From Oopsacas minuta (taxonomy: Eukaryota > Animalia > Porifera), in assembly GCA_024704765.1 (NCBI GenBank), contig JAKMXF010000311.1:1-64000 (forward strand): 64,000 nucleotides of DNA. The letters are read 5' to 3'. The position numbers and the translations under genes are program-made. Each line of letters begins with the position of its first letter. Position 1 is the first letter of the stretch. This document shows positions 1 to 64,000 of this stretch, in pieces. The notes under the pieces were generated by a model, which was given only the letters and a program-made list of their open reading frames with translations, searched no databases and was not told the DNA's origin.

Positions 1-1
1 C

Positions 2-3000
2 GCAGCTCAGATTTGTAAATCAGAGCTTTTGTTTAAACATTTGGTTAAAGATTTTACTAATTGGCGTCTTCTTACAGATGAGAATACCCTCCACACTTGC
101 ATTTCGAATGAAAATTATCGAAACCTTAATGTACTGATAGAGACAATTCCTTCAAATGAATTAAACAAACTTTTGTTTTCCAAAAATCAACAAAACATGA
201 CTCTCCTTAACGCCATAGTTGAATTTCCAGAAAATGAACACTCTATGGAACTCTTACTTGATAAAAGATGTCTTGATGAGAATGATAACAATTTGGCACA
301 CTGCGCTATCATATATAGAAATATGAACTTCCTCAGGTTGGTAATACGTTTATCTTCCACAAAATGTACCTTCACAGATAAGAACAAGAATGGCTTAAAT
401 CCTCTACACCTTGCTGTCAAACAATCTTTCGAAGAGGCTGTTACGCTTTTAGTTGATACTTCAGATTTGACAATCTTTAGCTCACGAGATGATACAGGTT
501 GTAACTGCTTACATACTTCGATAATATACTTTAATTTAGTTATATTCAAAAAGATATTGGGAGCTGTGATTAAGTCTGATAAGATTAGTGCTGCGAATGA
601 TAGAATCATCAATTCAAAGATCACAAAGTTGAATTCACAAACTCCTGTTTTACTGAGCATTGAAAAGCAAAAGTTGGAAGCTACCGAAATCTTACTCTCG
701 CATGGAGCTAGAATAAATATCTCAGATGGTAATAACCAATTTTACCCATACTATATCCAAACATACTGCAGCGATCAATTGGAAGAGGTACTTAGATTAA
801 AAGTAGATCGAAGAAACAATCCTCTACTGAATAATCTATGTACAATTGAAGATTTATCTTTTAATGACTCTCCTCTGATATTTTACTTTTTGCAATATAC
901 TTCTTCCGAAATATTTCAAAAGTTTTGTGAAGCATTTTCTTTAAGAAACATAATCAAACTGAATAAAGTGGGAAGTACCATACTGCACTTAGCATCTAAT
1001 AACGATGAACTGACAGAATACATCTTAAAATTGTGCTCAGATTTCATTACACAGGAACGAAAAACTGATATCACCAACTTCATTAATGCAAAAAATATCA
1101 ACAATGAAACTGCATTGTCTATTGCCGTAAGAGAGTGCAAACTTGAAATTGCTAAGCACATAATTGCTATTGGAGGTAGTATTGAGATCGAGTATCCATC
1201 TGGAAATAATATTCTTCATATTGCGATTAGTACTAAGAAAACTGAAATGGTTGAGATATTCCTTCATCACCCAAAAATAGGACAATTTTTATGTAAACCA
1301 AACGACTCAAAAGAAATTCCTATTATTTCCTTACTGAAATCACACGGCACCGGAACAATTAACGCAATTACTAATGTTGTTGATAAAGATTTCCAAGGAC
1401 TTAATGGCGAGTCCATGCTTCATTTGGTCGTACAAAATGGAAACCAAGAAACTCTTAAAGAAATATTTCAATTGAAGAACCTTTCCTTTCCGAATCTCTT
1501 AGATAAGGATAGGCAAACACCTCTACATTATGCCGTAATATATTCTAAAACATATGCCATAAAATACCTTGTTCAACAGGGATATGACATCATAACACCA
1601 GATGCTTATGGGAAGACATCAATACATTATGCTATAGACGGGAAAAACTTAGATGTTTGGAAGGCTATATTTGAAATGCTTAAAAATACGAATAGTCTTG
1701 AGGCTATACTTGACAAGAATCGTCTAACTCTGTTACAGTATTCAATCGAAATGATTAATCTCCATGCAACTAAAGATATATTTTCGCTCAAACCTTCATT
1801 ATCCCCAAACCATCCAGACAAGAATTCAATAATCCATCTAGCGGCTAGCTCCTCCGAAAAGGCTCAAATATTGTCATTTCTATTAGAAAACATACCAAAG
1901 GATCAGCTAGATATCTTGCTTCGGTCAGGCAATAAGGAACAACTGCTACCATTACATTGGGCTATCTACAACCAAAACATAGTGGGAGTGAAACTACTTC
2001 AAAAACAAGACATACCATTAGCTGTTAAGTTTAAAGGAGAATTCTCTTTCTTCTCAAGAAAATTTGAGAAACAATTAATTTTATGCAAGAGAAACGCCCC
2101 AAAACTAACCTATCTATTCGGATACACGATGAAAGACGGGAGGGAACAAACTACGCTAATCCTTACAGACATACCAGCTTTTGCATCCACACAAATCTTT
2201 AGAGGAAATGAAATCGCTAAGTTTCGTGACCAGATCCCTGAAAATGATCTTTCAATTTTTCTTGAAAGCTCCTGTATCGATCTTATTTCATATATAGTCA
2301 ATCACAAACATGTTAGTCTTCTTCCAAAATATCTTAATGGCACAACATTATTGCATTATGCTGCTAAATTTGGTAATATTCAAATCATTAACTATTTGAT
2401 GAAAGTGCACAACCTCAGTATTGTAGAATTTGATAAACAAGAGAACTCTATTCTGTACTATGCCCTACAGAATTCAGAATCAAATATGGTTGATGAACTG
2501 TGTCCATTAATTATAGAACAGACTAAGAAACAGCCTAAACAAGTCAATCTTTTCGAGTTTTCTAACAAGGAAGGGAAGAGAATACTACAGATCTGTTTGA
2601 AATTCAGAAATATTCACGGATTCGTAGCTTTATTGCCTAGGATTTCAGACCTATTGTACTCAGATTCGAACGGAAACACTCTTCTTCACGATATTAGTCA
2701 AAGTGACGTGGGAGAGAACTATATTACACCATTGATTGACGAACTTAAAAAGCGTAAAAATACTGACCTCAGCGAATATATAAACCGGACTACAGCTGCT
2801 GACAAACTCAAACTAGCTCCTTTACATCTCGCAGTAATAACGGGCAATAAAGCTATGGTAGATATTCTCCTTAAAAACAATGCAAACCCTCTAATAGTTA
2901 ATCTACACGAACAAACTGTCCTCCATTACGCTGTATCTCGCAAGGTTCCTGATGAAATTGTCACTACATTATTAACTTACCCTAGTTTATTAGATATGTT

Positions 3001-4614
3001 TGATACTAATGAACAGACACCACTCTTCTACTCCATAACTGTTAATAATGTAAATGCACTTTCTATATTCAAAGATTATCCCATAGATTTCCATAAAACA
3101 GACATAAAAGGTAAATCTATAATGAATCATGCAATCGAAAGTAATAACATAGAAATTTGGAACATTATTTTCTTAAAATTTCAAATGAGCATTTCCAAAG
3201 ACTTCAGATGTGTATAAGATGCAACCTTAACTCTTTTTGAATTAATTCAAGTTTGCATTAAATACAACAAAGAAAATGCATTTAGTGATTTATTGGAACT
3301 TCAACCTTGTATCACCTTTGCTGAGTCCGTTTGGAGACCATTAATTGAATGTTCAATTAAAGAGACTGATAATACATTCTTTCTTGCTAAAATATTCGCT
3401 TACCTGAAAGCTAAAGACTGTATAGAGATATATTTTTACCCAAAATCTCTGAATTTCACTCCGCCATTACTAATAGCGATTAAACATCCAAATATCAAAG
3501 CCATCGAATTGTTGCTTGCTGAAAAGATATCGTTATCAGTCACCAATTCAGACAACTGCTTAACTCTCTTCTCACAATCTGATCCCTCTTCATTAACTAT
3601 ATGTACTAGAAGAACTCGTAGTTTCACTGAGTTATTAATTGGCTACAAAATTGATAAAACAAATTCATTATTAGTTGATCTACCAAAGTTAGATAATACT
3701 AAAATCTACAAATCTACAGAAGTAACTGAACTACAAATCCTTAGCATAGAGCATCTCATTGAAGTTCTAAGATCTCCCTCTATTGAACCGATTAACTCTG
3801 TAATCAACTCGTCTTCTCGGTATAAATTAACTCAGTATAAAGGCTGTGATTTCATTCACTTCGCTACACAGCATGGCTCTATTGAAGTGTTACAACATTT
3901 GCTTAACCGTGGTGTAAATATAACAGCGTTAGATGTAAATAATAACTCAATTCTTTATTATGCATTACTCAATGACATCACAGACATTTTTCAGATAGTA
4001 TGTGATCACTTAGCTGAAAAATTGAAGAATTTTGAGCTATTTAATCATCAAAATAGAGAAGGTAATAGAATACTTAATATTTGTATTGAGAGAAGTGATT
4101 TTGAATCTTTTTCTCTTCTTCTCAATACAAAATATAATATTGAGCTTAATTACTTTGATTCAAGAGGTTATACACTGTTTCACAAGCTTATTTTGTTGAA
4201 AACGGACGTAAGGTTCTTTGAGAAATTGCATTCAACATTCGAGGCTAGTTCTAAATACAAATCTCAAATAGGATTACCAGCTCAGTCATCAAATCTAACC
4301 CCATTACATCTGGCTATTACTGAAGACCTCCAAGGATACATAGATTTTATGTTGAAAGAGAAATATGATTTGTGTGTTGTATCAAAGTGTGGGAATTTCC
4401 CGCTACATTTAGCCATTATTAATAATTTTGAGAAACAAAAATTTGATTTGATTATCGATGCAATTCCAAAAGATAGAATCACCTCTGTTGTTAATGCAAA
4501 AAATATGGATTGTAACGCTCCATTACATTTAGCCACACTGAATGGAAATAAAGATATTGTTGAGAGTCTTCTCAAATATTCACCTAACATTACTTGTGAA
4601 GATAAAGAAGGTAA
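2..4614 (+). CDS. Giant ankyrin-repeat protein (>1,500 aa, intronless here); open at the window start, one in-frame TAA at 3215-3217, truncated at the N join at 4615
   Basis: ORFs 29-3217 and 3293-4636 share a frame. The frame is open from nt 2 and reads through the stop as FRCV*DATLTLFELIQVCIK. Many TPLHxA/LLHxAA ankyrin motifs. Confidence 0.9.
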
Positions 4615-4615
4615 N

Positions 4616-4790
4616 ACTTATGCAATGAAATACTAGCTTATTCAAGCATTTGTAAAGGATCTATTAATCACCTAACTAACTCATCAGGAGCTTTGATCCA
4701 GGGTCTAGATTTACCTAGCCACAATTTGGCCCGAGATATTGCAGGCAAATTCAATTTTGGCACGTGATCGAATTCAGTTTGAGACCCCTG
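4616..4790 (+). mobile_element. Right end of a Charlie/Buster-type hAT transposon
   Basis: Ends in AGTTTGAGACCCCTG (TIR) followed by 8-bp CTTTAGAG (4791-4798), identical to the TSD at 10500-10507. Confidence 0.85.
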
Positions 4791-4798
4791 CTTTAGAG

Positions 4799-6240
4799 CA
4801 TGCTTTGATTTCCTCGACCTAGAAATGCTATGACCTAGTCTCAATCTCCCCATTTCATTATCTATATCTTCTATCATATTGTTGAGAGTTTTCAGAAAAT
4901 TCCATACTCTCGGATGAGGAGTTTTAATGATGGATTTTAGATTTCCTCAGCATTATTGGTAGTAATTTCAGTTTCATAGATAGAAAGCTCCTCTGGATTT
5001 ATTTGAGTAATCCACCTTTTCTTGAAGTATTTGCGAAGTTGCTCCAATTTGCCTGATTCTAGAATTGTTAAATCCGGCACTTGGAGGAAAGTATAGGTTG
5101 GACGAATTAAAGTTGCTGGGAGAAATGGTATTGCCATGAGATTTCTTATAAAATTGGCAGTTTCAGGATTACCACGAAAACTCTGAACTAGCCCGAGCTT
5201 CTGAGTTATGGCCCAGATACATTGGGTAAAGTGGAACCAACATCCCTGATTTTTAATGGTGGGATAAATTTCTTTAAAAAAATTTCGCGGCGCTGGTTCC
5301 CAGTCAGAAATAGAGATTTTCGGTTTGAAATCTGGAATGAGAGAATGGATCTTGGCTATTATTGCAGTATAGAGTTCTTGATCTTTTGACGTCATTAAAC
5401 AATGTATGCCTGGGAGTGCATGTCGATTAATTACCACAAATACCATCCATAATTGGGTTGGCACTGTATAAAATGTCCCATCTGACTGAATTTTGGAAAT
5501 TTCTGATAGGTAACTTTTCATGTGTTGAGAATACATAAAAGGCAATAGCAGTATGGTTATTAGTCGTGACAATAACTTTGTGGTGAGTCGCAAAAGTAGA
5601 TTCGGGTAACATAACTGAGAATTCTATAGCTGTAAGGGGGATCTTAGGTTGCAATCTTCTCCTAGAACGGTACATAGAAGACTCACACTCATTGAAAGAA
5701 ATTTCACTTGCAAACAGACTCGTTCTTGTTTCGTCATCGAAAATCTTCCTTAAATTGTCTTGAGAAGTTTGAGCCCTTTTCTTGCATACAGCCTTCAATT
5801 CATAAACTCCTTATTTATACTCATCATTACCATGGTTATGAATTGAACTGGGATATATCAAATTATTTCCTAACTTTAATTTAGCTGTCCCTTTACACCC
5901 GTTTTTTGATAAAACACATCTGAGGTATATTGTATTTTCTTTCACTTTATATTTAGAATACTTAAACCCATCGGTTGTTGTAAGAATTTTTCCATTACTA
6001 CGCCTATAGCTGTCTGATGTGTATTCCATTTTCGAAGATGTAAATAATACAATAATATCAAGAGACCTAAAAGCTTCTTATACCAGTGAAGCAAGTTGTT
6101 TATAATTGCCATTAAATGAGATTTTTCAAAACAAATCTATTCAGCAATTATTTCCCATTGACAACAGCCATACAACTGAATGAGTCGAGCAATCGAAAAC
6201 ATAGTTAAAAACTGAGTCGAGCTATCGACAACATGACAAT
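4799..6240 (-). mobile_element. MULE (Mutator-like) transposon, 5' part: FLYWCH finger plus DDE transposase, decayed
   Basis: FLYWCH-like YLRCVLSKNGC..HNH (5811-6029); DGTF, GCWFHFTQC and TTNNAEE motifs. In-frame stop at 5811-5813, frameshifts near 5540 and 4940. TIR-like AGCTATCGACAACAT near 6220-6235. Confidence 0.85.
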
Positions 6241-6691
6241 TCGAGCTAATGCATGCGCCCTCCGCGCCCCCTGTCGTTGTCGTGTGGTGTCCAAAGGCAC
6301 TAAGTAAGTTTGTCAATATATAATTAAGCTAATCCGAAGAGCTAAGTATACGACTCCTGCCGCGCAGCTACCGAGCAAGCGCACGGGGCTAATTATATTA
6401 TAATATACTATAATTTAAACCTTGGAATGTATTAAACCACGGAACTTATTTTAGAGCTCAACCACAATTTCAATCATGTGTGGTATATGAGTTCCGATAC
6501 TACTCATGTGACCAGCATTTAATATTTCCTCCATAAACCAAGTCTATTATTTGCAATTCTCATTATTTCTTGTAGCGAACAGGTGTAGCAGGCCAGATTA
6601 TTCCCTGTCCTCGAATATCCGTTATCCGTGCACTAATCCCTACAGGACTTTGTATACTGCTATGATTTGAGTTGGGATCTGTTTCGATGTA

Positions 6692-6876
6692 CAGTGGAGT
6701 CTCTCAAAACGGACAGCCCTAGAAGCGGACAATCCCCTACAACAGAACAAACCTCGTGGGACGGATTGAATTTGCCAAGTATGGAAACTACTTAAGCAGT
6801 CCCGGAGGAGCGGACAGTTCTCTACAACGAACAGATACTATATCCCCAACGTGTTCGTTATACGGAGACTCCACTG
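6692..6876. mobile_element. Tc1/pogo-type MITE
   Basis: TIRs CAGTGGAGTCTC / GAGACTCCACTG with flanking TA on both sides. Confidence 0.85.
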
Positions 6877-7837
6877 TATATGTTGCAGTTCAAACGCGAG
6901 ATTGGTGAACACGAGTTTACACCAGCAAATTCGGTAAATGCGTTCACATTGGTGCAAACGCGGGTAGTGTTGTAGTAGACTATTGTGGCATAATTATAGT
7001 AATTATAATTATTGCAAAATTACCGCGAGATCAGGTTAATAATCTAAATGATAATGGGAATCAGTTTGAATGTCGTGTACCCCAGTGTTATAATTAGATA
7101 CGGGACACCCTAATAATATTATACGTGATGATAGATGATTTTTATATATAAGCGTATTGAATTGTAAGAACTTTCTAATGCGCACTATTTAACCTTTATT
7201 GCGTAATATAAACCAAGAAGTGTGGATAGAATTAATTAAACTAGAAAAGAATCACAAAATAATTCAAATTCAAAATCGTGAGATTTTTTACAAATCTCAA
7301 AATTTCGAAAGTTCCAAGGTTGAGAGCCCTGAGAATTGAATGAACATTTTGTTAATTCAAGCATAACGGCACGATGGCCTATATAATGTATCATGATATC
7401 CTATATCTATCCTGTCTACTAATATTCTAATAAAATATATGATTATAATATCAAGAAATTGATAACTAATATTGCATCATATTTATAAGATATTACACAG
7501 ACATAAAATTAGTCAGATCGAATACACTATTTATATTCCTAAGTTTCTTAATCATTATGTGCAATTATTGATTTTACATTACTTTCACTGTAACTACAGA
7601 TAATGGCAGTAAGGTATGGAGCATATGTATATTAGTTTGTGTTATTGATCTATGTTAATCATTTTGTTAATATTTTTAGAAATCCAGCTGTCACTGGTAA
7701 CCCTAATTATCAACCACAAGGTATCGTACATATATCTACTGTTAACTATTGATTGTAACATATATTTTTTGTTGGTCTGTACTCTGTAGGCAAAGTAAGA
7801 GACTATTCTCATCCTCGTATTAATCAATTTGGAAACA

Positions 7838-8734
7838 NNNNNNNNNNNNNNNNNNNNNNNNNNNNNNNNNNNNNNNNNNNNNNNNNNNNNNNNNNNNNNN
7901 NNNNNNNNNNNNNNNNNNNNNNNNNNNNNNNNNNNNNNNNNNNNNNNNNNNNNNNNNNNNNNNNNNNNNNNNNNNNNNNNNNNNNNNNNNNNNNNNNNNN
8001 NNNNNNNNNNNNNNNNNNNNNNNNNNNNNNNNNNNNNNNNNNNNNNNNNNNNNNNNNNNNNNNNNNNNNNNNNNNNNNNNNNNNNNNNNNNNNNNNNNNN
8101 NNNNNNNNNNNNNNNNNNNNNNNNNNNNNNNNNNNNNNNNNNNNNNNNNNNNNNNNNNNNNNNNNNNNNNNNNNNNNNNNNNNNNNNNNNNNNNNNNNNN
8201 NNNNNNNNNNNNNNNNNNNNNNNNNNNNNNNNNNNNNNNNNNNNNNNNNNNNNNNNNNNNNNNNNNNNNNNNNNNNNNNNNNNNNNNNNNNNNNNNNNNN
8301 NNNNNNNNNNNNNNNNNNNNNNNNNNNNNNNNNNNNNNNNNNNNNNNNNNNNNNNNNNNNNNNNNNNNNNNNNNNNNNNNNNNNNNNNNNNNNNNNNNNN
8401 NNNNNNNNNNNNNNNNNNNNNNNNNNNNNNNNNNNNNNNNNNNNNNNNNNNNNNNNNNNNNNNNNNNNNNNNNNNNNNNNNNNNNNNNNNNNNNNNNNNN
8501 NNNNNNNNNNNNNNNNNNNNNNNNNNNNNNNNNNNNNNNNNNNNNNNNNNNNNNNNNNNNNNNNNNNNNNNNNNNNNNNNNNNNNNNNNNNNNNNNNNNN
8601 NNNNNNNNNNNNNNNNNNNNNNNNNNNNNNNNNNNNNNNNNNNNNNNNNNNNNNNNNNNNNNNNNNNNNNNNNNNNNNNNNNNNNNNNNNNNNNNNNNNN
8701 NNNNNNNNNNNNNNNNNNNNNNNNNNNNNNNNNN
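7838..8734. other. Assembly gap (897 N)
   Basis: Run of N; ORFs crossing it are artefacts. Confidence 1.
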
Positions 8735-9996
8735 CATCTTCGAGTAAAGTAAACCACGAGACATCAGCATCTAAAATTCCAAAAATAATTTCTTCCCTAA
8801 CTACTTCCGACATAATATCTATCACATCATTTTGAATATCTGGAGAAAGGTAATGAGCATTTTTAGGAATTTGTGTATAGATTTCAGCGAGTTTCGGGTC
8901 CTTTGTAAGTGTATATTCAAACAAGTTCCTGAATAATCCATGCTCCGTATTTTCATCAATATCATAATTTCCACGCAGAGCTAATTCATTGACAGCTAAA
9001 AATTGAACAACTTCAGCAATGGACCGTATGTAATATCTATTTTTTTCAAAAACATTAGCACAAACTAATGTGGATATTTCTAGTTGGGATGATTCGCGAA
9101 GCTCTTGTTCACGCTAATTCGCCATTACAGTAAGATGAACACGAGAATCAGCTTGTTTACAAAGTCCTTTGCTTTTTTCTATTACCGATTTCCAATTTTT
9201 AAAACCAATGTTTGTGAAGACATTTTCTTTTGTGCCGTGTGTGAGAAATTGACGGCAGGGATAGCAAAATACAGCATCAAGGGATGGTGAATATTTCAAC
9301 CAGAGAAATCTAATAAACCAATCTTGTTGAAAACTACGACCAATAGAATCCTTCGGATAAATCAATCCTTTAATTTGTATAATGTTTCCTCCTAGAGTAG
9401 ATATATCTGGTATTTCTTTGTTGATCGAATTATATATTTCAATACTATTCAAGGGAGCAGAAAGAGAGCTATCCAAGGAAATAAAACTATCCATATTAAT
9501 ATAATCACTAACTAAATTGAATAGAAAATCAAAATTATTAACATTTTGACCGACAGAACTAAAATTAAAAGGAGAAAAAACTAGAACAAATTATTTGCAT
9601 TACAAGAAAATATCAAAGGAGGATTCTTGATCATTTTAAAACATTAAGAGGCTACGTGTTTCTATGTATGCTAATTTTGCCCATGAAGACTGAATTCACT
9701 ATTCGCACATAAAATGTAATCAAACTGGAAGGAATATATATTGTGGTCATATAAAAACAAAAACAAAAAATAATTTCAATGGTCGCTGTAAAAGCATCCA
9801 TATTATTAAGTATATTTACTAGCAAGAGGAATTAGATAACTAAGATGTATAGTCAATTTGACATATTCACAAAGATTCCCTTGATTTAACTAGTATTTAA
9901 GATCTAAGATAGTAAAGATCAATATAGCTTAGCAAAAATTTACGGGGTGGTTAAATTTGCTAGGGGGGGCTTAGCCCCCCCCTAACTACGGCCCTG
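8735..9996 (-). mobile_element. hAT transposon of the ZMYM1/TTF-zinc-finger (DUF4371) type; pseudogenised, 3' part lost in the gap
   Basis: TIR CAGGGCCGTAG at 9996. Translation RSFQQDWF..WLKYS...VFCYPCRQF..GFKNWK, in-frame TAG at 9114-9116, then ELALRG...GLFRNLFEY...YLSPDIQND...WFTLLED. Confidence 0.85.
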
Positions 9997-10499
9997 CTAT
10001 GTTGTCGATAACTTCCCCATGTGTCATGGATAATTTTTTATTCTTCTACTGTTTGTTTATTGAATAAGTATATTGTATTAGTGAGTATGAGGAATATTTA
10101 ATTACTATGACATCAAAAGATTGTGTAAATGAATGAAAAAGTGGATAAACAAGTGTATAACTACTAAGTATAAATTTGGAATCGACTGATAATTGGAGCA
10201 CGCCACATCAGACACGACTGATTCAATTCCTCTATTATCTCGCTGCATACTGCACAACAATTAGCGTGCTTACAAGTTTGGAATACCCAAGTTGTTGTCC
10301 GCGGCATCAGACATATAGCACAAATATTCTCTACTACTGGATTCCCGCTTTCATTGTCTGAAGTGTCTGACTCATCAGTATCAGAGAATTCAATTTCAGG
10401 AAAGGTACCACCAATAGTGTTGCTTATTGCATTTAGATAATGCCAACGAGTCAACTCGCCAATTCTGAACTTTTCCTTAATAACATCGCGTTGTTGATC
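9997..10499 (-). mobile_element. MULE transposon 3' part: transposase C-terminus, acidic linker and RING finger
   Basis: ORF 10164-10607 contains KFRIGELTRWHYLNAIS, acidic SDTDESDTSDNE and CAIC..CKHANCCAVC..CLMWRAPI. It joins in frame to the 5' part across the TSD. ATGTTGTCGATAACT (9999-10013) is the inverse of 6220-6235. Confidence 0.75.
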
Positions 10500-10507
10500 C
10501 TTTAGAG

Positions 10508-11058
10508 CAGCGGTCTCAAACTGCTGGCCCGCGGGCCGGATGCGGCCCGCAAGCTCACCTTTTTCGGCACGCGAAGCCTTGATGGATTTGGAGCAATATA
10601 TGTGCACTTTGGATCACTTTAATTATCTTTTAAACCTACCATGTATCCCATTCGTAATTGCCTTTATGTTTCTCCATTTATTTCAGATCCACCCTAAAAT
10701 TTATATTTCATATGACATTGTAGAATGTTTGTGTCATTTATGGATTAAAATAGTTTTTTGTTTCATTTCAGAAAAATGAACCGATTGTGTGAGATAATAT
10801 TTGTTTTAAAAAGTAACCGAGTTTGTTTACGTTATTATTTTTTGTCATTAGATTTTATCAATATGTTGCGAAAACGCAAGATTGACAATGAGAAACGTGG
10901 GTTTGATGAAGATTGGACGATAATATCCTTTTGAGAAAGGTCCCAAGGGTCTTCCTATTTGTATTATTTGTTCCTACGATTGTACTGTGAACAAGGAGTA
11001 CAATCTTCGCAGACATTACCAAACGCAACATAGCAAGAGATATGACGAATTCACAAGG
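10508..11058 (+). mobile_element. Left end of a Charlie/Buster (GTF2IRD2-like) hAT with the transposase N-terminus, frameshifted
   Basis: TIR CAGCGGTCTCAAACT after TSD CTTTAGAG. From ATG 10863: MLRKRKIDNEKRGFDEDW, a 1-nt shift, then LPICIIC...KEYNLRRHYQTQH (BED-type finger). Cut by N at 11059. Confidence 0.85.
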
Positions 11059-11445
11059 NAGATAAGTCTAGCTAGTTAACTCAGATAACATTGTATTTAA
11101 TGGTATTTGATGGTATTTGATGTTATTTGATGGTAGTTGTGTGTGTAGAACTGTAGATTAAATAGAATATGTATAACCCACTATAAGTTCAATACGTATT
11201 TCCGTTAGTACCGGAATTAGAATCGGTCCGCCAGGGAGATCCAGAGCGAGCGTAGCCAGTGACTGTTAGGGAGTCAATTGAGCTTCTCCCAGAAAAAAAC
11301 GGTGTGACGAAATGCATATGTAGAGTTATTGGTTGCGATTTATGATAAACCCCTCCCGGCGACTCCGCACTAATTAAAATGTAGGGTATTAGTATAGTAC
11401 GATCACGATTGTGATTCGTCACATATATTGACGATCGGACATGAT

Positions 11446-11600
11446 CAGGGACGTCGCCACGGGGGGGCATAGAGGGCAATACCTCCCTGGTAAATCTCGT
11501 GCCCGAGGGCATGCCCCTGCCCCTTGGTTTAAATCAACAACAATAAAATTTCGGTTCGCTTCGCTCGCATCTTACCTTCAATATTTTTTAATTTCACCCA
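11446..11600. mobile_element. Probable hAT-type MITE end
   Basis: CAGGGACGTCGCCACGGGGGGG start with GC-rich subterminal motifs; no partner end found. Confidence 0.4.
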
Positions 11601-12703
11601 AATATCAGGAATATATTTTGTCTTGATCTACGGAACTAAGTAATATTTTCGAGTGTTATACCCTGGGCAAATGTATCCATCTTATTCATAGATGCAAGCA
11701 CAAATTCAATCGGGAAAACAATCAGAACAAAATCTGCATTATGCAATTATGTTAACTTTCTGGGTAAAACGCTATTTCTAGCGATGGGTTTCGCTCATAT
11801 ACCTTACTGATTGTTTACAGCGCACATAAGCTTTTAAGTTCCTTTTAAACCCGTGAACAGTATTTAGCAACATTAATGGTGCATGACTCCTATTGTTAGG
11901 ATAGCTGGATGTGGTCCAAGTGGTATTTTTTAGCTAGATGACGCCAAGACCTACCATTTTCCTTTTTAGAGATAAGCGATGCGAATTATAGTTTTCGAGA
12001 TCTACTGTGTGAACAAGTTTTCGCCCCTTAGGGAACCAGGCCACACCAGGTTTAACTTGACCGTTCTTAATGGTAATAACTACAAATGACCAAGGTTGCA
12101 ACCGAATAATATTTGGCGAATAGTTCAATATTTGGTTAACAAGCGAATATCAGTATTCGGTATTCTGTTGGTCAAACCGAATAATATCAGTATTTGGTTA
12201 GGTTGCTATTCATGAATACTGATATTCAGTTTGATAGGTTTCAACTTTGCAAATTCCGCAAGTAATATATTCATAAAATAAAAGAATCAATCAACTGACG
12301 AAAGCGCTGATATAACCGCAAGATTGATTATATGTGCATTCCTAGTTTGTATAGAATCCATCAACTTTATTTCAGTATTGTGGCTAATACAATTTTCTCC
12401 ATAGGATTTGGCTAATTTAGGAGATTTTTCGTAACTTCGTAAGTTTTCATCCGATTTTTGAGTTCTAAAGCTCTAACAGCTTCTCTCAACGAGTTCTTTG
12501 ACGGTGCATATAGGGATTTTTGACCAAATTAAAAAAGTTGAGGGGTGTCGGATTCTATATTTTTGTAGTTACTTCTATGAACCTATTTTCCAGTTAATCT
12601 GATCCAACACTACTCTGTATATTTCTTTTCCTCTGTTATTATACGTATATCCCTCATTTTCTAGCAAATAGCAGGGCTCAACTATGACAGGTTAACACGT
12701 GGC

Positions 12704-12907
12704 GTGCTACTCCAAAATGACAACGCAAGGCCCCATATAAGCTCCAAAACTATGGATGCAATTCACGACTTGGGTTTGCCTCCCTCACCCACTTATAGTC
12801 CAGACCTGGCTCCCAGCGACTACTGGATATTCGGAGAGGTGAAGAGACCTCTTCGAGGGAAGAGATTTGAAGATTTCAAACGGCTGGAGAGGGAAGTGAA
12901 ACATTGA
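12704..12907 (+). mobile_element. Mariner (DD34D) transposase C-terminal fragment
   Basis: DNARPH and YSPDLAPSDY motifs, followed by KRPLRGKRF. Confidence 0.9.
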
Positions 12908-13365
12908 GAAATAGGTACCCCTAAAGAATTCTATCATTTGTGAACTTTATATTTGAAATCTGATACACACAATTACAACAATTAACGTTTGTTCATTAAG
13001 AAATCCATATTATTCAAGTCAAAAGTATACCATATGTGGACTAATGGGATGCTCTACCTGAATTTATTGCTCTACTTTTGTGTCCCTGGTACAATTTTTT
13101 AATGGACTATTCATACCTTAGCATATTAGAATGCAGTGGCCTTCTATCATTCATTTTCTAATATTGGATAAATCGATGAAGTAATTCTGCGTTTCAAGGA
13201 TTGTCGACCATCACATTTTTATTAGCTCAGGGGGCATACATCAAGAAAAAATTGGATAGATAGGGACTGTTCGTACATTATTTAACAGAAGATTGGTGGA
13301 CATATGAGACGCTTAAATTTCCAAAACAACTGTCGATATATTCCCAACAAGTTTATGTTGTTAGA

Positions 13366-13384
13366 AGATGTGTATAAGAGACAG
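13366..13384 (+). other. Tn5 mosaic end / Nextera adapter (technical contaminant)
   Basis: Exact 19-mer AGATGTGTATAAGAGACAG. Confidence 0.92.
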
Positions 13385-15014
13385 CATTACCAACACATGC
13401 AATTAAGTTACCAGCGAAACAACTATATTGTTGGACTAATAATTGGCAGAAATTTGGCTATGCAAATTACCCTTACATGTCTGTATATTACCATCACATG
13501 AAAATTTTCAGCCAGTATCGAAAAATTATCAGAGAAAATTCCAAAAATCCTCAAGCTTGTCAAAATTTCTAAATATCCTCAACCGTAGTTACCCAGGTAA
13601 CGACTCAACTAATTTGAAATTATATACTCAAGTTAATTCGAATTATTCCTAACATATTCAGGTTTTTAATTATCATATTAGGATATGAATACACAAATAC
13701 AACAATTGACTTTGGTTTATCAACTAATTATATTAATCCTTCCATCACATAAAATAACGCACCTCGCAATAACCACGTGGTAGCCAATGAGTCCGAACAA
13801 CATTTCCCGCCAAGTTAGATACTAATAAAGGACAAATTTCCAACAATAAAGTAAGAGGAGTTATTATCAGGACCCTAGGATCCTGATAGTAAAATCCCAA
13901 GACCCTAGGGTTCCAGCTCGAAATGTTAGACTAGGATCCTAAGGTCCTAGTCTAAATATTCGCTCCAGGACCCTATTACTAATGGAAATTTAACTTTATA
14001 TTTCTACTATTAAACACAATTTGCTTTCTCTCAATAATCCAATCAAACACCACACCAGTTATCCAAATAGTGTACTGGAATGCTCATATCCTCCGCTAAT
14101 GTAAATGGAAGAAACTAATAAAAATATAAACAAAAATATACTATGTAGACTGATATAATGAGTATTGATAATACACTAAATATAGTGTCCTAGATATAAT
14201 TTTCCATATAGTAATTATGTAATAAAAGCACAAATACAACTATGAAATCTGATCAGGCCCGAGCCCGAATAGCCCTCAGGTTCGGACTAGGCTTGCAACC
14301 TCTAATCTAGGGATTAGTTAAATTTTAATAGTGCTCAATTGTGACAATGTAATAATATATTTTCTATCAGTCTAGGCAGCCGTAATATATATTTTGTATA
14401 ATAATAAAATATTGGCACATAGGTATTGGATATAGAGAGATACTGCTGTGATAACCCATATTATCAAGATATCCAATAACCGACATATACATAGAAGAGA
14501 TATCACACATTTAATTATACTCATATCCAATTTATACTGTTTAGATAATATTCTGTTAAAACTTAAAAGTTCTAAGGTTAAAGCCTCGTAATGTCTGCTT
14601 GTTGTAGTTAGAGGCATGTTTCAATAATTATCGATATTGATACCAGGCTGTTACTTCACAAACTACTATGTACTAGATCAGTAGTATTCTGTTTGCCTTT
14701 ATTACTCATTGCTCACTAACCAACTTTAGTTAGAACCGAAGAAAGTGACAAAAGATTTTTGTTTAAAGTGCTCAAGATTGAAGTTGAATGAATATTGAAA
14801 ATCGTGTCTAACGACGAATGGATATTCGAGTTCGAGTTTTTTTTGACACTTTGTGCAAAAATGATGTGATATCACATTTTTAAGATCTTTTGGATTTTGG
14901 CTGAAAAAAATTATTGAATAATTAGGGATGTTACCGTAGGCCCCATGGTTAATAGCCATGCAAGATATAAGTGTTTCCTAGTATCTCATCAATTAGTAGA
15001 CTTATACAGAATTA

Positions 15015-15304
15015 TGCTACAATTTCAAAATTGCATACAGCAAATCCTTTCCTTGACAACGGACAGACAAACAACAATTGAGATTATTGTTGTTTTTATG
15101 AATATAAAGTAAACAAATTAGCCAAGTCTCAAATATAAGTACAGGCTTGCCCTCAATGGCTACAAAGGAGGATGATCTTACAAAATAATTCAATAACATA
15201 TATGCCGTATATTTTTGAATTTCATTGTTCTAAATATAACATATAATTTGAAAATAATGGATACCTCGAGCCGCAATGCGCCGAGTTCATCGCGAAGCGA
15301 CTAG
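15015..15304 (+). mobile_element. Rearranged non-autonomous Helitron copy
   Basis: Shares internal and 3' sequence with 18682-19140 and ends GCGAAGCGACTAG; 15015-15083 is an inverted 5' segment. Confidence 0.65.
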
Positions 15305-16567
15305 CCAAATGCCCGTGTGTACGTAAAATGAAAAATTGAGCCTACCTATTACGCTGATTCCAAAAACGGAATTACACAGAAATCTATTTTCGCCTTCAGT
15401 TCTGTATATAACAACCAAATTTCGTATTATGCTTTAGGTCGCTGCGTGACAGGATGTCCATTAATGATGGAAAATTTACACGAAGAGTAATTTAATAGTT
15501 TTCAGGTAATAATTAATGGAATTACGCTTTTCTCGGTAATTTTGAGTTCATAGGCCTCCTGTCATGACATAAGGCATTTGTACAAATTACAGTATTTATC
15601 TCGGGACTTTGTGGCTCAATCTACATCGAGTTGTCACAAAATACCGAAATTTGAATACCTTAATATTTCATTTTTACACAATAATAATCCCAAACCGATC
15701 TTACATTTCATATCATCAAAATACAAAATCATGAGGTTGATCAGGGTAATACTCGAAAAATAATGCATAGGTCAGAGATCAATACGTACAAGATATATCC
15801 TTGATATTTGTAGTACATTCATTCATCTAACACCTCTAATATGCCAGATACATATACGTAATTTGTTAGGTAAGAATCCTCTCTGTCTATCGTGAATTAC
15901 CCCCGTTGCTGAATACAAATGGTTTACAAACAGTCAACTAAATCCAATTCTTGAAGGGTGGAAATTAGATTTCCGATAGATATTTAATATATTCAATTTA
16001 AATGCGTCTTTTACGATAAGTGTGAGTGGGGAAATGTCATATATTAATATAGGCAAAAATATTAATAATATTTGCACTATATCGATACTATTACAGTCAT
16101 AATATACAGAAAGTATAGTATCATTATCAGTAACTACTGAAAACACGCCTCTGAAGGCGGCACTGTTAGAATGAAAGTAAAACAAATTATGTTAGAGGCT
16201 CGCCGTATCACCTTTAAATCGATGTTCTTATATTACAAACAGAATTAATTGGTCTTAAATAATGAAAAGAATTTGAGCTCTCAGAACAGAGCATTATATT
16301 TGTAATACAATATTCAGGCTAGGATTTAAAATACATGCAAGCATTGGATATGTACAAATTAGTGAATTTCTAGGAAGTTGTATTTATTTAAGAGAACGTT
16401 ATTCATTTTGGAATAAATTGATTCTGTTTTCGTTATGAAACACAGAATCTGCATATCACTGTTATGTGTGATATTACTACAACTGCTCTCAGGGCAACAC
16501 TTCGTGCATGGACAACGTGAGTTACTTAATTAAGTATATTTTCATGGAAAATGTATATATTCCACTA

Positions 16568-16577
16568 AATTATTATT

Positions 16578-16608
<31 letters not shown>
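16568..16608. repeat. (TAA/TTA)n microsatellite
   Basis: Direct reading. Confidence 0.95.
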
Positions 16609-17201
16609 GTGCAAAATATATGTACAATAACAAACAATACTGCCTGATGAGGCTTGGGCACATCAAAACTATTTAACAGAAAACTATAAACTAAAGTTGA
16701 AAATGGTAGTGAACTCGATGTTTCGAAATATATAAATGATCCTGAAACAATATCATATAACCAGGCCACAATTTCCAATTTTCTTGAAATCTGGGGTCAT
16801 GACCAACCTGGGCTCCAGTCCTTAAGAGAATCTTTAGGCGAGCTTTAAGCCCCACACTTATGAATTCGTGTCTACACTCGTGATAGCCAGTTTAAGAATT
16901 TTAATCCTCTTCTATTCAAAATAATCCCGAAAATCCTGTACATAGGTGTTAAAATCCTGGACAATAGTAACCCATAGCATTCTAATACACTAAGACTAAG
17001 GCAATGGCACCAACTTTTTTCTTGGACCTAGGATTAGTTAAATGAGTTTGGGATTATTACGCTTTAGTGTATATCTCAGAAACAATGCACTTCGGGCCGA
17101 ATGAATGCATTACATACTTGTAGAAACACATGTCATCATTCTATAAAAGCAAAATGTTGTCAAAATATGCCAAATTAATGTAATTAGTTATTTTGTAATA
17201 A

Positions 17202-17866
17202 ATAATTCAGCGAATTATCAAAAAATGCTCCATCTTTGAAACCATCTAGAACGTTAAATATTGATATATGATTAAAATGTTGAAATACGAAATATTCTAA
17301 AATCTTTTTTGCACAAAATATAAATATTTTGTCATGATAGAGTTATCAATTTTCTGAGTTATAACACATACCATGGATAGCACATCTTTTGCCAATATCC
17401 CCTCATAACTCGATTATCATGGAAATTATTGTAAAATCAGGATAGCCATTATATAGTACGACTTCCTATACCCTGATAATACATTTTGATATAATAATTC
17501 TGAAAATTATTGCGAAATATTGAAATGATAATATATGGGAATATTCACGAATACGTCACAATAGTAAAAGTTATATCAAAATGTATTATCAGGGTATGGG
17601 AAGTCAGATATATGCTATATAATGGCTACCCTGATTTTACAATAATTTCCATGATAATCGAGTTATAAGTGGATATTGGCAAAAGATATGCTATCCATGG
17701 TATGTGTTATAACTCAGAAACTTGCCAATTTTATCATGACAAAATTTTATTTTGTGTAAAAACGATTTTAGAACATTTCGTATTTCAACATTTTAATCAT
17801 ATATCAATATTTAACGTTCTAGATGGTTTCAAAGATGGAGCATTTTTTGATAATTCGTTGAATTAT
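17202..17866. mobile_element. Foldback element / long-TIR MITE (~290-bp arms, ~80-bp spacer)
   Basis: 17202-17492 is the near-exact reverse complement of 17572-17866, with scattered mismatches and small indels. Confidence 0.85.
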
Positions 17867-18022
17867 AATTATTGATTACAAAATATATAATTTCGCATTG
17901 ACTCGATTTACGAAATCTTTTGTATTCTACTAGATAGAATTTAAACCGGATATAAGCACATTCTATGCTGATTATAGGAACATTATACTGTAAAACGGTT
18001 GCCTTACACCCCAATATAATTT

Positions 18023-18281
18023 ATGCCGGTTATAAGAACACACTAGGAATAGTAGTAAAATTTGGTTCTTTTTACCAGTATGTTTGTAGAACCAGCAAAA
18101 ATATACAATTTATGTATGAGAACCGTTTTCTATAATATGGTTCCTACATCCAAATGTATTTAAATGAAGTGTTCTCATAACCTACATCCACTATATACTA
18201 CATATCGGTTATAAGAACATACCAAATATCAAAACATTAAGTCCAATCCCGACGATGTTCTTATAACCGGCATTCACTGTA
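18023..18281. mobile_element. Tc1/pogo-type MITE, left end eroded
   Basis: ATGCCGGTTATAAGAACA (18023-18040) is the inverse of TGTTCTTATAACCGGCAT (18256-18273); the right end is CACTG+TA. Confidence 0.7.
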
Positions 18282-18681
18282 TTAGGAATTTATTGTATTA
18301 AATATTAAGCTACGAATGTAAATGATTTATGGTTACATGAAACAATATGATATTACTATTGAATCGATTAGTTATCGAAACAAGCAAGTCTTGTTTACTT
18401 GCGCTTCGCGGAACGCGAACAGTTTGTGTCTGCGAGTTGCATATTCATACTTTTCAAACATTAAAACGACTCAGAATAGCTGTTCCAAGCCATGCTCACT
18501 ACATTCCGCATAATTATTTAATTCTACTTTGAATATAAGTAAGCTTTTGTGAAAATGGTCAATAATGTCCTCTATTTCTTTGGACCACGTTTAATTTTGT
18601 GATGAGAAGTGTATAATTTTCAGTTTTACTTATTTAAAACTTATTTTTCTATATGTATACTTAGCGCGTTAACTCAAATAA

Positions 18682-19140
18682 TTTATATTATTAAAATCAC
18701 AATTGTTGTCTGTTTGTTTGTTTGTCCGTTGTCAAGGAAAGGATTTACGGTATGCAATTTTGAAATTGTCGCATAAGTATGTATTTACTGTGTTTATCGA
18801 GGAAGTAAAAAGAATTCAATAAAACTTCACTAAATATATCGAATATGCTGAATCCGATTTTCAGACTTTTGGATTAATCATATGTAAATTTATTGTTGTT
18901 ATTATGAATATAAAGTAAACAAATTAGCAAAATCTCAAAATTTACGTAGATATTAGCTCTCGACGGCTACAATGGGGGTTGATCATACATAATAATTCAA
19001 TGACATATATGTATTTTTGTGAATAACATTGTTCTAAATATATCTATATTATAATACTCAAAGGGGCCGTCAAGTTGAAGTATAATGGATACCTCGAGGC
19101 ACAATGCGCCGAGTTCATCGCGAAGCGACGAGCGGGCTCG
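18682..19140 (+). mobile_element. Non-autonomous Helitron
   Basis: 5' T(T)TATATTATTAAAA, (TTTG)n, shared internal blocks, GC-rich 3' end CTCG|T. Confidence 0.7.
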
Positions 19141-20217
19141 TTAATGTGAAAATTATTGCTTAATATTAAATAAACAAACATAGTTACATATTTAAGTAAT
19201 TTTTACAATTTAATCAGCCTGTTTCAAACCCTCAAATATGATAGGTCATTACACTTTGACACCTATTTCAAAGACTTTATATCGGTTAGATTTTAGAACT
19301 TGTTCCTAGAGTTATCATATTCCACACACATGCAAAATTTTCAAGTATCACTCATTCCGGAAGAAACAACCATCGACAAATAAATATATGCAAGTATGCT
19401 ACGCTTCCTTGCGATACACGGTTGCGAACACTTCGTGTCCGCAATAGGCGCCCTTTTGGGCCTAGGTTACTCCTAATCAACTGATAGTTTGTGTTATGTA
19501 TTACTAAGTCGTTAAGTCGGGCAAACTTTTTCCTCTGAGTATCGTCCTGGAAACGAATCTCGCATTTGAGAAAACGTTTATTGTTTTGAGGCATCGGTCA
19601 GAGAAAAGTCTGGAAAATATGCTGCAATAGAAAAGTTTAAAGTTTGTACACAAGATTCGATACGAAAGCAGATCTTGACCAAATTACCGATATAACAGTT
19701 GTAGAATCAAACCAAAGTTGATAAGATAATAGACAAATGAATTTCATTAACTATACTAATTGCCTGCTACACTGATAATCTGTATACAGACTACCCACAA
19801 ATTTATCGACTTTGGTAGTAGAATTCGATAACCTATTTGAAATTTGATAACATTATGGATATACACAACGACAAATATTAACTATAAAATACTAGAAATA
19901 TCATAGCCAGACTCAGCATATCCGATTACTCCATTAAAGCCATTAGAAGTATAATTCCAGGACCATAATAAATACCAGAATTTTTTCCCTAATGTATATA
20001 CATAAAAACGAACAAATAAACGGTTACGAACACGGTTGAGAATTCCGTAATAACGAGAGCCTACTGTGCATGAGAAGATGGGAATATTTCATCAGATGCA
20101 CAAATTTGTTTCTAAGAAACATCATTTCCACCCCCTACCATACTTTCTACCCTACCTTATCTATATTAGCCATTTACCTACCTTTACTGGCTGCATATGA
20201 TTTGCTTTTCTCTGTAG

Positions 20218-20535
20218 AGGATGGTACAGTGCGACTCACTGAAGGCGACAATGGTCTGGTTGAGGTTTATCTCAACGGTAGTTGGGGCTTTATCTGTGAC
20301 GATGGATGGGATGAGACTGATGCTGATGTAACCTGTCAGATATTAGGCTATCCTTCAGCCACACAAAGTGATACTGGACGCTATCACCCAGACACTAACT
20401 ATACTCTACTCAACTTTTACTGTGTTGGTAATGAGACTAGTCTACTCGATTGTCCACACAGTTACTATTCTGACTACTCTCCTGGTTTTTGCTCTGTCGA
20501 TGAACATGTTTACATTTCATGCGCTCCTTCTATTG
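20218..20535 (+). CDS. Adhesion GPCR exon: group A SRCR domain (phase 1-1 exon)
   Basis: VRL..G..GLVEV..NGSWGFICDDGWD..DADVTCQILGY..C.GNETSLLDC with six Cys; acceptor tgtag|, donor |gtgag. Upstream signal-peptide exon not found. Confidence 0.88.
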
Positions 20536-21501
20536 GTGAGATTCATTTCTTTCTTGTTTCACACTTTTTTATTCTTTCTTCTTTCCCTTATTTGTATTCA
20601 TCCTTTATCTTCCTATATTTTCTTTAACTCATTTTGTATCTCCCCTTTTTTTCTATTTACCTATCCATTTCCTCTTTGCTTTGCTTCACTTTTTATTCTT
20701 TTTTCTTCTTGTTTGTATACTACTACTTTTCTCATCTTCGTTTTTTGCTTTACTTCTGCTTTTTTATTCCTTTTCATATCGTCCACTTTTTCTCCTACAT
20801 TGTATCTGCACTTTTATTCCTTACCCTATTCTTATTACTGCGTACTTTTCGTTCTTACATGCGACCATATATGTTTCATATGCTCCAACCAATTACTTTT
20901 TATATGCTCGTTGTCACACCATCTTTACGGTTGTTGCTGTTCAAACCATCTTTTGCCTTTTTGTCCCTCCTATGTATTATCTTCATTTACAGGACTGAGT
21001 CTCATTTGTGAGAGATTCCATATCAAAATGTTCTTTGAGATGTAGGTTGTTTCTATAAGTATACATTTGCTCTCTTCTTTGACCTTAAATACACAATTAT
21101 CGTGTCAAAAGTGAATCTTGCCAAACCTTTGGCCTCCATGGCTTCAGTTGTTACTTACACACAATCTAACTTTATACATTAACAGTTTTTCTATATTTGT
21201 ATAATTATATATTTGGACATTAAAATCACACGTCATCTATAGGTATTTTGACATTACAATCACGCTTCATTTGTATTGTTTCATGTTAGCATTTATACAA
21301 CCTATCAGCCTATTAGGCAACAATCTGACGTCTTTTTGACCTGAAATTTTTCTTGATGTGGAATGTGGATTAATCACATATCATTTTTGACAGATGTATG
21401 CCTTTGTTAGACAAGTTGTATGCATTTGGCTGATAAGTTGTATGCTTGCCGTATGCATTTGTCAGACATTTTTTCTAAAAAGATTATAATTTAAAAATTG
21501 C

Positions 21502-22011
21502 CGAGCCGCTTCGCTTCCTCGCGCTCCGCGGCTTATGGACACCCTGTGGTCGCATGGAACTCGGCACTTCCATGAGGAAGTTAACAAAGTAAAAATTGCA
21601 AAACTGAATTGATCGATAAATATTCCTATTTGTTTACTAAATATCCATAAAAACAACTATAAATTTCCAATACGAAATTTGGTTTCAGTCCTTTCAGAGA
21701 ACTTTGTTACCCCATTGCAACAGTTAAGAGGAAGTCTCTACGTATTTTTGAGATTTCAACTGTTTATTTACTTCATATTCATAAAAACAACAATAAATTT
21801 ACATATGATTAATCCAAAAGTCTGAAAATCGGATTCAGCATACTCGATATATTTAGTGAAGTTTTATTGAATTCTATTTACTTCCTTGATAAACACAGTA
21901 AATACATACTTATGCGACAATTTCAAAATTGCATACCGTAAATCCTTTCCTTGACAACGGACAAACAAACAAACAAACAAACAAACAACAATTGTGATTG
22001 AATAATATAGA
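21502..22011 (-). mobile_element. Non-autonomous Helitron in a GPCR intron
   Basis: On the minus strand: A|TCTATATTATTCAA, (TTTG)n, family internal sequence, GC-rich 3' end CTCG. Confidence 0.75.
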
Positions 22012-22458
22012 TTATTAACTTATTTTGTTCCACGAGTTTGTCCGGTGTAGAGGTGTTGTCCGCTTTTAGGAGACGCAACTGTATATATTGATATAGATGC
22101 TTTAAATTTCTAAGTATGATAATATCTCTAAATATATTTTTAGTGGAGCTCAAAGGGAGATGCCCTAATGGTATGGACGAGTACGTCCGCGCGGCCTTGC
22201 GAAATCTAGCAGTCCGATTAACATGAAAATTGGTATACATATACATTTTGGGTCAGGGATTTGCACCTTGGGTATGAATTTTTCAAAAGTGATATTTCAC
22301 ACCTTTTATATGTATAATTCATATACAGGGTTAATTGCAGGACTCTTATTCGAATCTTATCCATTGGATTTGAGGATAAAACATGAAGTTCAGTAGGGGA
22401 CTAATAATATTTAATATACTGAATTTCTCAGATCCAGGAGACCATAATTATTCTTGAT

Positions 22459-22549
22459 CTGGTGCTTTGCGGTATATGCACTGGTGTCAGGGAACAAACG
22501 AAAACACAACCCTCAGCTGCACTACCAGTCTATCTGCTGGATATTTTTG
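22459..22549. repeat. Dispersed repeat shared with 60849-60957
   Basis: CTGGTGC..TGCGG..GTCAGGG..CTGCACTACCAGTCT..GCTGGA.ATTTTT occurs at both sites. Confidence 0.7.
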
Positions 22550-22760
22550 ATTTATACGATATTTATAAATAAACTTTTCAAAGTAATGACGGATAATTTT
22601 CTGATTTTTTAGTCAATTAATTATTTAATCTTCTACTAGCATACTAAATGATAATCTGAGGATATAATCTAAATATTATATGGCTTGGCGCCCTTAGGCA
22701 TTTCACTATTTTATTTACGCAAAGGTTTGTACGACATTTTTATTCAATGTAATTCTCTAG

Positions 22761-23851
22761 ATATTATACCAGTAATAACATCTCCAAACCAGAGCATTGA
22801 ACAAACATTACCAAGCCTCTATAATTTCTCCCAAATTATTGAGTGTATTGCTGATGGAATCCCAACACCAGTGGTATACTGGAGCACTACGACCAGTATT
22901 GAAGATCAAGTTGGGTACAATTCAACGCTTGAAATCAGTTCAAGTATCCTAACTGAGCCTACTAACGTATTCTACTGTGTAGCTGTGAATTCAGCAGGTA
23001 TGGATGTAGTATCTGTGACGTATAATATTCTGACATCTCCTCCTACGATATCGTCTCCCAGTGAAAATATCACAGTTACAACAATGTCAAATACTAGTGA
23101 TACTTATGAATGTATTGCTGATGGAATCCCAAAGCCAGTAGTCTATTGGAGCACTACAACCGGTATTGAAGATCAAGTTGGGTACAATTCAACTCTTGAA
23201 ATCAGTTCAAGTATCTTAACTGGGCCTACCAATGTATTCTACTGTGTAGCTGTGAACTCAGCAGGTATGGATGTAGTATCTGTGACGTATAATATTCTGA
23301 CATCCCCTCCTACGATATCGTCTCCCAGTGAAAATATCACAGCTACAACAATACCAAATACCAGTGATAGTTATGAATGTATTGCTGATGGAATCCCAAC
23401 ACCAGTAGTCTATTGGAGCACTACGACCAATATTGAGGATAGAATCGGTGATAATTCAACTCTTGGAGTAACATCTTTACAGTTGTCCGAACAAATCAAT
23501 GTATTCTACTGTGTAGCTGTCAGTTCATCAGGAATAGCAGTAACCACCGTTACTTATAATATTTCTATAGTTGTAGCAGATGTTCTCGATAACATAATGG
23601 ATCAACTATCCAGTATTTCGTCCATTTCGGGGGAAACTGCAGCTGTGTTTATCCTGGAGTTACAAACATCAGTGGACTCTGCAATTGATCAAGGTTATGT
23701 AACGGAGGAAGTACTTGAAACTACTGCATCAATAATCGAACAGATAGTGGATAAAATAGATGGATCGATTGATACAGAAATCACAATGATGATAACTAAT
23801 ACGTTGGGTACAGCTCTAATTAATACTGAGAGTTTGGAACAACCTGAGACG
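22761..23851 (+). CDS. Adhesion GPCR exon: three Ig-like domains plus start of the GAIN region
   Basis: Three ECIADGIPxPVVYW...FYCVAV units at a 267-nt period (22844, 23111, 23378); acceptor ctctag|, donor |gtaagt. Confidence 0.88.
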
Positions 23852-24005
23852 GTAAGTGTTTTATTCTTACAGTAAGTATGTATACGTTGCCGCACGAACA
23901 CCTATATACACGGTCGTGACACTCTCATATCAAGTCAAGATTCGTATAGGCCTTATTTGATAGAGTGAAAAACAACTTGCTTAAGATGGGGGTATTCAAT
24001 AAGGG

Positions 24006-24412
24006 GCATCAAAGTTTAAAAATGATCATAAATCTCTGATAAGGATCAGTTTGTCGGATTATTAATCATTTGTTCCGCAACTACGTAAACTGGCAATCTC
24101 CCCAATGTCTCTCATGGCTGTCATTGACTTGAGAGCCATACTATATTATGATAGATATGCCATAAGACCGTGTAATATGAATATCCTCTTGTATGCATCC
24201 CGGAGCATTTAGCATAATACACTTAATATGAAGTCTATTGACTTGATATTCGCGGCTCAGTATATCCTCCATAATTTAGTATGCTTTTAAGTGAATGACA
24301 GCCATCAGACACGTCGGGAGATTGCCAAGTACGTTGTTTGGTCGTAAATGAACTATAAACCGACAAACTGATCCTGATCAGAGATTTATGATCAATGTTA
24401 AACATTTGATGC
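24006..24412. mobile_element. Intronic MITE with ~50-bp TIRs
   Basis: GCATCAAAGTTTAAAAATGATCATAAATCTCTGATAAGGATCAGTTTGTCGG has an inverse copy at 24360-24412. Confidence 0.8.
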
Positions 24413-24895
24413 GATCCATTAGGCCTTTTTTGGTGCCATCTCATCAAATTCCGAAAGGATGCACTACTAAGTAATTTTCCACCATTTAGTCAGATCCCAA
24501 ACCTATTAGTGTAGTTGAAATAAAATATTACAGTATAACCACGTTAGTACGAACACAGTTAATTCTGATTTCCGGATAATAAGAACGAATATTTGTGAGG
24601 GAAAGGTCGATATTGTGAGAGGGTAGCGAGGTTAACATCTAATATTTTAAACCTGGCCAATTGGCATTTCTACGTATTAGTTGATTCATTTCAGGAAGAT
24701 GCATAAGAATTTTGAGGGACTGTATTCGAAAATCTAAAAATTATTAAGTTGTAAAAATAATTGTGTCGCTTAAAAATTAATCAGCGGGATAGATACGGAT
24801 ACAGCTCTCTAATTATAAGGAAATTTATGTATATTTATATGTAAAATTGTGATTCAATTGTACACGACTTACTTTATATGAATATATATTTTCAG

Positions 24896-25174
24896 GAGGC
24901 GGGAAGCTTGGCAACAGTCTCAAATGCTGAAGTTATCGCATTAAGAACGCTTGAAAAGTTTTCTATACGTCTTCTTGAAGATTTATTATCAGGAGAGAAA
25001 AATGTGAGTACGGTAGAATCTGAATTTATTTCTATAATAAATCAAGTGATTGATGTATCCAGTGGAGATTCTGAAGAGATGTTCAATTTGCCTCTAGCAG
25101 TAGGAGATTATCCAGTTTCTGCGACTATCCCATTTGACGTCGCTCAAGATTTGGCTTTAAATGGAAAATTAGCT
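24896..25174 (+). CDS. Adhesion GPCR exon (GAIN region)
   Basis: ttcag|GAG...GCT|gtaagt, phase 0-0, open frame. Confidence 0.75.
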
Positions 25175-25962
25175 GTAAGTAATTAGTATAAATAGTAGAC
25201 TCTGCATAATAGGGTCACATGGGAGTAGACCATTTTAACCCGATTAAGCCGAGCCTACTGTACCTATGTATATTTATTACAATAGTTTCATCAAATACTT
25301 ATGAGACCTCAAACATTTGAAAGTTACAATTATGGAATGTTTACATATATGTATTGTTCTGTGTAGAATTCTTCACTGATATTTTGTGGAGAAATTCTTT
25401 TGTATCAATATTTCATTGTAATTGAGCTCGGCAGTTACAGTTGTGGTACCAATAACTGATTCACCATTTGCAAAACGATCTTTCAGGATCAGTAATGGCG
25501 CCTACTAAACTACCACTGAGTTATTTATGTGTACAATTAAGTTCTAAGCTTAATAACTGAATGACGTACCTCAGGTATGAGACCTTCCATGTTGTTGGAC
25601 CAGTTATGGTCTACTAGTTGTGGCGTGACAGTTGCCAACCCACGTCGAATCGGAATTTCAGATTTTCAATTGTGTCATAGTAAACTTATATTGATTTTAT
25701 GATATATTACTTACATACTTGCTACGAAAGACCTTTGGGACATAAACAAACTTGAGGATGTAGTAGATATTAGGTAGCGTCAAGGGTAGCTACAAGCTTA
25801 GGTGGTGTCATCCATACTACGCACCTGAAAACGGTACTGAGCCTAGTTAATTCCAGACCGACGAGCCAAATGCTCGTACGTTTTATATTAAATTCTTCAG
25901 TAGTTGGCTAGCCTGAACTTCTTGCAAATGCCTTTACATAGTGTCTCTATTCTCTTCACTAG

Positions 25963-26088
25963 ATCAGTACATCAATAGTATATCGAGATCAGAGTAATAC
26001 ACCCAAATCTGTAGAGTCTTATCAAGGAAGTGATACTCTAACAACTTCGATATTAGGAAAGACTGGTAAAGTGAACTTTGATTCAGAG
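25963..26088 (+). CDS. Adhesion GPCR exon (GAIN region, 42 codons)
   Basis: cactag|ATC...GAG|gtaatt, phase 0-0; reads ISTSIVYRDQ...TTSILGK. Confidence 0.65.
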
Positions 26089-26196
26089 GTAATTCATTCT
26101 GATAAACTTTTTCAAACTAATTTACTAAGTTTACAAATCAATAAACTTCTCCAATTTTGCATCAATGATTATTATGACGTATACAATTTATCTTAG

Positions 26197-26695
26197 GTTA
26201 CGCTGGGATTTGATGTAATTTCAGTTTCTGATGGTTTCACTCTTGCTTGTGTGTATTTGGATGGGAATAACTGGGTAGATGATGGTCTCACTACAGTCCT
26301 ACAACCCAATGATTTTACATTATGCAAATCATTCCATTTCACGAGCTTCGCCGTTTTCGTTACTCCATACGATACGCCGGATGGAACAGCAACAGTTGTG
26401 CTCGATGTTTTCAGCTACATTCTAGTTTCTATCTCCTTCATATCTCTGATAATATCACTGATCCTATTTTGCATTGCTGGAAAAGCTTTCTTCAAAGTGG
26501 AAACAAACATAGTTTACTTCAACTACTGTATTGCAATGCTGTTAGCCACAGGAATATTCTTATTTGGTATAGATACAGGAACATTCAATAGAAGTGTTTG
26601 CATGATCATAGCCTTCGCACTTCACTACACATGGCTAGCAGTATTTACATGGACTCTATGTATCGGAATATTGATAATGTTCAAGCTTGTTATAA
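26197..26695 (+). CDS. Adhesion GPCR exon: GPS motif plus TM1-TM3
   Basis: CVYLDGNNWVDDG...CKSFHFTSFAVF; secretin-family TM text; cttag| and |gtaag sites. Confidence 0.9.
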
Positions 26696-27433
26696 GTAAG
26701 TTGAGTAATTCCCAATAATTAGTATATAATATTAATTTACTGGGAAACTGGGCAATTGCACTGGTTTTATATACTAAAGTATTGTATGTATAAAAAGATG
26801 GATTGCTGGAATTTGTCCTACATTGCGAAATCAGAATGAGTTGATGGAATTTATCCTAAACACAAATACTATAATTTACAGAAATCTCAAATACTCAATT
26901 TGTCCAAAATTTGCTATATTTTCCTTGATAAATAAACCCGCCAACAACCATGGAGTGGCTAAGAAGTTTGAACAATAGTCCGAGGAAAGATATACACTAA
27001 TCCAAGGGAAAGTTCTTCACAACCTACCTAAATAATGAATATAAATACACAAATCCAACAATTTTAGCTGGTTTAACCGCGAATCCGCGTCCCCTAAACA
27101 TTTTGAAAGTTAGGACAAATTCAGGTTTCCCGAAGAGGTCCTTCAATTGCGTTATGTGTGACGTATGTAAGTCCGCGGGATAGCATAATATCTATAAGGT
27201 CTATTGAAATCAGTTATGGTATATTTTGGGGGGTAGGTGTTTACTTGATTAATATGTCATTTAATCTCTTAATTAACAAAAATCTATGTGAAAACCATAC
27301 TTGATACAATCTTTATCAATTTTTGACTACTCACTGAGTATACTAAAGGTCCCTATGACTGAGATTTACTGTCTGTCTCTCAGTCGACATTTTGTATATA
27401 CTACGAGTATTTAACGGAGCTATCTCTTTCTAG

Positions 27434-27824
27434 GTGTGATGTCTACTAGGAAGATTTATCCATATCTCATCGTTTTTGGTTGGGTGTTTCCACTAGTTAT
27501 CCCAATCATAACCATTATCATTACACATTCATACTACGTAAACGAGGTAGAACATTGCTTTCTCAATAATGATAGAGGAGTCATTTGGGCATTCATCGCT
27601 CCAATACTAATTATATTGATTGTCAACGTTGTCTTCCTTGTAATAGCCATTACAAAGATTATATATACAAAATGGTCTAACCAAAATAATGACCATAAAA
27701 TTATTATGAAAGATGCACTCATCACAGCTTTAATATTAACTCCTGTTTTGGGAATTCCTTGGCTCTTCCTACTCCTTAACATTTCAATCCAACACATAGC
27801 ACTCCAGTATATATTCATCTTTTT
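27434..27824 (+). CDS. Adhesion GPCR exon: TM4-TM7, truncated at the N join at 27825
   Basis: YLIVFGWVFP, HCFLN, WAFIAP and PVLGIPWL family motifs; phase matches the previous exon. Confidence 0.9.
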
Positions 27825-27826
27825 NA

Positions 27827-29188
27827 TATTTTGACTTAGGTAGCGTATTTGAAGTTTTGGACAGAGCAGGATTCTTTGAAACTGAACTTATATTTAATCT
27901 TCATTCATTTATTACTTCATTTCAAAAATATCTACAGGAAAGCGAAATAACGATTTCAGAAAACCGACTACTGGAGACTATTTCTGGATATAAACAATCA
28001 ATGATAAAGGACTCGTTAGGATGTACAAGGCAATGTCCTTGTTGTGGCAAGTTTTGTGATAGAATTAATCATGAAGAAACGAGTTGTTTTTCTTCTGGGC
28101 ATAAAGAAACGAGTTGTTTTTCTTCTAGGCATCAATTCGCTTCGATGGGCGGTAATACATGGGGAAACGATAAACAACACTCTGCAACACTCATGTCTTG
28201 TGAGGATTATTCAGAAGAAATGGCTGTTGCATTGCCTGGTCGTATGACAACGTGGAGAGAGTTCAAACGGAGTACAGAAAGAGAATGGGATTGGGGGAAA
28301 GATAATGAAATTCTACAAAGTGAGTTATACAAAAGAAAGGCATACCTGATTAACCTTTGGAATAAATTTGGAAAAGGTATTCTTGAATATCCTCGTGTGT
28401 ACAAGGGTACTAGAATTGAATTTAGACCATACAAAGAAAAGGATTTAAATTCAGAATCGGGCATAAATACATATCAGCTTTGCTTTGTAATTGATGGTAC
28501 TGGCTCAATGGGAAAAGACATTGAAAAAGTAAGAGATTCTGTCCAAAGCTTGGTTGATTCATACAAAAGAACAAAAAACGAAATCGTATTTCGAATTGTT
28601 ATATATCCAGATCATTGTGATGACAAATTAATCGATACTCATCCAAATAATCATCAATTTATTTCCAGTGATGAGTCAATTGTAACATTTCTCAACCGTG
28701 TAATCCCAGAAGGAGGGGGTGATATACCAGAGGCTTCTCTTGATGGTTTAGCGGTTGCTCTCAATTCAAATTGGGATAAAGGCGCTAACACTAGGAGGAT
28801 AATAATACATTTGTTTGATGCTCCACCTCATGGAAACTTCCCTGATTACACAACTCATAATACAAACAGTAATCCAGATCATTGTTGTTGTTGTTCGAGC
28901 AAGTGTCGCTATGACTGGCAAAAAGATGTTTGGGAGAAAATGAAGGAACTAGAAGTAGAATATCATGGAATAAATACTGGTGGTACTCAATGGGTAGAGT
29001 TTGAAAACACAATGAAGAAAAAACTAGATTATCTCTGTAAGGGATTTACAAAATGTGGCAAAGAACAGGTTAATGATGCTGTGATGCAAATATTCATAAA
29101 CTACCAGTGTGAACCAGAAGATGACGATGAACAAAGTGAATCTCAAAATTCTAGCGATCTTGATAGCGATGATTCAGACTCAGATTAG
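27827..29188 (+). CDS. 3' fragment of a VLIG-GTPase/vWA paralog: Cys/His module, vWA domain and acidic tail; 5' part lost at the join
   Basis: Frame open from the N join. CTRQCPCCGKFC, HQFASMGG, FVIDGTGSM, GGGDIPEASLDGL, FDAPPHG and HCCCC align with 50600-51682. Confidence 0.85.
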   Translation, partial: YFDLGSVFEVLDRAGFFETELIFNLHSFITSFQKYLQESEITISENRLLETISGYKQSMIKDSLGCTRQCPCCGKFCDRINHEETSCFSSGHKETSCFSSRHQFASMGGNTWGNDKQHSATLMSCEDYSEEMAVALPGRMTTWREFKRSTEREWDWGKDNEILQSELYKRKAYLINLWNKFGKGILEYPRVYKGTRIEFRPYKEKDLNSESGINTYQLCFVIDGTGSMGKDIEKVRDSVQSLVDSYKRTKNEIVFRIVIYPDHCDDKLIDTHPNNHQFISSDESIVTFLNRVIPEGGGDIPEASLDGLAVALNSNWDKGANTRRIIIHLFDAPPHGNFPDYTTHNTNSNPDHCCCCSSKCRYDWQKDVWEKMKELEVEYHGINTGGTQWVEFENTMKKKLDYLCKGFTKCGKEQVNDAVMQIFINYQCEPEDDDEQSESQNSSDLDSDDSDSD

Positions 29189-30093
29189 TAATTCAGAGGG
29201 CTATTGAGGAAGGGTTACAGGAAGTTGACTGTTATCCATATTTCTCACTGTTAGTTTCTTCCCCTTTAGTTAGTTATTCCACTGTTTGTAGACAATGAAA
29301 AGTACATTAGGTGCCAATCATATGTGAAACATTCAGCATTTTATGATTAGTCTTGTTCATGTTATTAACTAATATTACATTATTTTGATGGAATGTGTGT
29401 GTATACTGTATAGCCCCTGTATAATATTCTATAAATTGGTGATTATAGTGTCAACCTGAACTGAAGTATTATATACAGACAAAAACGCTGAAATACCTAA
29501 CGTGATGGAGTGTCATAGCGTAATTACCCATAAACCAATGCCTGAAATAAATACAAAAGCTTCCAATCTTACTTGTATTTATCTGATTATGGCTTTTATT
29601 AGGAGCGTAATCAATTCAGGAAACATACTTGAGATGATCACTATAGGAGTATAAAATAATAATATAAACACAAAGGTATTTACAGCGTGAATATACGTAT
29701 GAACCTTAATTTCATGTTTTATTTCACCTAACTCAAGGTTGTAGATTGTATTAATTTATCTACTTGAGTTGTGGAGCTGTAACGCTGAGTATGCATAGGT
29801 ACTTGATATTATGAGCAAGATAACATATAATCACCGAATAATTTCGGATTTGAAGTTACCTGACAAAAGATAGGCAGCTAATTTTTTACCAAAAGGGCTT
29901 GCCATGAAAGGGCAAATGACACCACCATATCAAGTTTGATAATTGGAAATTTTCTCTTAGGAATCAGCTACGCGTACTTGTACCTATTTTGTAAGTGGGG
30001 ATACCTAGATTTGATGTTGCTCATATTGCATCAAGACCTCATTCCTCATATCAAAAAATCATGGTGAACAAGTGGATTAATGGCAATGATTGG

Positions 30094-30575
30094 CAGGGGT
30101 GTCGCTAGGGGGCTATAGCCCCATTGGAGAATATTAGACAATCCGCCGAGAAATGATTAAATCAACTAACGTTAGATTGATTATAAATTATTAGTTAAGT
30201 CAATGCATTTTTTAGCATTTTTCTAGGAAATTTGCAGTTATAACATTGATTCATAACGAAATTGACACTATTCCGCCATTATGATGGATAGATATCCATC
30301 ACTTCCATTAAAAAATAATTTGCTCAATTCTACAGATCTTGATGACATGAATGGATTTTTAATTTCCTTGAGGGAATGGTCGTGAACACCTAAATCCATA
30401 GGCGCCAATTTGGTGGGCATATGCCCACGTTGGAACTATAATGCCCACCCAGATTCTCACATAATACAAAAAGTATCGTCCATGGGTGTATTGGGGGGAA
30501 CGTAGTTGTGCCAATGCTGAATTCATCCTCAAAACCTTATGCCCCCTCGTTGGGCAAGTCTTGGCACCACCCCTG
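30094..30575. mobile_element. hAT-type MITE with 8-bp TSD
   Basis: Ends CAGGGGTGTCGC / GCACCACCCCTG; flanks ATGATTGG / ATGAGTGG (7/8 match). Confidence 0.8.
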
Positions 30576-31659
30576 ATGAGTGGCCGGTCCGAAACAACCC
30601 GTATAACTACATAAGTATGAGTAAAACCCTTAAAATAGTAGAAGAATATTTTCTATGATGCGATGGTAGAAATATTAGTGAATAACACAGTATCATTTAT
30701 TACACAGAAAATAGTTCATTAAAATATGGGAAAATGAATTTGAGATTACTTAATCTCTTGCAAAGTATCTGAGATTTCAGAGATCTGTATTAGAGATGAC
30801 CCAATAACTTTTGTAAAAGATTGATTATATACGAGATTCCTTCATAACATATTTATGAAAAGATTGGATTTGATCAAGTTACATATTTGGAAAATTATTT
30901 ATTAGTAGATGACTAGTACTATAACTCAGTAATATATATATACATGTACATTGTGATATTCGAAATATAACAACAAATTTATAATTTAATTGGAGCACTA
31001 TATTTGTCATAGGATTCCAGGGTAAAACAGTATAAAATTAGCATTTGAAGAAATATTCAAGGTAAGAATATTTATGTAAGTAGATTGATTATGCCATTCG
31101 AATACTTACGATGCATTCGATTTCCGAATTACAAAATTCATGCTGAACCTTATCACTCTTTCTATTACATCAGTGTTCCCTCTAACTTTCGGGGAACTTT
31201 TTCTATCACACAAACTTATTTACATATTTATGCAATATAATGTTATCAGCATATAAAGGGATGTACGGTAAACTTGTGTTATAACCGTGTTGGATATAAC
31301 TAAACTCCCTTTATGATGAACTAATTATTCACCCTTTCATCAATTGAAGCACAATTATATAAATACTGGAATTTATTTGAGAAAACTTTCAAAGTTTAAT
31401 GAAAATATTGGGTGGGGAGAATATGAAGTATTGGGGGCGATCGCCCCTCTCGCCCCGTCTCCCCCAAGGATCGCCGCCTATGATTAAAACCACCCTCACA
31501 TTGAATTCGTAATTGCTAAATGAATTTGGTTTAATGTTGAGGCTAAACGTCACAAAAATGTTTATTATATTTTATTACGAATATTGAAAATTCTACGATG
31601 TATTCATATAAGAAAGTAATAAAACAGTACACGAACGTCATTTAACTAATTTTCAAATT

Positions 31660-31714
31660 ACGCTTGAAGTGCAAATATCCTGATTACTCAATCAGGAATC
31701 GAGTATAAGGCCTG
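31660..31714. repeat. 55-bp dispersed direct repeat (copies at 33013-33067 and, partially, 33189-33222)
   Basis: 52/55 identical by eye. Confidence 0.85.
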
Positions 31715-33966
31715 ATCAAGGGTAGATGTTCTACTCTACATTCAATCTACATTATAATGTTCAATGCAATGCGACCTATTTTAATTGTTCATATCTATAA
31801 ATGCAAATATATGTGTTTGAAAACTAGTTACAGCCTCCACATTCCAACACATTTGGCTCTTGTATTGATATGTATGAATGTACCATTATGTTAGTACAAT
31901 TCTGTTGTTAAATTTTGCTGAGAATATACATACAGTATTGTACAGGGTGATTGACACTTAATCAATTGTTTCAAAATTATTTAATACAATCGCAAACTTG
32001 CCTTCAAATTGTATAAAATTAAAGTAGATTTTTGAGGCTGTAAGTAAATCGAAACGATGAACCTAGTAAACCATATCCCTTATCGGGGTGCTCTGGGCTA
32101 GTAAAAATTATTTGTTGGCGAATGATATTCTCCCCCATGTAGAAAGTATTGGATGGGCGACCGCGACCGTCCCCCTTGCTCCCCCCACACAGTATCGACG
32201 CGTTGCGGTCCATTACGAATATTCGTAGAATAATTTCCTGTAGGAAGCCCACTAATCTCTCAACGGGCCTGATATATAACAATCCCCTACAAATCTTTCA
32301 AAATAACATTACATGCATTCTCATAATACTGGAAAATCGACACTTTAAAATGTTGTTTTTTGAAAATGGTAAAACGTGTCTGTAGGGTCCTGTGCGTAGC
32401 TAATTAGCAAGAAACTTAGGCTTCTAAAATAACCTAGCCAACTTACAAATACATTTGACCTATCTATAGACTCCTATAGTAAGAGAATATTCGATGTTGA
32501 TTTTGTAAAATCAACTTTTGACAAATCAACATAATATATCCCTACACTCTAGTTCATTCAGATATTCTATAGTTCATATATACACTGTATATCCGTATTA
32601 TATTATTGATAATTATCTTGAGATGTTTTATGAGATGATTTCATCTCATAAATTGTGTGATTAAATTTTGAATGATGGGGTCGAATTCAACCCACATTTG
32701 TTTGGAGATAATGTCATCTCATTAATTTATCAATGATTGCAACTGTTTAAGAAAAGCAATCTTCAACTACAGACTAAAGTATTTATAGGATGTATTCATG
32801 AAAGTTTCCGTCTTCTACACATATATCACAAACAAGACATAATTTCCTATCAAATAGATAAATTATCAACTTGTTGGAAGAATTAGGTAAGTCATTATTC
32901 GTATGTGTGATTAACTATATGTTTAAGAGACTGTAGCCGGCAAATCATTTCATTGCAAGGCATTGTCAGATTTGTAACAAAATCATTTAAACATACCTGT
33001 CTTGCTAATTAGACGCTTGAAGTTCAACTATCCTGATTACTCAATCAGAAATCGAGTATAAGGCCTGTGTAACAGCCCAGATTATACCCCTTCCTCGGAT
33101 ATAACCGGTATATTCTGTACTAGAACAGCTTATACCCTTGTATATTCTGGATTGGTTTCCTGGATTCACCAAATGCGATAACCAATTTTTGAAGTGAAAA
33201 TATCCTAATTCTACAATCAGAATTATTCAAATTCAATTCACATAACCAATCGATGAATAATAAATGGAATTTGGCATAGAAATGTTTCAATTATTCTACC
33301 ACCTCAATATAATTTCCTTGTTGGCTTTAGCTCTATTGTAAAACATTTTTCTTCGTAAGCACGACTGAAACTTTTTGATTATAGTGAAATGCGATCGTCA
33401 CTGATTATAAAACAAACAATACAGTAGAAGGATACAGGCTCGGGGCGCGCCTGTGCACTTTATGCCGAATTTAGCCCATTGCTATCTCCATCATACAGGA
33501 TATACCTATAGTAATAAGATTCCAGTGAATGGAGGAAAAATTTATGCCAAGATTTTGGGTTCAGTTTAATTACGCCCATTAAGCCATAATCAGAATTAAA
33601 GAAATGATGAGTATGTTACTAGTTACTAAATACCACAAGTATCCCACATCTCATTGGCGTAGGCAATGGTAGGGCCTGGGGCGTAACAAGAGATCCTAGA
33701 GAGAAGATGCAGAGATCAAAGTTGGCCTCAATTAGGTGGGCGATTCTAATAGAAAGATATGGAGAGGGGCTGAAACTAGATGAGCCTCCTCTGCAAAGCT
33801 ACGTCCATGGTAGGTTTGGTGAGGCTAGGCCCTACCAATAATTCCACTCTCACCATTAGAGATTCATAGAAAAGTGTTTACATGGCCCTGCCAATACACA
33901 ACCCGAGTCTAAGCCCATGCATCTATTTTTAATAATTTTAACTTATTATCTAAATACTCATTAGCA

Positions 33967-35601
33967 ATGTCCGGTGTGAGTTCATCAAAATTTAAGCACA
34001 GAGAAAAGGAAAATATAACAATATCACAGAAGGGAGATACTGAACAAATAGTGCAACGTCCCATACAGCAAACAGGGCCTTTGCTTATGCGAAGGTCGCT
34101 AGTAGAGAAAGAACAGCGTCTGTCTATACTGAGTTCGCTAGTAGGGAAAGAACAGCGTTTGTCTATACCGAGTTCGCTAGTAGGGAAAGAACAGCGTTTG
34201 TCTATACCGAGTTCGCTAGTAGAGAAAGAACAGCGTTTGTCTATACCGAGTTCGCTAGTAGGGAAAGAACAGCGTTTGTCTATACCGAGTTCGCTAGTAG
34301 GGAAAGAACAGCGTTTGTCTATACAGAGTTCTCTAGTAGAGCAAGAACAAAAAAGTTTGCTTTTAGAACTAACACAAAGATTGAGAGTACAGCCTATGCA
34401 ACCTGACTCTACTAACAGTACAACTTCTGCAGTAGCTGAACCTATACAGCAAACAGGGCGTTTGCCTATACGAAGGTCGCTAGTAGAGAAAGAACAGCGT
34501 TCTTCTATACCCAATTCGTTAGCACTGCAAGAACAGCGTTCTTCTATACCCAATTCGTTAGCACTGCAAGAACAGCGTTCTTCTATACGAAGGTCGCTAG
34601 TACAGCAAGAACAGCGTTCTTCTATACCCAATTCGCTAGCACTGCAAGAACAGCGTTATTCTATACGAAGGTCTCTAGTACAGCAAGAACAGCGTTCTTC
34701 TATACCCAATTCGCTAGTACAGCAAGAACAGCGTTTTCCTAAACCGAATTCGCTAGTAGGACAAGAACAAAATTTGCATTTACAACTAACACAAAGATTG
34801 AGAGTACAGCATAACCAACCTTACTCTACTAGAAGACTCGAGTTGATGGACAGTGACATCACTGACATTACCTCTCAGCCCAAACCTAAGGAAGAATGTT
34901 GCGTATGTTTAGAGAAGAATGCAGTAACAATGAAATGTGGGCATAATATATGTTCAGAATGCATAATAAAACATGCTTGGCATCAGATGAAATTAATCAA
35001 GCATGAAATCAGCTGTGCCATGTGTTCAGAAAAGATAGATCTCGATTATTTGATTAGGTGTGGACTAATTGACGCTGAAGTATACAGAACACTTACTCAG
35101 GCTCTTTCAAACAATAACTGCAAAAACAAGGACATGCAAAAGTGTCCATCATGTAATATCTACTGTCAGCGTGAAAATGGGAATCAAAATCTAATCAATT
35201 GTCGTATTTGCTCAAAGAATGATGTGTTATCTCAATTCTGCTGGAAATGTTCCCGGGTTTGGAAAAATCATGGAAGTTTACAAAATTGCGGAAATGTGAA
35301 ATGTGGAGATAATAACTTAGATCATATGCTAAATCCACCTATGAAGAACTTTGGTTCTCTCAGATCCCCCAAATATAGAGCTTGTCCTAAGTGCTTTACC
35401 TTCATAGATCATGAGAGTGGGTGTAATGCGATGACATGCACAAGGTGTTCAAACATATTCTGCTTTATTTGTCTTAGAAATTTTACTGATAGAGTGAGGT
35501 GCAGTACTACATCCTACAATGGTTATTTTAACTGTTTGCCAGCACCTATACAGGAAAATCTTGAAGCTAAATTCCTTCAATATGATACTAATAATAAATA
35601 A
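33967..35601 (+). CDS. RBR (RING1-IBR-RING2) E3 ubiquitin ligase; N-terminal repeat extension uncertain (alternative start ATG 34846)
   Basis: CCVC..CGHNICSEC..CAMC; CPSC..CRIC..FCWKC; CPKC..SGCNAMTCTRC..FCFIC, with the catalytic Cys in GCxxM. Confidence 0.88.
   Translation: MSGVSSSKFKHREKENITISQKGDTEQIVQRPIQQTGPLLMRRSLVEKEQRLSILSSLVGKEQRLSIPSSLVGKEQRLSIPSSLVEKEQRLSIPSSLVGKEQRLSIPSSLVGKEQRLSIQSSLVEQEQKSLLLELTQRLRVQPMQPDSTNSTTSAVAEPIQQTGRLPIRRSLVEKEQRSSIPNSLALQEQRSSIPNSLALQEQRSSIRRSLVQQEQRSSIPNSLALQEQRYSIRRSLVQQEQRSSIPNSLVQQEQRFPKPNSLVGQEQNLHLQLTQRLRVQHNQPYSTRRLELMDSDITDITSQPKPKEECCVCLEKNAVTMKCGHNICSECIIKHAWHQMKLIKHEISCAMCSEKIDLDYLIRCGLIDAEVYRTLTQALSNNNCKNKDMQKCPSCNIYCQRENGNQNLINCRICSKNDVLSQFCWKCSRVWKNHGSLQNCGNVKCGDNNLDHMLNPPMKNFGSLRSPKYRACPKCFTFIDHESGCNAMTCTRCSNIFCFICLRNFTDRVRCSTTSYNGYFNCLPAPIQENLEAKFLQYDTNNK
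34099..34770 (+). repeat. Two blocks of 39-bp tandem repeats (6+ and 7+ units) within a ~381-bp higher-order duplication
   Basis: Units start at 34099+39n and 34480+39n; the two blocks share flanks (PIQQTG.. / LTQRLRVQ). Confidence 0.95.
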
Positions 35602-35639
35602 TAATAATAATTATAATAATAATAATAATAATAATAATA
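35588..35639. repeat. (AAT)n microsatellite overlapping the RBR stop codon
   Basis: Direct reading. Confidence 0.9.
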
Positions 35640-35780
35640 TAGCCTTTAATATTTGTAAACATGTAATTTAATATATTAAAGCAAATAATCAATTCTCGTC
35701 CAAGACTATTATACTAGTTATTATATTAAATTTAAAATATCTGAAATACTATCATACTAAGAAAATCAAATGTTAACAAA

Positions 35781-36434
35781 CTAGAACATTAATTGCTCAC
35801 CGAAGATGGGAAGGGATATTGAACGTATAGTGGGCGATTTATTAGATGTGCATGGAACTTTAGTACAGTAATCTGGTACCGTAAATAGAGCCTTATCTGG
35901 TTGAGATGCGTCAAATGCAGTGTAAGTTGTGTTTGCACTTGATGGTGAATAGCCTGATATCTTAACTACTATAATGTTTTCTGCTGGAGTATTGGGCGTT
36001 ATCTTCTTGACGCGAAACAATATACTCATGCCAACTGGTAAAGGAAGATCTGTCACTTCCCAAATAATGTCAGTCTCAGTTTCAGTATATAACGTAAAGT
36101 TCTTGTATAGACTGAAGTAGGGTAGTCCCATATTATTGTATGTTGTTTTAAAGCAAACACAATCAGTTACACTTCCATCTTTATCACGGGTTACATAATA
36201 CAACGCTTTATTGTATAAGGTTTGCCTAAAACCAGATGGGTATTCAGATGATTGAATCATTAACTCGTTTACATTGTCTTCAGCAATGGACCCAGTAAGT
36301 GTTATTGTGGTGGTTGAATTTTGGAAGATATATTTGAGGTTTGTCGAAAAGGTCGTTGGAAAAACGGGTGCAGAAATGGAATAGGTTGTCCGAAATGTAA
36401 TAACCAGTAGAACAAATAGAATGATTTTAGTCAT
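35781..36434 (-). CDS. Secreted ependymin-related (EPDR-like) protein, intronless
   Basis: Signal peptide MTKIILFVLLVITF, N-terminal PVFPTTF, internal C-x-C, C-terminal PDKALFTVPDYC resembling the ependymin FxxPxxC motif; ~217 aa. Confidence 0.6.
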   Translation of the reverse strand: MTKIILFVLLVITFRTTYSISAPVFPTTFSTNLKYIFQNSTTTITLTGSIAEDNVNELMIQSSEYPSGFRQTLYNKALYYVTRDKDGSVTDCVCFKTTYNNMGLPYFSLYKNFTLYTETETDIIWEVTDLPLPVGMSILFRVKKITPNTPAENIIVVKISGYSPSSANTTYTAFDASQPDKALFTVPDYCTKVPCTSNKSPTIRSISLPIFGEQLMF

Positions 36435-36993
36435 TTTCAAAGAATTAATTACAATCACATCGATAATAAAGTCTTAATTAGCTATCATATTAAGAATTGT
36501 TGTTCATATATCTACAGTAATATAATACTTATAGTAACTCTAAATTTAGGCATAAAGTGTCATGTAATGGGACCTGAGGATAAATGTCGAATAAACTATT
36601 TGTATTTCCCTATACTTTCCTTCAATCTTGCCCTTCGTAAATAAATAACGGAAATTTTGAACTCGATCTTTAGATGAAATATACCTCAAAACTTAACACT
36701 TAAAAGTTGTTATTAGTTGGATGCAACAAATCTTACCATTTTCAGAAACAAGCTAAAAGTGTGAATATTATACATTATGTTGCATACAGGATGTGAATCT
36801 GTGAGTACATTCTCCAAAATTAATACATATGTTAAAAAATCCACTAAAATCTAAATACACTCATATACAATAATATAGTCAATAGAAAATATCCGTATAA
36901 GGATATACGTATTTATGGAAACTGCTGAGATATAATAAACAAATATGAGTATCTAATGTGCTAGCTCTATAAATTTCCCACTCTTTGTATTAC

Positions 36994-39900
36994 TTAAGTT
37001 TTGGGCGTCAATAAGTTCAAAATTTGTTCAAGTTTACCCTCCAAATTATCAATTCTAGCTTCTAAGGTTGTATTCTGTTTAACTGACTTTTCAATATTTT
37101 GACCCATAACATTAATTCTATCTTGAATCCATTCATGACTAATGATACCACGCAATTTCTCATCTTCAAGGAGTTTAATGTTCCTTTTCAGACGAGTATG
37201 ATTCTCTTCAATTTGAAGATCTGTATCTTTCCTAGGGCTGCTTTCCTTCAGAAATTTCCATTTAGAAGGTTGGATAGTTAGTTCTTCAATTGAAGTAAAC
37301 ATGCGAAGCTTTCTACCAAAAAAGAAAGCGAGATTTGATTTGAATTCTAGTGACACGACTAACTCTATCTTGTAGTGGAATCCACTTATTTTAATTATCT
37401 CTCCATAAGTTTCAGACAGCTGTGCGATCAATATATTTAACATAACGACAATGATTGTGAATGCAAATGCCAGATAGAGTAAAGAGAATAGAAAATTTGA
37501 ATCTAGGACTGTGCTCTCCTCATTTCCCGGTCCACCATCAAGAAGAAATATTATTCCGGTCAGCAAAGGTCTTCTTAAATCATATAATATTGTACGATCT
37601 GTATCAAACCAGAATAAATTTGAAATGGTTTCATTCGAGCAAGTTAATCCTGTTGCCAATGAAACAGCTGTACCGGACTCTACAATATTTAGCCTAGCTG
37701 CTAAATGTATTCCTCCAAAATATGCCAACAGGAAAATGCAGATGATAATCCCGAATTGTGTTATATCATAGAGGAATATGTGAACGATGGTACGCACATA
37801 TGCGCCGAGAGATGGATAAATACGAGTGTATTTGAAGAGTTTTAGACTGAAGAGAATGAATGTAAATGAAGCGAATGCCCATTGAGCAGGCACCACTGAA
37901 AGCCTCAGTACTATTAGAATGAATAGAGATATCAAGGCACACACATCAATCATATTCAATACACCTATGTAACTACTGAGTGCCGAAAAGAAATGAAAAA
38001 GCAAGCGATCATATGCTCTAAGATGTTCAGAAAAATGAAATATTTTGCGAAATTCATATAGTTTACCAGTGCCCTGTCCAGCATCACCAAACGTTTGATC
38101 TTCTCTAGCTTTTTCAATAAACTTCTTTTCTATATGAATCTGATACCATTCCAAAGCGAATTCTAAAATCTCATCAAATGTAAAAAATATAGCATAAATG
38201 ATAACTATAACCTCGCAAAAAGCCCTCCCCTTGCTGAGGTTATCACTATAACTCAATAACATGTCGTCACACAGATAAGAAGCCTGTATCAGAGCGTAGA
38301 AGAGATTGATTAGAAAGAAACAGTAGAGAATGAATGTTAACACATACCACCAACGATAGAAACGAAGCTTCTCTCTCACTACAATACTAACTAATGGATG
38401 ATACTTTACTAACGGATCAGGACAGTCAAGCAGTTTGTGAAGGAAAGAAGGCTCGAAGCGATCGTAGAGAGGATCATCAGGGTAAGAGTGTTCCAACGAG
38501 GAAACAGAGTCAAGGAACTTGGGAGTCAACGTGACGTCAAGATATTTCTCAGACACAGAGTCATCCATGAGTGCAGTGAGAGCATCGAATAAATTCTTCT
38601 CAATCAATTGATGATAGATGATAGGATGTTGGATGAAATAATCATATTGTATGTGTTTGAAGAATTCAATTAACACAGCTTCATTAGCCTCATCCACTGC
38701 TCTATCCACTGGTGTACGACCTCGTGCATCTTTCTCCTCCAACAGTAGCTTTGGTATCTGATCCATGTAATTATCAGTTAAGTACTGTAGTAGGAACTCT
38801 GCACACCTGACAGCACCTTCACTGGCTATCGCATGTAGAAGTGTGTTCCCATACACGTCTCTTTTAGTGAAACTAATCCCGTAACTAAGCAGTAGTGGCA
38901 GAAGAGTAGAAGCATCATTAGCTACAGCCAGTTGTGCTGGTGTAGCTCCAGCTGCTGTCTTATCATCTGGATTAGCTCCATTCTCCAGTAGAATTTGTAG
39001 TGCTTGTCTCTGTTTGCTAAGGATAGCCACATGAATTGGTCTCTGATGGTCATGACTGTATACTGATTCCACAGCACTGACTCCATGCTGTAGCAGTAGT
39101 TTGATTATAGAGATGTGTCCTCCTTCTATGGCAATGCAGAGTGGCTTCTTTTTAGTATCTCCCTTCCAATCGTAGATGTTAGCATTGCACCCACATTCAT
39201 CTAACAGGAATCTAGTAAATAGGATATGAGTGAGAATCAATTTGGAAATGAGCTATTTGATATTTGAGTATGTATATAGTAGAAATAATAGAATTCAAAA
39301 CAAATCAAGTTATATTTTCACACAAGGAAATAGTCTAAATGAACAATTTGATTTTCAGATCATTATTTGCTCGCTAATCTATATGATGTTCTACTTTTCC
39401 TATATCAAATGATAACCCCCCATAAACTTACTTGGTGACATCATAGTTCCCTCCAAACACAGCTGAATATAGAATACTTTTGGAGGTATCTGTTCTATCA
39501 GTACTTGCTCCGTACTTAACCAGTTCCCTCACCAGACCAATTCTTCCGTGTTGAGCTGCGTAATTCAGAGGACACAATCGTGACTCCGTAAGCAACAGAT
39601 TTGGATCTGCTTTTGCCTCTAACAGAGCTGTACCTATCTGATGGTAGCCTCGATGTGCTACGATACACAGTGGAGTGAATCCTGATGAGTTTTCTGTGTC
39701 TATAGGTACTTCTTTCTCAATCAAGTATTTTGCTAGATTTGGTCTGTTCTGGTCACAGGCGAAGTGTAGCATGGAACCATAGTCTTCATGACAAGATTCA
39801 TTCAACACATCAACTCCAGGTAACAGTAACTGTATGTGAATGAATTAAGTTTGTAATATTATTTGGATGATTGGTAAAATTGAAATTATTCTAAACACTT

Positions 39901-41922
39901 TACCAGTATAGCAAAAGTACTTTACATTCCATCAAGGTTATGACAAATGATTTTAGGAATGATAACTTTACATTGTATACTTGTCAACCAGAATGAAGGA
40001 AATAGGAAGCTTGTATTTAGCGGAATTTTGTTTAATTTTGTGGTAGCACATTAGCACTATTAGCCTGAACTACATTATATTTGAAAATTCACCTTTATGA
40101 TTTCTTTATTGTCAGAATCCATCCCTGGAAGAAAATCATTGAAATCTACAGTCTCTCTAGCTTGTTGGAGTTTGTTCTCTGCTTCTTCTCCTCCTTCTCT
40201 AGCTCCATCTACAATAGCCTGTATTGCTTCTATATTGTCATCCAATGCTGCATAATGCAGTGTATTGAATACAAAGTTATTTGTAATCGAAGGATCTGCT
40301 CCAGCTCTAACCAGCTCAAATATAATATTATAGTTCTTATTGTTGTAGGCCTGTATTAGGGGTGTATTACAATCCTCACCGCATTCTCCATCTAGCATCT
40401 CACCTAAATGTATCAAAGTAGAAATTGGGTTTGGGTTTTTCGGGTTCGATGCAAAATGTGAATTACAATCATGTAATTATGTTTGTTAAAATATTAATGT
40501 AAAATCTCGAAAGATTATATTGTTACACACAGAGATCATTTCCCAGATAGAACTCACTTCAGGCTAGGAAATTGCCTAGTAATAACATTTGCAGGTTTAC
40601 TATTATGGACCAATGCAATAAGAACATACACGTTATTTATAAGGATAACAGTCTGAGATTGGGCAAAATTTAAGGCACGATTAGGGAACTGCCCAGCTTA
40701 AGATTAGATATTTGAGACATATTAGTAGGTATATACAGAACATTAATTAAAGGGGAAATTCTGGCGATCCAGAGTTGGCTATTAATTCAATTTTGTCTAT
40801 ACTTTCCAATTAATATAGGTAATCAATGAATAATCAATTAATTAAGTAATGAATAGTTCGTACTGTATTATTTTGTAGTAAGTCTTACGTTACAACGCAT
40901 ATTTCTAGCACAAGAAAATATTTAGAAACTTTGAGGATGAATTGGCAGAAAAATAAGGAAAATTATACTTAAATTTCTGGTCGGGTTAGGGTTGAAAGAC
41001 ATCGGTCTCGGGTCGTTCGGGCCCTGAATAGTCGATTCCTAATCTGAAATGTATAGACAATATGTAACATGCATTCATCCATTCTCAGCTCTTGTTCACT
41101 CGTACCACTATTATGTATTTAGACTATAAAGTATATATTGTAACTCATTACAACTTTTACTTCTAACTCTGTATGTGTCTGATGCATACAGAAGGACTAC
41201 GTATGTGTTCTTACCAATAGACTCATCTTCTTCTTTTAGTTTGTTAATCCATTTGAGAATAACCATTAATGATTTCTCATTTTCACCATCTACAGCACAA
41301 TTAAGAATATTAAACTGGTCTGTGTTTACTGCGCCAAACTCTAGTTCTCCTATATTTTCAAGAATTTTCTCCATCATTTCTTCTCCTGCATGTCTTGCAG
41401 CCAAATGTAAAATGGTATTGCCATTCGCGAATCTAGATCGCATATACAAAATAAATAATTATTAGATATAATATAGTATATATTGTAGGCTAATCTCTGA
41501 CAATAGAACTCGGTTAATGCTTAGTCGGCTTAACCGATCATAGCTTAAGTTTTGGTGGTCAATCACTTTGATGAAATCGTGAAAACGTAGTGTCTTAGGC
41601 CTATACTAATATTATATTATGAATGAATGAATACTAACGTTTTCCCTGCAAGTAATGTATCCTCGAACATTGGAATTAACTTATCACTATTTGTCTTCAG
41701 CAGATCACAAATAGCATCTTCATCAATTTGTGTATCCTCTTCATCAAGACTCTCCTTCAATGGAACCTTTGTTCCTGCTATGAGAGGTTGTTTTTGTTCA
41801 GCAGTTACCTCAGAACTGGATATCGGTTCAGCAGCCTCGTTAGCTGTATTTGATACGTCAATATCTTCAGTATTGGCCGTTACAGGGACAAGTTGAATGT
41901 CATCACCTTTTGGCTGATCCAT
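36994..41922 (-). CDS. TRPA-like cation channel (ankyrin repeats, 6TM, coiled coil); exons 41922-41639, 41432-41215, 40403-40093, 39829-39432, 39211-36994; 1,142 aa
   Basis: All four introns are GT-AG with consistent phases (total 3,429 nt). Ankyrin motifs, pre-S1 HPLV, S6 VMLNILIAQLSETY, C-terminal heptads. Confidence 0.88.
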
Positions 41923-43141
41923 TAGAAATACGAATATTATCTAGAAATTAATATTATCATTTGAAGCACAGAGTGCCAAAGATAATTTCACTATGAGTGG
42001 AAATACCCAGTAAGAAACGTGGGTCCCACCATATTTAGTACTTTTTAGTTGAAAATTGAAGGATGATACAAAAATATATTACATAATTGGTCATAAAATG
42101 TTGAACTATAATTTCTGAATCGATGAAACAGTTCAACAATCCAAATATTTCCCTAAAGTAGCGGCTTCGCGTTTCCCATGGACTTTAAAGTAAGGGAACG
42201 GCGTTCCCCTCAATACAACTCTGTCTAAGCAATATATACACGTATTTCAAATATATATTAGACCATCAATTTAGGAAAATTGAGAAATGAATCATGTACA
42301 TATTGATAGCTGGATAACAAAAGTTCTACCTATTAGGTTACTTAAGCTGGCATAACCATAAAAGCTAGCAATAATAACCTTAAGATTGAAAGATTATATG
42401 TCATTGAATATCTCATCTGTACAAGTACGTAGTAATATGAGGATTTCAAGATTAGTGTCCATATAATTATCCATAAATTTGGAAAAATACAAATAAAATA
42501 TTGCGGAGGGAGGACAAACTTGGGGACGGGCGGGGATGAGAAAGACAAAAAGCAATTATGCTAAATAATGATAGAAAAGATTAATTTTATACCTAATATA
42601 CACCAATTGACAATAAACACGAAGGTAGTATTTTAATTCCTATTAATGATAGAGCATAGTAATGCTATGGATAGAGTATCTCATTACATAAGTTACATTT
42701 CATCTCACATTACTGTGAGTTTGTATGCTCAATAATTATCACATACAAGTGCTCTCCAAATCATAAGATAATATCTTACTCGTATCTTTATCTTGTTCGT
42801 GATTTGTGTTATCAGAAATTTCTGGCTATCCAAGTAAGTAATACATAATATACAGCCGAAACTGATTTATTCTAACTCTTGTTTTTGCTCTCGCATTTTT
42901 CCCTATTTGGCGGAATAAATTCCAATATGAAAAGTATATTCATTGCGTTCTTCCAACAATTTGCTTATTCTAACCATTCTTATACCAAGAATGCAATGTT
43001 TAGAACTAACGGTTTCGAATGTATGTATATTCTTTACAATTGATGCATTATATGTGAAATCTCTTTATTATATAATAGATTTACTAAAGACAAATAAGGT
43101 GATATAATAGAAAATAACATTATGGTACATATTAATGAGTA

Positions 43142-44183
43142 CGGGGACGCGGAAATGACCCAAAACCGAAGTCGGAATTTGGCCCATAACTGATGTCGGA
43201 ATTTGACCCAAATATTAGCTTGGGAGAGCTGTTTTATAATAATTTATAAATTAATTTTAATATATTAAATAAATGACAGTAACATACGTAGAATAAGAGA
43301 AATGACAATGTATTCTGGGATGGGATAAAAAGGAGAAATAAAGAAAAATATTACCAAGGAAAGGTTCACTGTTATTGGAATATTTTAGTTATGCTATTAA
43401 TGTTTTCACGACAAATTGTTTCTGCTTCCTTAAGTTTAGCTAGGCTTAGATCACTAGCAAAAATGTCAGCTATCTCATTTCCCTCCCTAATTGTTACTCG
43501 GTGGTTACTGGAGTAAGGAGGATTCATTAATAGTTCATCCAAATCTTCAGGAGTTGAAGCCAATTTCGGCAATTGTAATCTACGTCTCTTTACCAGGGTA
43601 CTTTCGAGTTTCTTGAAAGTCAAAAAAGATGCTTCTTGGAAATCACGATACTCTTTATTAAAAACCTCTCGTAAATTGTCTGTCGATAATTCAGCAGCTC
43701 TCTTTATTTTGTTTGTTAATATAATACTATCTGTTCCATTATCACATTGTGAATGACTTAATTTTTTGTCATTTTGAGGAATATTCTGGTGTATAAATTT
43801 TCACTAAGCTAAGACATCCTTTCTGTTTTGCGAGAGTGCATCTTAGATAAAATGTACCATTGTTTTCATGATACTTGACATATCGATATCTCTCAGAGAT
43901 ATTATTCACAGAATTTGATTTCTTTCCTTCCGCCACAGAATATTCCATTTTGATAGTTTCTGAAAGAAGTATTACGTGATATATAGTAAACATTTTCTCA
44001 AGTGAAAACAAACAAAATAGAAGTGCCAAGTCACAACATTGATTCAACAGAATCTGTAAACATCCTGCTGTATTGATGATATTTTGGGTCAAATTCCTAC
44101 TCCCAATTTTATTTCTGTCAAATCAACTTCACAAATTTTGGGTCAAATTCCAAGATTTTTTGGGTCTAATTCATGCGTCTCAT
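43142..44183 (-). mobile_element. Internally deleted MULE (FLYWCH plus transposase N-terminus)
   Basis: YLRCTLAKQKGC and ESTLVKRRRLQLPKL resemble 5427-6029; inverted subterminal GGAATTTGACCCAAA motifs at both ends. Confidence 0.7.
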
Positions 44184-44963
44184 GAGTGTGTAATATATTT
44201 CATGTATTTAAATACATTGGCAAGTCTCACCGATTTATTGTGAGGCTCAAGTATTTGAACACACTCTCACTTTCATTTTAAGCTGGTTGCTAAATTCATA
44301 ATATCCCTATCCTAATATCAGTGAAGAAATAATAGGGGGTTGAGGCGGACTTGAACTAGGGAGGGTTCTTGCATATTGAGGAGGGGATACTCCGTTTATA
44401 AATAAATTTTACATATCATTATGGACAGAGCATTATAGGAGGGGATACTCCGTTTATGATTCAGGAGCGGGAGGAGAGCGGCGCTCAATTTATGAAGGAA
44501 CTGTCACACTGGAGCGTGTAGCTGTAATTGCAACCAATTTATCAATTTCATTAGTACTTTGATTAAATTCAATATTGATGCTTGAAAAAGTGGTTGTTGG
44601 GAGACTTTTTCATAATTTATATCAAAATATGTAATTAGATATACGTATTCGTTGAATCAGGATTGACGTTACACATTTAGCAATGTCAGAATTACAATAG
44701 TAAAATTAAATTCTGTATAAATATAATAAAAATCTACTAGTCTATATCTGGAAAGGTGCGCAATTGGAGCGGGAATGTTTGAGATCGAAACTCAACAAAT
44801 GAGCTATTTACTTCACAAATGAATGCAAAAATTGTGGTGCATGAGATGAAGTTGACATCTTGAATTAATCTAGGAATAAAAGACATGCAAATGATACATG
44901 TGTAATTCAAAAGGAATTGCTAAAATACCTAATTATAGCTCTATATATACTCTTATTAGATAT

Positions 44964-47900
44964 ATGGCAATGAGTAAAAAATACTCGCAATTCAAAGGTA
45001 AAGATTTGCCTCATGAATCACTAAATTATGACGTTTATAAACCCACTTTACTTCCAAATTCATCCAAAGATAATGAGCTTCAATCTTTGCTAGTCCATTT
45101 AGAGCTTGGGAAAGAGAAGGTTGATTATATATTGGAAAATGGCCACAAGTTCATTGACAAACCTAAGGTCTTAGCAAGAAAAGTGGATATTGGAATAGCA
45201 AAGGCCGAGATGATAACAGACGCGCTTAGAAATTCCAATCGCAAAAATATTGATAGTTTAACGGATGAAATGTCTAAAAAAATTCAGGAATGTATGAAAG
45301 ATAATCCTGATATGTTAAATGCTTCTGATATTGCTTTACTTACTGATATTGAAGAAGAATTAGTTGCAGCATATTTAGAATCGAAACCACTCAATGAAGG
45401 CCAAAAAAGAACAATCTCAGAGTTATATAAAAGCGACTTCTCTGTTCCTGATATCCATGATAGTCTAGGTATATCAATGGAAAAAATTCAAGACCACTTG
45501 GACAATACAATGTTAGTTTTCGCTGGAAGAGAAGGAAAGAAAGTTTTGAAAATAATATTCAAATATACAAAGAAGGTTCCGACTACGAAATTAATAGACA
45601 ATATTAGAAATAATGATCTGAAGCTACAAGATCAGCTGGTTTGTAAGTTGCGTAGAAAGAATGAACACGAATACCAGGAAATATTTCACTACTTAAAAAA
45701 GTTTAAAGAGACAGAAAATTTCTGTCAAATTAACACACATCTTACCATTGATGATATAATTTATATAAATGAAAGTAGTCTTGATGTTGAACAACTCAGC
45801 ATAAAATTTAACAAAGTCGAGACAGTCATAAGAGATGTTTTAGAAAGTTATAAGCCTCACGAATTAGAGGAGAGGCATTATAAAAATTTACAACTCCAGA
45901 GAATTGAAAATATAATTATATTGTTCGGAAGAGAAACCAAAGCATTTCTCGCATATAGGATGATAATTTCAGATTCAATTGAAAGCATGATTCTCAGAGC
46001 AGAGAGTATAAAACGTAACGATCCAATGAAAGTATTTGAAGAACTATTACCTCTCACATTTTATTACCTCAAGTGCAGCCTACCCTTTGATGATATCACA
46101 AGAATTATTGCTAAAACGTGTAGAATTACGCTGACAACACATGAAATATTCCACATAATTTTCCAACTATCTGATCCCATTTTGAAGGGTTTTTGCATTG
46201 AACATTATTCTTTCAGTAATCCTGTTCCCCTTTATTACCCCAAATTCCCAACATACATACATCATAAGGGAATCAAAAATAGAATTCGAAATTTGCAGCG
46301 AATTGTGGTATTCAATCCAAACTTATCATGGTTTGATTTCATTTGGTATAGGTCGAGCGGGTTGGAATCCTATTGGTAAGTCACACTTATTAGATCTCAT
46401 TTTTGAGACAGATTTCGAGAGAGGGAATCCACGAAAAAGCGCATTCCATTTGAATTCAATAGATATCCAAATGACAAAGAATCTATTCGCTAAGGTTGAG
46501 GATAGACATCCTAAAGAAGCTACAAAATTGGCCTATATTGATTGCCATGGATACTCGGACATGTCTGTCATTCATACTATCTGTCAATATTTGGATGTAG
46601 CATTAATTCATGTGAGTCATTTTGATTTTATCAATCATAAGGGAAAGATCATGGAGGATATACAGAGATTCGATTACATTAATGTGTGTACATATTTATC
46701 CGAGATTATGAGGGAGAAGATGTAATATTGCGAAAAGAGAAAAGAAGGACATACATTTACATTCCCAACTTAGTGAAAATAGACAACACAATTTTCTACT
46801 CTAAATTAAAAAGCATTGGCTTCGATATTTTGCACTTCAAATCTAGAGAAATTGGATCAGAATTCATTGAAAATTTAATGAACGTTTTCAAATCTAAGAA
46901 TTTAAAAGGAATACAATCAGACAACAAACAAATACAAAACATGATGAGGCTAATTATGGAAAATATTAAATCTCTTGAAAATTTAGATTTTTCCTTCTTA
47001 AACTATTATCCACCTTTCATTGACTATATGAATTCATTCTATTTAAAATTTAATGAAACGGATAGAGAGATTATCTGTAAACATAATGCAAAGTGCGTAA
47101 ATCTAAAATATCAACTCGATAATATTAAAATGGGAGAAATTGTTCAGTGCTTTAACAACATCTTAGAAAAGAAGAACTCTGTGCTTATTTTGTGGAAACT
47201 ATCACAAGAACTTTCTGTCCTAACAAGTCAGATTATCTCTTGTCGCGAGGGATTAATTTCGAAACCGGGTAAAAAAAGCATGAAGTATAGAAACGACAAA
47301 TACAACCTAGAAATCATATGGAGAGAAGCGTTGTTATCTCAAAAATATGGTGAGAAAAGTAAGTGTAAAATTCAAGCAAAATATAGAGAGAAATTCACAG
47401 AAAACTTTAGCAATTTCGTTGAAAGAGGAGAAGCATTCGAGCTAATTGATGGTGATAATCTCAGATATTTTAATCAAGATATCAATGCTCTATTATCCAA
47501 GCTATACATAAAGCAAGAAGAAGAGCTCAAAGTAATAAATAAACATTTCAAGAAAATTAAAATGAGACAAGCTCCCATTGTATTGAGCATATTTGGACCA
47601 CAAAGTTCAGGGAAGTCAACATTGTTGAACTACTGCTTTGGTTGTAAATTCCTAACCAGTGCTGGGAGATGTACTAGAGGGATTTACGGATCTCTTGCAA
47701 AACTCAGCCGACCTGTTAATTGCACTAATCAGTTCTTAATCCTTGACACTGAAGGTCTGGATGCAATTGAGAGAGGAGAAGAGACAGATGCTTCGTTAGT
47801 TCACTTTGACAGAACTATGGTGTTATTCTGCTTAGCTGTGTCACAAGTTGTGATTATAAATGTAAAGGGTGATATTGGCAAAGAATTGCAAAACCTATTA

Positions 47901-50900
47901 CAGATATGCGCATACTCCCTTCACAAACTCAAAGTAAGCAAAGTAGTTGCTCCAAAGATATTCTTCGTTCTCAATCAACAAGCGGATCCAGATACCACAA
48001 AACATCTAAGTGCTATCAACACATTAATGGATAAACTGAATAAGGAATCAGACTTGATGGAAATTGAAGGAATAAGAATTTCAGACCTAATACAAGTATC
48101 TAGGGATAATCTATTCATTCTTCCGTCAGCATTTAATTCACAACAAATGAATAAACCAGCAGCCAATCTATTCAACTCAAGTGTCGTTAAGCAGTCGCCA
48201 ACCAATACATTTGCCATTCGCTGTGCAGAACTGAGACTTGCAATAATCGATGAACTGATTAAATTGCCACAAGATGAGAGGGCACCTTTCAAAACGATGA
48301 GTGAGTGGATGGAAATGTCTGGAGTTATCTGGGATATAATAGTCAAATATCAAGACATCGTTAAATTCAGAAACATTGAAGAACTGATGTGTAACAATAT
48401 GCTGGGTAAGATAGTCACTGACTTAATGAAGAAATACATGTCTGCAAATCGATCCAAATTTGTCGACATAACAGAACAATTGATCTTGGAGATTAAAGAA
48501 ATTAAGAAACTTTTCCGTCAAGCAAATGTCCTGGAAGATTCCATGCTTAAGTTTGATCAAATATTTGGCGAGTTTCAGGAGGCAAGCTTCAAAGAATATG
48601 AAACGATTTGTCAAAACGACAAATTACTAAATAAAATGAACCACATTTGTGAAGCAGAAAAATCAAATCTCTCAAGACTAATGTACATAGAAAGAAAACA
48701 TTACAAAGATAAACTCCAAAGGAGTATCAAAGCTTCTTGGACTAATCTCAAGCTACCTGAAATCATGGGTAATTTTCAATCTGAAATCGAAAACAATGTT
48801 GACAAATATATGGAGTTCAGTGTTAAGGAATTGGAAAAGGAATTTGAAGAGATATGGCTGAAATGTTTTGAAAATGAAGATAAAGAAGAAAAGAATGAGC
48901 GAGATGAGGATTTTGATAATCTATATTCGATTTTTAAGATGGAATCCAAAACAATGGAAAACAAACAAACTATCTTTGAACTTTTCGAAGAATCAAACTT
49001 TGAAATGGACACAGTCATAAAAGACCTCCGAAAAGATATGTTATCCAGACTAGAGAATTATGTAGATTCATTTTCAGCAGAAGAAGATTTCATTTTTCCA
49101 TGGAAAGACAATCCTATACCGATAAAAGACATGGTTCCCTTCACCGGAAGAGAGAAGTGTGAATATTTGAGTAAAGAGTCACTATATACGATGGAAAAAC
49201 GTAGGTACATCGGTTTGCACCCAGTACCAAAAATCAATAAATGGATCCCTGAAGATTGCCATGGTGTTATCCAGTATTGTTCAGGTTATTATAACCATGC
49301 AGACATTACATGGAAAATAGAAGAAAGGAAACAAATTCTTCGGTTATCTTCAGTCTTGAAAGATCCAGATAATCATAAAGTTAGCACATGGTCAAAGTTA
49401 CTTTATACCATATCTTCAGATATTGAGAGTCTGCTTAAGGAAGATCCACAAATTCCAAAAGCTACTGTCAGAGAAATTATTCATTATTTGTGTTTACATT
49501 CAAACTTGTCAATTATGAGATCAATTACATCCTAGCAAAATTGACTAACAAAGCAGAAAGGACGACAACAACTTTTGCTTTTGCATATGCCTTCAAACAT
49601 TTATTGGAAACAAAAAGATACAGTAAAGATGAGTATGATGCAGAAAAAAATTTTAAGAAATTGGAATTACTTGATTTTTTCTTGAAAAAAGTTGAAAGCA
49701 GAAAATTGGCTAGAGGCAACTGGGATCGCCCAAAAATGAGAGAGATTGATCGGATTTTCTCCAATCGATTTGCTCTAGATTTCTTAAAAAGTGTTAGGCA
49801 AGGGGTCATAGATGACCAAGATGAATTCATTGAAAGCGAATTCTTGCATAGAAAAGTCAATTTATCACACAAATCTATGTTACTCTTAATGGAAGATATA
49901 ATATCAAAGGAAATCAATTTGCACCCTAAAAAGGAGGTTCTAGATCTAAATAATAATGTTGTACAATTCATCTGTAATCGTAATGAAATGACCAAGAAAA
50001 TATTTAGAACTCGATGGGAAGAAGTAGCAGAGGAAGTCTATGTCGAAATTGTTAGACACACTAAAATAATTTTCTCAGAACAGCTCAGTGGAATTAAAAA
50101 AGTCATTTCTAACCTTTTGGACAATTTGTCAAAAAACTCTGATGAAAGATTAGGATTCGATTCAGACAGTAACTTCGAAGTCTCAGATGAAACAGATAGA
50201 AAGAAGTTTACTGATACTGAAATTAAAGAGAGTCCGTGTAGAGCAATGGTACTTTATTTGGAGAAGTATTTTGATTCAAAACTGACTAAAGAAGATCTTT
50301 TTACGTATTTCAACCATGACTTTAGCATCAAAGGTGTTAAGATGATTAAAATCCAAAAACATTGGGTATTATGCGATAAATCTGATGACGATACTCTTGC
50401 ACTTGAGGAACATATTTTTAACAAATTAACAAATACCAAAATGTTCAACCACACAGAAAAATTATTCAACATCTACGGGTACTTGAAAGAATTTCTGTCT
50501 ACTTTGAATTGCTTCGAATATGAGCTATCGAAGATTCAATTTGGAGAGTTTGAACTGGTAAAAAAGCTTAAAGACGAATATGAAGCATCCGCCTTGAGTT
50601 GTCCAGAGAAATGTCCTAGTTGTGGAAAACTCTGTGAGAGGGAACTTCATCCACATAGTGGGAAATGCCGAATAAAAACAGGTCATCAAATTTGTTCAAT
50701 GGGTGGAAAGGTTTGGAAAAATGATGAAAATCGATCTGCTATTCTATATACTTGCGATGATTACAAAGATTCGACCGAAGTGAAAATACCCGGAAAGAAA
50801 ATGAATTGGGGTGAATTTAAAGAGCAGAGTGGAAACGAATGGGATTGGACCCTACCAACAGATAAAGATTATACAATCTTACAACAAAATAATCGTGAAA

Positions 50901-51682
50901 AAATGAAAAACATTTGGAACAAATTTGGCAAAGGGATACTAAAATATCACGCGAATAGAGGTACACAAATTGAATTCATACCTTATACCTCTCTTGAGGA
51001 AGTTTTAAAAGCATTTCAAACATTTAAATTTCGTATTTGCTTCGTTATTGATGGAACCGCATCTATGCATAGCGATATTGACAAGGCAAGAGTTTCCGTA
51101 GGACAGCTAATCAGCAAGTACAGAACACAGGGCCATGGTGCTATGTTTTCAATTGTGATTTATCGAGACCATTGTGACGGTGGTAATCTAATTCAAAAGT
51201 TTCCGGTTGAATTGGAATTTACGAACAACCATGAGAGTGTGCAAACATTTCTTCAAGGCGTAAGGGTGTTTGGTGGAGGAGACGGTCCAGAGGCCGTGTT
51301 AGACGGACTAGCTACAGCTGTTAAAGGATGTAACTGGGATGGTAAATCAGGTACTAGAAATATAATTATTCACATATTTGACGCTCCCCCATATGGAGAT
51401 TTCCCCAATTATAAATCACATAGTAATGGCAGTGATAAAGGGAACTGTTGTTGTTGTAACCACGGTGGGTTATGTAAATTTGATTGGAAGAAAGATGTCT
51501 GGGATAAAATGCGGAAGGCTAACATTGAATATTATGGTATAAGCACTGGAAGTCAGTTTCCTCATTTCGAAAAGACAATGGAAGATAATTTGGGCAGGCT
51601 TTTTCGAGATGTGCAGGCAGTGGAAAAAGAGATGGTTAATGAGGCTGTGGTACAGATCTTCATCGATTACATAGTACCGTAG
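44964..51682 (+). CDS. Very large inducible GTPase (GVIN/VLIG-like) with HTH-like N-terminus, degenerate GTPase-like domain, Cys/His module and C-terminal vWA; ~2,240 aa if three frameshifts are corrected (pseudogene or assembly error)
   Basis: G1 GPQSSGKS (47595-47618), G2 SAGRCTRG, G3 DTEG; earlier GIGRAGWNPIGKS/DCHG; CPEKCPSCGKLC (50600); vWA DGTASM/YRDH/GGGDGPE/FDAPP. Four overlapping ORFs abut at microrepeats. Confidence 0.85.
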
Positions 51683-52557
51683 ATAGTCTAGTTAGGATCT
51701 TACTGAATATTTTACTTATGATAGATTGAGTGTGTTTTCCCAAGATTAGCCTGAAGTTTCAGAGTATTGTAGATATATATTGTGTGATTACTATCTGCTT
51801 TTGACTATAATTTCTGAATATGACATCTCTGAAGTGGGATGTACACGTGCCCCTTCACTTTGGTAAATTCCATCTTTTGACGAGAAGGTATCTTATAATT
51901 ATTTGTCACATGAAATTTCTCGTTTGTTAGTAATTTCCATACCAAAATGTTTATTTCATATACATAGCGAATTATTATATAAGTAAATTTATAGTAAGGG
52001 TGAAATTGTGAGCAAATTTTGTACCATCTATTGGTATCCAAATTCAAGAGCATGTCTATTGTATAAATGTATATACGTATATTTTCATATTGATTGGGTA
52101 TGCGAGCATAATTTCATATGGACTTTGAAGGTTGCAAGAGACCGCATGAAAGTAATTGATCAGACCCACAATAAAATTTAATGAAATAATTACGAAATTA
52201 AGGCAATTCAGACATATTTTATAGTATTTTCGAGTACGTAAGTTACCAACACTGCAATACATATATGAGTTTACATCAACTAAAGGGCAGCTGCTAGAGG
52301 ACTTATCAGACACTACCAATCATATGTTTCATCACAATTAAGTTAAGGTAATAGTGATGCATTGATGATACATTATTGAATAAAATATGGTGTCTCAAAT
52401 TCATTGCCCTCCTGTAAATAATCTTACTTATAATATAAATATAATTGAATTCCAAACAACCGGAATACGTATAAGTAAACTACGTCTCTACATATTTGAT
52501 AATTTTCAATGCACATTGTTAGATCAACTGATTCGAAATATTGAGCGAGTAAGGAGT

Positions 52558-52841
52558 TATTGAAAACGACTATTCACATACGAACAAGTTAGTATCCGCA
52601 TGGAAGTGACTATTCGAATGCGAGGTGGCTATTCGTATGAGAGAATGAGTTCATTCGCTGGCGATAATGATTGGATACGTATGCGAGATATAAAATTCAT
52701 TTTTGAATTTGATACTTGAAATCTGATACACACATATACAGCAATGAACGTTGTTCACAAACTAATACGAGAAAACGTTTCTTCCATTTTAATATATGTG
52801 TGGTCAGTAGCTTGTTCATATACGAATAGTCGTTTTCAATA
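52558..52841. mobile_element. MITE with ~35-bp TIRs
   Basis: TATTGAAAACGACTATTC..ACAAG has an inverse copy at 52807-52841; an internal TTGAAATCTGATACACAC also occurs near 12953. Confidence 0.8.
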
Positions 52842-53290
52842 TATGGAATAAGATGAAGTAGAAAATTATATTATTGCTCAAACTATAGTAGCGTCCAATT
52901 AAAATTCAGAAAATAATGCGTATTCAAGTTATCCATGTTTCATAAGCAAGAAGAATCTGCCTATGGTAAACACCCAACGAGTATTTTGTACCTTGTCTGA
53001 TTCTTTCAGTCCACTAGCTATCATAGCGTTAGCTATGGAGAAATGTACAGGTTCATTTTTCACATCACCCCGAATTGTGTGAGCTGAAAAAATATTTTTA
53101 CGACCGTGGGCAGGCTAGGTAAGGGTAGGAATTATAGGTGATCATAGTTTCTCTGTACACATTTTCTTTATGCGTCTTGCAGGCCACGCATATTTATGTT
53201 GTACGATCTTTATACTTATATTAGAATGGAAATATTCTAACTGGAATGTTAAGATACCAAATTGTATTTAGAGAATTGAGCATGAAGCAA

Positions 53291-54012
53291 CTATACCTTG
53301 ATGAAGAAATAAAGACAACCAATAGTAATAAGGTAAATATATGAAAGCAATAAAAATGTGAAAAAGCCAACGATATAATGAAGCGAGCTGTAAAAGATTG
53401 AAACTATAAAGAAAGCAGTACTGTAGGCGCTAACAGCTGCAAAAGCGAAAGAGAACTCCTTATGCATAGTAAACATAATTCTCATAAGTGAATAGACTAC
53501 AAGTCCCCACCTGAATCCGAATGAGAATGCGGACAAGGCAATGCTAGAAATTGGCCGAAATGCTAGTGTATGACATAATTGCAGATTGCCATAGAGATGT
53601 GAGAAATAGCCTGGAAAATAGATGCTGCTATCATCAGCCATTTCAACTTACAATAATTCATAATTAGAATACACACGATTGCTCCAATAATCAAGAATAT
53701 TGGATAGAAGAGAGATGCTACCTTAGGATCCATTGCTTGTTGATTCTCTAGAATATGAGAAGAGAATGATACCATAGCCTCATGACCTCCTAACTCTTTG
53801 AGTACTGCTTAATACAGACAATTTTATGATAGGTTTAATGCTTTCCAATTTTTCAACTCTCTGAAACTTTCATTCCAGCTAATTTTGTTGCTCAGTGTCT
53901 TGCCCTTAATCTTCTCTATTTCAGTATCTGCATCAAACTTAACACCATGTAAACACAAGAGAATTGATTTAGCTTATCATCCAAACCTTTGTTGCCCAAA
54001 CCATACAGGTGA
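53291..54012 (-). pseudogene. 5'-truncated, frameshifted copy of the sugar-porter MFS gene
   Basis: Matches the 3' half of the neighbouring genes; lacks the ~50-nt YYLVSEHYLHC segment near 53582, has further indels, and has no 5' half. Confidence 0.88.
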
Positions 54013-54760
54013 ATGGTAGCAAACGAGGCATAAAATTTAAATGAAAATTCAAATAACTCATTCATATTTTCATCAAAGAATACAAAGAAAAATACACGTA
54101 TCTAGCTATTTTACATTATTACAATGGAATAATATGCGGATAAGACGTACTTATATTAGTACTTACTAATAATATATTTCCCGAGAGAGCATATCTTATC
54201 CATACTCTACTTTACATTGTATTTGTATCAATAATTGGCGTAAATTCTAATTTCTCCGATTGGATGACGATCGATGGATTTTCATCGATTGTTGTTGATT
54301 CTTTTCGATTCTTTATGTCCTAAATAATATCTAATGTAATCCAATGTAACACAGTTATTATTCGAAATTTGATTTTTATAAGATGATTTGGCCATAACAT
54401 TAATATTAGCCTCAAAGATGTTATACATGGTCGCTGATATAACTCTGGGACGTGCGAACTTTATTATGACAAATTTTGATATTTTGTATAGCATTATTGT
54501 TAGTAGGCGCCAGGCTCCTGGGAGATAAGGTCTACTCTAAAATCCTGGGCCGGGTGCCCAGGCTAAGAAATTATTAAAACGTGCAACCCGGGACGGAAAA
54601 AATCAAAGCTGCAAACCCTATGCGAATACCCTCGAAATCAATCGGAAAGAATCAAAAACTGACCTTTGGACAGTCGATTTCGGTTGGATTGGGGAATTAG
54701 ATGTTTGATATTGGCAACCTTGGACAGGAATTTGTTTCCGTCGACCCTGCAGCTGAAATG

Positions 54761-54763
<3 letters not shown>

Positions 54764-54792
<29 letters not shown>
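54764..54792. repeat. (TA)n microsatellite
   Basis: Direct reading. Confidence 0.95.
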
Positions 54793-54794
<2 letters not shown>

Positions 54795-54852
54795 TTACGT
54801 GATATTTAATGAAGATCCGAGCAGAAAATGGGATGACCATAGAATCTATCAA

Positions 54853-56169
54853 TTAGATATCGATGAAGAAATACACGTAAACAATAGATAATAGGTAATT
54901 GGTGGCGAATATTAAGAAGGTGAAAAATCCGCCAATTTTGTGAAGCAAGTAGAAAAACAAAAAGATAACAAATAAGCAACTAATAGTAGTAAAAATATAA
55001 ATGAAGGTAATAGAGAATTCCTTATGGACTGTAAACATCATCCCCATAAGTGAGTAGTATACGTTCCCCCAACCGAACCCATATGACAACGCAAATAAAG
55101 CAATATTGAATATTGGCCAAAATGCTAATGTATCGCATAATTGTGAGTATTCTGAATTACAGTGTAGATAGTGCTCAGAAACTAAATAATAGAATGCCAT
55201 AGAGATGTGAGAAATAGCCTGGAAAATAGATGCTGTTATCATCAGCCATTTCAACTTACAATAATTCATAATTAGAATACACACGATTGATCCAATAATC
55301 AAGAATATTGGATAGAAGAGAGATGCTACCTTAGGATCCATTGCTTGTTGATTCTCTAGAATATGAGAAGAGAATGATACCATAGCCTCATGACCTCCTA
55401 ACTCTTTCAGAGAGGCTAATACAGACAATATGATAATAGGTTTCAATACTTTCCAGTCTTTCAATGCTCTGAAACTTTCACTCCAACTAATTTTACTACT
55501 CAGTGTCTTCTCCTTAATCTTCTGTATTTCAGTATCTGCATCAAACTCACTACCATGTAAATACAAGAGAGTTGATTTAGCTTTATCATCCAAACCTTGT
55601 TGCACATACCATACAGGTGAAAGAGGATTTATGATCATCGAAAGACAATACATACATACTTGAAATAATCCAAACACTGCAAACCATCTGAAAGACAGCC
55701 AAATTCCTGCGGAATATACCATGAACAATCCTATTCTAATGCTGAATCCGAATCCTCCATTCATAACCTTTCTCTGATTATCCAAACTTACCTCAGTAAT
55801 ATAGGTCATTCCGACTATCATAGCAATCCCTGTTTGATACCCTACTAGTGCGACACCTATAATCACATACACAGCTGAATTTGCTATGACTATCAGCATA
55901 TACCCTGTTACACCAATCACACAACATAGTGTAACTAGCAACTTTTGATTAAAACCAAATTGAACAAGAATAGGGGCAGAAATTTCGGCCACCAGTCTTG
56001 TGAAAAATGAAATTGACGCAAATGTTGGCAAAGTCTGGTAATTCAGAATATTTTGTTCCAATAACTGTTTTTGATTTGGAGAAGTGATTCCAAGTGAAAA
56101 TGCTAGTGTCAATGCACCTAAATAGCATGAAAATACTGCAAAATAAGTCGGAATCTCCTGGAAGTTCAT
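54853..56169 (-). CDS. MFS sugar-porter family transporter (GLUT8/Tret1-like), intronless, 438 aa
   Basis: SLGITSP, YITEV..QR, PLSPVW (PESP-like), GFGWG; multiple TM segments. Confidence 0.85.
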   Translation of the reverse strand: MNFQEIPTYFAVFSCYLGALTLAFSLGITSPNQKQLLEQNILNYQTLPTFASISFFTRLVAEISAPILVQFGFNQKLLVTLCCVIGVTGYMLIVIANSAVYVIIGVALVGYQTGIAMIVGMTYITEVSLDNQRKVMNGGFGFSIRIGLFMVYSAGIWLSFRWFAVFGLFQVCMYCLSMIINPLSPVWYVQQGLDDKAKSTLLYLHGSEFDADTEIQKIKEKTLSSKISWSESFRALKDWKVLKPIIILSVLASLKELGGHEAMVSFSSHILENQQAMDPKVASLFYPIFLIIGSIVCILIMNYCKLKWLMITASIFQAISHISMAFYYLVSEHYLHCNSEYSQLCDTLAFWPIFNIALFALSYGFGWGNVYYSLMGMMFTVHKEFSITFIYIFTTISCLFVIFLFFYLLHKIGGFFTFLIFATNYLLSIVYVYFFIDI

Positions 56170-56395
56170 AATTATGTTACCAATAGGGATAATTATGTGT
56201 ATTTATCAACGTTAAATATACGTAGTTTGCCAAAGGCATATTTGAAACCGGGCAAGCACATCTACACAAGGGTAGGAAATTCATTTTTACAGCCATAAAT
56301 AATCTTCAGGTTTATTACAATATTTACATGCTTCCCCTAAATATGTATCTTTCGTGATAAATCTTATAGATTATCATTATAAACAATTGGGGCTT

Positions 56396-56779
56396 TCACG
56401 AAATATTTGGTTAGTGTTGTTTTTGGTCGGCAGGACCAATATTTCAGCCATTTCGGTCCTGTGATAATATATACCACTATCTATACGCTTGTTTGTTTGG
56501 TCCCTTTTCTGGGTTCACATGCATAATAACTATTTTAAATGTGTGATTACCTCGACACTCCGTTTACCAGGTTTATAATATGTATGAATAATTATTCAAT
56601 AAACATTCTAAATTTGGTAATATAGCTGGGAGAAATTAGGGAAAATTATTATTCTGATCACCTAAAATATATGTATTACCATATATAATGCATTAGCCAT
56701 TAGTATTATCGCCGGACCGAGATAGTTGAAATATTAGGTCCGACCGGACTAAAAACAACACGGACAAAATATTTCGTGA
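56396..56779. mobile_element. MITE with ~75-bp imperfect TIRs
   Basis: TCACGAAATATTT..GTGTTGTTTTT..GGACC.ATATTTCA..TCGGTCC has an inverse copy at 56704-56779. Confidence 0.8.
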
Positions 56780-57794
56780 CACGCGTCGCATAAACTTAGA
56801 TGAAACTCAGCCCTGGTATAAGAATATTTAGCAATGAAAGATTCGTTCAAATCTTGGATATTGTTTATTCTTAGATCTTTGGGAATTAGTTTGGGAGATT
56901 GTTATAATTTAGGCGGACCAGGAGATGGATAATAGAATTCAACTTTTGGCTTGTCTTATGACAAGGAGATCAACCTCTGCCCAAAAATGAATGACCAGAT
57001 AAACGGATAAGGCTTATATTAGTGAGAATACATCAGTGGTGCAAACAAAGTGTGTTTAGCACGTCATTTACCGCTTATATGCTGTCAATTGACTCACGTA
57101 TCATATTTAGGTAATTTCATAATCTATATTTAGGAATTATTGCAAGTATACGTTTATTGTGGGCAAGGTATGATTCGATTCATCGGGCTTGAACAATATT
57201 GAAAATTTTGGAAATTCCGATATCTGAGGAAAATATCGATATAGGAAATTTAATGAGATGGAAGAGAGCAAGATTGTCTATGGTGAATCAGGCAATCACT
57301 GACAAATTCTCAGAAAGTCAATTGTGTAATGTACGTACGTAAGGAATCTCCTTGTCGAATATGAACACGTAGATTCAAGGAGAATATGTGAGAAAATTAC
57401 TGGTGACGAATTATGAATTGGGTATGACGAGCCCTGTCAGAGGAAATACATAAGGTTTGGGTACTAAAAGGAGATGCATCTCGACTAAATTCAAGGCAAT
57501 ACTTCAGAGACCAGAAGTTTCTATATTCAATTCATTCGATACAAAAGATCCAGTTTCCCAGATTATAACCCCAATAGAAAAAAGAATCACTGGAGAAATT
57601 TGAAGAAGAGAAGTCCTAAATCACGACAAAGACCCACTAAAAGAGGCCCCACTTTGAGAAGTTCCAATGTATCACCTAATACAGAACCCTATAGCTTTTA
57701 GAAGTCAAATATATATATTTTTTGATTGTCAGCATTAATAAGGGATACAAAAGTTGTCTGAACAATTATGAGGAAATTGAAATAACAACAGGTA

Positions 57795-59111
57795 TTATAT
57801 ATTGAAGAAGAAATATACCAATACAATAGCTATTAAGTAATTACAGGAAAATATTAGAAAAGTTGCAAATCCACCAATATTGTGAAGTAAATAGAAAAAT
57901 ATCATAACAACTATGTATGCAGAAAAGTTGGCGATCATGTCTGTTATAGCAGTAAAGAGTTCCCTGTGTATAGTAAACATTATGCCAACCAACGCGAAGT
58001 ATACAAGTCCCCATCCAAATCCGAATGAAAATGAAAACAGTGCTATGTTAAATATGGGCCAAAATGCTAGTGTATGACATAATTGTGAGTATTCTGTATT
58101 ACAGTGTAGATAGTGCTCAGAAACTAAATAATAGATTGCCATAGAGATGTGAGAAATAGCCTGGAAAATAGATGCTGTTATCATCAGCCATTTCAACTTA
58201 CAATAATTCATAATTAGAATACACACGATTGATCCAATAATCAAGAATATTGGATAGAAGAGAGATGCTACTTTAGGATCCATTGCTTGTTGATTCTCTA
58301 GAATATGAGAAGAGAATGATACCATAGCCTCATGACCTCCTAACTCTTTCAGAGAGGCAATTACAGCCATCAAAATCATTGGTTTTAATACTTTCCATTC
58401 TTTTAAGATCCTGAAACTTTCAATCCAACTAATTTTACTACTCAGTGTCTTCCCCTTAATCTTCTGTATTTCAGTATCTGCATCAAACTCACTACCATGT
58501 AAATACAAGAGAGTTGATTTAGCTTTATCATCCAAACCTTGTTGCACATACCATACAGGTGAAAGAGGATTTATGATCATCGAAAGACAATACATACATA
58601 CTTGAAATAATCCAAACACTGCAAACCATCTGAAAGGCAGCCAAATTCCTGTGAAATATGCTATGAACAAACCTAATCTAACGCTGAATCCGATTCCCCC
58701 ACTCATGACCTTTCTCTGATTATCCAAAGTTACCTCTGCAATATATATAAATACGAACATCGCAACAATCCCTGTATAATACCCCACTAGAGCGACACCT
58801 ATGATTACGTACGCAGCTGAATTTGCTATGACTATCAACACATACCCTGCTATACCAAGTACACTACTTATTACGGCTTGCAATTTTAGATTGAAACCAA
58901 GTTGAACTAGAAGAGATGCAGAACTCAAACCTAATATTCTTGTGATATGTGATATTGAAGCGAATATTGGTAAAGTTTGATAATCTAGAATATTTTCATC
59001 GATTAGTTGTTTTTGAGTTGGAGAAGGAAATCCTACAATAAATATAATAGTTGTTGTTCCTATGTAACTTGAAAAAACTGCAATGTATGTAGGCAAATTG
59101 CTTAGATTCAT
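57795..59111 (-). CDS. MFS sugar-porter family transporter paralog, intronless, 438 aa
   Basis: Same length and motifs as 54853-56169. Confidence 0.85.
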   Translation of the reverse strand: MNLSNLPTYIAVFSSYIGTTTIIFIVGFPSPTQKQLIDENILDYQTLPIFASISHITRILGLSSASLLVQLGFNLKLQAVISSVLGIAGYVLIVIANSAAYVIIGVALVGYYTGIVAMFVFIYIAEVTLDNQRKVMSGGIGFSVRLGLFIAYFTGIWLPFRWFAVFGLFQVCMYCLSMIINPLSPVWYVQQGLDDKAKSTLLYLHGSEFDADTEIQKIKGKTLSSKISWIESFRILKEWKVLKPMILMAVIASLKELGGHEAMVSFSSHILENQQAMDPKVASLFYPIFLIIGSIVCILIMNYCKLKWLMITASIFQAISHISMAIYYLVSEHYLHCNTEYSQLCHTLAFWPIFNIALFSFSFGFGWGLVYFALVGIMFTIHRELFTAITDMIANFSAYIVVMIFFYLLHNIGGFATFLIFSCNYLIAIVLVYFFFNI

Positions 59112-59295
59112 TTTCTCCCGCTCGATAGTAATTATTGAATTCTCTATTGATTTGTATAATTATACTTTTGATATTATGTACCTGAATTTTGTTCTACCTA
59201 CAAATCCTTTTTTAGTGTTTCACACAAGATTATGTATGCTCAGGAATTTGGTTGAGCTATATGTTTTCATATTCTGTATTATCTGTTAATCTTTA

Positions 59296-59654
59296 CGAGC
59301 CGCTTCGTTTGCTCGCACTGCGCGGCTCGCGAACACTTTGTGTTCGCATGGGACTCGGCATTTCGTGCCTAGAATTCGAAAACCATAAATTGCAAAATTG
59401 AATCAATATAAAATTATTTAAACAATTTGTTTACTTGATATTCATAAAAACAACAATAATTTACATATGTTTAATTACAAAGTGTGAAAATCCGAATCAC
59501 AACTCTATTATCCCAATGTAATTGTTTACTTTTCCTATATCGTCAACAGAAGGACATGTTATTCCCTATATTATATACGCATATCATCTTCCCCTATTAT
59601 TATAATACAAAGTGGACAAACAAACACATAATAATTGAGTTTTAATCATATAGA
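59296..59654 (-). mobile_element. Non-autonomous Helitron (short copy)
   Basis: Minus strand A|TCTATATGATTAAAA..TGTTTGTTTGTCC; hairpin GCGAACAC-TTT-GTGTTCGC; 3' CTCG|T. Confidence 0.72.
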
Positions 59655-60149
59655 TATGTAATAGAATCTGTTTTTCTGCATCTAAATAGAGAAAGTGCAT
59701 CATTTAACGGATTAATTAAGCGAGTTATATGACGCGTTTTTAGGGAAACACTGTAGTATTGTTATCTATTGCAATGTTAGCTTTCAGCAAATAATCATTA
59801 CTCATTGCATCTTTTCGTTTATACTTATCTGCGATATATACTTTGTACTGAAAGCATTCAGAATTTGTAAATTCCCTACACCAATCAATATGTTGTCGGT
59901 AGTAATTGGTTACGTAGAGTCCGAATTTGAGATTTTCCTTTAAGTAACAAATTCCCAGATTTATCATAGGAATCATAGCAGATTACACCTTTTGCAACAT
60001 ATTTCAAAAAGATGCTAGAGAACATAAAATACGTTAACAATACTAGAATTTCAACAATTTGAAATCATATTCTATTTGTCAGTGAAATTTACGAGTGTTT
60101 TTCATATAGAATATTTTCGGAGTGGGTGATTTATATATTCGTGATTATG

Positions 60150-60214
60150 GTTGTACGCGGAGATCCAAATAAACACCGAAGTGGTACGCGGTGTTAAAAG
60201 TTTGAGGACCGCTG
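60150..60214. mobile_element. Charlie-type hAT terminal remnant
   Basis: AAAGTTTGAGGACCGCTG (reverse complement CAGCGGTCCTCAAACTTT) resembles the TIR at 10508. Confidence 0.55.
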
Positions 60215-61433
60215 CACTTGCGATTAAGAGATTTATAATATTTATTGTTATAATTGAACTTGTTGTCAAAGTATGTTCAATTCCAAAATGCAATTGCAGT
60301 TGTCCACAATCGCCAATTTGATCAGAATTAGATCATTTAACTATCTTAGAGATATGATAGTTAGGCCTCAATATCACAAGATCAGTAACTATATACATAG
60401 ATTGTATTATCAGTAAAATACATAATTAGAATTTATATATGTTAGATTTCTTTAGCACTTTTATGATAAAATATTTTAAAGATTTTTGCCAATTCTTTCC
60501 AAAGAATTCTCATTGTTTTGATATTCATTTCAAGGCTAATATAAGTATGCCAAGAATGGTGGGAACAAAAGTTTGGGGATATTTCACCCTAGCGCACCTA
60601 GACTCGTGGCACTAGGGTGAGAAGTCCTCCTTTTGGACATGTTCGCGTTCATCCCCGATTCCCAGTCCTACAGCTTAAACATCGAAATCAGCTATATACT
60701 TCGTATTTCTTATTCATTTATGATACCAAGGGAACCGGACTTTCCCACAACTCGAACGGTCCAGGGAGGGCTCACTCATATATTATATATTAGCTCTATA
60801 GGGCTGTAACGAATCAAAGGGGGGGCCTCAATTTAGATAAATTTAATACTGGTGCATTGCGGCATCTACACGGTGGGGTCAGGGGGCACGTGTCCCCCTG
60901 AAGAGAACAAATACATAACCCTGACCTGCACTACCAGTCTGTCGGCTGGACATTTTTCAAAAAGTTGTACAAACAATGAAAACGCTGCCAACATGTGTAA
61001 TATAGTATTATGTATTTGTGTACAGTGGAATTTGATAGTATTTATTTTGAACATTTTAGAACATTTTCCAAAAGTTGTATAACCTTCGGACCTGTTCGCA
61101 TTATCGAGGGCCTACTGTACTTTGAAGGGTGTAGAAATAGGATAATAACAAAATAGGAAGAACATCTGCTATAATGAAAGTATGTCCAGAATATAATTCT
61201 CTATACACAACAAACATAATTGCCATCAGTGCATAGAATATAACTCCCCAAAATAATGAGTAAAGCCTTTAATAATATATCAAAAAGTATAACTAAATAT
61301 ATACATAACAAAGTACTATCCAACATATACAAAAATGTTTGCTTCATAACATGAGCCAATTAAATATTCTGTAAATATTCCTTTAGTAACCAGCATATAA
61401 TACGAATTGTAACATATAGACATTAGACATCAA

Positions 61434-63029
61434 TTATACTTTCTTCTTTTTGCTACTTGAAGAGCCATCAGTATCTTCTGTTACCTGATTTATGGAAAAT
61501 AAATCCACTTCATTTCCAGAATGTTGGCGTTTGAGAATGCTACGACAACAAGAGCTACAAATATCACAACAATCATTTGAAGGGTTCGATACAACAGGTA
61601 GTTCTTCGTCAAGATTTGCGAGAAGTTGTTTCCTCCTACATTCATTAGAAGTAAGAAAGCTTTGAACTTTCTTAACCAGATTTGAGCAATGTTGGATGTA
61701 TGCTGGACTCTGTTTACGTGTTTTGGAAACTAATATTCGGTTAATTAAGCGAAAATCACTGCTTCTATAAAAAATAATACATCTACTGGGAGAACAGTCT
61801 CTACCAGCACGTCCAGCTTCCTGCATGTAACTTTCCAAGTCTTTGGGAGCTCCGTAATGGATAATTATCCTGACGTCAGGTTTATCTATGCCCATGCCAA
61901 AAGCAACGGTCGCTACAATGCATTCAATTTCACCACGCACGAATTTATCGTAAGTTTCTTTTCGATCTCTATCATTCATACCAGCATGATAACTATCGCA
62001 TTTCACTCCTAGATTCTTTAAATGTTTACAATAATACTCAGTGAGATCACGAGTGAGACAATACACAATACAAGGACCCCCAAAACTATATTTTTCTGGA
62101 AGAGATGGTGAGTTCGCATTGCGAAGCAGCTTTTTCATATCATGATCAATGCCTTGCTTGTTATGCACTTCAAAATACAGATTAGGCCGATTGAGTTTTA
62201 TTCTATGTAGCTTTGTATTCTTTAAAGAAAGAGATTGAATGATGTCTTTAGTTACAAAATTACCAGCTGTAGCTGTAAGGGCTAAAAACGGTACATCTGA
62301 GAGCCATTCACGAAGCAGTGACAACCTACCATACTTCGGACGAAAATCATGCCCCCAACATGAAACACAATGTGCTTCATCTATTGCTACTAAACATATG
62401 CGTACTTTACTATGTAGATCTAGTATAAATTCTTGTCCTCTGTTTATACAAAGTTCTGGCGTAATATACGCAATGTTAAATTCACTATTAAATAATCGTG
62501 CTAATGTTTTACCAGATTTAATACTAGTAGGAGAAAGTATCACAGCAGATATTCCTGATTCGGTCATGAGACGGAATTGGTCCAACATTAAAGATTTCAA
62601 TGGACTAATTACCAAAGCTAGAGAATTAGTATAGACTGGTACGAATTGATAGCATATACTTTTACCAAATCCACTTGGGGCTATAAAGAATTGATCGATA
62701 ATTTTAGAAGGATCCCTACTACTGTTAAGGTAATCTAGGATTACACTGATAATCTTCCATTGTTTTGCTCTAAATTCGTTGTGATTAAATTTTGACTTGA
62801 GAACTTCAAGATGAGATTGATTTGGGGGAAAATGGGGGGGACTTGGTTGAGTTGTTTGGTTTGGCAAGCAAGCTGTTTGAGTGGTAACTTGACAATTATC
62901 CGCTTCAGTAGTTAGTGATAGTTGCGGGATATTCTCACAGTCTATATTATCATAATCTGATTCACTACCTAAAACATCATCTTCGTAATATACATCAGGG
63001 CTTGATAATATCTCATCATCATCATCCAT
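61434..63029 (-). CDS. RecQ-family (WRN-like) helicase: helicase core plus Zn-binding region only, acidic N-terminus, C-terminal KKKKV
   Basis: APSGFGKS, DEAHCVSCWGHDFRP, TATA, YHAGM, ATVAFGMGIDKPDVR, HYGAPKDLESYMQEAGRAGRD, CRR..CCDIC. Confidence 0.92.
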   Translation of the reverse strand: MDDDDEILSSPDVYYEDDVLGSESDYDNIDCENIPQLSLTTEADNCQVTTQTACLPNQTTQPSPPHFPPNQSHLEVLKSKFNHNEFRAKQWKIISVILDYLNSSRDPSKIIDQFFIAPSGFGKSICYQFVPVYTNSLALVISPLKSLMLDQFRLMTESGISAVILSPTSIKSGKTLARLFNSEFNIAYITPELCINRGQEFILDLHSKVRICLVAIDEAHCVSCWGHDFRPKYGRLSLLREWLSDVPFLALTATAGNFVTKDIIQSLSLKNTKLHRIKLNRPNLYFEVHNKQGIDHDMKKLLRNANSPSLPEKYSFGGPCIVYCLTRDLTEYYCKHLKNLGVKCDSYHAGMNDRDRKETYDKFVRGEIECIVATVAFGMGIDKPDVRIIIHYGAPKDLESYMQEAGRAGRDCSPSRCIIFYRSSDFRLINRILVSKTRKQSPAYIQHCSNLVKKVQSFLTSNECRRKQLLANLDEELPVVSNPSNDCCDICSSCCRSILKRQHSGNEVDLFSINQVTEDTDGSSSSKKKKV

Positions 63030-63055
63030 TACCAACTATTCAAATAAGTTATTAA

Positions 63056-63579
63056 TCTATATTATTAAATTGTCATTTTTGCCTATTTGTTTGTTTGTTT
63101 GCCCGTTGTCAAGGGAAGGATTTATGGAATGTTGTATCTAATTCGAATTTATCAATATAGAGATGTCGCCTAACTATGTATTTATCGTGTATAACAGAAA
63201 GTATTAAAACTTGACCAATATATCGAATGTGCTGAATCTGATTTTCACACTTTTGAATTAATCATATGTAAAATTATTGTTGTTTTTATGAATATAAAGT
63301 AAACAAATAGTTGAAATCTTAAAATGTACTTAGAGACTTGCTCTTATCGGCTACATGGGGGTAACATAGTACGCTGAATCTGAATTTCGGGTTTTCAAGT
63401 TTCTCATATGTAAACTTTTGGTGTTTTTATTAATATATAGTAGACAAATAGTTGAAATATTTATGTATTAATTCATTTTGCAATTTTATACTTTGTAAAT
63501 TCGAGGCACGAAGTGTCGAGTCCTATACGGACACAAAATGTTCGCAAGCCGCGCAGCGGCGAGTAAGCAAAGAGACTCG
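63056..63579 (+). mobile_element. Non-autonomous Helitron just upstream of the RecQ ATG
   Basis: A|TCTATATTATTAAA, (TTTG)n, family internal blocks, 3' CTCG|T. Confidence 0.75.
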
Positions 63580-64000
63580 TTAATAATTAATGCATATCTA
63601 TGATTAATGGCATACACTCATTCTAACTCTCGTATGCGGAAAATCAATTTAGTACAATGAGGGGAAAGAATTGAGGATAAGCAGTTTGGAGATCGATGCA
63701 CCTAATAAAATTGAGCATTGTATATTCATATGTTCAACCTGTTTACATATATAGCAAGACAGCTCCAAAATAATAGGAAACCTATTTAGTTCCCTAAAAT
63801 TTGGGGGCTATTATAGCCCACCCGGTTGTATATGCCCCTTCGATTAATGCATTAAAAGACATCACTTATATTACGTTTAGTTAGGAAAATAATCAATTAA
63901 TTTAGATTTTTGTATAATACTCAAATTACCCAATAAAAGGTACAGTCAATTTTGTCTATATGACTATATCTAATACTAATAATATAGGGCATATACTAGG

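What the first reader, a model, noticed from the sequence alone, without database searches (positions are those of the whole stretch)
44964..51682. Giant HTH-like / degenerate GTPase / VLIG GTPase / Zn / vWA protein: candidate new immune GTPase architecture
Seen: four abutting ORFs form one ~2,240-aa frame. It has HTH-like segments (e.g. LNEGQKRTISELYKSDFSVPDIHDSLGISMEKIQDHL, ~45390-45500), a degenerate P-loop (GIGRAGWNPIGKS 46345-46383, DCHG), a canonical VLIG G domain, a CxxxCPxCxxxC..H module and a terminal vWA of the DxTxSM/GGGDxPE/DAPP class. Established: GVIN/VLIG proteins are dynamin/GBP-related GTPases linked to innate immunity, and this vWA class occurs in hemicentin/VWA7 and Dictyostelium VwkA. 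Inference: a metal-dependent vWA ligand-binding module fused to a giant GTPase, with possible nucleic-acid-binding HTHs, could be a one-chain sensor-effector. I do not recognise this architecture among vertebrate GVINs.
Basis: partly seen in the sequence, partly recalled or inferred. Interest (0 to 1): 0.75.

Follow-up and report, generated by a model that had tools for sequence, protein, structure and literature searches.

The report
Glass-sponge giant VLIG GTPase with vWA tail
This is one intact, intronless 2,260-residue gene of the glass sponge Oopsacas minuta. It belongs to a little-known branch of the interferon-type "very large GTPase" family that adds a helix-turn-helix array at the front and a metal-binding vWA domain at the end; its apparent breaks are assembly errors.

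Summary
The four ORFs (44898-51682, +) are one gene. They lie in three reading frames, but short-read contigs from the same sample differ from the assembly at exactly the three frame switches: 4 nt fewer at 46251, +A after 46680, +T after 49492. Applying these gives one open frame of 2,260 aa.

The genome is Oopsacas minuta (Hexactinellida). It has about 9 paralogous loci, three with intact 2,206-2,260-aa single ORFs in the assembly. One is already in GenBank as "Interferon-induced very large GTPase 1".

Anatomy:
- An acidic array of HTH-fold units.
It keeps GxxxxGKS, DCHG and RD, and matches the URGCP N-terminal domain in shape.
- LG2, a canonical VLIG G domain.
- A helical stalk.
- A Cys/His module, which canonical sponge and fish VLIGs also carry.
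- A hemicentin-type VWA_4 domain with its MIDAS motif conserved.

None of the 120 best canonical VLIGs carries the vWA. Distant proteins combining a VLIG-type P-loop, Cys/His module and vWA exist in Tetrahymena and in environmental contigs.

Verdict: a new variant of a known kind. An immune role is inferred, and nucleic-acid binding by the HTH array is doubtful. The scan's first readers noted eight similar findings elsewhere in this genome, apparently paralogues.

The parts
44898..51682 (+). Whole gene. One intronless ORF of 2,260 codons once three assembly indels are corrected. The likely start is M1 (44898) or M23 (44964); relatives do not share the first ~50 residues.
46251..46254 (+). Assembly error 1. 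Four extra bases in an ACAT repeat, absent from the read contigs of X1, X2 and X3. It causes the frame 0 to 1 switch.
46680..46681 (+). Assembly error 2. One A is missing (AA in the assembly, AAA in contigs of X2 and X3; the X1 contig agrees with the assembly). It causes the frame 1 to 0 switch.
49492..49493 (+). Assembly error 3. One T is missing in a T run (X1, X2, X3; X4 has a C two bases further on). It causes the frame 0 to 2 switch.
45075..46052 (+). N-terminal array of diverged three-helix HTH-fold units (aa 60-385). Net charge is -7.
   Evidence: AF2 pLDDT 86. The fold search gave HTH domains at Z 5.5-7.3. Pfam UPF0122 7.6e-5. PDB profile hits to GerE, Sleeping Beauty PAI and response-regulator HTH domains. 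Charge.
46215..46820 (+). LG1, the first large-GTPase domain (aa ~440-640). It spans assembly errors 1 and 2. G1 GWNPIGKS lies at 46345-46383, G3 is DCHG, and the RD motif is invariant.
   Evidence: Family motif counts. AF2 of the paralogue's equivalent region, pLDDT 80. Foldseek: Sey1p 6.7e-6, then GBP5/2, atlastin-1, GBP1 and RNF112. Atlas: PF25496/PF25683 clusters at TM 0.61-0.71.
46821..47552 (+). Helical linker between LG1 and LG2 (aa 641-884).
   Evidence: AF2 secondary structure
47553..48470 (+). LG2, the canonical VLIG-type G domain (aa 885-1190). G1 GPQSSGKST (47595-47621), T925 and DTEG are invariant in 63 sequences; the NQQAD motif is nearly so (N and the first Q invariant, the other three positions in 60-61 of 63).
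   Evidence: Pfam PF25683 4.5e-26 and RHD3_GTPase 1.5e-16. Motif counts. 26-27% identity over ~350-440 aa to canonical O. minuta VLIGs.
48471..50599 (+). Stalk of about 700 aa with no Pfam match, presumed helical. It contains assembly error 3. Not modelled here.
50600..50695 (+). Cys/His metal-binding module, C-x3-C-P-x-C-x3-C-x4-H-x5-C-x5-H-x2-C. All eight ligand positions are kept in at least 45 of 47 sequences.
   Evidence: The same module occurs in canonical VLIGs.
51035..51679 (+). C-terminal vWA domain, VWA_4 (hemicentin-like) class. Motifs are the MIDAS-type D-G-T-x-S, GGGDxPEA and DAPP(H/Y)G, followed by a conserved CCCC-N-H cluster.
   Evidence: Pfam PF25106 8.6e-10. Column counts. 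UniRef name of a paralogue fragment.

Best explanation
The locus is an intact, single-exon gene of the glass sponge Oopsacas minuta. It encodes a 2,260-aa soluble protein of the VLIG/GVIN/URGCP branch of the dynamin-GBP superfamily.

Its core is the family's usual chassis: a first LG domain (equivalent to the URGCP N-terminal domain, here still carrying GKS, DxxG and RD), a helical linker, a fully canonical VLIG G domain, a long stalk and a Cys/His metal module. Two peripheral modules are added: an N-terminal array of diverged HTH-fold units, and a C-terminal hemicentin-type vWA domain with a conserved MIDAS motif.

Inferred mechanism, by analogy with GBP1 and human GVIN1 coatomers: GTP-dependent dimerisation through the LG domains drives assembly on a target. 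The more variable HTH array and the vWA domain act as target- or partner-binding modules. The MIDAS would coordinate an acidic side chain of a ligand, as the C-terminal MIDAS domain of the giant AAA+ protein midasin does. The most likely setting is cell-autonomous defence.

Shown here: gene integrity, domain identities, motif conservation, family size and distribution. Inferred: GTPase activity, oligomerisation, ligand binding and the immune role.
For: Gene integrity:
- Read contigs restore the frame at all three switches.
- Three paralogues have uninterrupted ORFs of 2,206-2,260 aa from the first Met (open frames 2,215-2,275).

VLIG membership:
- PF25683 scores 91.9 bits against a cut-off of 55.
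- There is 26-27% identity over 350-440 aa to canonical O. minuta VLIGs, which themselves score 1e-113 on PF25683.
- The P-loop has the shared GxQSSGKS form.
- The LG1+linker model is closest to PF25496/PF25683 clusters, TM 0.61-0.71 over 375-450 residues. It also matches Sey1p, GBP and atlastin at Foldseek E 7e-6 to 1e-4.
- The Cys/His module is shared with canonical sponge and fish VLIGs.

Added modules:
- HTH fold.
- vWA with conserved MIDAS residues: D45, T47 and S46 of 47 sequences, plus GGGDxPEA and DAPPHG.

Soluble protein:
- No TM-like segment.

Pattern typical of a defence family:
- About 9 loci in this genome.
- More than 140 proteins at 90% clustering, from at least 3 further assemblies, with tandem pairs.
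- LG1, LG2 and the Cys/His module are most conserved. The HTH array, part of the stalk and the vWA vary most.

Functional precedent:
- Human GVIN1 forms a coat on cytosolic Burkholderia and is predicted to have two LG domains.
Against: - There is no expression or functional data. No listed run is on record as RNA.
- One read data set (X1) agrees with the assembly at 46680, so a frameshifted allele at that site is not strictly excluded.
- The G domain also passes the RHD3/Sey1 Pfam threshold (61 bits against 42.4), and the best Foldseek match of LG1 is Sey1p. A membrane-remodelling role cannot be ruled out from sequence.
- The HTH array is acidic, so nucleic-acid sensing is unlikely for most units.
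- Sequence profiles did not link LG1 to LG2 or to PF25496. hhalign found only the P-loop (probability 26%) or nothing. The LG1 = URGCP-domain equivalence therefore rests on predicted structures.
- The C-terminal 370 residues were not modelled.
Confidence: 0.6

Rival explanations
1. This copy is a decaying pseudogene of the family. The frameshifts are real, and only the paralogues are functional.
For: The assembly shows three frame switches. Other loci (C144, C312, C321:772k) are also broken in the assembly. The X1 contig keeps the assembly's state at 46680.
Against: Contigs of two or three other runs of the same sample carry the frame-restoring state at every switch. All three sites are short repeats or homopolymers, which are typical long-read errors. 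The corrected frame has no stop in 2,260 codons, and all catalytic, Cys/His and MIDAS motifs are intact.
Confidence: 0.07
2. It is a housekeeping membrane- or organelle-remodelling GTPase of the atlastin/Sey1/RHD3 kind, not a defence protein.
For: RHD3_GTPase passes its Pfam cut-off, at 61 bits against 42.4. Sey1p and atlastin are among the best structural matches of LG1.
Against: There is no transmembrane or amphipathic anchor. PF25683 scores higher than RHD3_GTPase. The Cys/His module and the URGCP-like LG1 tie it to VLIGs. A multi-copy, fast-diverging family with tandem duplicates is unusual for a housekeeping fusogen.
Confidence: 0.12
3. It is a nucleic-acid sensor. The HTH array binds foreign DNA or RNA and thereby triggers the GTPase.
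For: The HTH fold is supported. ENA paralogues score strongly on DNA-binding HTH families: HTH_23 3e-13, GerE 6e-12. One unit (aa 150-196 of the array) is strongly basic, at +10. Zalpha domains appear among the structural matches at Z about 6.
Against: The array is net acidic in the window copy (-7) and on family average (-6.2). The two best-matching units carry -7 and -4. The fold-search Z values are below the level the tool regards as specific for small helical domains. No binding data exist.
Confidence: 0.15

Closest known systems
Canonical VLIG/GVIN/URGCP GTPases (mouse VLIG-1/Gvin1, human GVIN1, teleost and O. minuta 'interferon-induced very large GTPase 1-like', about 1,600-2,700 aa)
   Same: - A VLIG-type G domain with a GxQSSGKS P-loop (PF25683).
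- A preceding LG-like domain. Atlas clusters carrying PF25496 are the closest shapes to LG1+linker.
- A helical stalk.
- A C-terminal C-x3-C-P-x-C-x3-C..H module.
- A giant single ORF and a multi-copy family.
- Human GVIN1 is likewise predicted to have two LG domains.
   Different: - Only 26-27% identical in the G domain. Canonical O. minuta copies are 40-47% identical to fish VLIGs.
- PF25496, PF26772, PF25974 and PF26773 are not detected by sequence.
- LG1 keeps GKS/DxxG/RD, whereas the equivalent position in the three canonical O. minuta copies reads ..SQKS.. / LNLRG.
- It adds an N-terminal HTH array and a C-terminal VWA_4. None of the 120 best canonical relatives has VWA_4.
GBP1/GBP5, atlastin-1 and Sey1p (dynamin-superfamily large GTPases with solved structures)
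   Same: The LG fold followed by a helical middle domain (Foldseek E 7e-6 to 1e-4, probability 1.00). An RD-type G4 motif in LG1, as in GBPs (from my own knowledge of GBP motifs).
   Different: Sequence identity is only about 10-14%. This protein has two LG domains in tandem, no isoprenylation box or TM anchor, and the extra HTH, Cys/His and vWA modules.
Distant proteins combining a VLIG-type P-loop, Cys/His module(s) and a vWA, in Tetrahymena malaccensis (KAL4484497.1, 2,261 aa) and environmental contigs (P0174, P0194, P0233, P0235, P0236)
   Same: Domain order: GxQSxGKS P-loop (none was found by the pattern in P0236), one to three Cys/His modules, then a C-terminal VWA_4 with D-x-T-x-S. P0174, P0236, P0194 and P0233 match the sponge family profile colinearly. 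P0235 rests on Pfam hits only. The Tetrahymena protein has no GTPase Pfam or profile match, only the P-loop pattern.
   Different: No HTH array by Pfam. LG1 is weak or absent. Identity is low. Their organisms are unknown or dubious (one is filed under a 'Candidatus Pacebacteria' MAG on an 8.8-kb contig).
Midasin/Rea1 (giant AAA+ NTPase with a C-terminal MIDAS/vWA domain). An analogy only, from my own knowledge.
   Same: The design logic: a very large NTPase motor with a C-terminal MIDAS domain that docks onto a partner through metal coordination of an acidic residue.
   Different: An unrelated NTPase class (AAA+ against dynamin-like) and no sequence relationship. Not tested here.

Membership tests
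VLIG/GVIN/URGCP very large GTPases | A VLIG-type G domain (Pfam PF25683 URGCP_GTPase) above the curated threshold | tested here: met
   91.9 bits against a cut-off of 55, E 4.5e-26 for the window piece, and 90.4 bits for paralogue P0001. Only profile positions ~131-346 of 396 are covered.
VLIG/GVIN/URGCP very large GTPases | Canonical G1-G3 motifs with the family's GxQSSGKS P-loop | tested here: met
   GPQSSGKST, T925 and DTEG are invariant in 63 sequences. The same P-loop form occurs in canonical O. minuta and fish VLIGs.
VLIG/GVIN/URGCP very large GTPases | An N-terminal URGCP domain (PF25496), i.e. a first LG-like domain ahead of the G domain | tested here: inconclusive
   There is no Pfam hit, and hhalign against three canonical copies found nothing. 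The AF2 model of LG1+linker is closest to Atlas clusters carrying PF25496+PF25683, at TM 0.61-0.71 over 375-450 residues.
VLIG/GVIN/URGCP very large GTPases | A C-terminal Cys/His module C-x3-C-P-x-C-x3-C..H. This is my operational feature, taken from canonical members seen here. | tested here: met
   Present and conserved in at least 45 of 47 family sequences. Also present in canonical O. minuta P0271 and Pimephales P0272.
VLIG/GVIN/URGCP very large GTPases | Induction by interferon or infection, and GTP hydrolysis | not testable with these tools
   No run on record as RNA was found. Sponges have no known interferon. Biochemistry is needed.
vWA domains of the VWA_4 (hemicentin-1-like) class | Pfam PF25106 above threshold, with a MIDAS motif | tested here: met
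   38.9 bits against a cut-off of 27. D-G-T-x-S, GGGDxPEA and DAPP(H/Y)G are conserved. UniRef names a paralogue fragment 'Hemicentin-1-like vWA'. The fold itself was not modelled.
HTH DNA-binding domains | A three-helix HTH fold | tested here: met
   AF2 pLDDT 86. Units 61-105 and 105-147 superpose on Tc3, IstA, resolvase, AsnC and sigma-4 HTH domains at rmsd 1.2-2.2 A over 41-49 residues, Z 5.5-7.3. Pfam UPF0122 scores 23.3 bits against a cut-off of 22.7. Hits are strong in P0039. The Z values are below the tool's specificity guide.
HTH DNA-binding domains | A basic surface compatible with nucleic-acid binding | tested here: not met
   The array has net charge -7 (family mean -6.2). The best HTH units carry -7 and -4, and only one unit is basic, at +10. 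This is a charge count only, not a surface calculation.
Atlastin/Sey1/RHD3 fusogens | C-terminal transmembrane hairpin | tested here: not met
   No hydrophobic 19-mer lies outside the G-domain core strand. The maximum Kyte-Doolittle value is 1.78, inside LG2.

The most novel reading that the evidence does not exclude
VLIG-type GTPases fused to a Cys/His module and a MIDAS vWA domain form an ancient, undescribed eukaryotic lineage. It is found in ciliates, unknown protists or giant viruses, and glass sponges. It would be the older form from which animal VLIG/GVIN proteins lost the vWA. In sponges it works as a one-chain sensor-effector: ligand capture by the vWA and/or the HTH array licenses GTP-driven coat assembly on microbes or viruses.
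Probability: 0.15. Interest if true: 0.7.

Novelty: new variant of a known kind. Interest (0 to 1): 0.45.

Why it matters
VLIG/GVIN proteins are the least understood of the interferon-inducible GTPase families. Human GVIN1 was shown only recently to build an antibacterial coat.

Glass sponges carry both canonical VLIGs and an expanded sister clade with added HTH and vWA modules. Related vWA-bearing forms occur in a ciliate and in environmental eukaryote-like or virus-like contigs. Together these push the family's origin well before vertebrate interferon.

The clade also offers natural domain fusions that hint at what such GTPases dock onto. The MIDAS motif gives a clean, mutable handle for testing ligand binding.

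Practically, the result shows that this public assembly and its gene models break these genes at indel errors. Copy-number or 'pseudogene' statements for this family in O. minuta need read-level checking.

Tried and rejected
- **Introns at the frame switches:** rejected. The ORFs overlap, the paralogues are uninterrupted, and read contigs restore the frame.
- **Sequence search of the whole paralogue against PDB chains:** no hit.
- **Profile searches of LG1+linker and Cys/His+vWA against PDB sequences:** nothing useful, only collagen VI vWA at 8e-4.
- **Best PDB profile hit of the HTH array (8vd6):** it is a de novo designed repeat protein, so not biologically informative.
- **Foldseek of the whole HTH array:** no significant match. 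The VIA wide search was needed.
- **hhalign of LG1 against LG2 and against the canonical URGCP domain:** only the P-loop, or nothing.
- **Repeat-unit HMMs within the HTH array:** only sporadic cross-hits, so the units are strongly diverged.
- **ESM Atlas feature search with the C-terminus:** only generic VWA_4 clusters at 0.77.
- **Literature searches** for VLIG + von Willebrand, VLIG + sponge, and VLIG-1 + exon found nothing relevant. The O. minuta genome paper does not mention GTPases or interferon.
- **Rfam and tRNA scans of the window:** empty.
Full report
**What is at the locus**

The + strand between 44898 and 51682 carries four long ORFs that abut or overlap: 44898-46379, 46198-46725, 46686-49535 and 49490-51682. 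They are not in one frame. They run in frames 0, 1, 0 and 2.

A search of the window's own genome found about nine related loci (61.5 Mb, 365 contigs, window = contig C311). Three of them hold a single uninterrupted frame of 2,215-2,275 codons. A tblastn with the closest intact paralogue (C49, 2,206 aa) covers its residues 19-2204 in order. The frame switches fall near 46228-46262, 46680-46686 and 49490-49496. So the four ORFs are one gene that is colinear with intact paralogues.

**The frameshifts are assembly errors**

Four public runs from one sample hold this stretch. I laid their Logan contigs on 46100-49700. The contigs differ from the assembly by indels at four places, and these make up exactly the three frame switches:

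| Place | Change in the read contigs | Runs | Sequence context |
|---|---|---|---|
| 46251 | 4 nt absent | X1, X2, X3 | ACAT repeat |
| after 46680 | extra A | X2, X3 | AA becomes AAA |
| after 49492 | extra T | X1, X2, X3 | T run |
| after 49494 | extra C | X4 | same T run |

Applying the first three changes in a script gives a frame of 6,783 nt with its only stop at the end, which is 2,260 codons. One data set (X1) keeps the assembly's state at 46680. A frameshifted allele at that site therefore cannot be excluded outright. The simplest reading is long-read indel error at short repeats.

It follows that other 'broken' paralogues in this assembly (C144, C312, C321:772k) may be artefacts as well. 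Public gene models are fragments. The 648-aa P0121 is this window's last ORF. KAI6650326.1 (870 aa) comes from contig C312 and appears to be a piece of its copy.

**Organism and family**

The intact paralogues are in GenBank under Oopsacas minuta, a glass sponge (Hexactinellida). P0001 is named 'Interferon-induced very large GTPase 1' and P0016 'P-loop containing nucleoside triphosphate hydrolase'. That paper does not mention GTPases or interferon.

The word-index search found 143 relatives at E <= 0.001. The 120 listed have E = 0 and 42-61% identity. Nearly all are unnamed ENA proteins, and most carry PF25683 plus PF25106. Three that I looked up come from three different assemblies. Two of them sit next to a second family member.

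**Domain anatomy**

I aligned 62 full-length relatives with the corrected window protein.

1. **HTH array, residues ~60-385.**
   - This is an array of short three-helix units. AF2 on a 46-sequence alignment, with the window's own sequence first, gave pLDDT 86 and an all-helical model.
   - Foldseek found nothing significant for the whole array.
   - An exhaustive structural search placed units 61-105 and 105-147 on HTH DNA-binding domains: Tc3 and IstA transposases, serine recombinases, GcrA, AsnC/Lrp, sigma region 4 and Zalpha. These matched at Z 5.5-7.3 and rmsd 1.2-2.2 A over 41-49 residues.
   - The tool warns that such Z values are not specific for small helical domains. The sequence evidence agrees, however. 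Pfam UPF0122 is just above its cut-off in the window copy. HTH_23 (3e-13), GerE (6e-12) and others hit an ENA paralogue with a longer array. Profile hits to GerE, response-regulator and Sleeping Beauty HTH domains appear in the PDB.
   - The array is net acidic: -7 here, family mean -6.2. The two best units carry -7 and -4, and only one unit is basic at +10. The fold is HTH, but general nucleic-acid binding is doubtful.

   - This is one of the most conserved parts of the protein. GKS, the G3 aspartate and an RD motif are invariant in 63 sequences. The first P-loop glycine is G in 28 and S in 34. The G3 glycine is kept in 37.
   - The window copy has the full G-x4-GKS, DCHG and RD.
   - AF2 of the paralogue's equivalent region plus linker gave pLDDT 80 and pTM 0.79. 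It matches Sey1p, GBP5/2, atlastin-1, GBP1 and RNF112 at Foldseek E 7e-6 to 1e-4.
   - In the ESM Atlas its nearest shapes are clusters carrying PF25496 (URGCP domain) and PF25683, from rotifers and chordates, at TM 0.61-0.71 over 375-450 residues.
   - LG1 is therefore the counterpart of the domain that precedes the G domain in canonical VLIG/URGCP proteins. Human GVIN1 is likewise predicted to contain two LG domains separated by a helical linker (10.1101/2025.03.24.645074).
   - Sequence profiles alone did not show this relationship.

3. **LG2, residues 885-1190.**
   - This is the canonical VLIG G domain. It scores 91.9 bits on PF25683 against a cut-off of 55, and also passes RHD3_GTPase.
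   - GPQSSGKST, T925 and DTEG are invariant. In NQQAD, the N and first Q are invariant and the other three positions are kept in 60-61 of 63.
   - It is 26-27% identical over 350-440 residues to O. minuta's canonical 1,640-aa VLIGs. Those score 1e-113 on PF25683, carry PF25496 and have no vWA.

4. **Stalk of ~700 residues.** It has no Pfam match. I could not model it.

5. **Cys/His module, 50600-50695.**
   - The pattern is C-x3-C-P-x-C-x3-C-x4-H-x5-C-x5-H-x2-C. All eight ligand positions are kept in at least 45 of 47 sequences.
   - It is not special to this clade. Canonical O. minuta VLIGs and a fathead-minnow VLIG have the same C-x3-C-P-F-C-x3-C..H module near their C-termini.

6. **C-terminal vWA, from 51035.**
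   - It belongs to the VWA_4 class (PF25106, 8.6e-10). D-G-T-x-S, GGGDxPEA and DAPP(H/Y)G are conserved, and a conserved CCCC-N-H cluster follows.
   - I did not test the VwkA/VWA7 comparison directly.

There is no transmembrane-like segment.

**How widespread is the fusion**

Among the 120 best relatives of a canonical O. minuta VLIG (of 3,874 hits), none carries PF25106. These include O. minuta, many teleosts, birds and the octocoral Xenia.

An exhaustive profile search with the Cys/His+vWA region against 1.84 billion representatives found 39 proteins at E <= 1e-30, which are the sponge clade and its fragments. It found thousands of generic vWA proteins below that.

Among the weaker hits are giant proteins that repeat the same order: a VLIG-type P-loop (GxQSxGKS; none matched this pattern in P0236), one to three copies of the Cys/His module, and a C-terminal VWA_4 with D-x-T-x-S.

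| Protein | Length | Source |
|---|---|---|
| P0174 | 1,724 aa | filed under a 'Candidatus Pacebacteria' MAG on an 8.8-kb contig; probably misbinned |
| P0194 | 2,084 aa | Logan contig |
| P0233 | 1,574 aa | Logan contig |
| P0235 | 1,971 aa | 84.6-kb metagenome scaffold, densely packed with unannotated genes |
| P0236 | 1,807 aa | ENA |
| KAL4484497.1 | 2,261 aa | Tetrahymena malaccensis |

Four of them (P0174, P0194, P0233, P0236) match the sponge family profile colinearly over LG2 and the C-terminal region. P0235 rests on Pfam hits to URGCP_GTPase and VWA_4. The Tetrahymena protein has no GTPase hit by Pfam or by the family profile; its place in this list rests on the P-loop and Cys/His patterns plus VWA_4. 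None shows an HTH array by Pfam.

The GTPase-Cys/His-vWA combination is therefore older and wider than glass sponges. The HTH array looks like a sponge-clade addition. I found no paper describing any of this.

**Mechanism**

What is shown is anatomy, conservation and family dynamics. The rest is inference from GBP1 and GVIN1 biology.

- The two LG domains would provide nucleotide-dependent dimerisation and higher-order assembly.
- The stalk would transmit the conformational change.
- The more variable peripheral modules would bind targets or partners. In the 50-residue bins, mean top-residue frequency is 0.48-0.57 for most of the HTH array and 0.53-0.64 for the vWA, against 0.69-0.77 at the LG1 core (aa 401-550) and 0.83-0.89 at the LG2 core (aa 901-1050).
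- A MIDAS vWA at the end of a giant NTPase recalls midasin, where the MIDAS docks onto a partner's acidic residue. This is my own knowledge and an analogy only.

Multi-copy, tandemly duplicated and fast-diverging families of this kind are typical of defence genes, but no expression or challenge data exist here.

Rivals:
- a real pseudogene (about 0.07);
- a housekeeping atlastin/Sey1-like remodelling GTPase (about 0.12), weakened by the lack of an anchor and by the VLIG-specific features;

**Verdict**

It belongs to the VLIG/GVIN/URGCP family as a divergent sister clade. The tandem GTPase domains and the Cys/His module are family features, not novelties. The HTH array and the vWA tail are genuine, undescribed additions.

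The proteins are already in public databases, one of them named. The scan's first readers noted eight similar findings, apparently paralogues, elsewhere in this genome (unverified notes, not used as evidence). I rate it a new variant of a known kind, of moderate interest.

Noticed in passing
window 27857-29188 (+): A 443-aa ORF that is a stand-alone paralogue of only the Cys/His module + VWA_4 part. It is 42% identical to aa 1849-2257 of the giant gene (Pfam VWA_4 6.6e-15). It has a 10-residue internal duplication in the Cys/His module and an acidic Ser/Asp tail. Homology begins right after an upstream stop, and an N lies just upstream. Whether it is a gene fragment or a separate short gene is unresolved.
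   Followed up: partly
window 46251, 46680, 49492; other loci G000:C144:738778-741408, C312:220653-223478, C321:772521-775233: The public O. minuta assembly has indel errors at short repeats and homopolymers. Paralogues that look broken elsewhere may be intact too, and GenBank models of this family are fragments (e.g. KAI6650326.1, 870 aa).
   Followed up: partly
L027 (ENA ERZ19025686, scaffold_17, 84.6 kb), gene at 3864-9779: A 1,971-aa protein with a VLIG-type P-loop, Cys/His modules and a vWA. It sits on a metagenome scaffold densely packed with short, mostly unannotated genes on both strands (plus a DSPc phosphatase and an LRR protein). The scaffold looks like a giant virus or a compact protist genome.
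   Followed up: no
L024/L025 (GCA_031291965.1 and GCA_003202625.1), gene at about 385-5559: A 1,724-aa URGCP_GTPase+GBP+VWA_4 protein is filed in GenBank under a 'Candidatus Pacebacteria' MAG, on an 8.8-kb contig with one other gene of unknown function. It is probably a misbinned eukaryotic or viral contig.
   Followed up: no
L022 (ENA ERZ25071281), genes at 10001-17881 and 19832-27751: Two family members in tandem (2,626 and 2,639 aa). The first has an expanded N-terminal HTH array with strong Pfam HTH hits, so the length of the array varies between paralogues.
   Followed up: partly
window 46300-49700, run X4: Contigs of run X4 are short (about 200-500 nt), very deep (400-1600x) and only 95-99% identical, with dozens of substitutions. 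They may come from other individuals or alleles, a close paralogue, or RNA. The library kind is not on record.
   Followed up: no
window 29-4636, 33967-35601, 36994-39240 (-), 54853-59111 (-), 61434-63035 (-): Neighbouring genes: two ankyrin-repeat ORFs, an RBR (RING-IBR) E3 ligase, an ankyrin + ion-transport (TRP-like) channel, two tandem sugar transporters and a RecQ-type helicase. There is no obvious functional link to the GTPase.
   Followed up: no
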